From contig JAIEOG010000319.1 in NCBI GenBank assembly GCA_019750655.1, positions 1-28,785 of the forward strand: a stretch of 28,785 bases of DNA, in the 5' to 3' direction. A program made the position numbers and the translations under genes. Source of the stretch: a bacterium (GTDB lineage Bacteria; Bdellovibrionota; FAC87; UBA2466). Below are positions 1-28,785 of this stretch, piece after piece. The notes below the pieces were generated by a model. It did not search any database and was not told where the DNA came from. It was given only the letters and a program-made list of their open reading frames with translations. Positions within the stretch are counted from its first letter, which is position 1. Each line of letters begins with the position of its first letter.

Positions 1-391
1 ACATCAGAAACCCAACGAACGCGAGACTAACGGCAATCAATAAGGGAGCTCGCAGCGCACCTTCGCTCAGGTCGTGCATTGCAAGCCCGGCGAGCCCCGC
101 AGGGATAGTGCCGAGGAAGAGCATCCAAAACATCTGGCGATCGCGTTCAAAACCAATCTTGCGCTCTAAAATACTCGCTAAGCCTGCGCGTAAGAGCCGC
201 ATCCAGTCGCCCGCAAAGTACGCGAACACCGCGACAAGCGTGCCTAGATGCAAAAAGACTCCGAACCCTAGCCCGGGATCTTTCCACCCCAAAAACCAGG
301 GCACCAGCGCCAAGTGCGCCGAGCTGCTGATGGGAAGAAATTCGGTTAGACCCTGTACTACCCCGAGGACGATCGCTTCAAAGACGCTCAT
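1..391 (-). CDS. uppP: Undecaprenyl-diphosphate phosphatase (UppP/BacA), truncated at the left window edge
   Basis: Not in the ORF track. My translation of the minus strand from ATG 391 gives MSVFEAIVLGVVQGLTEFLPISSSAHLALVPWFLGW...FLHLGTLVAVFAYF..., the hallmark BacA N-terminal motif (QGLTEFLPISSSAH; HLGTL). The frame stays open to position 1. Confidence 0.95.
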   Translation of the reverse strand, partial: MSVFEAIVLGVVQGLTEFLPISSSAHLALVPWFLGWKDPGLGFGVFLHLGTLVAVFAYFAGDWMRLLRAGLASILERKIGFERDRQMFWMLFLGTIPAGLAGLAMHDLSEGALRAPLLIAVSLAFVGFLM

Positions 392-441
392 GCGCCCAGA
401 TTATAGTTCGTGTTATCCTAGTTAGAAACCACTACGTAAGC

Positions 442-1068
442 GTGAGGATCCAAATGCTTCGACTATGGGTTTTCTTCTGGGCACTCTTAAGCTGTGGGCT
501 GGCGGGAGCGATTGACACGTCAGCACTGGAGACGCTCAACGCAGATATGGGCCGCCTTCAGGAAGCTCTCGACCGGCTACCAAAGAACTCCGCAACAGAC
601 CTAACGCCCGTGAAGCACTCTCTCACGCAGCTTTTGGAAACCTACAAAACTCGGCAAACCGATTTGAAAGCGCGCACGGAGCGGGCTCTTGCCGCCACTA
701 GCTTGGAACCCGTCTTTCTACGTGCCGAAGGCGCACTCACAGAAGCCGGTAAAACGCGCACGTCCTGCACTGAGTTCCGCGAGAGCCTCCCTAAAAACAC
801 CCATAAGGCTGACAAAAGCACCGATCCTTTCGCGGTCGCGATTCGTGCCCAGATAAGCGTGGGAGATGTGGACAATGCGCAGGGAAAACTGCGTGAGGAA
901 ATCGCGGCCCTTAAGGGTGCACTACAAGCTGCGCAAGAAGTCGCAGGCTCGGCAGCCCGTTGCCCCGAAGCGGTCCAGAACCTGACATTTGCGTTAGACC
1001 AGCGAGTGCGAAACCTTCAAAGAGCGGTTTCCGACACTCAGGAACTCTGCGCCCGCCCCAAGAAATAG
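442..1068 (+). CDS. Hypothetical secreted helical/coiled-coil protein
   Basis: 208-aa ORF with a signal-peptide-like N-terminus (LWVFFWALLSCGLAGA) and an Ala/Leu/Glu-rich helical body. Divergent from uppP; its stop abuts the dmpA stop. No family recognised. Confidence 0.7.
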   Translation: MRIQMLRLWVFFWALLSCGLAGAIDTSALETLNADMGRLQEALDRLPKNSATDLTPVKHSLTQLLETYKTRQTDLKARTERALAATSLEPVFLRAEGALTEAGKTRTSCTEFRESLPKNTHKADKSTDPFAVAIRAQISVGDVDNAQGKLREEIAALKGALQAAQEVAGSAARCPEAVQNLTFALDQRVRNLQRAVSDTQELCARPKK

Positions 1069-2226
1069 CTAAACCTTCGCGCCAATCAAGCGTTGGACAG
1101 ATTGGTAGTGTTCTAGAAGCCCGCGCACGCGCGCGATGTTGATGGCCGGAACCTTGTTATTGCCTGCCCCTTCCATATCCACTGCCATCGTGAGGCTGTT
1201 GAGGATGGATTCCTCGGTCGTTTCAATCACGCTCTTATAGACAGGGTCGAGCGCGCTATCGCGGATCATTTTCACTTGGTGGAAATGATCCGTAGGGCGT
1301 TGGGGCACTTCATTGGCCGTTGAAAATCCAATGATAATTTCCCCGCTGCCATGCGCTCCGTAGCTTCCGACACGCCCGATGCCTAGAGCCGCGCGCCGGC
1401 AAACGCGGTTCATTTGCTGGGCACTTAAAGGCAAGTCGGTTCCCACTACGGCGATAATCGAACCGTAGTTATTCACACGGCGGGCATAAGCGCCTTGGGT
1501 TGGAAACAAAAGCCGCCCGACCGGGTAGCCGTCCATGCGCAGATCTTCCATGACACCGAAGTTGGAGCAGACCAAAACGCCGACGGTATAGGTTTTCCCG
1601 CCCATGTTCAGCACACGGCTCGAGGTACCAATGCCTGCTTTGAAATCACAACAGATCATTCCCGTGCCGGCGCCGACAGCGCCTTCTTCTACGGGGCCCG
1701 AGGTCGCGCCATCTAGCGCGCTGAATACATTCTGCGGCTTGATGTGGAGCCCAACGGCATCATTCAAAAAACTATCATCGCACTCACCCACTACGGGGAT
1801 GATCACTTCCTGCTGGTCGCGGATTTGCGGGTAGTGCTGGGCCATCCACTTTACGATGCCATCGCCCACGCGTCCGACGGAGAGCGTATTGGTCAAAGCA
1901 ATCGGCGTCTCTAATAGGCCCCATTCGGACAATTGCGTGTAACCAGAGACTTCGCCCGCCCCACTGAGAATGAAACCACCGCTAATGAGTTTGCGGTTGT
2001 AGATATCGTCGTTGGGCATGATGACCGTGACGCCCGTGCGCACTGGCCCGTTGCCTGGCTTGCGACGGCCCGAACCTTCAATGAGGGTAGTGTGCCCCAC
2101 TCGAACGCCCGGAACATCCGTAATGGCGTTGAGTGGACCCGTGGGGGTTGTGCCAATGGCGACGCCCAAGTCGCGCAGACGGCAACGGCTTTTGGCGTCT
2201 TCGCGGTATCTTTCAAAGAGGTTCAT
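1069..2226 (-). CDS. dmpA: DmpA/P1-family (S58) L-aminopeptidase/D-esterase (beta-peptidyl aminopeptidase-like)
   Basis: Motifs GPLNAITDVPGVRVGHTT, GAGTGMICCDFKAGIGTSSR, VLVCSNFG and the autoproteolytic G|S site (NYG|SIIAVVGTDLPL). ATG overlaps the upstream stop (ATGA, 2223-2226). Confidence 0.9.
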   Translation of the reverse strand: MNLFERYREDAKSRCRLRDLGVAIGTTPTGPLNAITDVPGVRVGHTTLIEGSGRRKPGNGPVRTGVTVIMPNDDIYNRKLISGGFILSGAGEVSGYTQLSEWGLLETPIALTNTLSVGRVGDGIVKWMAQHYPQIRDQQEVIIPVVGECDDSFLNDAVGLHIKPQNVFSALDGATSGPVEEGAVGAGTGMICCDFKAGIGTSSRVLNMGGKTYTVGVLVCSNFGVMEDLRMDGYPVGRLLFPTQGAYARRVNNYGSIIAVVGTDLPLSAQQMNRVCRRAALGIGRVGSYGAHGSGEIIIGFSTANEVPQRPTDHFHQVKMIRDSALDPVYKSVIETTEESILNSLTMAVDMEGAGNNKVPAINIARVRGLLEHYQSVQRLIGAKV

Positions 2227-4265
2227 GCAGGACGCAACTTACCCGCACTACGCCAGCGCTGCAACGCGGGCGTCAAAATGCGGTTAATAAGTGCCTCGAA
2301 CTCCAAGCCCGAACGCTCTGCCATCACTGCCAAGTCGCTAAAGCCGGGGCTTAGGCCTGGTAGCGGGTTGATTTCCAGGAAGTAAAGCTCGCCCTTAGCA
2401 TCGACTTTAAAATCAATGCGCGCGACATCGCGGCAACCCAAGGAGCGGTAAACCTTGCGCGCGAACGCCGCTATCTTGCGATCCATTTCTTTGCCCAAGG
2501 AAACCGGGCACTCAAGCTGGAAAATATTATTGGAATCGATGGGAAGGTTTTTCGCCTCAAACGAATAGACCGGGTAGCGGCCCGCATCGCGCAAGAAAAC
2601 AATCTCCATGGGCCCTAAGAGCCGCAGCGTCGTGTTCCCGAGCACACCAATCGTGAGCTCCCGGCCTTCGATGTACTCTTCGCAGAGCACGGGTTCTTTG
2701 GATTTATTCCATAGCTCGACGGCGACTTGCACCATCTCCTCTTGCGTGGAAACGACAGACTTGCCGCCAATGCCCTTCGAAGTGCCTTCGTGGTTAGGCT
2801 TTACAATGACAGGGAAACGCAGGCCCCCCTCAATGACTTTCCCGCCTTGGTAGAGACGGTAAGCAGGCGTCTGGATACCATCCTGGCTCAAAAGCTTTTT
2901 GGTAATCGCCTTATCGAGCGTAATGGCCATGCACGTGGCGTCGCTCGCCGTATGTTCAATGCCGAGCAGGTCGCAAATCGCAGGCACCTGCGCTTCGCGG
3001 GCGCGCTTGTTAGAGCCTTCGGCGATATTGAAGACTACGTCGACATTCGCGGCTTTTAGGTTTTCAGCCAGTGTCTTGTTCGCCTCAATACACAGAACTC
3101 GGCCGACTTTCTTCTGCAAGATAGAACTGATCGTGTCGACAGTATTCTGCGAGTCAAATTCTGCTTCGCGCTCGTAATCGGGGTCGCCGGGAGCTTTGCG
3201 CTTGAGGTTATAAACCAAAGCCACTTTCGGCATCTTCGTCGTAAAAATGCGGCGGGGCGATTTAAGCGACTTGCCCTGACGCTTCAGACGCGAGGTCGCG
3301 GCTTCGAAGATTTTCAAGATCGTCTGGTTGTAATCCAACCCTAACGTACGCGTGGCTTCAAAAAGCCCCGCTCCCTGCTGCAGGCTCGGTAAAGCGTTGA
3401 GCTCTAGGAAATAGACTTCACCTTCCGGCGTAATGCGGAAGTCCGCGCGTGCAAAATCCACCGCGCCCGTGACGGGCACAATGCGCTTCATCATTTCAAT
3501 GAGCTGCGCACGCGTCGCGGGTTCCAGTTCGGCTGGACAACGGACGGAAACGGCATCGTCTTGGAAATTTTTTAAGTCGTAGTCGTAGACGTTATCGCCA
3601 AAGCCTTGCTTAGTGCTGAGCACATATTCCAAAGGCTCCAGCACGCCCCCATCGCCAAGACCGGAGATATAAGGCACGGCCACATCACGCCCCAGGACGA
3701 AGCGCTCCACTAAGATCCCGTGTGGGAAAAGCTTCAAGCACTCCGCAGCGTAAGAAAGAAACGCGTCCGAATCTCGGCAAACCGAACGCGAAGTGATCCC
3801 TTTACTGGATCCCTCGTAGTTGGGTTTCACGAAGACCGGGTAAACGACGTCCGAGGCCACGGTTGCCAGTTCGTCCGCACTGTTGATGAAGTAGCCTTCG
3901 ATCACGGGCACGCCGCGCGTCGCGACCATTTGTTTCGTAAGAAATTTGTCGAGCGTCAGGAAGCAGCCATAGGGGCCAGAGCCGACATAGGGGAGTTGGA
4001 GTTGCTCGAAAAGCGTGGGCCCCAGACTCTCACGGCCGATGCCATAATAGCCTTCGGCGGTATTGAAAACGATATCGGGCTTGAGCTCACTAAGGCGCCG
4101 CAGCCATTCGGAGAGGCGCTCCACGGGGGGCATTTCGAGATCGAAAACTTCGTGGCCCACCGATGCCAAGGCGGTATGGATGGCTTGCACTGTCTCCGGC
4201 GTGTCGAACTCCGCTTGTTCTAAAGACTGGTCACGTTTGAGGTTGTAAACGAACGCGATCTTCAA
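2223..4265 (-). CDS. D-Ala-D-Ala-ligase-like protein with two tandem ATP-grasp modules
   Basis: Two homologous halves: KIAFVYNLK...AEFD...VFNTAEG...LDKFLTK...FVKPNYEGSSKG...ARADFR...FLELNALP and KVALVYNLK...AEFD...VFNIAEG...LDKAITK...IVKPNHEGTSKG...ARIDFK...FLEINPLPG. TTG start preceded by GGGAG. Confidence 0.88.
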   Translation of the reverse strand: MKIAFVYNLKRDQSLEQAEFDTPETVQAIHTALASVGHEVFDLEMPPVERLSEWLRRLSELKPDIVFNTAEGYYGIGRESLGPTLFEQLQLPYVGSGPYGCFLTLDKFLTKQMVATRGVPVIEGYFINSADELATVASDVVYPVFVKPNYEGSSKGITSRSVCRDSDAFLSYAAECLKLFPHGILVERFVLGRDVAVPYISGLGDGGVLEPLEYVLSTKQGFGDNVYDYDLKNFQDDAVSVRCPAELEPATRAQLIEMMKRIVPVTGAVDFARADFRITPEGEVYFLELNALPSLQQGAGLFEATRTLGLDYNQTILKIFEAATSRLKRQGKSLKSPRRIFTTKMPKVALVYNLKRKAPGDPDYEREAEFDSQNTVDTISSILQKKVGRVLCIEANKTLAENLKAANVDVVFNIAEGSNKRAREAQVPAICDLLGIEHTASDATCMAITLDKAITKKLLSQDGIQTPAYRLYQGGKVIEGGLRFPVIVKPNHEGTSKGIGGKSVVSTQEEMVQVAVELWNKSKEPVLCEEYIEGRELTIGVLGNTTLRLLGPMEIVFLRDAGRYPVYSFEAKNLPIDSNNIFQLECPVSLGKEMDRKIAAFARKVYRSLGCRDVARIDFKVDAKGELYFLEINPLPGLSPGFSDLAVMAERSGLEFEALINRILTPALQRWRSAGKLRPA

Positions 4266-4306
4266 TGGCTCTCCCTACCCCCGATTTCCCGGAGGCAAGA
4301 ATAGCG

Positions 4307-5650
4307 TCAGCGTAATCCCCAGTCGATAACTAAGTGGGAGGGAGAAGCGTTAACCGCCAGCGTGCATGGGCCTACGTCGGCCTGGATGGCTCTGCCGTGT
4401 AAGAGGTACCAGATTTGGCGCACGCCTTCGGCATTGGCGACCACACGTTCGAAGGGAAGATTTGGGTAAGCAGCGCTGTAACAATTGCGGACGGTGATAT
4501 TCTCCAAATCCGAAGGTGCCCTGCGAAGGGTTTCAAAAAACTCCGTTTGCGCGGTTTTCCAGTGCCACCAACCCACCCGATCGAGCCGCCACAGCAGGAA
4601 CCCGACGGAGAGCACCGTGAGCGCCACGCCGAAGCGGGCCACGCGCCTCGCTGGCAACCCCGCCGGAACGCCGCCAAACGCAAAAACCAAAAGCAGCGAC
4701 CAAGTCAGCACGAGGTACCAACCCGGTGAGAAAAACCCATGCCCCAGATAAACGCTCAGCGACGCCGCCAAAAATGGCAGATACGCCAGCCGACGCTTCC
4801 AAGCCGTCCACGCACGCGCGGCCGGACCGCCCATCCCCCACCAAAGCCCCATCGCCAAGACCGTGGGCCCCACGGCCATCACAAAAGAGCGGGCGATACG
4901 CGCCACAGTGTAATGCGGGAGATAGCTTGGATTCACCGGCATCCACCCAAGGCGCGCTACGAGGTAAGCCGCACCCAACACGGCGTACGGCAGAAAAAAC
5001 CGCGCCCGCTGTCCCCAGCTCCAACCCTCAAAGGGTTTCTCCGCAACCAAGATCCCTGCCAGAAGTAAGAGGTGGAACAGGCTCGATTCCTTGAACCCCA
5101 GCGCAAGAACTAGCGCTGCGATACTGGGGAGGATCCACCACCGGTTATCCGCCGCTTTCAGGAACGCCCAGGTGCAAGAGAGCAGCAGCAAGAGCTGCGG
5201 GATGTTCATCATCCCCTCGCCCATCCAAGCGACGCTGCCAAAATGGGCGAGCCAAGAACCACTTGCCGCCGCGACAAACCAAAAGCCCGCTGTCGGAGAA
5301 GCGACTCGCCGCACGCACGCATAGCCCAAGAGCAAAGCGCACGCCGTCGCAAGCACACCAATCGCTATCCAAGCCGCGTACTGGAATCCAAAGAGCTGAA
5401 AGAAAAGATAGGTTCCTAATTTAAAGCCCGGCCGGAAGAACCAAACCAGCGGCTTGCCGTCGTGGTAGAGCTCTGAGCTCCACAGAAAACCAGGTTCAGT
5501 GGGAATATAGCGGACCGCATTTCCGAGAATCCACCAATCGTCGTGGCGAAAAAAAACCGAAGGAACGACCGCCGCAAGATAGATCCCCAGAAAGGCCGCG
5601 GTGAAAACCAAGCTCCAACGCATCTCTCGAGGCATACGGTATTCTACCAC
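4307..5650 (-). CDS. Polytopic membrane protein, putative GT-C-fold glycosyltransferase
   Basis: About 10-11 hydrophobic segments. Acidic DD motif in the first loop (FFRHDDWWIL), an FFRP motif and an LGFKES motif, all typical of GT-C (PMT/ArnT/TMTC-like) enzymes. Confidence 0.6.
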   Translation of the reverse strand: MVEYRMPREMRWSLVFTAAFLGIYLAAVVPSVFFRHDDWWILGNAVRYIPTEPGFLWSSELYHDGKPLVWFFRPGFKLGTYLFFQLFGFQYAAWIAIGVLATACALLLGYACVRRVASPTAGFWFVAAASGSWLAHFGSVAWMGEGMMNIPQLLLLLSCTWAFLKAADNRWWILPSIAALVLALGFKESSLFHLLLLAGILVAEKPFEGWSWGQRARFFLPYAVLGAAYLVARLGWMPVNPSYLPHYTVARIARSFVMAVGPTVLAMGLWWGMGGPAARAWTAWKRRLAYLPFLAASLSVYLGHGFFSPGWYLVLTWSLLLVFAFGGVPAGLPARRVARFGVALTVLSVGFLLWRLDRVGWWHWKTAQTEFFETLRRAPSDLENITVRNCYSAAYPNLPFERVVANAEGVRQIWYLLHGRAIQADVGPCTLAVNASPSHLVIDWGLR

Positions 5651-5653
5651 TGG

Positions 5654-5914
5654 CTAAGGCGTCTCGATGGGCTGGTAGCCCAAACTCCGAGCGAGCTTGC
5701 CCAGCCACGCGGGTTGAAAAGCGGCATTGTAGCGCTGGATGCTGCGTTGGAACTCCGAACGCGCTTGCTGAAGATCGGAGGGCGAGTCCCCGTGGGCCTT
5801 CGCTTCCGCTAAGACGGCCTGCGCTTGGACCACCGCCGCAGAGAGGCTGCGTAAGCGAGCCGCCCAGTAGACCAAGCCACCTAATACCAAGCCGAACCCT
5901 AAAATCCAATGCAT
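5654..5914 (-). CDS. Small membrane-anchored LemA-like protein
   Basis: 86 aa with an N-terminal TM helix. The C-terminus ARSEFQRSIQRYNAAFQPAWLGKLARSLGYQP resembles the LemA C-terminal motif. Ends 3 nt before the next gene. Confidence 0.55.
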   Translation of the reverse strand: MHWILGFGLVLGGLVYWAARLRSLSAAVVQAQAVLAEAKAHGDSPSDLQQARSEFQRSIQRYNAAFQPAWLGKLARSLGYQPIETP

Positions 5915-6017
5915 GAGGCTGTTTTAACAAACCCGGGCCTAGACGTAAACAACGGGAATCATAGGCTTTGGATGGCCGGATTTCGTGTTTTCGCGGATTT
6001 CAGGTATAAGGCCGCCC

Positions 6018-6872
6018 ATGCGCCGAGCCTTAGCCCTTCTGAGCCTGATTTGCGGGATAGCCCTACCTTGCGCCTTTGAGATCACGCAGCAAGAAGCCCT
6101 CTTCCAAAGGGGCCTCCAGCACCTAGGGTGGTCGGAAGCCGACTTTGAACGCCAAGTGTCCCTTGCGGTCGACATCAGCGTGGGCCGCCCCGTTTCGACC
6201 GCGGACCTTGTCGAGGAAGAAGACCTAACGGTCGGTGGGGTGCGCGTCAGCGGTGCTATTCTCAATGCCTATGGGGCGCTTTTTAATTCGCTCGCCGCTA
6301 AACAGTTTCCGGCACCGCTTAAGTCGGTAGAAAACAAACTAGTGGTGATCACTCACCAGGATCCCTCTCTCCAAAAGAAGACCGCAGAATGGCTGTCCAA
6401 GTCCAAGCTGCGAGTTCCTGTTGTGGCACTGGTTTCGCCCGTATTTCCTTTGGAGACCACGGATATTGTCGATACCGGCAAAGTCGCCGTCCGATACTCT
6501 GCGGGAGGCGAGCTGCCTGGGATTGCAGCCAAGAAGGTGATTCTTTTAGGAGGGCACTGGAGTGCCTGCTTGCTTTCAACGATTGAAGATCTCGTCGTTT
6601 CGGGTTTCAAACAGGGGCTGAAAAAAGTCGAAATCCAGATCCTCCCCTCCCTCTCCTACACCAACCTTGCTGGTAAATCGCTCGCGGAAATCCACGACAA
6701 ACAAACCACCGCAAACCAAATTCGAAACTCGGTTAAAGAGCTAGAAAAAGCCGTACGCCTGCGCACGATGCACGTCGAAATCGTCGGCAGCCCCTCCGAA
6801 CCGAGCTGGAACAACGTCATCCGCATCACCTCTGGCGAACAGAAAGCGGAAATCCGCTTCGCTGAACTCTGA
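6018..6872 (+). CDS. Hypothetical secreted protein (weak cysteine-hydrolase-like segment)
   Basis: The ORF track starts at 5985; ATG 6018 gives a signal peptide (MRRALALLSLICGIALPCA). Contains KKVILLGGHWSACLLSTIEDL. Confidence 0.65.
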   Translation: MRRALALLSLICGIALPCAFEITQQEALFQRGLQHLGWSEADFERQVSLAVDISVGRPVSTADLVEEEDLTVGGVRVSGAILNAYGALFNSLAAKQFPAPLKSVENKLVVITHQDPSLQKKTAEWLSKSKLRVPVVALVSPVFPLETTDIVDTGKVAVRYSAGGELPGIAAKKVILLGGHWSACLLSTIEDLVVSGFKQGLKKVEIQILPSLSYTNLAGKSLAEIHDKQTTANQIRNSVKELEKAVRLRTMHVEIVGSPSEPSWNNVIRITSGEQKAEIRFAEL

Positions 6873-6876
6873 GCCT

Positions 6877-6891
6877 CTTAAGGTTTCTTAA
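6877..6891 (+). promoter_or_regulatory. CTTAA-N5-CTTAA direct repeat, putative OmpR-family response-regulator box upstream of the methyltransferase-kinase operon
   Basis: CTTAA GGTTT CTTAA (6877-6891), 10-bp period. The same motif occurs upstream of the response regulator. Confidence 0.6.
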
Positions 6892-6933
6892 CTCGCTAGT
6901 TCTCCCACCGGCGAGTTAACTCACAGCCCATCT

Positions 6934-7998
6934 ATGACAGAAAAGCGCGCACCTGAGCCCCTCGACGTGGCCGCTTCTGCACTTCTTAAGCGGCTCAACC
7001 AAGCTGCCCTGGTACCCGCTATTGCTCTGATTGCCGAACTGGAAATCCCCGACCTCTTAGCCGACGGAGAGCAGACAGCCGGCGCGCTCGCCCGCAAGAC
7101 GGGTTCGGATCCCCAGGCCCTTTACCGAATGCTCCGCGCTTTAGCAGCCGACGGGGTATTCGAAGAAAAACCCGGCCGCGTTTTCAAGAACACTGCTCTT
7201 GCCGAGCATCTGCGAAAAAAACACCCGAATTCTTTGCACGGCATTGCCCGCATGGCAGGGGCGTCCTGGAATTGGAATACGTGGGGGCACCTGCCCCATA
7301 GCATCCGCACCGGACAGTCGGCATTTGCGAATCTCCATGGGTGTGGCTTGTTCGAGTTTCTTAAAACATCCCCACCTGCAGCGCGGATCTTCCACGACGC
7401 AATGGGCTCAGGCGCTCGTAGCGCGGCTGCCGACGTGCTTTCCGCTTATGCGTTTGGCGCGCGCCCGCGGCACTTCGTGGATGTCGGTGGCGGAGTTGGA
7501 CACCTGCTCTTCCCACTTCTGGCAACGCACATAGAACACATCGGAACCCTCTTTGATGTCCCGAACGTCGCCCCCGCAGCAGAAGAAGGTATCCGCGCTA
7601 ACGCCCTCGAAACTCGCTGTGCCTTTGTCGGCGGGAACTTTTTCGATCACGTTCCGCCAGGGGCCGACACCTACATTCTGCGCAATATTCTGCACGACTG
7701 GGACGATGAACGCGCTCGGAGGATTCTCGATCGCTGCGCCTCCGCGATGGGCGCGGAAAGTCGATTGATCATTATCGAGCGCGTTTTAGATGTCGGCGGA
7801 CTCGGTGCGCTTCACGACTTACAAATGTTGCTATTGACCTCCGGCGGCAAAGAGCGGACTCTTGCTGAGTTCGAGGAATTACTCGCTGGTGCTGGCCTAA
7901 CCCTCGACGAAACCATATCAACCCCGGCGCAAAGGGTTTTGCTCATCGCCAGAAAATCGCAGAACGGTTTCCATGCAGGATCTTCGACAAGTCCTTAG
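6934..7998 (+). CDS. SAM-dependent O-methyltransferase, class II (dimerisation domain plus Methyltransf_2)
   Basis: N-terminal winged-helix dimerisation region (LEIPDLLADGEQTAGALA...LYRMLRALAADGVF), SAM motif VDVGGGVG, GNFFDHVP, and catalytic ILHDWDD. Confidence 0.93.
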   Translation: MTEKRAPEPLDVAASALLKRLNQAALVPAIALIAELEIPDLLADGEQTAGALARKTGSDPQALYRMLRALAADGVFEEKPGRVFKNTALAEHLRKKHPNSLHGIARMAGASWNWNTWGHLPHSIRTGQSAFANLHGCGLFEFLKTSPPAARIFHDAMGSGARSAAADVLSAYAFGARPRHFVDVGGGVGHLLFPLLATHIEHIGTLFDVPNVAPAAEEGIRANALETRCAFVGGNFFDHVPPGADTYILRNILHDWDDERARRILDRCASAMGAESRLIIIERVLDVGGLGALHDLQMLLLTSGGKERTLAEFEELLAGAGLTLDETISTPAQRVLLIARKSQNGFHAGSSTSP

Positions 7999-9583
7999 TC
8001 CCATTAGCTGGCTCATTGTCATTCTCGGGTTTCACCCGCTCTTCCTAATTCCATTCGAACCAACTCTTAAAGAATACCTCGTTTTAATGGTGGTAGACTC
8101 CACCGCCCTTTTCTTCGCAATGAAGATTGAACTGGCTGCTTTTTTGCGGAAATACCCACCGCCGGTAGAAAACATTTTCGATTTTGATGGCGAGAAGCTT
8201 TCGCGGCTACCCCTAGATCAACGGCGCAAGTTCTACGAGTACTACACGACATTCCCCTCGCGCCGCGCGGCTTTCACCTTGCCTGCAAGCTTCGTCAAAG
8301 CGCTCCCGGGATTTGCAGTGATTGTTTTCTATTGGCACCATGACCAGAGCTACTTCGCCCAGTTCGTGCAAGTTTTACTGGCGGCTTCGGTACCTTGGTT
8401 CTACGTTTTCGGCGCGTCGTTTATTGAAGCACATGCTTTCGTCTCTCGGAAATTCGCCGAGATGCACGAACGCTACGACTGGACAGAAGTTTTTGCAGGC
8501 GTCCGCCTTCCCGATCACCGCCGGGATTTCCGACAACACGAGAACATTTCCATGATCGCCATCGCAGGCTTTGTGATCGCGGTGCAAAGCATCGTGGTCG
8601 CGGGACATGGGCTCGATGGAGTGGAATGGCTGACACTCAAAATCACGATCATCGGTCTATCGGGCATTTGCTTGATGTCACGCATTTGGTATCTCAACCG
8701 CTCTTTCTTCTTGGGCGGTTTGGAATCCATCTTCGCAAAGCTCGCGGCGTTCGACCCACACCAACCTCAAAGAGCCCTGGCCTTGCACACCGCGCCTTTG
8801 CTCGCGCATTTCGAACTCACTTTCAATACGTTGTTGAGCAAACTGCGGGAGTATGAGCAAGAGCTCTCGCATTGGATCTACTCGGAGGCGGAGAAGAACC
8901 GCTTCAAAGCCATCGGGGAAGTCTCGGGGCTTGTGGTGCACGATATCAGCGCACCCCTGCATGTTATGAATTTCTGCGCCGAGAAACTCAAAACGGATCC
9001 CGCACCAGAAGACCGCGCAAAATACATCCACCGTATGCATGAGAGCCTAGGAATGGCGACGGAGCTGGTCGAATCGCTGCGCTCCTGGCTCAAAAACCCA
9101 AACCGTGGTTCCGCTTCGGCTGTGTATTTCGAAGCCCACACGCACGTGCTGAGGCTTTTAGAGTTGCGCTACTACGAAACCCCGGGCACCCAGATCAACT
9201 ACATCATTGATCCGCAAGTGCAGAACTTGAACATCGCGCTCCCTAAGCCGGACTTAATCCACGTCTTGTTCAATCTCTTTTCGAATAGCATTGAGAACCT
9301 ACTCTCCAACAAGACGCCGCAACCGACATTAGAAGTCGTACTGCACGCCCAAGACGCGGGCCGAGCCACCTTGCATGTCCGCGACAATGGATCGGGCTTG
9401 GATGCCGATCGCTTCGAAGAGCTCACCGGCTTTCAAACTTCCCAGAAAAGCCCCACCCGCGATGGATTAGGTTTGCGGCTCATTCGGCGCTTAGTCGAAC
9501 AGTATGGCGGCACCTTGAAGGTGGAACCCGCGCTCAGCCAAGGGACGTTGTTCCGCCTCGAACTTCCATTGAAGGCTAGCTAA
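7973..9583 (+). CDS. Membrane-bound sensor histidine kinase (~6 TM)
   Basis: About 6 hydrophobic segments in the first ~240 aa. H-box GLVVHDISAPL, N-box NLFSNS, G1 DNGSG, G2 GLGLRL. Overlaps the methyltransferase 3' end. Confidence 0.92.
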   Translation: MQDLRQVLSPISWLIVILGFHPLFLIPFEPTLKEYLVLMVVDSTALFFAMKIELAAFLRKYPPPVENIFDFDGEKLSRLPLDQRRKFYEYYTTFPSRRAAFTLPASFVKALPGFAVIVFYWHHDQSYFAQFVQVLLAASVPWFYVFGASFIEAHAFVSRKFAEMHERYDWTEVFAGVRLPDHRRDFRQHENISMIAIAGFVIAVQSIVVAGHGLDGVEWLTLKITIIGLSGICLMSRIWYLNRSFFLGGLESIFAKLAAFDPHQPQRALALHTAPLLAHFELTFNTLLSKLREYEQELSHWIYSEAEKNRFKAIGEVSGLVVHDISAPLHVMNFCAEKLKTDPAPEDRAKYIHRMHESLGMATELVESLRSWLKNPNRGSASAVYFEAHTHVLRLLELRYYETPGTQINYIIDPQVQNLNIALPKPDLIHVLFNLFSNSIENLLSNKTPQPTLEVVLHAQDAGRATLHVRDNGSGLDADRFEELTGFQTSQKSPTRDGLGLRLIRRLVEQYGGTLKVEPALSQGTLFRLELPLKAS

Positions 9584-10481
9584 ACGGGTGGACAGGCCCG
9601 GTCGGCTCCTCAGGTCTCCGGCCGAAGTACAAAGACACAGCCTCTGTACATACCGCCTGTGCAACCACCACATGCCCCTTCAGGCTTTGTGGCGTAATCT
9701 CCCGAAAATGTACCTGCCAGTCAGACCGTTTGCGCTCGCTCCCATGGTACCGCTTGCCCGCTAACCAATCGGTAAGGTGTTGGGTGTTCGGAGGGTAAAG
9801 ATAGTAGGCCTGGTGGTAGTCGGGCGTCGGCGAGAAACTCGGCTCTTCCAACAAGGCCTGTTCCTCCGACAGAAAGCCGTAACCCTGGAGACATTCTCGC
9901 TCGGCAGCATGGAGAGCCGCCGCGAGATGGCCGCGCGCGGCTGTGCCGTAGATGCGGCAGCGGCCTTCTCGGCGTGGCCAGCCAAAAATCCCGACAGTAA
10001 CCGCCTCTTCGCTGAGGCTAGAAAATGCATAAGCCTCAAATGCGTACTCGGATTCGAGCTCTCGGAAAACCCCGCTCGCCACCCAGTCCAACCGCTGGGG
10101 CAGCGTTTCGCCCCTCCACGATCGTAAAAGCCTATCGCGCTCGACCAATTCGTAAAGCGCCGCCTGAGTGGCCCGCGCGTGAGAGCCCCCTAGCGCAACC
10201 CCATTGGACTTCGAAAGCGCCCAGCTGCCTTGCACGGGCGTGGAAGGCTGCTCGAGAATGCTGATCCGTTCGAGAAGTTCGAAGTAGGCTCGCTCCATGG
10301 CCCGCCCTTCTAAGCAGGCGGCACTCCCGTGGGTTGCGAGCCGATCCCCCTGGTGGGCCACCAAACCCGCAAGCTGCAGAACATAAGGGCCACGCTGGAG
10401 GGACCGTTCAAGCACCTCTCCTAAGGCCCAGCCTTCTGGAAGCGGAACCTCTTCGCGTAACGCCTGAAGCTCAGAACTCAT
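9576..10481 (-). CDS. YcaO-like protein (compact, 301 aa)
   Basis: ATP/Mg motifs RAMERAYFELLER and SNGVALG...ALYELVERD, GTAARG...AERECLQ, and the Pro-rich C-terminus GPVHPFS. Start chosen at ATG 10481 (MSSELQ), overlapping the upstream stop. The ORF-track start 10607 lies inside the upstream gene. Confidence 0.82.
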   Translation of the reverse strand: MSSELQALREEVPLPEGWALGEVLERSLQRGPYVLQLAGLVAHQGDRLATHGSAACLEGRAMERAYFELLERISILEQPSTPVQGSWALSKSNGVALGGSHARATQAALYELVERDRLLRSWRGETLPQRLDWVASGVFRELESEYAFEAYAFSSLSEEAVTVGIFGWPRREGRCRIYGTAARGHLAAALHAAERECLQGYGFLSEEQALLEEPSFSPTPDYHQAYYLYPPNTQHLTDWLAGKRYHGSERKRSDWQVHFREITPQSLKGHVVVAQAVCTEAVSLYFGRRPEEPTGPVHPFS

Positions 10482-11130
10482 CGACCTTGCCCACTTCCTC
10501 AAAAAAGCGCTCATAGAGGTGCATCGCCATTTCGAGAGAACTGAGCATTTTCTCAACGGCACAATGGCCTGCCAGCCGATCGAGATCGTGGAGGAGTTCG
10601 GCCGCATGTTCTTTGTCCAACTCCGAGTGGTTTTTCACAACCGTCACGAAGTTTGTAGGCAGATTGCAGGCTTTTTCCAAATCCCGCAGCCATTCGGGCG
10701 ATGCCACTACAGTCAGGTACTCCGCCAAGAATATGTAAGCGAGGTAGAGGGACGGATCTTCCTTGATCAGCGCAAAAACGTAATTCTCCAGGGCTAGGAC
10801 GTAAAACGAGACGCGCCGCTGATCGCGGACATCAAACTTTTCTACTAAGCGTTCCACATCGCGAGCCGCCCAGAGGTCGTGATCGACTTCCTCGTGGATC
10901 TTGGAGGCGAAATAGGCAGCGAGTTCGGGCTCATTGCGCCTTAAGGCTTCTGCCTGCGCCGACTTTAAATGGTGCGGCGTTTTGGCAATCATGTAGTGCA
11001 CGTTATTGAGGTAATGAAAAAGATTGCGCGGCTTGAGCGATCCATTGCGCGTGTTTACGAAAAAAGGCGACTGCTGCGCCTGCAGACTCGCCCACTTGGC
11101 GACTTTCACTTGTAGTAATTGCGATATCAT
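10471..11130 (-). CDS. Heme-oxygenase-like dimetal oxidase (HDO; TenA/PqqC/CADD-like iron-containing redox enzyme)
   Basis: All-helical 219 aa with ligand-type motifs IHEEVDHD, LAEYL and HSELDKEH (H-x3-D-x2-H). ATG 11130 is preceded by GGAG (11140-11137). Confidence 0.85.
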   Translation of the reverse strand: MISQLLQVKVAKWASLQAQQSPFFVNTRNGSLKPRNLFHYLNNVHYMIAKTPHHLKSAQAEALRRNEPELAAYFASKIHEEVDHDLWAARDVERLVEKFDVRDQRRVSFYVLALENYVFALIKEDPSLYLAYIFLAEYLTVVASPEWLRDLEKACNLPTNFVTVVKNHSELDKEHAAELLHDLDRLAGHCAVEKMLSSLEMAMHLYERFFEEVGKVDEF

Positions 11131-11153
11131 AGGCTTCTCCCAAGAAATCCAGC

Positions 11154-11183
11154 GCCGGCCCTCTGGCACACCAGAGAACCGGC
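11154..11183 (-). promoter_or_regulatory. Stem-loop between the small ORF and the HDO gene (mRNA stabiliser/attenuator-like)
   Basis: Minus strand GCCGGTTCTCTGG-TGTG-CCAGAGGGCCGGC: a 13-bp stem (2 G-U pairs) with a 4-nt loop, 10 nt after the small-ORF stop. No U-tract follows. Confidence 0.7.
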
Positions 11184-11193
11184 TTTTCCAGCA

Positions 11194-11226
11194 TTAGATG
11201 CAATACTGCGCGAATTTCTTCATCAT
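11194..11226 (-). CDS. Putative 10-aa precursor peptide MMKKFAQYCI
   Basis: Minus strand: TGA(GNAT stop)AAGGAGG-CCCCC-ATG ATG AAG AAA TTC GCG CAG TAT TGC ATC TAA. A perfect Shine-Dalgarno lies 5 nt (or 8 nt) from the ATG, in the gap between GNAT and HDO, followed by a hairpin. Confidence 0.68.
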   Translation of the reverse strand: MMKKFAQYCI

Positions 11227-11238
11227 GGGGGCCTCCTT

Positions 11239-11856
11239 TCAATGCTGCAGCTGGGGTTTGGTCCCCCAACAAAACTGTTTCAAAAACGCTTCGAGACTCC
11301 GCTGCGTTAGAAATTTCGTGAGACACACATTGGCTCCCCAGCGCTCGGAAAGCTCATAGCCCGTTACGGTGAATCCGAGCTTGGTCAAGATATGGATATT
11401 GGCGAGATTCGCCGGCGAGACATGGGCCTGCGCACGCTCCATCCCCCGCGCCGCGAGCGCCTCCAAAAAGCGAGCGAAAAACTCTTGGAAGTGCCCCTGC
11501 CCTTGGTGTGAGGGCAGAAAGGAAACATGGCGCAGATAGTAAGTGCTCCAATCGAGCGCATTGCCGACGTACACCCCTACCGTGCGGCCCTCGTCGTGGA
11601 AACGGAAGAGATCCGCGTGGCGGCTGTAGAATCCCTCCTTCTCCGCCCAAGATTCCGGCAGGGGCGAAAAACCGCCCTCCGCGATTGAAGCGGCGTAGAT
11701 TTCTTTGAAATGGCGCTGGAAAAACTCTCGGACCGTAGCGATAGATGTCTCTTCGGCTTGAATGCCCCCGCTTAAGCGGCAGGGGAAAAAAGGAGCCCAC
11801 GTGCCGGGATCGGAGTGGGTTGGGTTCTCTCTCATCTCTGAAATCGAGTGAGTCAT
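11239..11856 (-). CDS. GNAT-family N-acyltransferase
   Basis: Motif A FLPSHQGQGHF and motif B VSPANLANIHILTKLGF. ATG preceded by AGGGGG. Confidence 0.85.
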   Translation of the reverse strand: MTHSISEMRENPTHSDPGTWAPFFPCRLSGGIQAEETSIATVREFFQRHFKEIYAASIAEGGFSPLPESWAEKEGFYSRHADLFRFHDEGRTVGVYVGNALDWSTYYLRHVSFLPSHQGQGHFQEFFARFLEALAARGMERAQAHVSPANLANIHILTKLGFTVTGYELSERWGANVCLTKFLTQRSLEAFLKQFCWGTKPQLQH

Positions 11857-11906
11857 ACGGCCCCCTAGTCCCGAGAACTAAACAACGCTAGGGGGGCAAG
11901 TTCGAG

Positions 11907-11941
11907 TTAAGTCCCCTTTTTTTCGGTTAGGAATTATTAAC
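11907..11941 (-). promoter_or_regulatory. Phased CTTAA-like half-sites upstream of the GNAT-peptide-HDO-YcaO operon
   Basis: Minus strand GTTAA (11941-37), CCTAA (11931-27) and CTTAA (11911-07) lie in an exact 10-bp register. CTTAACTCG is shared with 6887-6895. Confidence 0.45.
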
Positions 11942-12668
11942 CGACGCAAGACTGGAGGCGGTAGCTACCACTCGGAAGAAACGCGATTTCGAGTCCGAGC
12001 TCGGAAATCTTTTTGCGCAAGGAAGAAAGGTGGACGTCGAGCGTCTTGGAATCCACCGCGACATCGTTCCAAACGCGTTTCAAGATTTCGTCCCGGCTCA
12101 CTTGGTACCCGGGGGAGGCATGGAAAATCGAAAGGATCTGGAATTCCTTTGCCGTGAGCCGATTCTTCTTCCCATGGGCAATCACATTCAAGGCAATGCT
12201 ATCGAGCTGGAAGAGCGGCTCGGGCGCCGCTTCACCGGCGAGCAACCTTTCGAGCTTCACAATCAACTCCCCCTTCCCAATGGGCTTTGTCAGAAAATCC
12301 CGAGCGCCAAGCTCAAAGCAGCTCCGCAGGGTATCTAGGTCGTCGACTGAGGAGAGAACAACAAAGGGAATTCCCGCTATCCGGGCCGCGCTATGGGGGC
12401 CTTTTAGAAATTGCAGGAAGGATTCTCCCGGGAGGCGCAGATCCGCTAAAAGCAGGTCGGGCCGGGGGCGAGTCTCTAAGGCGCTACAGAACTCCTCTAC
12501 CGACTGGAGGAATGTCAGGCTGTACCGTAAGGCGAGGACCTCTTCGTACACAAAGCGTACGCCGGGGTCGTCTTCGATAATCCAGATGGATTTGGAAGTA
12601 TGTCCGTTCACGCGCCCGCCTGAGGAAAAGGTTGGGCGCAAACTACTCCGCGCCAGGGTCTTCATCAA
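11937..12668 (-). CDS. OmpR/PhoB-family response regulator
   Basis: Receiver (IIEDD, LLLADLRLPG, DFLTKP) plus winged helix (LTAKEFQIL...SRDEILKRVW...TLDVHLSSLRKKI). The true start may be GTG 12611. Confidence 0.93.
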   Translation of the reverse strand: MMKTLARSSLRPTFSSGGRVNGHTSKSIWIIEDDPGVRFVYEEVLALRYSLTFLQSVEEFCSALETRPRPDLLLADLRLPGESFLQFLKGPHSAARIAGIPFVVLSSVDDLDTLRSCFELGARDFLTKPIGKGELIVKLERLLAGEAAPEPLFQLDSIALNVIAHGKKNRLTAKEFQILSIFHASPGYQVSRDEILKRVWNDVAVDSKTLDVHLSSLRKKISELGLEIAFLPSGSYRLQSCVG

Positions 12669-12679
12669 GCCCGGCGCGG

Positions 12680-12694
12680 TTAAGACTTTTTAAG
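12680..12694 (-). promoter_or_regulatory. CTTAA-N5-CTTAA direct repeat upstream of the response regulator (autoregulation candidate)
   Basis: Minus strand CTTAA AAAGT CTTAA (12694-12680), in the 43-nt intergenic gap. Confidence 0.6.
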
Positions 12695-12711
12695 CAGAAT
12701 CAGACGACGGA

Positions 12712-13479
12712 TTAGTGCTTCACAGCGGCTTTAGCCGGAGTCGCTTTCACAGCAGTACCGGGCTTAGCCGTCGAATGAGCCGACGTCGGGGTGCGGTTGC
12801 CCGTCGGAGGTGTGATACCCGGCTTCTGGCCAGGGACCGGAAGGGTTCCCGCTGCACGCACTGCCGGCGGAGGCGCCGTCACGGGGCGTTCCGTCACAAC
12901 GGCCACCAAGGTTTCGCCCTTGTCGCCCTTTTGGTTATAAAGGGAAACTTTATTGCCCCGGCTATTCCATTGCGTATAGACCAAGCCCCCTTTGGAGCAG
13001 CTTAAGCCATACTGAGAGTGGACCATCGGAGACAATTCTTTGCAATTCGCTGGGCCACTCGTTTCGGGAGTTCCCAAAATCGTGCTAGCCCGTGTCCCGT
13101 AACCTTCTACGAGTTTTTCCTGCTCGCCCATGAAAGCTTCGACGCGGGCAACGACACCAAACTTGGTCGTCACTTCAATTTGTTTAAAGAGAGGGCTAAC
13201 AGCAGCGCACTTGTACGTTTGCTCATCGCCCTTCGCGTGGCCAGGCTCGCACTTTTTAAAGGCGGGCAAAGTTTTCAGACGCTCTTCCTTCAAGCCGAGT
13301 GGGAATTGCACGATGAACATGGGTTGCGCCGTCGGGCGCTTCCCCAAGCCGCGTGTCAGCGACCCTTTCAGCTTTGGAGAGAAGTAAAACCCAGCGGCCA
13401 CACCGACAATCGCGACGAAAGCTGCTGCTGCCAAAGTTAGTTTTGCAAAACCAGACTGGTTCAAGGCTTTGATTTTCAT
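12712..13479 (-). CDS. Hypothetical membrane-anchored protein with prepilin-like N-terminus and Pro/Thr/Ala/Lys-rich tail
   Basis: MKIKALNQSG|FAKLTLAAAAFVAIVGVAAGFYF, several Cys, and a low-complexity C-terminus (TAPPPAV...TAKPGTAVKATPAKAAVKH). Confidence 0.75.
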   Translation of the reverse strand: MKIKALNQSGFAKLTLAAAAFVAIVGVAAGFYFSPKLKGSLTRGLGKRPTAQPMFIVQFPLGLKEERLKTLPAFKKCEPGHAKGDEQTYKCAAVSPLFKQIEVTTKFGVVARVEAFMGEQEKLVEGYGTRASTILGTPETSGPANCKELSPMVHSQYGLSCSKGGLVYTQWNSRGNKVSLYNQKGDKGETLVAVVTERPVTAPPPAVRAAGTLPVPGQKPGITPPTGNRTPTSAHSTAKPGTAVKATPAKAAVKH

Positions 13480-13553
13480 ACTGCACTCATCGGCTCTGCC
13501 TGAAGCCGACTTTAGATCTTCAAATAACTCGGTGCGTTGCAGAATCTGAAGAC

Positions 13554-13582
13554 TTGCTTTCCCGCGTCAGGAAAAATACTCT
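13554..13582 (+). promoter_or_regulatory. Putative sigma70 promoter of tRNA-Leu
   Basis: TTGCTT (13554-59)-N17-TACTCT (13577-82), 9 nt upstream of the tRNA. Confidence 0.5.
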
Positions 13583-13591
13583 GTCGCCTTC

Positions 13592-13674
13592 GCCGCCGTG
13601 GTGGAATGGCAGACACGCTGGTCTTAGAAGCCAGTGCCTTTGGCGTGGGGGTTCGAGTCCCTCCGGCGGCACCA
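13592..13674 (+). tRNA. tRNA-Leu (anticodon TAG)
   Basis: Acceptor GCCGCCG/CGGCGGC plus ACCA; D-loop TGGAATGGCAGAC; anticodon arm CTGGT-CTTAGAA-GCCAG; long variable arm; T-loop GGTTCGAGTCC. Confidence 0.97.
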
Positions 13675-13680
13675 TAACTA

Positions 13681-13710
13681 TTAAGGTTAACCTTAAACTT
13701 AACCTTAACC
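13681..13710. repeat. Hexamer tandem array (TTAANN)x5 including a 16-bp palindrome
   Basis: TTAAGG TTAACC TTAAAC TTAACC TTAACC. The first 16 nt (TTAAGGTTAACCTTAA) are a perfect palindrome. Confidence 0.8.
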
Positions 13711-13744
13711 TCTCCCGCCTATTGCGAGCTCAACCGGAAGGCAC

Positions 13745-13777
13745 AAAAAAAGCCCACCTTTTGGAAAAAAGGCGGGC
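13745..13777 (-). terminator. Rho-independent terminator for the minus-strand uup/hypothetical transcript
   Basis: Minus strand GCCCGCCTTTT-TTCC-AAAAGGTGGGC followed by TTTTTTT, 20 nt after the stop at 13798. Confidence 0.8.
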
Positions 13778-13797
13778 CCTATTTCTGTAACGCTGAA

Positions 13798-14184
13798 TTA
13801 CTGAGCGCTGAGTCTGAGGTAATTCGTGTTCCCGTTCTCATATTGAAAACGGTAATCCACTGCCCCATTGCACTCTTTGGACGGCCGAGCGTAACGCGTG
13901 AGTTGGAATGTTTGGTAATACGCGTTGTTCGTTAAATCGGTGTCGACCTGCATATAGAGGTATGGCGAGCGGTTTTCGTTCGCATAAGAATACCGGTGCC
14001 ACACGGCATAAGTAGCGTACGAAGCGATGAGATCCATCTTCGACCAACCCGCTGAGTCATAAATTTTAAAATAAATCCGACTCCCCGTGTCGTTCTGAAA
14101 GCAGGTCAATGCATACTCGTTATCGACGGCAAACGACTGTGCTGACGCAGTTATAAAGAATATCCCCAAGAATAGTTTTTTCAT
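13798..14184 (-). CDS. Hypothetical small secreted Tyr-rich protein
   Basis: ATG 14184 preceded by GGGAGG. Signal peptide MKKLFLGIFFITASAQSFA; two Cys; many Tyr/Asn. The ORF track starts at 14241. Confidence 0.75.
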   Translation of the reverse strand: MKKLFLGIFFITASAQSFAVDNEYALTCFQNDTGSRIYFKIYDSAGWSKMDLIASYATYAVWHRYSYANENRSPYLYMQVDTDLTNNAYYQTFQLTRYARPSKECNGAVDYRFQYENGNTNYLRLSAQ

Positions 14185-14259
14185 TGTTCCTCCCATGTTG
14201 TGAACATGCGAAAGCGTGTCGTGCAGATCCGCACTATTCAAGGAAGGCTGCGTTAGGAT

Positions 14260-16053
14260 TTACTGAGATTCTAATTCTGCCCAACGCGCGTAGAGTCTAT
14301 CGACTTCGGCTTGAGCTTGGGCGAGTTCCGAAAAAATTTCCGTGAGGCGGCCGGCGTTACTTTGGTTTTCGGGAGAAGAGCTTTGGGCTTCGAGAGTGGT
14401 GACGCGATCTTCGGCGGCGCGGATTTTGGATTCCATCTCCGCGAGTTCACGCGTTTCTTTGTAACTCAGTTTGCGCTTCTTCGATTCGCCAGGGGTTTTT
14501 GACGACGCCGCATCCGTGGTTTTGGCCTCGGCTTTATAGGCCTTCCAGCGTGCAGTGCGGGCATTTTCCCATTGGGCATAGCCCGCGTACGCAATCACTT
14601 CTCCGGGGGTTTGGATCGCATCAGGGAAAGCGAGGATCTCATCGGCCACTTGATCTAAGAAATAGCGGTCGTGGGTCACGAGCACTACGGCCCCATCGAA
14701 ACTCTCTAGGCAGTCCTGCAGTACGTTGAGCGTTTCCATATCGAGATCGTTAGTTGGCTCGTCGAGTACTAGTACATTGGCTTGTTCCAGCATGAGAAGC
14801 GCCAAGGTTACCCGACTCTGCTCTCCCCCAGAGAGCTTGCCGATTTTCATATCGATTTGCTCACGGCGGAACAGAAAGCGATCTAGGTAGCCATTGATGT
14901 GGACCAAAGTCCCTCGGTAATTCACCTGATCGCCCGTGGGGCAGATAGTTTTGCGCAGAGTGAGCTCAGGGTCGAGACGCTCTCGGTTTTGCTCAAAGTA
15001 CGCCACGCGCAAGTGTTCCGAACGGTAAACACGGCCCGAATCCGGTTCTTCACCGCCGAGCAAAACACGGATGAGCGTGGACTTCCCACTGCCATTCGTC
15101 CCTAACAGGCCAATCCGACTCCGCGGGCCAATAAAAACCTCTAGATTCTTAAACAGAAGGCGATCGCCATAGGCCTTCGTAATAGCCTGCGCCTCAAGCA
15201 ACCGCTTGGGCTTTTTGTCCAGGCTCTGAAACTCGAACTTCGCAGACCGCGTTTGATTGCGGGCGCTAATCTCTTCGACTTGATCTGAAAGCACTGCATG
15301 CGCCTGGATACGGGCCTGTTGCTTGGTCGTGCGCGCCTTCGCCCCTTGACGCAACCATTCCGTCTCTCGGCGCAAAGTGTTCTTAAGCTGCGCTTCTTGC
15401 TTCTGCTGAACATCCAGCAAGAGCTCTTTGCGCTCTAGGTATTTTGCGTAGTCCCCTGAGACCGACAAAATCCCGCCTGGGTTTCGGGGGTCGAGCTCCA
15501 AAATCCGATTCGTCACCCGCTGCAAAAACTGGCGATCGTGAGTCACGGTAAGTGTGGCGAATTCCGCCCGCGCTAAAAAAGCTTCGAGCCAGAGAATCGA
15601 TTCGATGTCGAGATGGTTGGTAGGTTCATCCAACAAAAGCAGCGAGGGGTCCTTAACGAGTTCTCGCGCAAGGGCGACGCGCTTGCGCCACCCACCTGAG
15701 AGCTCCCCAATGGGCCGATGGGCCATGCCGGAGAGCTCGAGTTTAGAAAGAATCTGGCCCGCAAGCGCACCCGTGACGGTTTCTCCAACCGTATCTTCCA
15801 AAGGCAACCGCGGCGTCTGCTCCAAATACCCAACTCGCAAACCCTTCTGCCGCGATATTTCCCCGCTATCGGGAGTATCCGCACCGGCAAGAAGCCTAAG
15901 CAGCGTAGATTTCCCCGCCCCGTTAGGCCCGATAAGCCCAATATGGTCCGCCGAATCGACAGCAAACGTCAGAGCCTCAAACAGCTCCCGAGATCCAAAA
16001 GCCTTCGAAATTTCTTTTGTTGCTAAGAGAATCGCCACAACGGCTTTTAACAC
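14260..16053 (-). CDS. uup: ABC-F family ATPase, Uup-like
   Basis: Two ABC cassettes (GPNGAGKS/LSGG/LLLDEPTNHLD; GTNGSGKS/LSGGE/LDEPTNDLD), linker KARTTKQQARI, and C-terminal coiled coil KRKLSYKE. Possible GTG start at 16038. Confidence 0.88.
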   Translation of the reverse strand: MLKAVVAILLATKEISKAFGSRELFEALTFAVDSADHIGLIGPNGAGKSTLLRLLAGADTPDSGEISRQKGLRVGYLEQTPRLPLEDTVGETVTGALAGQILSKLELSGMAHRPIGELSGGWRKRVALARELVKDPSLLLLDEPTNHLDIESILWLEAFLARAEFATLTVTHDRQFLQRVTNRILELDPRNPGGILSVSGDYAKYLERKELLLDVQQKQEAQLKNTLRRETEWLRQGAKARTTKQQARIQAHAVLSDQVEEISARNQTRSAKFEFQSLDKKPKRLLEAQAITKAYGDRLLFKNLEVFIGPRSRIGLLGTNGSGKSTLIRVLLGGEEPDSGRVYRSEHLRVAYFEQNRERLDPELTLRKTICPTGDQVNYRGTLVHINGYLDRFLFRREQIDMKIGKLSGGEQSRVTLALLMLEQANVLVLDEPTNDLDMETLNVLQDCLESFDGAVVLVTHDRYFLDQVADEILAFPDAIQTPGEVIAYAGYAQWENARTARWKAYKAEAKTTDAASSKTPGESKKRKLSYKETRELAEMESKIRAAEDRVTTLEAQSSSPENQSNAGRLTEIFSELAQAQAEVDRLYARWAELESQ

Positions 16054-16054
16054 A

Positions 16055-17113
16055 TCAGAGGTTTAATCGAAACCGGACTTCGCCTATGTTTTCGGGGCCG
16101 TTTCCTCGATCGAGGTAGCGGTAGAAGATATAGGCTGCAAGAGCGGGGTCTAGGTCGAGAATAGTCCCGGCCTGGGCGTGTTGGATATTTTGCGGGCCAT
16201 TGAGCGTCTCAAGACGGCCAAATAGCTTGGTGCCTGGGAAGAACGGTGTCTGGAGTGTGGCCGCCATTCCAAAGGGGCCTGTCGTCCGGATGCTGTCGGT
16301 CAGCATCCCTCCGAAGCATTCTGCACCGATGCGCCAGTCCGTACCTTCAAACCGCATTTCCGTGAAGACGTTTGCGACCCAATCCGAACGGTAGTTAACG
16401 CTCGCGGAGTCGGCTTGCTGGTGGTAGAAGCCCGCTGCGCCCCACATCCACTGCAGATTCCCGACGTGAAAGGTCGCTCGGAGTCCACCCGTAAGAGCCT
16501 TGGAGTTATTCGTATTGAGATTGAACAAGCCGCTGCCATTGAATGCACCGACATGAATCAAGACATCCTTCACGGGCTCGTAACGGATCTCGGCGCCGAT
16601 ATCACGGCCAATGAAAAGCGCACGGTGCGTTTCGTTGTAATCCGGGAGCGCCACACCTGAAAGATCCGGCGACCACCAGGGATTGAACGTTGGAGTGAAT
16701 AATCCAAACTTCAAGGACCACTCGGATCCCTGCCCCAGACGCTCAGGCGTATGGAGATCGATATACCCTTCCACGGGCAGAACGACCGGCAAGAGAACCG
16801 TCGAAAATTCCCGCGTCTGGCCCAGGGAAAATCGGTAGCTGATATGCTCGCCCGCCTCGCCCCAAGCCGTTAGGCGAACAGACGGAATGGAAAAACCTTG
16901 AACGACGACCCCGCCCGCTTGGTAGGACGCATCCAAGCGCAAACCCACGAGGAGAAGCTGGCGGCGGCTTAGACTCCCAAAAAGCGAAGGGCGCGCAGCG
17001 GGTTCGCCTTCCGCAGTGGCCGTGTCGGCCAACGGAGGTGCGTCGGTGAGGGTTTCATCGGCCCACGCCGCCGTCGATAAAAGGACTAACAGAATCCAAC
17101 GCATGTGCCTCAC
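16055..17113 (-). CDS. Outer-membrane beta-barrel/porin (OprO/OprP-like)
   Basis: Signal peptide (MRWILLVLLSTAAWA), alternating amphipathic strands, motifs GRDIGAEIRY and GAFNGSG, terminal strand EVRFRLNL. Start overlaps the pilS stop. Confidence 0.7.
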   Translation of the reverse strand: MRHMRWILLVLLSTAAWADETLTDAPPLADTATAEGEPAARPSLFGSLSRRQLLLVGLRLDASYQAGGVVVQGFSIPSVRLTAWGEAGEHISYRFSLGQTREFSTVLLPVVLPVEGYIDLHTPERLGQGSEWSLKFGLFTPTFNPWWSPDLSGVALPDYNETHRALFIGRDIGAEIRYEPVKDVLIHVGAFNGSGLFNLNTNNSKALTGGLRATFHVGNLQWMWGAAGFYHQQADSASVNYRSDWVANVFTEMRFEGTDWRIGAECFGGMLTDSIRTTGPFGMAATLQTPFFPGTKLFGRLETLNGPQNIQHAQAGTILDLDPALAAYIFYRYLDRGNGPENIGEVRFRLNL

Positions 17114-18780
17114 CCGACCGCCGGAAGGTGGATTTCAAACTCAGTCCCCTTCCCGACAGTTGATTGCACGCGGATTTCTCCACGCATCGCTTCGATAATC
17201 TTGTAAGCAGTCGCAAGCCCCAGGCCCGTGCCCTTTTCCTTGGTGGTAAAGAACGGCTCGTAAAGGTGCGAAAGCGTCTTTTCCGACATCCCCTGCCCCT
17301 GATCACGCACCCAAAACCGCACGCGTCCCGTGCCGGCTCTGGCGCACCCGACTTCAATCACGCCCGGTTTGTCCATCGACTGGATGGCATTGATGACGAG
17401 ATTCAAGAGGACCTGCCGAAGCTTTTCGGGCTGTGCATGCGCAAAGATGTCGGGCTCATAGGCCTCTCGCAGCTCGATATCCGTACGGACATTCACGCCA
17501 CCTTTGAGCGATTGAATTTTGCCTGGCTTATCCGGATGCCGGAGAGCAAAGAGCACGTCGGCAATGAGCTTGGGTAGGTCCACTGGCTCAAGCTTGAGAT
17601 TGGCGGGTTTCACAAAATCGAGAAACTCGGAGATGAGCCGATTCAGGCGATCGATCTCGCGCAACGCAATGTCCATGAGCTTTTGGTTTTCCCCGCCCAC
17701 TACTTCACGAGGTAAAGAAGAACGCAGCATTTCCACGCTGGCACTCATCCCCGCCAAGGGATTGCGGATCTCGTGTGCAATCCCGGCCGCCAGCTGCCCG
17801 ACGGCGGCGAGTTTTTCATTCTGCTTTACGCGTTGTTCGAGATTCAAAACCTTGGTGACATCCTGGAAAAGCAGAACAAACCCTTCAGTCGATTCTCCGT
17901 GAAGCAACCCCCCGGCTCCATTTCCTTCGAGGGCAGCCACGTCCCCACGCAAGAGGGCCGCATGCCCACTTTGCTGAAACTCGACGACTTGCTGCAGGCG
18001 CGTACGTGACTCACTCCGCTCGAAGAACGGCAGGAGCCCCGGCGCAGCCTCCTGCAGGGTCTTTCCTACCACCGTGGTTTCCAAACCCAGCAAGTGGCTG
18101 GCTGCGGGATTCAGAAAGCCAATCCGCCAGTGTGCATCCACTGTCAGAACGCCCGTGGGCATCTCGGAGAGAATGCGCTGTTGGAGCGCAATGAGTTCAT
18201 CCACGCGGCGGCTTTTATCGGCGAGACTTAGTGTCGTGCGTTGGAGCTCCTCGCTCAAATACCCGCCGACCATCCCAAGCGTGAAAAACAGAGCCGTATT
18301 CACGCCCCAGAGCATCCAGCTCCCCGGATCGCCCTGGACAAACAGAATAGCCGCGAGCCCTACACTGGCACCTAACGCCGCCCCCAAAGCTGCGCGTTGG
18401 TACAGAATGAGTGCTACGGAAAGGATCTGGATGAGGTAGAGAAGCGAATAGAGGCTTTCTTTACCGTCGGAAAGAAAAATCCAAACGGAGATAAGAAAGC
18501 AATCAAAAGCAACTTGCGTGAGAGCTACCCAACGACTCGGCGGCAGGCGTTCCACAATCAAAGAGGAAAGCGCATTGAATCCGAAAGCGACACACAAAAG
18601 CGCATAGCCCAAGACCAACGATGGTCCCACTCCCGTCGTCTGGAAGATTTGTTGGATAACCCCGACTAGCAATAGGCCATAGAGCACGGCCAGACGCGCG
18701 ATCATCAGCCATTGGCAGGCGCGGGAAAGATCGATTTGCGGCCCAGGCATCCAGGCCGCTTGGCGTGCACGGGCCAACAT
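17110..18780 (-). CDS. pilS: PilS-like sensor histidine kinase (multi-TM, PAS, HisKA, HATPase)
   Basis: Multi-TM N-terminus, PAS (ILSEMPTGVLTVD...LNPAA), H-box AAGIAHEIRNPL, NLVINA, FFTTKEKGTGLGL. Position directly after pilC. Confidence 0.82.
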   Translation of the reverse strand: MLARARQAAWMPGPQIDLSRACQWLMIARLAVLYGLLLVGVIQQIFQTTGVGPSLVLGYALLCVAFGFNALSSLIVERLPPSRWVALTQVAFDCFLISVWIFLSDGKESLYSLLYLIQILSVALILYQRAALGAALGASVGLAAILFVQGDPGSWMLWGVNTALFFTLGMVGGYLSEELQRTTLSLADKSRRVDELIALQQRILSEMPTGVLTVDAHWRIGFLNPAASHLLGLETTVVGKTLQEAAPGLLPFFERSESRTRLQQVVEFQQSGHAALLRGDVAALEGNGAGGLLHGESTEGFVLLFQDVTKVLNLEQRVKQNEKLAAVGQLAAGIAHEIRNPLAGMSASVEMLRSSLPREVVGGENQKLMDIALREIDRLNRLISEFLDFVKPANLKLEPVDLPKLIADVLFALRHPDKPGKIQSLKGGVNVRTDIELREAYEPDIFAHAQPEKLRQVLLNLVINAIQSMDKPGVIEVGCARAGTGRVRFWVRDQGQGMSEKTLSHLYEPFFTTKEKGTGLGLATAYKIIEAMRGEIRVQSTVGKGTEFEIHLPAVG

Positions 18781-20030
18781 CAGCCACCCCCCGCCACCTT
18801 GTCGGCAAGCTGGAAGACCGGCAAGTACATGGCCAGGAGCAAGAACGCGACGATCACACCGACGATTAGAATAATTGCCGGCTGCAACATGCTGGTAAGC
18901 GAGTTGATGGCGTCATCTACTTCGTCGTCATAGATATTTGCGACTTTGTTGAGCAGTTCGTCCAAGCGCCCGGTCATCTCTCCAATGTTCACCATGTGAA
19001 TAACCATGGGGGGATAGATGTTTCTGGCGGCCAATCCCGCGGCGATGGTCTTACCCTCTTGGATGAAGGCAATCGTAACGCGCACACTGTCGCGCACCGC
19101 CAGATTGGTCATGAGCTTTTGGCAGATCTCTAAGGCCGCGATAAGCGGCACGCCGCTCGCTACCAGCGTTCCCAACGTGCGCGTAAATTGCGCCACCGCA
19201 GAACGCATCACCAAAGATCCAAAAAGAGGTACTTTCAGGACAAAAGGGTCCCATTTCTGTCGGAAAGACGGCATCCGATAAAGTGCCACCGCGGAGAACG
19301 CAAACCCGATGAGCCCCGCTACAACGAAGAGGAAGTTCGCCTGAAACCATTTCGACATGGCTAAAACGAACTGCGTCAACTCAGGAAGTTCAGCCTTCCC
19401 TTCCGCATAGAGCTTGGAAATCTCTGGCACGACTTTGACGAGCAAAAAGATCAAAACGCCGATGGCGATGACCAGAGTAAAGAGAGGGTAAGACAAGGCC
19501 TTGATGACCTTTGCTTTCAAGCGATCGAGTTTTTCCAACTGCACACCGACCTGCTTGATCGCGCGATCCAAAGTACCGCTCAACTCACCGGCTTCGACGA
19601 TACGGACGAAGAACTCAGAAAACACGCCTGGGTAGCCCGCGAGGGCATTGGCGAGTGAGTTCCCGCCTTCAATATCGGCCTTCATCCCTTCCAGGATGGA
19701 TTTTAGACGGCCTTTTTTTTCCTGTAGCGCCAAGATCTCAAGGCCCTGCACAACGGGTACGCCGGAATCAATGAGGGAGGAAAACTGCTTCGTGAAGAGA
19801 ATGAGCTGCTTGAGTTTTACTTTGCCTTCAAACAGAGAGGAAAGCCCGCGGAGCGTGCCCTCTAAGCCGCCACCACTCCCTGGCGCCCCTCTATCCGGCG
19901 CGGGAGCAAGCGACTCCGGGCGAATCTGCATGGAGCGTAGGCGCAGACGGGCCTCGGCCTCGTCCAACCCTTCAATTACGCCTTGCACCCGCTCGCGTTG
20001 GCGGGTGACGCCGGTATAGCGGTATCGCAT
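18780..20030 (-). CDS. pilC: Type IV pilus platform protein PilC (T2SS F family)
   Basis: LILFTKQFSSLIDSGVP, IEGGNSLA, GELSGTLD, MVNIGEMTGRLDELL, AMYLPVF. Confidence 0.96.
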   Translation of the reverse strand: MRYRYTGVTRQRERVQGVIEGLDEAEARLRLRSMQIRPESLAPAPDRGAPGSGGGLEGTLRGLSSLFEGKVKLKQLILFTKQFSSLIDSGVPVVQGLEILALQEKKGRLKSILEGMKADIEGGNSLANALAGYPGVFSEFFVRIVEAGELSGTLDRAIKQVGVQLEKLDRLKAKVIKALSYPLFTLVIAIGVLIFLLVKVVPEISKLYAEGKAELPELTQFVLAMSKWFQANFLFVVAGLIGFAFSAVALYRMPSFRQKWDPFVLKVPLFGSLVMRSAVAQFTRTLGTLVASGVPLIAALEICQKLMTNLAVRDSVRVTIAFIQEGKTIAAGLAARNIYPPMVIHMVNIGEMTGRLDELLNKVANIYDDEVDDAINSLTSMLQPAIILIVGVIVAFLLLAMYLPVFQLADKVAGGG

Positions 20031-20039
20031 CGCTTACCC

Positions 20040-21119
20040 TCACCCCGCCAAACGGCGGATCTCCCTAAGGCCTTTGATCAGTTCATCTGGATCATGAGTG
20101 GTCGCGAGAGCTTCTTCAGGAGCGACAATTCCTTGCCGCACCAGCTGGATAAGCGATTGATTGAAGGTCATCATCCCGCTCACGTCTTGTCCGACAACCA
20201 TCGCTGACGGGATTTGAAAGAGTTTGTTCTCGCGGATTAGGTTTCGAATGGACGCATTCGGAAGCATGAGCTCATACGCGAGAGCGCGCCCCTTCTTGTC
20301 CACTCGCTCGATTAAGCTTTGTGTGATGATCCCCTCGAGGCACATCGAAAGCTGCATGCGGATCTGATCTTGCGCTTCGGGTGGAAACACCTGCACCATA
20401 CGCGTAATGCTTTGGTAAGCGCTGTTCGTATGCAAGGTACTAAACACCAAGTGGCCCGTCTCGGCGAGGGCGAGCGCAGTTTCGATCGTTTCACGATCGC
20501 GCATCTCCCCTACCATCACAACATCGGGATCTTCGCGCAAAGCGCCCTTAAGGGCGGGACCAAACGCCGGCGCATCTTGGCCGATCTCACGTTGGTTCAC
20601 CAGGCTGTTGCGGTGGGAGTGAATGTACTCAATCGGATCTTCAATGGTGATGATGTGCAGATTGGACGTTTCGTTCAAGGCATCGACCATCGCTGCCAGA
20701 GTCGTGGTTTTGCCACTGCCCGTAGCACCCGTGATCAAGATCAAACCGCGTGGCTTACGAATGAGCGAATCCACCGCCGGAGGCAAGCCGAGTGTGTTTA
20801 GACGCGGCACTTCGAAAGGAATATGGCGAAAGGCGCCAGCCACCGCTCCACGCTGAAAGTAAACGTTAGCGCGAAATCGCGCGACGTCACGGACGCCGAA
20901 TGAAAAATCGATTTGGCGCTCTTCTTCAAAGCGCGCACGCTGCGTGTCTGTCAGAACCGAGTAGCAAAGCTCTTTCGTATCTGCGGGCATCAGCGAAGTG
21001 GTTTTCGCTTTTAAGATGCGGCCGTTCACACGGAAGCTCGGCGGGCTCCCCGACGTGATGTGCATATCGCTTGCTTTGTGCTCCAGCATGGCGCGGAGCA
21101 GAGTGGATAAAGTCACCAT
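20040..21119 (-). CDS. pilT: Type IV pilus retraction ATPase PilT
   Basis: GATGSGKTTTLA, ITIEDPIE, REDPDVVMVGEMRD, TGHLVFSTLHTN, and the SIRNLIRE (AIRNLIRE-type) motif. Confidence 0.97.
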   Translation of the reverse strand: MVTLSTLLRAMLEHKASDMHITSGSPPSFRVNGRILKAKTTSLMPADTKELCYSVLTDTQRARFEEERQIDFSFGVRDVARFRANVYFQRGAVAGAFRHIPFEVPRLNTLGLPPAVDSLIRKPRGLILITGATGSGKTTTLAAMVDALNETSNLHIITIEDPIEYIHSHRNSLVNQREIGQDAPAFGPALKGALREDPDVVMVGEMRDRETIETALALAETGHLVFSTLHTNSAYQSITRMVQVFPPEAQDQIRMQLSMCLEGIITQSLIERVDKKGRALAYELMLPNASIRNLIRENKLFQIPSAMVVGQDVSGMMTFNQSLIQLVRQGIVAPEEALATTHDPDELIKGLREIRRLAG

Positions 21120-22852
21120 TACAAGTCTCCGTCCGGACGGGAATTATTGAGGACTTCTTCCAAAGTCGTTTCGCCGCGGTAGAACTTAATCAGTGCGTGT
21201 TGTCGCAGCGTTAGCATCCCGTCTTCGATGGCCGCCTTCTTAAGATCATCGGCATTTGCGCCTTTAATGATGAGCGTGCGGAGCCTCTCGGACATGGGCA
21301 TTACTTCGAAAATGCCGCGTCGCCCCGTAAAGCCCGTACCGCCGCATTTCTCACAACCCTTCCCGCGCATGGGCTGCAATGTTTCCAGCCAATGCTCCGG
21401 TACTTCGGCCTCGATGAGGTTTTCGCGAGTCGGCCGCGGATCTGGCTCTTTACACTTTTCGCAATTCACGCGGATCAGACGCTGCGCCTGGACAAGAATC
21501 ACGGAAGCCGTAATGAGGAAAGGCTCGATGCCCATATGGACCAAACGAGAAATCGTGCTCGGTGCGTCGTTGGTGTGGAGGGTGGAGAAAACCATGTGGC
21601 CCGTGAGCGAGGCTTTGATCGCAATCTCCGCCGTCTCGGTGTCGCGAATCTCCCCAACCATTACGATGTCGGGATCCTGCCGTAGTAAAGAGCGCAGAGC
21701 TGTCGCAAATGTGAGCCCAATATTTTCTCGGGCCTGCGTTTGGTTAACGCCGCCCATGTTGTACTCCACCGGATCTTCTACCGTGGAGATGTTTACATCT
21801 TGGCCGTTCACGGCCGAAAGAGCTGCGTAAAGTGTGGTCGATTTCCCGCTACCCGTGGGACCCGTTACAAGCAACATACCGTAAGGCTGTTGGCAGGCCT
21901 TGATGAATGCCCTCGCCTGCTCTTCCTCGAAACCAATGCCTTTGATATCGGGCGCTACGTTCCCTTGGTCGAGAATACGCATAACGACCTTCTCGCCGAA
22001 AATCGTCGGCAAGACGGAAACGCGGATGTCGATTTTCTTGTCCTTCGTCTTCACCTGCAAGCGGCCGTCTTGCGGTAAGCGCTTTTCAGAAATATCGAGC
22101 TGCGCCATCACTTTGATACGGGCGGGCGTGGCGGCTTTCATTTGCGCCGGCAAGCGCATGACTTCGAGCAAGCTTCCGTTCACGCGGAAGCGAACGCGTA
22201 AGTAGTTTTCATAGGGCTCAACGTGGATATCGCTCGCTTTGCGGCGGATCGCTTCGACGAAGAGCTTGTTGATCAACCGAATGACTGGCTTATCGGAAAG
22301 CGTTTGATCGACTTCGTGGGCGTCTTTTTTATCGCCCGAATTTACTTCGATGAGGCCTGTTTTCTCATCTTCATCATTGTTAAAATCGTCGATAGAAATG
22401 GGCGCATCGCTAGGCCCTTCCGCCGCGCTCTGGTACATGCGCTGGGTGAGGCCTTTGATGGCGCTCTCGGTGGCGAGAAAGACATTCACTTCCATGTTGC
22501 ACAAGAAACGTAGATCATCGACAGCCGCGACGTTCGTCGGGTCGGAGATGGCAATGTTCAAGTGGTTGCCTTCGACCTCAATCGGCACCAAGCAGTGCTT
22601 CTCGCAAAGATTCACGGGTACTAGCTTTGTCACTTCCTCGTCGACTTCCATTTCGTCGAGTGAAACGGCGGGGATTCCGTACTGCTGGCTCAGGAACGTG
22701 ACGAGGACGTTTTCATTCACATGCCCCAGCTGAATGAGCGCGGCAGACAGACGCGTCTGGTTTTGCTTGCGCAATTCCACTGCATCTTTGAGCTGGTTCG
22801 CGGTGATTAAACCACGCGCAACAAGCAAATCTCCAAGACGTCCCGCAGACAT
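21119..22852 (-). CDS. pilB: Type IV-A pilus assembly ATPase PilB
   Basis: N-terminal RLGDLLV, ASDIHVEP, GPTGSGKSTTLY, EDPVEY, RQDPDIVMVGEIRD, and two CxxC zinc pairs (CEKC/CEKC). Confidence 0.97.
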   Translation of the reverse strand: MSAGRLGDLLVARGLITANQLKDAVELRKQNQTRLSAALIQLGHVNENVLVTFLSQQYGIPAVSLDEMEVDEEVTKLVPVNLCEKHCLVPIEVEGNHLNIAISDPTNVAAVDDLRFLCNMEVNVFLATESAIKGLTQRMYQSAAEGPSDAPISIDDFNNDEDEKTGLIEVNSGDKKDAHEVDQTLSDKPVIRLINKLFVEAIRRKASDIHVEPYENYLRVRFRVNGSLLEVMRLPAQMKAATPARIKVMAQLDISEKRLPQDGRLQVKTKDKKIDIRVSVLPTIFGEKVVMRILDQGNVAPDIKGIGFEEEQARAFIKACQQPYGMLLVTGPTGSGKSTTLYAALSAVNGQDVNISTVEDPVEYNMGGVNQTQARENIGLTFATALRSLLRQDPDIVMVGEIRDTETAEIAIKASLTGHMVFSTLHTNDAPSTISRLVHMGIEPFLITASVILVQAQRLIRVNCEKCKEPDPRPTRENLIEAEVPEHWLETLQPMRGKGCEKCGGTGFTGRRGIFEVMPMSERLRTLIIKGANADDLKKAAIEDGMLTLRQHALIKFYRGETTLEEVLNNSRPDGDL

Positions 22853-22959
22853 GGAGTCCCTTTATGGTTTGGTGGAAATTAGAGGTTGGAACTAAGGATC
22901 GAGTGCTCTCTACATTATAGACGAAGCTTTTCCGAAACGCTGGACGCAGCGGGTTACTT

Positions 22960-24504
22960 TCAGGCTTCGATGAGGCTCTGGCCCGTCATCTCTTTGGGCT
23001 TCTGCAGGCCCCACAGTTCGATGATGGTAGGCGCGATGTCGCAGAGCTTCCCGCCGCCTTTGAGGTTCATGCCTTGGCGCTTTGCGCCATGGACTACAAA
23101 CGGTACCGGCAAGAGCGTGTGGGAGGTTAGCGGTACGCCATTGGCGTCTTGCATCAATTCACAGTTGCCATGATCGGCCGTGAGGACGGCGAAGCCCCCA
23201 ACGGAATCCACCCACTTCAAAACGCGCCCGACGCAGGCGTCGACGGTTTCTACAGCGCGGATGGCAGCGGGTAAATTACCCGTGTGCCCCACCATGTCGC
23301 AGTTCGCAAAGTTCACGACGATCAATTGGAAATTCTCGGCTTCGGCAGCAGCCAGCAACTGATCCGTCACAGCCAGGGCGCTCATTTCCGGCTTGAGATC
23401 GTATGTGCGCACATCGCGAGGCGAAGGCACGAGGATGCGCTTTTCTCCGTCGATAGCCTTCTCGTCGCCACCGTTGAAGAAATAGGTCACGTGCGCGTAC
23501 TTCTCCGTCTCCGCAATGCGGAGCTGCTTCCAGCCCTGTTTCGAAACGAAATCTCCCAAAGTGTTTTCCACGGGAGGCTTGCCGTAAGCAAAAGGCAGCG
23601 GAAAGGACGCATCGTATGGCGACATCATCACGAACCCGCTCAACGTCGGAAGATTCGGCCGCACGAAGGGTTCGAAATCTGTTTGCGTCAACGCACGAGT
23701 GATCTGGCGCGCGCGATCCGCGCGGAAGTTGATAAAGATAATGCCATCGCCGTCGCGGATGCCTTTGTAACCTTGGCGAACCGCCGGAGGTAGAAATTCA
23801 TCCGTCAGGCGCTCGTCGTAGAAGCCACGAACAGCGTCCGACGCTTGAGTGAAGGTGTGCGCGGCTTTGCCGTCGACCAATGCTTCGTAAGCCGCTTGCG
23901 TGCGTTCCCAACGGTTATCGCGATCCATCGCGTAGAAACGCCCTTGGACCGTTGCGATTTCACCCAAGCCCGCGTCTTTCAAAAACGCTTCGAGCGCGGT
24001 GACAAAACCGAGAGCGGAAGTCGGCGAGGTATCCCGGCCATCGGTAAAAACATGCACCGCAACCTTCGAAATGCCCTGCTGGGCTGCAAGGCGCACCAAA
24101 GCATAAAGATGGCTGATATGGCTATGCACGCCCCCATCGGAAACGAGCCCCATGAGGTGCAGTGTCGCGCCCTTGCGCGCGGCGATTTTCTGGCAAAGGT
24201 CTACGAAAGCGGGATTGCGGTAAAAAGTGCCGTCATCGATCGCTTTGCTGATGAGCGAGAAATCTTGGTAAACGATCCGGCCCGCACCGATGTTTAAATG
24301 GCCGACTTCGGAATTGCCCATGAACCCTTGAGGCAAGCCCACCTGGCTTTCGGAAGCATCGAGCTGCGTGAAGGGGTTGTTCGCGAAGAGGTTGTCCAAA
24401 ACAGGCGTCTGCGCCTGCGCAACCGCATTGTGCTCGGGACTCGGGTTGATCCCAAACCCATCCAAAATAATCAGAACGGCCCGTTGGGCTTTTGCATCCG
24501 GCAT
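22960..24504 (-). CDS. gpmI: 2,3-bisphosphoglycerate-independent phosphoglycerate mutase
   Basis: LIILDGFG, GFMGNSEVGH, DGGVHSH, GRFYAMDRD, AETEKYAHVTYFFNGG, TADHGN. ATG 24504 is preceded by GAGGG (ORF track 24570). Confidence 0.97.
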   Translation of the reverse strand: MPDAKAQRAVLIILDGFGINPSPEHNAVAQAQTPVLDNLFANNPFTQLDASESQVGLPQGFMGNSEVGHLNIGAGRIVYQDFSLISKAIDDGTFYRNPAFVDLCQKIAARKGATLHLMGLVSDGGVHSHISHLYALVRLAAQQGISKVAVHVFTDGRDTSPTSALGFVTALEAFLKDAGLGEIATVQGRFYAMDRDNRWERTQAAYEALVDGKAAHTFTQASDAVRGFYDERLTDEFLPPAVRQGYKGIRDGDGIIFINFRADRARQITRALTQTDFEPFVRPNLPTLSGFVMMSPYDASFPLPFAYGKPPVENTLGDFVSKQGWKQLRIAETEKYAHVTYFFNGGDEKAIDGEKRILVPSPRDVRTYDLKPEMSALAVTDQLLAAAEAENFQLIVVNFANCDMVGHTGNLPAAIRAVETVDACVGRVLKWVDSVGGFAVLTADHGNCELMQDANGVPLTSHTLLPVPFVVHGAKRQGMNLKGGGKLCDIAPTIIELWGLQKPKEMTGQSLIEA

Positions 24505-24576
24505 AGAACCCTCATGCCTACCTCTTGAGGCTGGGAAAGAAAAGCCTCGAATGCCGTGTTCTCGGGGCAAAAAGAG

Positions 24577-24605
24577 TTGAAAAAACCCTGTTCAATGCAT
24601 AACTT
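24577..24605 (+). promoter_or_regulatory. Putative sigma70 promoter of the acyl-CoA dehydrogenase-etf operon, with an overlapping inverted repeat
   Basis: TTGAAA (24577-82)-N17-TAACTT (24600-05); TTGAA-N9-TTCAA at 24577-24595. Confidence 0.4.
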
Positions 24606-24623
24606 ACTGCGTGGGGGCATGCG

Positions 24624-25772
24624 ATGATTAGTTTCCAACTCACGCCGGAACAACAAGCCTTAAAAGAGATGGTCGCAAAGTACGTCCAAGGCGAGGTTTT
24701 GCCGGTCGCCGCGAAGTACGACGAATCGAGCGAGTTTCCCCACGAGGTCATTCACAAGGCCTGGGAAATCGGGATTATGAACATCGCCGTTCCCCAGAAA
24801 TTCGGAGGCTTGGGCCTCGGGGTTTTGGATGACGTCATCATCAACGAAGAATTAGGCGCGGGCTGTCTGGGCATCGGCACCAGCATCGCCGTGAACACGC
24901 TCGGCCTCTACCCCATTTTGCTTTTCGGTACCGATGAACAGATCCAACGCCTCGTCGGGCCCTTTTTAGAAAAGCCCTTGCTCGCGTCGTTTTGCTTAAC
25001 GGAGCCCGGCGCCGGATCGGATGCTGCCTCGCTCACCACGACGGCCAAGGACATGGGCGACCATTACCTGCTAAATGGCTCCAAGATGTGGATCACCAAC
25101 GCAGGCCATGCCTCGCTTTATTCCGTCTTCTGCACAACGGACAAGGCCCTCAAGGGCAAAGGCATCTGCTGCCTCGCTGTCGATGCTAAGAGCCCGGGCA
25201 TCACGTTGGGCCGCCACGAGAACAAACTTGGCCAACGCGCTTCAGACACGCGCGCCATCACTTTCGAAAACGTGAAAGTGCCGAAGGAAAACCTCATCGG
25301 CAAAGTGGGTGAAGGCTTCAAAGTCGCCTTAAAAACGCTCGACCGCACGCGCGCATCGATTGCTGCAAGCGCGGTAGGTGCTGCTCGCGCCGCACTCCAG
25401 CACTCCATCCGCTATAGCAAAGAGCGCAAACAGTTTAACCAGCCCATCAGCCAGTTCCAGGCTATCCAATTCATGTTGGCTGACATGGCTACCAAAGTGG
25501 AAGCGGGGCGTGCGCTCTGCTACCGCGCTGGCTCGCTGATTGACGAAGGGTTCGACGAGGACGGCAACCTCGCTTCGGCCCACGCCAAGCGCTTCTCCGC
25601 CGACATGGCGATGGAAGTCGCTACCGATGCCGTGCAGATTTTCGGCGGTTACGGCTACACCAAAGATTACCCGGTTGAAAAAATCATGCGCGATGTGAAG
25701 CTCGTCCAGATCTACGAGGGCACCTCCCAGATCCAACGCGTGGTGATCGCTCGCAATATTTTGAAAGACTAG
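24624..25772 (+). CDS. Acyl-CoA dehydrogenase
   Basis: FCLTEPGAGSDA, LNGSKMWITN, KLGQRASDT, YSKERKQF, QIFGGYGY, QIYEGTSQIQR. Confidence 0.96.
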   Translation: MISFQLTPEQQALKEMVAKYVQGEVLPVAAKYDESSEFPHEVIHKAWEIGIMNIAVPQKFGGLGLGVLDDVIINEELGAGCLGIGTSIAVNTLGLYPILLFGTDEQIQRLVGPFLEKPLLASFCLTEPGAGSDAASLTTTAKDMGDHYLLNGSKMWITNAGHASLYSVFCTTDKALKGKGICCLAVDAKSPGITLGRHENKLGQRASDTRAITFENVKVPKENLIGKVGEGFKVALKTLDRTRASIAASAVGAARAALQHSIRYSKERKQFNQPISQFQAIQFMLADMATKVEAGRALCYRAGSLIDEGFDEDGNLASAHAKRFSADMAMEVATDAVQIFGGYGYTKDYPVEKIMRDVKLVQIYEGTSQIQRVVIARNILKD

Positions 25773-25790
25773 TCTACCTCTGGAGGCCTC

Positions 25791-26567
25791 ATGAATATCT
25801 TCGTGCTCGTTAAGCAGGTCCCGGATACCGAAACCAAGATCCGCGTCAATGCGTCGAGTTCTGGCATCGAGGCCAAGGAAATCGCTAAATGGATCGTCAA
25901 CCCCTACGACGAACACGCGATTGAAGAAGCACTCAAGACTAAAGAGAAGCTCAAAGAAGGCACCGTAACAGCCATTGCCGTGGGGCCGGATCGTGTCGTC
26001 GAAGCGCTGCGCACGGCGCTCGCGATGGGCTGCGACAACGCCATCCACATCAAGGCTGATGAATCCATCGACACGTATGTCGCTGCAAAAGCCCTTGCTG
26101 CCGCTTGCAAGAAAGAAAGCCCTCAGCTGATTTTTGCAGGCAAGCAAGCTATCGACGACGATCAAGCCGCAACCTTCGGCTATGTCGCCGAATACCTCGA
26201 TATTCCGTCGGTGTCGGTGGTTGTGAAAGTCGATGTCGCCACGGACAAAAAATCTCTGCGCGCGGTACGCGAAGTCGAAGGCGGCACGCACACGGTCGAG
26301 ACCAGCCTTCCCGCTTTGATTGCCGTCAACCAAGGGATTAATAACCCTCGCTACGCGAGCCTTCCGGGGATCATGAAGGCCAAAAAGAAAGAAATCAAAG
26401 CGCACACTCTGGCCGACTTAGGCCTGGGCAGCGAAACGGCGCTCACGAAGGATTCGGCTTTTGCACTACCGCCTCCGCGTAAAGCCTGCGTGATTCTGCA
26501 AGGCGAAGTGCCCGCTCAAGTCAAAGAGCTAGTCAAACGTCTACGCGAAGAAGCCAAAGTTATCTAA
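25791..26567 (+). CDS. etfB: Electron transfer flavoprotein beta subunit
   Basis: VLVKQVPDTE, NPYDEHAIEEAL, AGKQAIDDD, PRYASLPGIMKAKKK. Confidence 0.96.
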   Translation: MNIFVLVKQVPDTETKIRVNASSSGIEAKEIAKWIVNPYDEHAIEEALKTKEKLKEGTVTAIAVGPDRVVEALRTALAMGCDNAIHIKADESIDTYVAAKALAAACKKESPQLIFAGKQAIDDDQAATFGYVAEYLDIPSVSVVVKVDVATDKKSLRAVREVEGGTHTVETSLPALIAVNQGINNPRYASLPGIMKAKKKEIKAHTLADLGLGSETALTKDSAFALPPPRKACVILQGEVPAQVKELVKRLREEAKVI

Positions 26568-26585
26568 TTCAGCAGGGAGCAAACC

Positions 26586-27542
26586 ATGGCCGATGTCATC
26601 CTGATTGGCGAAGTAAACGACGGAAAACTCAGGCGGGTCACGCATGAGATCTTGGGCGAGCTAGTACGCCAAGGCGTGGATCCCATCGTCGTGATCCCTG
26701 GCAATGGCCTGGCCCCTTCTCTAGCAGAAGAACTGGGCAAGCACGGCGCCAGCAAGGTGGTTTATCTCGAGCACGATGGGCTCAAGCAATACTCCACTGA
26801 GGGCTACGCCAACGCGCTGCACGGGTATTTGGGATCCAAACAAATCAGCGCCATTGTTACGGGCGCGACCGCGCAGGGAAAAGATTTTCTCCCGCGACTT
26901 GCGGCTAAATTAGGCGTTGGAATGGCGGGAGACTGCACGGAGCTCAAAGCTTCTGGTGGAAGCTTCACCGTACGCCGGCCTGTTTACGCGGGTAAATGCT
27001 CCAAGGCTGTGGAGTTTGTAAAAGGCCCGGCGGTCTTCAGCATCCGCCCAAACGTGCTTCAAATGGAAACCGGAAAAGCTAAAATGGCTTCCGTCGAAAA
27101 AGCAGCGGCAAACCCGGGCACCATCCGCGCGAAGATCGTCGAAGTCCATGCTTCTGGCGGGAAAAAAGTTGAGCTTACGGAAGCCGACAACATCATCTCC
27201 GGCGGCCGGCCATTGAAAGAGAAGTTTAATATCTTGTTCGAATGCGCGGAAACGATTGGCGCTGCCGTTGGTGCGAGCCGCGCGGCTTGCGATGAAGGCT
27301 TTGCCGCAGCCGATATGCAGGTCGGCCAGACTGGTAAGACGGTAAGCCCGAAGCTTTATATTGCATGCGGGATTTCCGGCGCCATCCAGCATCTCGCCGG
27401 CATGCGCACAGCAAAGGTGATTGTAGCGGTGAATAAAAGCGCCGATGCGCCCATCTTTGGAGTGGCCGATTACGGCTTAGTGGCAGATCTCTTCGAAGTG
27501 GTTCCGCTGCTCACGCAGGAATTCAAAGCCCTAAAATCCTAG
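26586..27542 (+). CDS. etfA: Electron transfer flavoprotein alpha subunit
   Basis: [54 protein letters not shown]. Confidence 0.96.
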
Positions 27543-27543
27543 A

Positions 27544-28785
27544 TTATTCGTAACGGCGGCGTTCGGCGCCTGCTCCGGGGTTGTAGGTGCCGTTCGGGTT
27601 TGGATTTCCGTAAACGCCACCCTGCCCGTTTCCGCCTTGGCCGTTGATTTGGCTGCCGTGGTTTGCGCCGTTCGTGCCATTTGGTCCGCGGAAGCCGCCT
27701 TGGACTACGCCAGCGCCGCCGTTGCCTCCTAGGCCCATGTTCGCGCGGACGCGGCAGTAGATGCGTTCGAAGTCAGTACGCTTGATAAAAGGCTTCTTGT
27801 CGACCACGACATCCGGATTTTTTAGATCTTTTGTCTCTCTAAAATAAATATTGGTCCCTAATTGGTCAGTGAGGGCCTTATCCACTGGCACACCCAATTC
27901 CGCTGCGGCCTGCTCCATACTCATCGGCGCACGGTATTCCTCGATAAGATCAGGGAGAATTGCAGCAGAATCGCCATTGGGCCGATTCGGATCTGCGGGA
28001 ATATGGGCGCCCGTCGCTACTTTCGCGTCCATGAACCTCAAGCTATCTGCCTTAGCAAGTGCCCCATACTCTTCATTGGGACGAAACTTGTTCCTATGCG
28101 CCCCATTGTCTAAAGTGGCCAGCTCGCCATAGTGGTCGGCATATTCGAATGTGTCGTCCTGGTTGAAACGACGTTCTTTTCCGCCGATGAACCCGTTGGC
28201 GTGACACTTCAAACAGCGGTCCGGCGCCGTGACCGACTTGGACGAATCGATTGCGATTTCTGCGGGCGCTGAACGCTGACGCTGGCCCTTTGCATTCGCG
28301 AGGTAGAATCCCATATAGCCATTGCATTTCGTAAAAATCATCTCACTCGCGTCCCAAGTAAAATCACTCCCTTGCAGAAGCACGTCGCGGGATTGGGTTT
28401 CTGTTCCCGGGGATGGGAACTCAATAAAGTCATAACTTCGATAGAAAGCAGTGCCCGGCGAATTTGCGCGGTTTCGCCGCTCCAACACGCGCTGAGGGTT
28501 CACACCGACCTTACGATCTGTTGCGTTAGGTACATCCGCTAGCATGCGTTTGACACCAGCCCCTGTGAGATCTAGTTCATCCCGCTGCTCCGCTTCGACA
28601 CCGAGTTGCGAGGCAAACACGTCTAAATCATCGTCTAAGCCCATCGCCGTGTAGTAGACCTCGGGCGTCATTGCTCTTGCAGCTAGCCAATCCACACGTG
28701 CTGGGGCACTGCTGTCTCCGCACGAATAAGGATTGTCGTTAAGCAGCAACGCTAAGCGCCTTCGGTCCATGAACCCATTGAGGTT
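27544..28785 (-). CDS. Hypothetical protein with a CxxCH heme-c motif and Gly/Asn-rich tail; truncated at the right window edge
   Basis: RCLKCHANG. The frame is open upstream of the ORF-track ATG 28770 (AAC CTC AAT GGG TTC ATG) to the window end. Low-complexity C-terminus. Confidence 0.75.
   Translation of the reverse strand, partial: NLNGFMDRRRLALLLNDNPYSCGDSSAPARVDWLAARAMTPEVYYTAMGLDDDLDVFASQLGVEAEQRDELDLTGAGVKRMLADVPNATDRKVGVNPQRVLERRNRANSPGTAFYRSYDFIEFPSPGTETQSRDVLLQGSDFTWDASEMIFTKCNGYMGFYLANAKGQRQRSAPAEIAIDSSKSVTAPDRCLKCHANGFIGGKERRFNQDDTFEYADHYGELATLDNGAHRNKFRPNEEYGALAKADSLRFMDAKVATGAHIPADPNRPNGDSAAILPDLIEEYRAPMSMEQAAAELGVPVDKALTDQLGTNIYFRETKDLKNPDVVVDKKPFIKRTDFERIYCRVRANMGLGGNGGAGVVQGGFRGPNGTNGANHGSQINGQGGNGQGGVYGNPNPNGTYNPGAGAERRRYE

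Follow-up and report, generated by a model that had tools for sequence, protein, structure and literature searches.

A probable leaderless, RiPP-type peptide cassette linked to sensor kinases: a candidate family of very small modified peptides in predatory bacteria

Positions 6,877 to 12,694 of the window (the whole stretch of 28,785 nucleotides analysed here, GCA_019750655.1 JAIEOG010000319.1:1-28785) probably hold a leaderless, minimal RiPP-type cassette, in which a YcaO enzyme would cyclodehydrate the penultimate Cys of a tiny peptide, with tailoring to follow and with dedicated two-component control. Together with its relatives, the locus appears to represent a hitherto undescribed family of very small peptides that are modified by enzymes and tied to cell signalling. 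The original prediction knew of no described class with this combination, and a literature search found no matching published class. The features of the region are as follows.

6877–6891, plus strand: direct repeat CTTAAGGTTTCTTAA with a 10-bp period, 5' of the O-methyltransferase/kinase operon; exact match
6934–7998, plus strand: O-methyltransferase of the small-molecule type (Pfam Methyltransf_2, E = 3e-40, with a Dimerisation domain)
7973–9583, plus strand: sensor histidine kinase (HisKA and HATPase_c), convergent with YcaO
9576–10481, minus strand: compact stand-alone YcaO, 301 aa (PF02624, E = 9e-14)
10471–11130, minus strand: haem-oxygenase-like dimetal oxidase, HDO (family profile against PDB and AlphaFold model)
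11154–11183, minus strand: 13-bp stem-loop between the peptide gene and HDO, seen in the sequence
11194–11226, minus strand: putative precursor-peptide gene, MMKKFAQYCI (family motif conserved across loci)
11239–11856, minus strand: GNAT acyltransferase (Pfam Acetyltransf_1)
11937–12668, minus strand: OmpR/PhoB-type response regulator (Response_reg and Trans_reg_C; start codon uncertain)
12680–12694, minus strand: direct repeat CTTAAAAAGTCTTAA, 5' of the regulator/GNAT operon; exact match

All gene positions in the original prediction agree with the ORF calls and domain matches. The O-methyltransferase and kinase ORFs share 26 nt, and the convergent kinase and YcaO genes overlap at their stops (9576–9583). 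On the minus strand the OmpR-type regulator is the first gene of the GNAT operon, the GNAT stop abuts the ribosome-binding site of the peptide gene, and the YcaO ATG overlaps the HDO stop; YcaO is predicted to be translationally coupled to HDO. A plus-strand ORF opposite the regulator (12013–12693) is without any domain.

The small ORF (ATG ATG AAG AAA TTC GCG CAG TAT TGC ATC TAA, 11226–11194, minus strand) has AAGGAGG 5 nt 5' of its first ATG, and a start at the second ATG (11223) would give MKKFAQYCI instead of MMKKFAQYCI. Such a hidden ORF with a ribosome-binding site had been predicted, with a search of homologous neighbourhoods as the proposed check, and across a set of 57 related loci (window included) an ORF of 9–10 codons adjoins YcaO in 42, the window counted. 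These ORFs carry a strong ribosome-binding site and share the motif M-K-K-(K/R)-F-A-x-x-[Cys/Ser/Thr]-hydrophobic-stop, a pattern with 42 matches in the 0.94 Mb of related loci and none in any of 20 DNA shuffles. The penultimate residue is Cys, Ser or Thr (16, 11 and 15 of the 42 peptides) and never any other, and it is the single invariant Cys/Ser/Thr of a precursor that has no leader. Synonymous codons vary freely while the residues stay constant: all four Ala and both Phe codons are used, and Ser is encoded by AGY and by TCN. Beside the closest HDO relative (43% identical) lies the peptide MKKKFAQYCF, which differs from that of the window by synonymous changes and two residues. By this pattern of conservation the small ORF is a real conserved gene, and its peptide is most likely the YcaO substrate.

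The peptide is present in 35 of the 37 HDO-bearing loci; one exception lies at a contig edge and the other is a stop-loss allele. Its gene lies 5' of HDO, directly 5' of YcaO, 3' of YcaO or on the opposite strand, and in 28 of the 42 loci the 75 nt past its stop reach a folding z-score below -2 (mean z = -3.1), in many cases with a U-tract after them. One locus (L073) encodes a multi-core precursor of 57 residues, in which the unit ...A-x-x-[C/S]-F occurs five times with synonymous differences in the DNA. The multi-core precursor, the variable placement and the hairpin indicate that the peptide behaves as a precursor. MKKKFA is a common start of signal peptides, and a lipoprotein signal (L-x-G-C) was considered and rejected, given that Cys is replaced by Ser or Thr in 26 of the 42 peptides and that the ORF ends one residue on.

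The YcaO protein, predicted to be an ATP-dependent amide-activating enzyme, scores 52 bits against the Pfam cut-off of 25.7 bits (PF02624), and the ExxER, S-N-G and ExxERD motifs are invariant. A Foldseek search with its AlphaFold model (pLDDT 94) retrieved M. kandleri YcaO, McbD, LynD and E. coli YcaO, with only YcaO structures at E < 1e-5; the nearest neighbour is the archaeal, thioamide-forming enzyme of M. kandleri. The protein has an internal deletion of about 30 residues relative to its own family. Against TIGR03604 (azoline formers of the SagD type) it reaches 39.8 bits, below the curated cut-off of 219, and its profile matches TruD at E = 5e-7 only. The PxPxP C-terminus is absent from the family, which ends in ...VHPI(A/V), with PVHPFS in the window protein. 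Neither the 93%-complete genome of the window nor the conserved YcaO neighbours contain TfuA (PF07812), and no RRE or E1-like (Ocin-ThiF) partner was found among the gene families conserved near YcaO. These families are only GNAT, HDO or a radical-SAM enzyme, and kinases or regulators. A conserved exporter or protease was not found among the cassette neighbours, in line with the lack of a visible transporter, protease and RRE in the cluster noted in the original prediction.

For HDO, a single-sequence comparison with PF14518 gave E = 0.026 only, and the family profile found 3dde in the PDB at 5e-18, along with CADD/4-aminobenzoate synthase and UndA. The AlphaFold model (pLDDT 96) has a TM score of 0.8 to CADD and a predicted haem-oxygenase-like seven-helix fold, in which three His and three carboxylates would serve as ligands. 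Across 32 sequences E81, H84, E137, H168, D172 and H175 never vary, nor does D91. The structural match and the invariant ligands thus uphold the original HDO assignment. Its place in the core was not upheld: HDO occurs in 35 peptide loci, and in the other 7 a B12-radical-SAM enzyme stands in its place, the two being mutually exclusive, which makes HDO an accessory. Tailoring enzymes in RiPP clusters are often mutually exclusive alternatives. A phytochrome-like pairing of haem oxygenase and GAF kinase was rejected on the dimetal ligands of HDO and on its absence from the same seven loci.

GNAT is found in 34 peptide-bearing loci, where it often overlaps the peptide start, and by gene content GNAT, peptide and YcaO are the core set. 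Its nearest solved structures are YqjY, polyamine acetyltransferases, Naa30 and RimI, and subfamily searches gave generic acetyltransferase matches only. Tyr O-methylation had been proposed as part of the system and did not hold up: phmmer found no homologue of the O-methyltransferase among the 57 related loci, and only 3 of the 42 peptides have Tyr at that position. By homology search, the O-methyltransferase is a lineage-specific accessory gene, unique to the window.

A sensor kinase adjoins the cassette in nearly all loci with enough flank, in agreement with the predicted link to a kinase and regulator. Four unrelated architectures are observed: a 6-TM kinase paired with an OmpR regulator, a STK-AAA-GAF-HK-REC protein of about 1840 residues in Myxococcota, a 7TMR-DISM kinase, and a kinase 5' of the multi-core precursor. 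The window kinase has 5–6 hydrophobic segments in its first 240 residues, which form an N-terminal domain of no known family. Twelve cassette-linked kinases align with each other over their full length at 26–38% identity and share the sensor-region motifs SPxSW, FPxRRA, LHxxxDWTEVF and LPLHSSxxLARFExTFN; this 6-TM sensor domain is conserved among cassette-linked kinases only. No consistent membrane segments were found in the ~1840-residue Myxococcota kinases. The regulator is PhoB-like (E = 4e-23), and its candidate binding site is the CTTAAG direct repeat. CTTAA-N5-CTTAA matches exactly at 6877–6891 (plus strand) and 12680–12694 (minus strand), and with one mismatch allowed there are three matches in the window against 0.97 expected. 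The same type of repeat lies 5' of the cassette in five relatives (L001, L003, L020, L026 and L036), 21-fold enriched compared with the rest of those loci. Of the predicted shared promoter repeats, the two exact boxes and their recurrence in relatives stood, but the third box, 5' of GNAT, is only a shifted CTTAA...ACTTG. A sigma-70 promoter scan of the cluster gave no matches.

Beyond the observed gene content, peptide conservation, kinase linkage and repeat enrichment, and the enzyme folds and catalytic or ligand residues seen in alignments and models, we infer a pathway as follows. The substrate would be the 9–10-residue product of the hidden ORF (MKKFAQYCI), in which YcaO and ATP would activate the amide before the penultimate Cys and form a thiazoline; relatives with Ser or Thr would carry an oxazoline or methyloxazoline. 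HDO may next oxidise the peptide by dehydrogenation, side-chain desaturation or C-terminal oxidative decarboxylation, GNAT may acylate the N-terminus or a Lys, and the O-methyltransferase would add a lineage-specific decoration. The stem-loop 3' of the peptide gene could set the ratio of precursor to enzyme, and cassette, 6-TM kinase and OmpR regulator would form one regulon through regulator binding at the CTTAAG repeats, possibly with feedback of the product on the kinase. Counting against the pathway are the lack of a leader, RRE/E1-like partner, protease or exporter, the remoteness of the YcaO from every characterised azoline-forming enzyme, its missing PxPxP C-terminus and its thioamide-forming nearest structural neighbour, and the fact that GNAT could equally be an immunity enzyme.

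Several known systems share parts of this arrangement. In the thiovarsolin cluster varAYTO of Streptomyces varsoviensis the haem-oxygenase-like VarO acts in a YcaO RiPP pathway (PMC6511847). As is proposed for the window, a YcaO and a haem-oxygenase-like tailoring enzyme work on a short core of ribosomal origin; the product is N-acetylated, and the precursor is a repeated multi-core one, as in L073; in contrast, TfuA is needed, a thioamide is made, the long repetitive precursor has cores without a Cys/Ser/Thr requirement, no kinase is linked and the hosts are actinomycetes (PMC6511847). Microcin C (mccA, 7 codons) and trifolitoxin/tiarins likewise have a very small precursor gene and a hairpin before the modifying enzymes, and a GNAT (TfxH) is associated with the trifolitoxin cluster. 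However, both have exporters, trifolitoxin needs the TfxB/C dehydrogenases and a 42-residue precursor, and microcin C is adenylated at its C-terminus by a ThiF-like enzyme; neither the window cluster nor the set of conserved neighbours includes an MccB-type ThiF adenylyltransferase. CADD, UndA and BesC share the fold and the E/H/E/H/D/H ligand pattern of HDO, but those that have been characterised use free amino acids, fatty acids or their own residues as substrates, whereas the genomic context here points to a peptide substrate. Agr/Com quorum modules combine a dedicated processing/export protein with an HPK10 kinase and a LytTR regulator; the window differs in its HisKA-type kinase, its OmpR-type regulator and the lack of a conserved exporter/protease. 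Bottromycin also has no N-terminal leader, uses stand-alone YcaOs without an E1/RRE partner, carries a thiazoline at a C-terminal Cys and employs B12-radical-SAM methyltransferases and an O-methyltransferase, but it has a follower peptide in a precursor of ~44 residues, two YcaOs, a P450 and a hydrolase and, to our knowledge, no HDO, GNAT or two-component system. Biarylitides, from a 5-codon precursor and a P450, are a case in which a leaderless precursor of ≤10 residues is recognised directly by its enzyme; the P450 makes a biaryl cross-link, and we know of no YcaO, HDO or kinase linkage there.

Two alternatives concern the peptide and its chemistry. It is quite unlikely that YcaO installs a backbone thioamide or amidine on the same substrate instead of an azoline: the closest structural match is a TfuA-independent thioamide-forming enzyme, the family is without the PxPxP C-terminus of azoline formers, and the sole RiPP pathway with a haem-oxygenase-like enzyme found in the literature is thioamidated, but no TfuA was found in the 93%-complete genome and strict Cys/Ser/Thr at one position fits a cyclodehydratase, a thioamidating enzyme having no such need. 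That the ORF is instead a regulatory leader peptide, attenuating HDO/YcaO expression at the hairpin while the enzymes use another substrate, would explain a short ORF followed by a terminator-like hairpin 5' of the enzymes. This is highly improbable: a fixed leader-peptide role fits poorly with the variable placement (in L012, L027 and L033 the gene is 3' of YcaO or lies on the opposite strand), both the conserved penultimate Cys/Ser/Thr and the hydrophobic residue at the C-terminus agree with YcaO chemistry, and attenuation cannot explain the L073 multi-core precursor.

The function of the product is a separate matter. That the modified peptide is the ligand of the adjacent kinase, with the regulator activating the cassette and its own genes, would extend the main reading, not exclude it; a product acting as kinase ligand is plausible, and the complete autoinducer loop is somewhat less likely than not. 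It accords with the adjoining kinases of unrelated architecture, the sensor domain kept only among cassette-linked kinases, and the direct repeats at both the cassette and the kinase-operon promoter. On the other hand, a conserved exporter or processing protease is absent, and adjacency fits equally a kinase that regulates production on another cue. In Myxococcota, without consistent membrane segments, sensing would be cytoplasmic, so an exported pheromone is not the sole possibility. More specifically, and rather doubtfully, a 9–10-residue azoline RiPP may be a dedicated kinase ligand sensed within the membrane by the 6-TM kinases and in the cytoplasm via GAF by the giant STK-AAA-GAF-HK-REC kinases. 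A tiny ORF, a hairpin and then modification enzymes, with a GNAT close by, form an arrangement like that of microcin C and invite comparison with an antibiotic or Trojan-horse peptide of the microcin C or trifolitoxin kind, with a toxic warhead, GNAT self-immunity by acetylation of the processed product, and a two-component system that only times production. The carriers belong to predatory phyla, the cassette is patchy among close relatives, and TfxH of the trifolitoxin cluster confers immunity (10.64898/2025.12.02.691738). Still, we consider this unlikely: no exporter, resistant-target copy or adenylyltransferase was found, in most loci GNAT is translationally coupled 5' of the peptide, which does not resemble an immunity gene with its own regulation, and such tight kinase linkage is unusual for antibiotic clusters.

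If the leaderless azoline pathway is correct, this would be among the smallest RiPP systems, with a 9–10-residue precursor recognised directly by a compact YcaO without RRE/E1, and would be relevant to the open problem of leader-independent substrate recognition by YcaOs. Just one other YcaO pathway would share a haem-oxygenase-like oxidase, and the variant with a B12-radical-SAM enzyme allows tailoring chemistries to be compared in a natural setting. Gene callers do not see the precursor, and hence the entire family escapes standard genome mining. The conserved kinase coupling, seen in Myxococcota and Bdellovibrionota, suggests a function in signalling or in controlling predation-related behaviour; if the peptide is the kinase ligand, it would represent a previously unknown peptide-based signal-transduction module, with at least four kinase architectures recruited in two predatory phyla.

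A single-sequence scan of genome contigs with the window YcaO returned nothing, and an alignment-based scan retrieved the relatives, with carriers in predatory phyla. YcaO loci without the peptide gene were considered as a separate clade and rejected as such, being scattered through the tree; at least some are second copies in genomes with a peptide–HDO locus elsewhere (L071, L073). At 50% identity the YcaO family comprises 473 clusters with E <= 1e-30, almost entirely metagenomic, and the sequencing runs that contain the region are drinking-water metagenome DNA only.

The gene content of the window was defined from an ORF listing and family scans, and inspection of the sequence together with these recovered every gene, the small ORF and the promoter repeats of the original prediction. 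The cluster comprises two convergent units, an O-methyltransferase (O-MT) and a kinase on the plus strand facing a regulator, GNAT, peptide, haem-oxygenase-like dimetal oxidase (HDO) and YcaO on the minus strand:

6877-6891, plus strand: CTTAA-N5-CTTAA, exact match, in the outer promoter of the plus-strand unit
6934-7998, plus strand: O-methyltransferase (Methyltransf_2, E = 3e-40)
7973-9583, plus strand: histidine kinase (HisKA + HATPase_c), with 5-6 hydrophobic segments in the first 240 residues
9576-10481, minus strand: YcaO, its ATG overlapping the stop of the HDO-like gene
10471-11130, minus strand: HDO-like protein of 219 residues, upstream of YcaO
11183-11154, minus strand: 13-bp stem-loop 3' of the small frame
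11226-11194, minus strand: small frame of 11 codons encoding MMKKFAQYCI, absent from ORF listings
11239-11856, minus strand: GNAT, second in minus-strand order
11937-12668, minus strand: OmpR/PhoB-type regulator, first of the minus-strand unit
12680-12694, minus strand: CTTAA-N5-CTTAA, exact match, in the outer promoter of the minus-strand unit

The O-MT and kinase ORFs overlap by 26 nt, the stop codons of kinase and YcaO overlap tail to tail, and AAGGAGG lies 5 nt upstream of the MMKKFAQYCI frame. With the gene set, small frame and CTTAA repeats all located, the earlier observation is therefore confirmed, including its OmpR regulator, which corresponds to minus-strand ORF 11937-12668. A plus-strand ORF at 12013-12693 was rejected as the regulator, having no domain. 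Downstream of the regulator stop and ahead of the GNAT start is an inverted repeat, CCCCCTAG ... CTAGGGGG (11863-11900, minus strand), possibly a terminator or attenuator through which regulator and cassette would be expressed separately.

Among 5.8 billion clustered proteins, just one relative of the HDO-like protein was found (43% identity), and the 2-kb contig of this relative carries, 70 nt upstream of the HDO, ATG AAG AAG AAA TTC GCA CAA TAT TGC TTC TAA, that is MKKKFAQYCF, with its own AAAGGAG and a terminator-like hairpin 3' of it. A second locus, reached through a YcaO homologue, encodes MKKFALVCF at the same position. Using an alignment of 42 YcaO homologues, 55 genomic loci were retrieved. 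The comparable small ORF that the original prediction proposed to look for around HDO and YcaO homologues is present: a pattern scan of 0.94 Mb finds M-K-K-(K/R)-F-A-x-x-[C/S/T]-hydrophobic-stop in 42 loci including the window, and 20 shuffled versions of that sequence gave 0 matches. The ORF accompanies 35 of 37 HDO-bearing loci, the exceptions being L013 (contig edge) and L041 (stop-loss allele). At the penultimate position, the 42 peptides have only Cys (16), Ser (11) or Thr (15), and 35 of them end in Phe or Leu. Ala is encoded by GCA (14), GCT (9), GCG (9) and GCC (8), Phe by TTC (23) and TTT (17), and Ser by AGY and TCN alike, a codon usage that shows selection acting on the peptide itself.

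At L041:9132-9953 (Sorangium sp. So ce1128, complete genome), MKKYATLCA is followed by AAA in place of the stop and the frame continues in frame into the HDO, which makes it a stop-loss allele or else a natural fusion of peptide and HDO. GNAT lies downstream of YcaO here, and all other loci of the set come from metagenome-assembled genomes.

The position of the peptide gene relative to the enzymes varies. In most loci it is upstream of HDO, in seven directly upstream of YcaO, and in L033 on the opposite strand; in L012 and L027 it sits approximately 1.2 kb downstream of YcaO, yet between GNAT and HDO. L073, a second YcaO locus in the same genome as L047, has the gene order kinase, precursor, HDO, YcaO and is the only locus with a multi-core precursor:

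L073:1277-1450, plus strand: multi-core precursor of 57 residues, between the histidine kinase and the HDO-YcaO pair

Its five units end in ...A-x-x-[C/S]-F, and three of them are SPE-AAQVCF repeats with synonymous differences in their DNA. Multi-core precursors are a hallmark of RiPP pathways, for example those of cyanobactins and thiovarsolins. In 28 of 42 loci, the 75 nt 3' of the peptide stop fold much better than shuffled sequence (mean z = -3.1), and a fold between precursor gene and enzymes is the usual RiPP arrangement. A regulatory leader acting by attenuation is very unlikely, given that attenuation cannot explain the L073 precursor and that the position of the peptide gene shifts. 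From these comparisons of loci, it is well supported that the tiny peptide would behave as a precursor and not as a leader peptide.

At E <= 1e-30, the 1.84 billion clusters at 50% identity contain 473 representatives of the YcaO family, which is remote from characterized members, its profile reaching TruD, LynD, MusD and the archaeal thioamide-forming YcaOs at just 5e-7 to 5e-4. The window YcaO is far under the SagD-type cut-off. All structures matched by its model (pLDDT 94) are YcaOs, best that of M. kandleri and then McbD, LynD and E. coli YcaO, and the ATP-site motifs are invariant across the 42-homologue alignment. The window protein is the shortest of the family, with an internal deletion of approximately 30 residues behind the ExxER helix in comparison with each of the 41 aligned homologues, and is still modelled confidently. 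A PxPxP C-terminal end is absent from the family, no E1/RRE (leader-binding element) partner is conserved among the YcaO neighbourhoods of related loci, and TfuA was not found in the window's own 93%-complete genome. Azoline formation at the penultimate Cys would most likely be the first modification step. In a peptide-less YcaO clade (L024:1337-2416, L042:8908-9981, L046:8857-9954 and L056:8462-9517), a PAPS-reductase-family gene lies directly upstream of YcaO; these loci may be a different system, perhaps with a role in sulfur insertion.

For the HDO, the window sequence alone gives E = 0.026 against Pfam, and a 32-sequence profile matches the haem-oxygenase-like protein 3dde at 5e-18, as well as CADD/4-aminobenzoate synthase, TenA homologues and UndA. 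Superposition of the model (pLDDT 96) on CADD gives a TM of 0.8, UndA, PolF, HrmI, BesC and PqqC are matched as well, and E81, H84, D91, E137, H168, D172 and H175 are invariant in the 32 sequences. Profile, CADD-like model and invariant residues together bear out the assignment of the 219-residue product as an HDO. The enzyme occurs in 35 peptide loci, and all seven HDO-less peptide loci have a B12-binding radical-SAM enzyme of approximately 560 residues beside the cassette, as does none of the HDO loci:

L005:7428-9158, B12-binding radical-SAM gene
L007:4607-6337, B12-binding radical-SAM gene
L014:7403-9010, B12-binding radical-SAM gene
L015:878-2197, B12-binding radical-SAM gene
L029:7392-9065, B12-binding radical-SAM gene
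L032:6714-8456, B12-binding radical-SAM gene
L057:3319-5001, B12-binding radical-SAM gene

The core of the cassette is GNAT, peptide and YcaO, although a minority of the peptide-bearing loci lack GNAT. The latter is a generic acetyltransferase; among the solved structures nearest to it are RimI and Naa30, both N-terminal acetyltransferases, and polyamine acetyltransferases. Tyr O-methylation, proposed earlier as a step of the system, does not hold: the Tyr of the window peptide is not conserved in the family and the O-MT has no homologue in any other related locus, so that this methylation would be a local decoration at most.

Literature searches found no published description of the cassette. 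Biarylitides, with a 5-residue precursor, are a near precedent for a very small precursor. Bottromycin, which is made without a leader peptide and with stand-alone YcaOs, B12-radical-SAM enzymes and an O-MT, is among the nearest precedents, being leaderless with stand-alone YcaOs. Thiovarsolin combines YcaO with a haem-oxygenase-like enzyme, VarO, which acts as a dehydrogenase, but TfuA is a feature of the thiovarsolin system (PMC6511847). Microcin C and trifolitoxin are near precedents through a tiny precursor or an immunity GNAT; the GNAT of the trifolitoxin cluster gives immunity (10.64898/2025.12.02.691738). Compared with established systems, the cassette lacks the SagD-type score, E1/RRE partner and PxPxP end of TOMM/LAP, the TfuA of YcaO-TfuA systems, the conserved exporter or protease and the HPK10-LytTR pair of Agr-type quorum sensing, and the ThiF-like adenylyltransferase of microcin C; its peptide has no leader, and a single Cys/Ser/Thr at the penultimate position. 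It therefore belongs to no named class and is probably a new form of YcaO-dependent RiPP biosynthesis. The candidate role of the tiny peptide as RiPP precursor is well supported.

Nearly all loci whose flanks extend far enough have a sensor kinase next to the cassette. In those of Bdellovibrionota type, a kinase of approximately 540 residues and an OmpR regulator converge on YcaO with overlapping 3' ends; compared with these, the window regulator is, judging by gene order, relocated to the head of the GNAT operon. Twelve such kinases align with the window kinase over the full length, including the membrane sensor region, which matches no Pfam family. Myxococcota-type loci have a Pkinase-AAA_16-GAF-HisKA-HATPase-REC protein of approximately 1840 residues, without consistent membrane segments, 3' of YcaO on the same strand, and Oligoflexus-type loci a 7TMR-DISM kinase. 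In L001, L003 (three boxes), L020, L026 and L036, the 300 nt preceding the cassette contain CTTAAG-type direct repeats with 10-bp spacing, at a density of 0.85 per kb versus 0.04 per kb across all loci. Such spacing is the geometry typical for OmpR/PhoB-family binding sites. The cassette is likely regulated by the adjacent two-component system, and repeats of this geometry upstream of it make it probable that both would form one autoregulated regulon. That the kinase senses the cassette product, as originally proposed for modified MMKKFAQYCI, is plausible.

The 55 related loci are labelled as Myxococcota (Polyangiaceae, Sorangium, Labilithrix) or Bdellovibrionota (Oligoflexia, Bacteriovoracaceae), or carry older proteobacterial labels; L031, L035, L041 and L052 are from Labilithrix and Sorangium relatives. 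The cassette is patchy: of 40 relatives, only 2 were found to have a true HDO orthologue, as were 0 of 6 genomes of the window's genus. The window is an entire contig of a 3.25 Mb assembly (93% complete), which its relatedness to the L018 and L020 genomes places in Bdellovibrionota, and its DNA occurs in drinking-water metagenomes. The ORFs that border the cluster, 5985-6872 (plus strand; 295 residues) and 12712-13479 (minus strand; 255 residues), match no Pfam or NCBIfam family, and neither is conserved beside the cassette elsewhere. Nor is a coupled gene pair at 1069-4265 (minus strand) conserved there in relatives; it encodes a protein of 680 residues, carrying two D-Ala-D-Ala-ligase-like ATP-grasp modules, and a peptidase S58 (DmpA). 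Type IV pilus genes (T2SSF, two T2SSE ATPases) flank the cluster at 14260-22852 (minus strand), together with genes for an ABC-F protein and a PilS-like 6-TM kinase, and all appear to be housekeeping context.

Follow-up and report, generated by a model that had tools for sequence, protein, structure and literature searches.

A conserved tandem TTAAG-type box as the predicted operator of an OmpR-type regulator in a small-peptide modification cluster

Introduction

The gene cluster considered here combines a 10-codon peptide gene and several enzyme genes with a histidine kinase and an OmpR/PhoB-type response regulator, and lies within a 28,785-nt stretch of DNA that was analysed as a whole (the window). 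Copies of the word CTTAA-N5-CTTAA and related half-sites are found in its intergenic gaps. This raises the question of whether these boxes are operators, which protein would bind them, and whether they tie the kinase operon, the regulator gene and the biosynthetic operon into a single regulon, as the original prediction proposed.

The cluster and its boxes

Our gene calls agree with those made previously (Table 1). The O-methyltransferase and kinase genes overlap by 26 nt and therefore presumably form one operon downstream of box 1, with no SD-like sequence ahead of the methyltransferase ATG. The regulator combines a receiver (Pfam Response_reg, 3e-13) with a winged helix (Trans_reg_C, 3e-15); its best NCBIfam match is PhoB, at 82 bits and under the cutoff of that model. 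Comparison with eight orthologues shows conservation of the phospho-acceptor Asp, the Ser/Thr and Lys residues, and the KTLDVHLxxLRKK helix. Gene order in the operon and the peptide gene recur in related loci, while a methyltransferase gene before the kinase gene and a regulator gene moved beside GNAT are seen only in this window among ~14 related loci.

Table 1. Genes and sequence elements of the cluster (window positions).
Feature	Position	Strand	Remarks
Box 1, as first described	6877-6891	+	CTTAAGGTTTCTTAA; exact pattern match
Box 1, family-motif orientation	6876..6892	-	AGTTAAGAAACCTTAAG; directed away from methyltransferase gene
Inverted repeat/hairpin	6888..6919	+	TTAACTCGC-N14-GCGAGTTAA; 5′ arm is second half-site of box 1
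O-methyltransferase	6934-7998	+	Pfam Methyltransf_2, 3e-40
Histidine kinase, ~6 TM	7973-9583	+	HATPase_c (5e-18) and HATPase_c_5; ~6 hydrophobic segments in residues 8-238 (hydropathy)
Presumed target operon	9576..11856	-	GNAT, peptide gene, heme-oxygenase-like, YcaO (Pfam)
YcaO	9576-10607	-	Pfam
Heme-oxygenase-like protein	10471-11169	-	Pfam
10-codon peptide gene	11226-11194	-	MMKKFAQYCI; recurs in related loci
GNAT	11239-11856	-	Pfam
Third GNAT half-site	11907..11911	-	CTTAA(CTCG); two helical turns downstream of GNAT-operon site, outside conserved 17-mer
GNAT-operon site	11926..11942	-	GGTTAATAATTCCTAAC; near-palindromic in itself
OmpR/PhoB-family response regulator	11937..12611	-	Presumed binder; longest ORF to 12668
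Box 2, extended	12679..12695	-	GCTTAAAAAGTCTTAAC
Box 2, as first described	12694-12680	-	CTTAAAAAGTCTTAA; exact pattern match

The exact pattern occurs exactly twice in the window, at the two places where it had been reported. Box 1 lies 4 nt past the stop codon of a 295-aa gene and is followed after 41 nt by the ATG at 6934, and box 2 lies 16 nt past the stop codon of a 255-aa gene. The probable start codon of the regulator (GTG, 12611) is 67 nt downstream of box 2 and is favoured over an ATG at 12665, only 14 nt from the box, because of the N-termini of the orthologues and a hairpin that encloses this ATG. Before GNAT, the half-sites described as sharing a 10-bp register were also recovered on the - strand: GTTAA (11941-11937), CCTAA (11931-11927) and CTTAA (11911-11907), at offsets 0, 10 and 30. 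The GNAT-operon site overlaps the regulator stop codon (11937-11939) and is 69 nt away from the GNAT ATG at 11856. The 3′ extensions reported for the half-sites are likewise present, as CTTAACTCG at 6887-6895 and 11911-11903, CTTAACCG at 12684-12677, and CCTAACCG at 11931-11924.

Two exact copies in the window compare with 0.05 expected by chance, a value close to the ~0.02 roughly estimated before, and none of 100 dinucleotide shuffles reached two. Genome-wide (3.25 Mb), the exact pattern has five matches at four loci, against ~2 expected from the frequency of CTTAA, and two of these four loci are box 1 and box 2. The other two, C179:592 and C385:8616 (within an ORF), have low scores with the extended matrix described below and look like chance occurrences. 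Widening the spacer to CTTAA-N6-CTTAA leaves one exact occurrence in the genome. The genome-wide scan thus rules out that the motif is a dispersed repeat.

A longer motif conserved in distant clusters

The boxes belong to a conserved motif of 16-17 bp, which is longer than the pattern from which they were first recognized. When 16 upstream regions from orthologous clusters, with the window left out, were searched by Gibbs sampling, the sampler converged on this motif in seven regions of five loci (two each in L015 and L028, one each in L024, L025 and L026). Its consensus, AGTTAAG-AAA(A/T)-CTTAAG, consists of two near-palindromic TTAAG-type hexamers separated by a 4-bp A-rich spacer, and both this spacer length and the resulting 10-bp period are kept in all 15 sites (three in the window and 12 from other loci). 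All seven discovered sites are oriented toward the downstream gene, be it the GNAT/peptide operon, the kinase/regulator operon or an accessory kinase; four of them lie 63-136 nt from the gene start and the others at 152, 153 and 435 nt.

A scoring matrix made from these seven orthologous sites only was used to scan the 6.5 million positions of the genome. Box 1 is the best match in the entire genome (24.2 bits; runner-up 19.5), so the concern that the motif might be common irrespective of context is not borne out. Box 2 (15.5 bits on the - strand, 13.6 on the + strand) ranks at about 22, and the GNAT-operon site (15.2 bits on both strands) at about 25. All three intergenic gaps of the cluster, ~184 bp in sum, therefore hold a match at a threshold that only ~25 sites in 3.25 Mb reach. 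Taken singly, box 2 and the GNAT-operon site are moderate matches to the matrix (15 bits). The latter is identical to the GNAT-operon site of L028 at 13 of 16 positions.

Conservation in orthologous clusters, the second check that had been proposed, was also found. The motif lies upstream of the GNAT/peptide operon in L015, L024, L025, L028, L036 and L042, and upstream of regulator and/or kinase genes in L026, L028 and L036; sites before both gene sets form the pattern predicted by autoregulation combined with control of the biosynthetic operon. Three loci had been kept out of matrix building. Among these, L036 has two sites: one lies 82 nt ahead of the regulator orthologue and scores 27.6 bits (23.3 when the base composition of this locus is used), and the other lies 78 nt ahead of GNAT and scores 21.8 bits (17.0). 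In L042, a site of 19.6 bits precedes GNAT by 100 nt, and one of 13.1 bits is found upstream of an accessory kinase. The best match in L041 (16.6 bits) likewise precedes an accessory kinase, by 95 nt. In ~57 kb of held-out sequence, the window included, seven of eight matches of at least 15 bits fall within the ~2% that is cluster upstream DNA. A strong match out of context, of 20.7 bits, is found at L042:914 within an EPSP synthase gene.

These results bear on the reading that the boxes are non-regulatory: they would then be chance AT-rich words, belong to terminator hairpins of the genes on either side, or be the terminal inverted repeats of a 5.8 kb cassette that had inserted here. The geometry of the window invites this reading, since the exact boxes face each other 4-16 nt past the flanking stop codons, with a stable hairpin after each (z = -2.65 for box 1, -2.19 for box 2). 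That at box 1 (6888..6919) folds at -18 kcal/mol, is equalled by one of 200 shuffles, and has a third, inverted GTTAAC hexamer in its 3′ arm. A search of six same-genus genomes found no orthologue of the kinase, which fits an acquired island. Against this, the motif occupies internal, gene-proximal positions in eight other loci with unrelated flanks, where it is usually directed at a start codon; L015 has its two copies in the same direction; the 25 longest inverted repeats in 6700-12900 include none that spans the boxes; the hairpins, including that at 6888..6919, lack U-tracts; and the motif is not dispersed. De novo discovery, genome ranking and the held-out loci largely refute the non-regulatory reading, which we regard as very improbable.

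The cluster's own regulator as the presumed binder

The motif is thus real, rare in the genome, conserved at equivalent promoters of distant clusters, and found together with orthologues of the OmpR-type regulator. The regulators of all motif-bearing loci are 42-52% identical to that of the window, with a conserved recognition helix, and this orthologue is the sole DNA-binding protein that these loci have in common. Because the motif precedes the same peptide and sensor/regulator genes in distant bacteria, the boxes are very probably docking sites of the cluster's own regulator, and we infer the identity of the binding protein on these grounds. Judged from sequence, they are likely to be operators of this regulator that are conserved across clusters of GNAT, peptide, heme-oxygenase-like and YcaO genes with a kinase and regulator.

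At the scan threshold of 12 bits, no match was found in L019, L027 or L043: in L019 the regulator orthologue was not detected (a regulator-like ORF beside GNAT there is unchecked), in L027 no OmpR-type regulator was called on the contig and a sigma-54-type activator gene is nearby, and in L043 a regulator homologue is present without the cluster. The motif is weak or absent in L014 and L023, where the regulator is only 38-39% identical to that of the window. L014 has weak matches only (13-14 bits) although it encodes a regulator orthologue, and L023 and L013 have no match of at least 12 bits although they do so as well; L013 is without the GNAT side of the cluster. The L023 orthologue has the same recognition helix, which, together with the weak matches of L014, would fit a true cis-element of this cluster family that is recognized by another DNA-binding protein, for instance one whose gene lies elsewhere or one that works with the accessory kinases present in several loci. 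Additional signalling genes do adjoin motif copies in L015, L041, L042 and L025. We consider a different binder improbable, given that only the OmpR-type orthologue accompanies the motif in every motif-bearing locus, that tandem hexamers with a 10-bp period are the signature of OmpR/PhoB regulators, and that L019, L027 and L043, which gave no match of at least 12 bits, are short of either a detected regulator orthologue or the cluster itself.

Box 1 and the kinase operon

The proposal of a regulon with three targets is supported as far as sites at equivalent promoters elsewhere are concerned; its weakest link is control of the methyltransferase-kinase operon, owing to the reversed orientation and short distance of box 1. 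Box 1 scores 24.2 bits on the - strand and 6.3 on the + strand, so that its canonical direction points away from this operon, and its 41-nt distance to the ATG differs from all 12 orthologous sites (63-100 nt is typical). Box 1 might then not be a promoter element of the methyltransferase-kinase operon at all, with box 2 and the GNAT-operon site still functional. It could have been left behind when a rearrangement in this genome parted kinase and regulator, could serve as a roadblock, or could, in its canonical direction, drive an antisense or non-coding transcript that enters the 295-aa gene from its 3′ end. The gene arrangement peculiar to this window and the missing SD-like sequence before ATG 6934 are in line with this. 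On the other hand, no copy in the genome is better preserved than box 1, which points to selection; its near-palindromic hexamers may allow a dimer to bind either way; the kinase/regulator operons of L026 and L028 have a site upstream; and no - strand gene lies downstream of box 1 in its canonical direction, and the 295-aa + strand ORF has weak homologues. We think it unlikely, though a serious alternative, that box 1 plays no part at this promoter, and its action on the operon is presumed.

Because the hexamers are near-palindromic (CTTAAG; GTTAAG...CTTAAC in L036), direct-repeat and inverted-repeat readings both fit the sequence, and the asymmetry of the motif is limited to the A-rich spacer and flanks.

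Comparison with known operators and circuits

OmpR/PhoB regulators recognize hexamers in tandem, with a spacing of about one helical turn. The PhoB pho box and the OmpR F/C boxes contain at least two tandem half-sites at 10-11 bp, as here, but differ in half-site sequence, and the present half-sites are themselves near-palindromic. Additional half-sites phased on the 10-bp repeat occur at the GNAT-operon site of the window and in L028, where ~5 precede the regulator-kinase operon and resemble multi-dimer OmpR sites.

The analogy drawn earlier with PmrA/QseB boxes holds for hexamer sequence and fails for spacing and for descent of the regulator. The PmrA (BasR) box of Salmonella and Klebsiella consists of CTTAAG/xTTAAT hexamers 5 bp apart, to which the regulator binds head-to-tail (PMC3973317), and it takes the place of the -35 element (PMC10570014). 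Like the present sites, it has tandem YTTAAK hexamers about one helical turn apart in promoter-proximal positions and an OmpR/PhoB-type binder, the latter only presumed for the boxes here. The hexamers of the window and related loci (CTTAAG, GTTAAG, GTTAAT, CTTAAC, CCTAAC) compare well with CTTAAG, xTTAAT and CCTAAG (PMC3973317), and the GNAT-operon site, GTTAAT-AATT-CCTAAC, is one base shorter than the PmrA box of pbgP, CTTAAT-ATTAT-CCTAAG. However, PmrA boxes have a 5-bp spacer (11-bp period), whereas every site here has 4 bp (10-bp period), with a conserved A-rich spacer (AAA[A/T]) unlike that of the PmrA box; in Klebsiella, a 4-bp-spaced candidate was bound by PmrA more weakly than the 5-bp box (PMC3973317). 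The targets also differ, being LPS-modification genes for PmrA and a peptide-modification operon plus two-component genes here. That the regulator is itself a PmrA orthologue was rejected, as it scores 48 bits against the NCBIfam PmrA model (PRK10643; cutoff 330). Its best solved relative is BaeR (4b09), and PmrA structures are absent from its PDB matches at 1e-10 or better.

A second parallel concerns the circuit. In lantibiotic autoinduction by NisRK and SpaRK, the RiPP cluster encodes an OmpR-family regulator and a kinase, and direct repeats precede the precursor operon. The present cluster resembles these in having a two-component system inside a small-peptide cluster and repeat boxes before the peptide-gene operon. 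It differs in box sequence, which is unrelated, in the presence of a box at the regulator and kinase genes as well, in its leaderless peptide of 10 codons, and in its enzymes (GNAT, heme-oxygenase-like protein, YcaO).

A possible regulatory circuit

In the scheme that we propose, the kinase would phosphorylate the regulator, a dimer of which would bind the tandem hexamers head-to-tail and thereby control the biosynthetic operon through the site at 11926-11942, the regulator gene itself through box 2 and, probably, the methyltransferase-kinase operon through box 1. The outcome would be a self-reinforcing regulon, with activation as the likelier sign of control by analogy with the family. We infer both this sign and the promoter positions. 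A search of 6700-13000 for sigma-70-like promoters found none, no -10 element was found at a fixed distance from the sites, and the sequencing runs that contain this sequence are all of DNA. As a regulatory principle this would be conventional, a presumed direct repeat of the OmpR family whose hexamers resemble those of PmrA, and the sequence evidence makes for a solid, if ordinary, regulon prediction.

More tentatively, the boxes may close a positive-feedback, pheromone-like loop, which would make the cluster an undescribed RiPP autoinducer system in Bdellovibrionota-like bacteria; we see this as possible but doubtful. GNAT, the heme-oxygenase-like protein and YcaO would modify the leaderless 10-aa peptide (M-x-K-K-F-A-x-x-C/S-hydrophobic), and in this cluster the methyltransferase may do so as well. 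Once the polytopic ~6-TM kinase has sensed the product, the regulator would induce peptide production and its own signalling genes via TTAAG-N4-TTAAG boxes. Sensing of the cluster product by the kinase is pure conjecture.

An anonymous gene cluster thus becomes a testable regulon with a candidate regulator and a predicted 17-bp operator, represented by three sites in this genome and 12 in eight other loci, for which autoregulation and control of a tiny-peptide modification operon are predicted. The motif provides a handle for finding further regulon members and a route to activating an otherwise silent cluster, for instance with a phospho-mimetic regulator, and so to identifying its product. 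As to the additional signalling genes beside motif copies, those in L015, L041 and L042 are soluble kinase-like genes, and that in L025 is a receiver-like gene of 136 aa.

Exact boxes and their rarity in the genome

The original prediction placed CTTAA-N5-CTTAA boxes ahead of the genes of the cluster, and this observation is confirmed and extended here. Exact copies occur in the window at 6877-6891 (+; box 1) and 12694-12680 (-; box 2) and nowhere else in it, against 0.05 expected. The half-sites described ahead of GNAT (GTTAA at 11941, CCTAA at 11931 and CTTAA at 11911, all on the - strand) are likewise present, as are the 3' extensions of the half-sites (CTTAACTCG twice, CTTAACCG and CCTAACCG once each). 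Across the assembly (3.25 Mb in 453 contigs, the window being contig C453), the exact pattern is rare, with four loci. The two outside the cluster, C179:592 and C385:8616, both have GC-rich spacers; one lies inside an ORF and the other in a 20-nt gap separating two ORFs. They were judged to be chance matches rather than true boxes, given these spacers and the placement of one within an ORF.

Coordinates of genes and sites in the window and in related loci (L-numbers)
Locus	Feature	Position	Strand	Remark
Window	295-aa gene, no family	5985-6872	+	
Window	Box 1	6876-6892	-	strand on which the motif reads
Window	O-methyltransferase	6934-7998	+	
Window	~6-TM histidine kinase	7973-9583	+	26-nt overlap with methyltransferase
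Window	YcaO	9576-10607	-	
Window	Heme-oxygenase-like protein	10471-11169	-	
Window	10-codon ORF (MMKKFAQYCI)	11226-11194	-	
Window	GNAT	11239-11856	-	
Window	GNAT site	11926-11942	-	
Window	OmpR/PhoB-type regulator	11937-12668	-	
Window	Box 2	12679-12695	-	
Window	255-aa gene, no family	12712-13479	-	
L015	Site before peptide operon			152 nt to start
L015	Site before soluble kinase-like gene			136 nt to start
L024	Site before GNAT			95 nt to start
L028	Site before GNAT			153 nt to start
L028	Site before regulator-kinase operon			435 nt to start
L025	Site before receiver-like gene, then GNAT			64 nt to start
L026	Site before kinase			63 nt to start
L015	Soluble kinase-like gene	953-1885	+	
L041	Soluble kinase-like gene	747-1853	-	
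L042	Soluble kinase-like gene	6846-7919	-	
L014	Soluble kinase-like gene	4656-5765	-	

A shared element in related clusters

No close relatives carrying the cluster were found: a kinase search of genome contigs gave no match, in a set of 5.8 billion proteins the best kinase homologues reach 40% identity, and none of the six same-genus genomes searched has a kinase orthologue. With its unusual gene order, the cluster therefore looks accessory and rearranged. Since intergenic DNA cannot be aligned between such distant relatives, motif discovery was used instead, on a comparison set of about 14 distant cluster versions from genomes and metagenomes, with proteins 30-52% identical.

A one-mismatch scan with the CTTAA-N5-CTTAA pattern found matches upstream of GNAT or the peptide gene in L015 and L024, in which the spacers are alike too. 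A Gibbs sampler, given 16 upstream regions from the orthologous clusters and none from the window, recovered AGTTAAG-AAA(A/T)-CTTAAG in 7 regions from 5 loci, so that conservation in orthologous clusters is borne out. All seven sites are oriented toward the downstream gene and score 20-24 bits with locus-specific backgrounds; everything else in those loci reaches at most 14 bits. Upstream of the regulator-kinase operon of L028, at 5180-5250 (+), about five TTAA-type half-sites follow each other with 10-bp phasing, recalling multi-dimer OmpR sites.

A matrix built from these seven foreign sites only was then scanned across the whole genome (6.5 million positions). Box 1 is the top match (24.2 bits; the next best scores 19.5), and box 2 (15.5 bits) and the GNAT site (15.2 bits) are both among the top ~25 positions. 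Each of the cluster's three intergenic gaps thus contains a match at a threshold passed by about 25 sites in the 3.25 Mb. Three loci that did not contribute to the matrix behave similarly. In L036, a site of 27.6 bits (23.3 against the base composition of that locus) precedes the regulator orthologue by 82 nt, and a second of 21.8 bits (17.0) precedes GNAT by 78 nt. L042 has a site of 19.6 bits 100 nt ahead of GNAT and one of 13.1 bits ahead of an accessory kinase. The best match in L041, 16.6 bits, precedes an accessory kinase by 95 nt. Taken together, the element is very probably a genuine cis-element conserved across this family of clusters.

Read as chance matches, terminator parts or terminal inverted repeats of an island, the boxes would owe nothing to regulation. 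This reading is effectively excluded, since the same motif recurs in unrelated surroundings, internally and close to genes, and is rare in the genome. Island ends in particular were rejected, as none of the 25 longest inverted repeats in 6700-12900 spans the boxes.

The matrix does give some false positives, since a strong match (20.7 bits) in L042, at 914-898 (-), lies out of context within an EPSP synthase gene. This match is probably spurious, a caution on how specific the matrix is in AT-richer genomes. Outside the cluster, the best match in intergenic DNA is a near-palindromic copy, TTTTAAGAAATCTTAAC, at 3757-3774 of contig C262 (19.2 and 16.9 bits), in a 78-nt gap from ruvB to a gene for an fn3-domain protein of >840 aa; this site marks a candidate extra member of the regulon.

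Several related clusters have, beside the membrane kinase, a further kinase-like gene for a soluble protein (310-370 aa, HATPase_c), with a motif copy ahead of it that is strong in L015, moderate in L041 and weak in both L042 and L014. Being only loosely related, the four genes do not form a single orthologous family. The window's cluster has no equivalent, and contig C136, holding their best homologue in this genome, is absent from the 30 highest matrix matches.

The presumed binding protein

Tandem hexamers one helical turn apart are a hallmark of OmpR/PhoB regulators. A regulator orthologue, 42-52% identical to that of the window, is present in every motif-bearing locus, and its recognition helix (K-x-x-D-V-H-L-x-x-L-R-x-K) is invariant among them. 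In L014 and L023, where the regulator is just 38-39% identical, the motif is weak or missing. No match of at least 12 bits occurs in L019 (no regulator orthologue detected, a regulator-like ORF beside GNAT), in L027 (no OmpR-type regulator called on the contig, a sigma-54-type activator gene nearby) or in L043, which has a homologue of the regulator but lacks the cluster.

The PmrA box consists of CTTAAG/xTTAAT hexamers 5 bp apart (PMC3973317) and takes the place of the -35 element (PMC10570014). The window element is alike in hexamer sequence and would work like a PmrA box, but its spacer is 4 bp, and the regulator is no orthologue of PmrA (it scores 48 bits where the cutoff is 330; best solved relative, BaeR). 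Judged by sequence, it would fit the class of generic OmpR/PhoB direct-repeat operators, the boxes being a new example of a familiar kind of regulatory element. From the co-occurrence, the hexamer hallmark and the likeness to the PmrA box, we infer on good grounds that the adjacent regulator probably binds the boxes, and give recognition by another DNA-binding protein a small chance.

A sigma-70 promoter scan of 6700-13000 gave no matches, and 13 sites show no -10 element at a fixed offset, with loose TAnnnT scatter at offsets 20-35. The runs listed for 6500-13000 are four DNA runs, all from one drinking-water metagenome study, with no RNA run among them.

Site placement and the position of box 1

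In regulator orthologues, 5-8 residues precede the IW(I/V)xEDD motif. The annotated upstream ATG/TTG (12665/12668) of the window's regulator lies within the loop of a stable hairpin, 12677-12644 (-). On both counts, GTG 12611 is most likely the true start, which would put box 2 67 nt upstream; the GNAT site is 69 nt ahead of GNAT.

A stable hairpin directly follows each exact box (12677-12644 (-), z = -2.19; 6888-6919 (+), z = -2.65), neither with a U-tract. Immediately ahead of the GNAT ATG is an 8-bp stem, CCCCCTAG...CTAGGGGG, at 11895-11861 (-). It may occlude the GNAT ribosome-binding site, as its 3' arm holds the sole SD-like purine run; folding of the whole region does not surpass that of shuffles (z = -0.19).

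Each of the 12 orthologous sites reads toward its downstream gene, as do box 2 and the GNAT site, which is itself palindromic. Box 1 departs from this: it fits the family motif on the - strand alone (24.2 against 6.3 bits), with an A-rich spacer directed into the 3' end of the 295-aa gene instead of toward the methyltransferase-kinase operon, and it is just 41 nt from ATG 6934. The flanking 295-aa and 255-aa genes have weak homologues in relatives and are thus real and on the strands tabulated. The misfit may reflect a dimer binding either way, as the hexamers are near-palindromic, or a later methyltransferase start, such as GTG 6967; box 1 may also be left over from the rearrangement seen only in this genome. 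Comparative genomics supports, within its reach, the proposal that the regulator controls itself, the biosynthetic operon and the kinase operon, with control of the kinase operon the least secure link.

Cluster layout and the peptide gene

Usually, a kinase-regulator operon is convergent with GNAT, peptide, heme-oxygenase-like protein and YcaO. The window is alone among some 14 related loci in having an O-methyltransferase ahead of the kinase and the regulator beside GNAT. Two further contigs (P0004 and P0017) have the expected gene order; a third (P0008) has kinase and regulator, then a truncated gene on the other strand. A query with the heme-oxygenase-like protein did not recover the remainder of the L013 cluster in its genome, G015 (73% complete).

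NisRK and SpaRK are two-component autoinduction circuits embedded in RiPP clusters, and at system level the window's cluster resembles them. The element is of value mainly as a way into a peptide cluster that is so far uncharacterised. A 10-codon ORF, placed between GNAT and the gene for the heme-oxygenase-like protein, is kept in 11 loci: the window, L014 (10726(-)), L015 (2039(+)), L018 (150), L019 (7662), L020 (113), L023 (9863), L024 (10653 and 10576(-)), L025 (4950(-)), L028 (9995(-)) and L036 (1243(+)). This conservation strongly supports a real, precursor-like gene. The encoded sequences include MMKKFAQYCI, MRRKFALYSF, MRKKFAMPCF, MKKFAQYCL, MKKFALACF and MKKRFATGCF, and the two copies in L024 are identical.

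Follow-up and report, generated by a model that had tools for sequence, protein, structure and literature searches.

In a stretch of 28,785 nucleotides from a bacterium of the Bdellovibrionota (GenBank assembly GCA_019750655.1, contig JAIEOG010000319.1, positions 1 to 28,785; hereafter called the window), a 10-codon open reading frame (ORF) between a GNAT acetyltransferase gene and the gene of a haem-oxygenase-like dimetal oxidase (HDO) is a real gene, conserved in all related loci examined, and probably codes for a minimal RiPP-type ribosomal precursor peptide, its translation and modification being inferred and no chemistry having been shown. The pathway proposed for it is YcaO-dependent and RiPP-like, and is distinguished by an unusually small precursor, the lack of an RRE partner, the presence of the HDO and a two-component system of its own.

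Read on the minus strand, the Shine-Dalgarno (SD) sequence AAGGAGG (11238-11232) directly abuts the GNAT stop codon TGA (11241-11239) and is followed, after five C/A bases, by the ATG at 11226, from which ATG ATG AAG AAA TTC GCG CAG TAT TGC ATC TAA (11226-11194, with the stop codon at 11196-11194) encodes MMKKFAQYCI. Both the SD sequence at the GNAT stop and the ORF had been reported in an initial annotation made from the sequence alone, and both were recovered, as was its statement that the ribosome-binding site of the tiny ORF surpasses those of the flanking genes, with an SD of seven bases as compared to GGGGG for GNAT and GGGAG for HDO. Initiation at a second ATG (11223), 8 nt from the SD sequence, would yield a peptide of nine residues beginning with MKKFA, a type known from other loci. 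An overlapping long ORF (11003-11326, minus strand) was discarded since it crosses the non-conserved spacer, and a search of positions 10900-12100 against Rfam did not match any family. The features of the region are compiled in Table 1.

Table 1. Features of the peptide-HDO-YcaO cassette and its surroundings in the window
Feature	Position	Strand	Basis and remarks
Direct repeat CTTAA-N5-CTTAAC, a candidate regulator site ahead of the methyltransferase-kinase operon	6877..6892	+	Motif count
O-methyltransferase	6934..7998	+	PF00891, 3e-40; overlaps the kinase start by 26 nt
Histidine kinase of 536 aa, polytopic in the membrane (about 5-6 TM) and without a large outer domain	7973..9583	+	Convergent on the YcaO gene
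Compact stand-alone YcaO, ~301 aa from ATG 10481 (ATG 10514 also possible)	9576..10481	-	PF02624, 8.6e-14; overlaps the HDO stop
HDO, 219 aa	10471..11130	-	Fold, ligands, profile matches
GC-rich hairpin of 13 bp, loop UGUG, terminator- or attenuator-like, weak U-tail	11154..11183	-	Folding, -24.4 kcal/mol
Tiny ORF MMKKFAQYCI + TAA	11194..11226	-	Proposed precursor: leader M(M)KKFA, core QYCI, Cys9 as proposed YcaO target
SD sequence AAGGAGG of the tiny ORF	11232..11238	-	Sequence; SD core 4-10 nt before the start in 19/19 genome loci
GNAT acetyltransferase of 205 aa, the operon's upstream gene	11239..11856	-	PF00583, 1.6e-7; orthologue in 15/19 loci
Half-site CTTAACTCG, located in the spacer ahead of GNAT	11903..11911	-	Identical to 6887-6895 (+)
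OmpR-type response regulator, just upstream of GNAT	11937..12668	-	PF00072 and PF00486; adjacent orthologue in 16/19 loci
Second CTTAA-N5-CTTAAC copy, just upstream of the response-regulator gene	12679..12694	-	Motif count

With respect to the distribution of the ORF, an HDO profile searched against 401 genomes of the phylum of the window retrieved about 20 strong orthologues, each of them with a YcaO gene directly downstream and most of them with a GNAT gene upstream, and a related-locus search yielded no locus with a single HDO protein as query and three loci with a 4-row alignment. The 21 distinct loci combining HDO and YcaO are the window, 17 further sampled genomes of the phylum, one metagenome-assembled genome (MAG) labelled as Polyangiaceae and two metagenomic loci at which HDO and YcaO are fused. 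In all 21, an ORF of 9-12 codons with an SD sequence is found at the same place, and the check suggested in the initial annotation, which was to look for a short ORF shared by the GNAT-HDO intergenic regions of related clusters, was thus positive in every locus examined. In the loci of the phylum and in the Polyangiaceae-labelled MAG, where it begins with GTG, the tiny ORF sits 80-160 nt ahead of the HDO start.

The peptides of the 19 genome loci are MMKKFAQYCI (window), MRRKFALYSF, MRKKFAMPCF, MKKKFALVSV, MKKKFALLSL, MKKKFAKYTL, MKKKFAQHCL, MKNKKKYAQFCF, MKKRFAQSCI, MKKFAKWCA, MKKYALLTF, MKKKYAKICT, MRKKYAHASM, MKKKFARICF, MKKKFAQLSF, MKKFALISL, MKKYGFVTV, MKKLFATVCL and MKKKFAHMSF, and the two metagenomic fusion loci encode MKKFAAITF in one case and two tandem copies of MKKQFALWTF in the other (L060/L061). 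Their consensus is M-K/R-K-(K)-F/Y-A-x-x-[C/S/T]-x-stop. When the 21 distinct loci are aligned at the C-terminal end of the peptide, position -6 is occupied by F (16) or Y (5) and position -5 by A (20) or, once, by G; positions -4 and -3 are free, the penultimate residue is C (9), S (7) or T (5) without exception, and the last one is mostly hydrophobic. C, S and T are the three nucleophiles of YcaO cyclodehydratases. The expectation that such ORFs would end in an aromatic residue, Cys and any residue was therefore right in that a conserved C-terminal feature exists, but this feature is really x-x-[Cys/Ser/Thr]-x, and an aromatic residue before the Cys is not conserved. Likewise, the proposed division into a mini-leader MMKKF and a core QYCI holds insofar as M-K-K-(K)-F/Y-A is fixed while the last four residues vary, with the difference that the leader also takes in F/Y-Ala. 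A substrate composed of leader and core, as the initial annotation had inferred, is in line with the presence of the ORF in 21/21 loci and with this fixed N-terminal and variable C-terminal part. The A-rich Lys codons following the ATG could in part reflect selection for translation efficiency and not recognition by an enzyme.

The synonymous variation of the codons shows that it is the peptide, and not the RNA, that is under selection: Ala is encoded by all four GCN codons, Ser by AGC as well as by TCN codons, Lys, Phe and Cys by both of their codons each, and TAA, TGA and TAG all occur as stop codons. Even in a permissive form, the peptide pattern has no other match on either strand in the 326 kb of the loci, in which 1,820 ORFs fall within the range of 8-12 codons, and in the bacterium's own genome of 3.25 Mb it is matched only twice more among 15,208 ORFs of that size, both times without an SD sequence. 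Where an HDO relative has no YcaO gene behind it, as in the case of an HDO-GNAT fusion, the tiny ORF was not found upstream; its presence tracks the HDO-YcaO pair, and chance alone is ruled out by these controls.

The stem-loop of 13 bp that had been placed at 11183-11154, ahead of the HDO ribosome-binding site, was found again upon folding, with 13 consecutive pairs (two of them G-U) and a loop of 4 nt. It starts ten bases past the stop codon of the tiny ORF, and the 121-nt region containing it has a z score of -3.2 when compared to shuffled sequences. Its tail, GCUGGAUUUCUU, is only a weak U-run, and the HDO start codon (ATG 11130) is preceded by GGGAGAAG. A strong GC-rich hairpin 6-15 nt past the stop of the ORF is present in 17-18 of the 19 genome loci (z between -1.7 and -8.2), where the structure is kept, the sequences are unrelated and a clear U-run follows in several cases, which agrees with the earlier suggestion that a downstream hairpin sets the ratio of precursor to enzymes. 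Sequestering of the HDO ribosome-binding site by the hairpin was not seen, as the hairpin of the window ends 12 nt before the HDO SD sequence and the situation is similar elsewhere; the hairpin looks like a partial terminator or stabiliser and not like a translation attenuator. In six loci the stop codon of GNAT overlaps the start codon of the peptide gene in the form ATGA, indicating translational coupling.

As regards RNA, a single seawater metatranscriptome run contained a contig of 190 nt without differences to positions 8851-9040 of one of the other loci (L049, peptide MKKFALISL), spanning the tiny ORF, the hairpin and the HDO start. At a depth of about 2, carry-over of DNA is not excluded, and the contig attests to presence only and does not prove transcription. 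For the sequence of the window itself, the only matching runs were of DNA and came from a drinking-water metagenome.

The HDO protein has no Pfam match of its own. Over 70 HDO sequences, however, E81, H84, W87, E137, H168, D172 and H175 are invariant, so that by sequence the metal-ligand set of three His and three carboxylates (E81, H84, E137, H168, D172 and H175) is intact. A Foldseek search with its AF2 model (pLDDT 96.4) returned 3dde and CADD (p-aminobenzoate synthase) with TM scores of 0.75-0.80, followed by TenA, UndA, PolF and HrmI, and comparison of the HDO profile to the PDB likewise gave 3dde (1e-15) and CADD (1e-5). The HDOs characterised so far act mostly on free amino or fatty acids.

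In the YcaO protein, the motifs ELLER, SNG and ELVERD as well as the residues of the ATP/Mg motifs (E68, E71, R72, E111, E114, R115 and D116) are invariant. Its closest relatives of solved structure are the azoline-forming enzymes MusD and TruD (2.5e-8) and LynD (1.4e-6), and next come McbD and thioamide-forming archaeal YcaOs that are independent of TfuA (MJ1094, 1.6e-6; 6ci7, 3.5e-5). At the C-terminus there is a conserved H-P-x-x end in place of the canonical PxPxP, and in the complex model described below the peptide is contacted by the final residues of this end. For the GNAT protein, the nearest solved structures by profile are YqjY, RimI and N-alpha-acetyltransferases of the Naa50 type, but these matches are weak and only the acetyl-CoA region aligns. 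Natural fusions of HDO with YcaO (P0082, P0087 and P0080) and of HDO with GNAT (P0071) exist (loci L056, L060 and L058), which ties these enzymes to one pathway. The locus of the HDO-GNAT fusion has neither a YcaO gene nor the tiny ORF; an ORF of 83-89 aa is located upstream, and a Ser/Thr kinase is encoded nearby.

When the three chains were modelled together, the peptide was predicted to lie on conserved residues of YcaO (S53/A54, R72, S92, E196, Q199, F286 and the C-terminus) and not on HDO. The score of this complex was 0.53 as compared to 0.06 for the best control, which lends weak support only and is not counted among the main arguments: in the calibration, 58 of 80 solved complexes and 2 of 110 mismatched pairs attained the mark of 0.53, models scoring up to 0.60 were often wrong, and no chain of less than 30 residues was included.

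Clustering of all ORFs within 10 kb of the 19 genome loci revealed only five conserved families around the tiny ORF, namely HDO and YcaO (19/19 loci each), the histidine kinase (17/19), the OmpR-type regulator (16/19) and GNAT (15/19), the absences of kinase and regulator being mostly at contig ends. The kinase orthologues next to the cassette align over their full length including the sensor part, at 24-38% identity and with E-values down to 1e-118. No E1-like/ThiF (Ocin-ThiF) or RRE partner, no leader peptidase or protease and no exporter is conserved within 10 kb of the 19 loci. A FMN dehydrogenase of the SagB/McbC type was neither among the conserved neighbours nor among the Pfam matches of the genes of the window, and TfuA (PF07812) was found neither among the conserved neighbours nor in the bacterium's own genome, which is 93% complete. 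The fact that several canonical steps are thus left without an assigned enzyme is an argument against the interpretation of the peptide as a precursor.

The O-methyltransferase has no orthologue beside the cassette in the other loci and is a window-specific accessory; a part in tailoring the Tyr residue of QYCI is speculation. The repeat CTTAA-N5-CTTAAC matches exactly twice in the window, where 0.26 matches would be expected even with one mismatch allowed, and may be bound by the OmpR-type regulator. For the half-site CTTAACTCG the evidence is weak, with two matches against 0.42 expected and 7 of 100 shuffles reaching two. Taken together, the repeats and the half-site suggest that one regulator controls all three units. 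As a family-wide operator CTTAA-N5-CTTAA was ruled out, since it occurs only sporadically in other loci. Mantel tests comparing the distances between core peptides to those between kinase sensors, kinase cores and YcaO proteins gave r = 0.03-0.09, which is not significant, and were underpowered.

Elsewhere in the window, the minus strand carries, upstream of the cassette and in the same orientation, a type IV pilus block (17110-22852) coding for a PilS-like kinase, PilC (T2SSF) and two ATPases, one PilT-like and the other PilB-like with an MshEN domain. Pfam gave no match for five ORFs of 147-408 aa (12712-13479, 13798-14241, 16055-17113 and 27544-28770 on the minus strand, 5985-6872 on the plus strand), and none of them is conserved beside the cassette in other loci; the first three, the only ones to be searched against NCBIfam, had no match there either. 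Two further long ORFs are found on the minus strand (1069-2226 and 2223-4265).

Based on these observations, the following course of events may be envisaged. The operon consisting of GNAT, peptide, HDO and YcaO genes would be transcribed from upstream of GNAT. A high output of peptide would be ensured by the strong SD sequence or, at other loci, by ATGA coupling to GNAT, and the hairpin would reduce read-through or stabilise a short message, so that the peptide would exceed the enzymes in amount. The compact YcaO is assumed to bind the short leader directly without the help of an RRE partner and, with ATP, to cyclise Cys9 onto the carbonyl of Tyr8, yielding a thiazoline, or an oxazoline where Ser or Thr takes the place of Cys. 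Next, the diiron HDO might carry out an O2-dependent oxidation, the likeliest being a dehydrogenation, either of the azoline to the azole or as desaturation of a neighbouring residue, comparable to what has been proposed for VarO (see below), and GNAT might acetylate an amine, probably an N-terminus; the roles of both enzymes are drawn from analogies. The product, finally, may be a ligand of the linked polytopic kinase and OmpR-type regulator, or be controlled by them. That it may be a signal is inferred solely from the constant linkage of kinase and regulator and from the polytopic architecture of the kinase, and the missing exporter argues against signalling, unless the mature product is small and hydrophobic, as many of the cores are.

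An alternative hypothesis assumes that the tiny ORF is a regulatory leader only, the translation of which governs the hairpin by ribosome-dependent termination or anti-termination or by stabilisation of the mRNA and so sets the expression of HDO and YcaO, without the peptide being a substrate. Regulatory leaders of nine codons, as in cat and cmlA, are established, and the hairpin lies in most loci within the reach of a ribosome terminating on the ORF and is followed by U-runs in several. However, such a function explains neither the constancy of F/Y-Ala nor a penultimate residue confined to C/S/T across enzymes of about 25-40% identity, and it accords poorly with a hairpin that leaves the HDO ribosome-binding site uncovered and with the tandem duplication of the ORF in L060; as the sole function of the ORF, regulation is therefore considered improbable. 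In particular, a leader or attenuator sensing Cys, which the initial annotation had put forward as the alternative to its own reading, has to be rejected, because Ser or Thr replaces Cys in 12 of the 21 loci. Judging by the analogy to microcin C mccA (see below), the roles of regulator and substrate are not mutually exclusive. Even less credible is the assumption that the ORF arose by chance or codes for an unrelated small protein, and that the enzymes act on a small molecule or on another protein. The many ORFs of 8-12 codons in the genome and the preference of known HDOs for free amino or fatty acids (UndA, PolF and HrmI being among the fold matches) would leave room for it, but with a background of about 1e-4 per small ORF, the recurrence of the same pattern at the same place and with an SD sequence in 21/21 loci makes this a very remote explanation.

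A different question is what the YcaO enzyme does if the peptide is its substrate. It might form a thioamide or an amidine instead of an azoline, or activate the backbone for another reaction. In favour of this are its matches to the TfuA-independent thioamide-forming archaeal YcaOs, its C-terminal motif, which is not the canonical PxPxP, and the fact that the closest pathway precedent with a haem-oxygenase-like enzyme, that of thiovarsolin, is a thioamide pathway. On the other hand, a strict C/S/T at one position is what cyclodehydration predicts and is needed neither for thioamidation nor for the formation of an amidine, TfuA was not detected in the genome or among the conserved neighbours as outlined above, and the best matches of solved structure are azoline-forming heterocyclases. 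A chemistry other than azoline formation on the precursor peptide is thus possible but rather unlikely.

Among known systems, a search of the accessible literature found no paper describing the cassette, nor any joining a YcaO and an HDO or diiron enzyme with a tiny precursor or a kinase, with the exception of those on thiovarsolin. The thiovarsolin cluster of Streptomyces varsoviensis comprises the precursor gene varA, the YcaO gene varY, the TfuA gene varT and varO for a haem-oxygenase-like protein, VarO being the proposed dehydrogenase of the pathway (PMC6511847). It resembles what is proposed for the cassette in that a YcaO and a haem-oxygenase-like enzyme share one pathway with a ribosomal peptide, and its products are very short and N-acetylated (PMC6511847). 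However, VarA is a long repeat precursor, whereas that of the cassette has 9-12 residues; YcaO and TfuA give thioamides there, whereas at the cassette no TfuA was found and the fixed C/S/T points to an azoline; and acetylation is performed by an unlinked host enzyme with no kinase/regulator pair reported, whereas the cassette includes both GNAT and a histidine kinase with its response regulator.

The heterocyclases of linear azol(in)e peptides and cyanobactins (McbBCD, SagBCD, LynD, TruD and MusD) share with what is proposed here an ATP-dependent YcaO acting on Cys, Ser or Thr and a precursor made up of leader and core. They differ in that their leaders, about 20-40 residues long, are read by an RRE belonging to an E1-like domain, either fused or in a partner protein, and in having a FMN dehydrogenase that forms the azole, a protease and an exporter. 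None of these is conserved at the cassette, where the YcaO of about 300 aa stands alone, the proposed leader has 5-7 residues, and HDO is found where an oxidase would be expected.

With regard to size, the nearest counterparts are the microcin C gene mccA (7 codons) and the biarylitide gene bytA (5 codons), tiny RiPP precursor genes with strong ribosome-binding sites that are missed by gene callers. In the mcc operon, a hairpin between the precursor and enzyme genes raises the ratio of precursor to enzyme, so that mccA is substrate and part of a terminator device alike. In contrast to the cassette, these systems rely on adenylation by MccB and on biaryl coupling by a P450, respectively, and contain no YcaO, HDO or linked two-component system. 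By way of analogy only, the peptide quorum-sensing circuit Agr (AgrD/AgrB/AgrC/AgrA) also links the gene of a small modified peptide to a response regulator and a multi-pass membrane histidine kinase that has no large sensor domain. However, the cassette lacks a processing and export protein of the AgrB type, its regulator is of the OmpR and not of the LytTR type, the kinase families differ, and no covariation of core and sensor was seen in the underpowered comparison given above.

If the proposed interpretation is true, the peptide would be among the shortest RiPP precursors known, the cassette would provide the first case of a YcaO system reading a leader of about six residues in the absence of an RRE partner, and haem-oxygenase-like diiron oxidases would be assigned a new role on ribosomal peptides. 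Going further, one may tentatively imagine peptide signals of a new class, very small, oxidised, acetylated and containing azol(in)es, which would be made from precursors of 9-12 residues in the absence of an RRE partner, a diiron HDO acting as the oxidase. The linked polytopic kinase and OmpR-type regulator would be their receptor pair and the variable four-residue core the specificity code, and the whole would amount to RiPP-based cell-to-cell signalling in Bdellovibrionota-like and other Gram-negative bacteria; this remains doubtful at present. Owing to the linkage to kinase and regulator, a role in signalling could be tested with a synthetic peptide of 4-10 residues. The HDO family is represented by 270 sequences (clusters at 50% identity, E <= 1e-30) in a library of 1.84 billion proteins and is therefore not rare, and since gene callers miss the central gene, genome-mining tools overlook the whole class.
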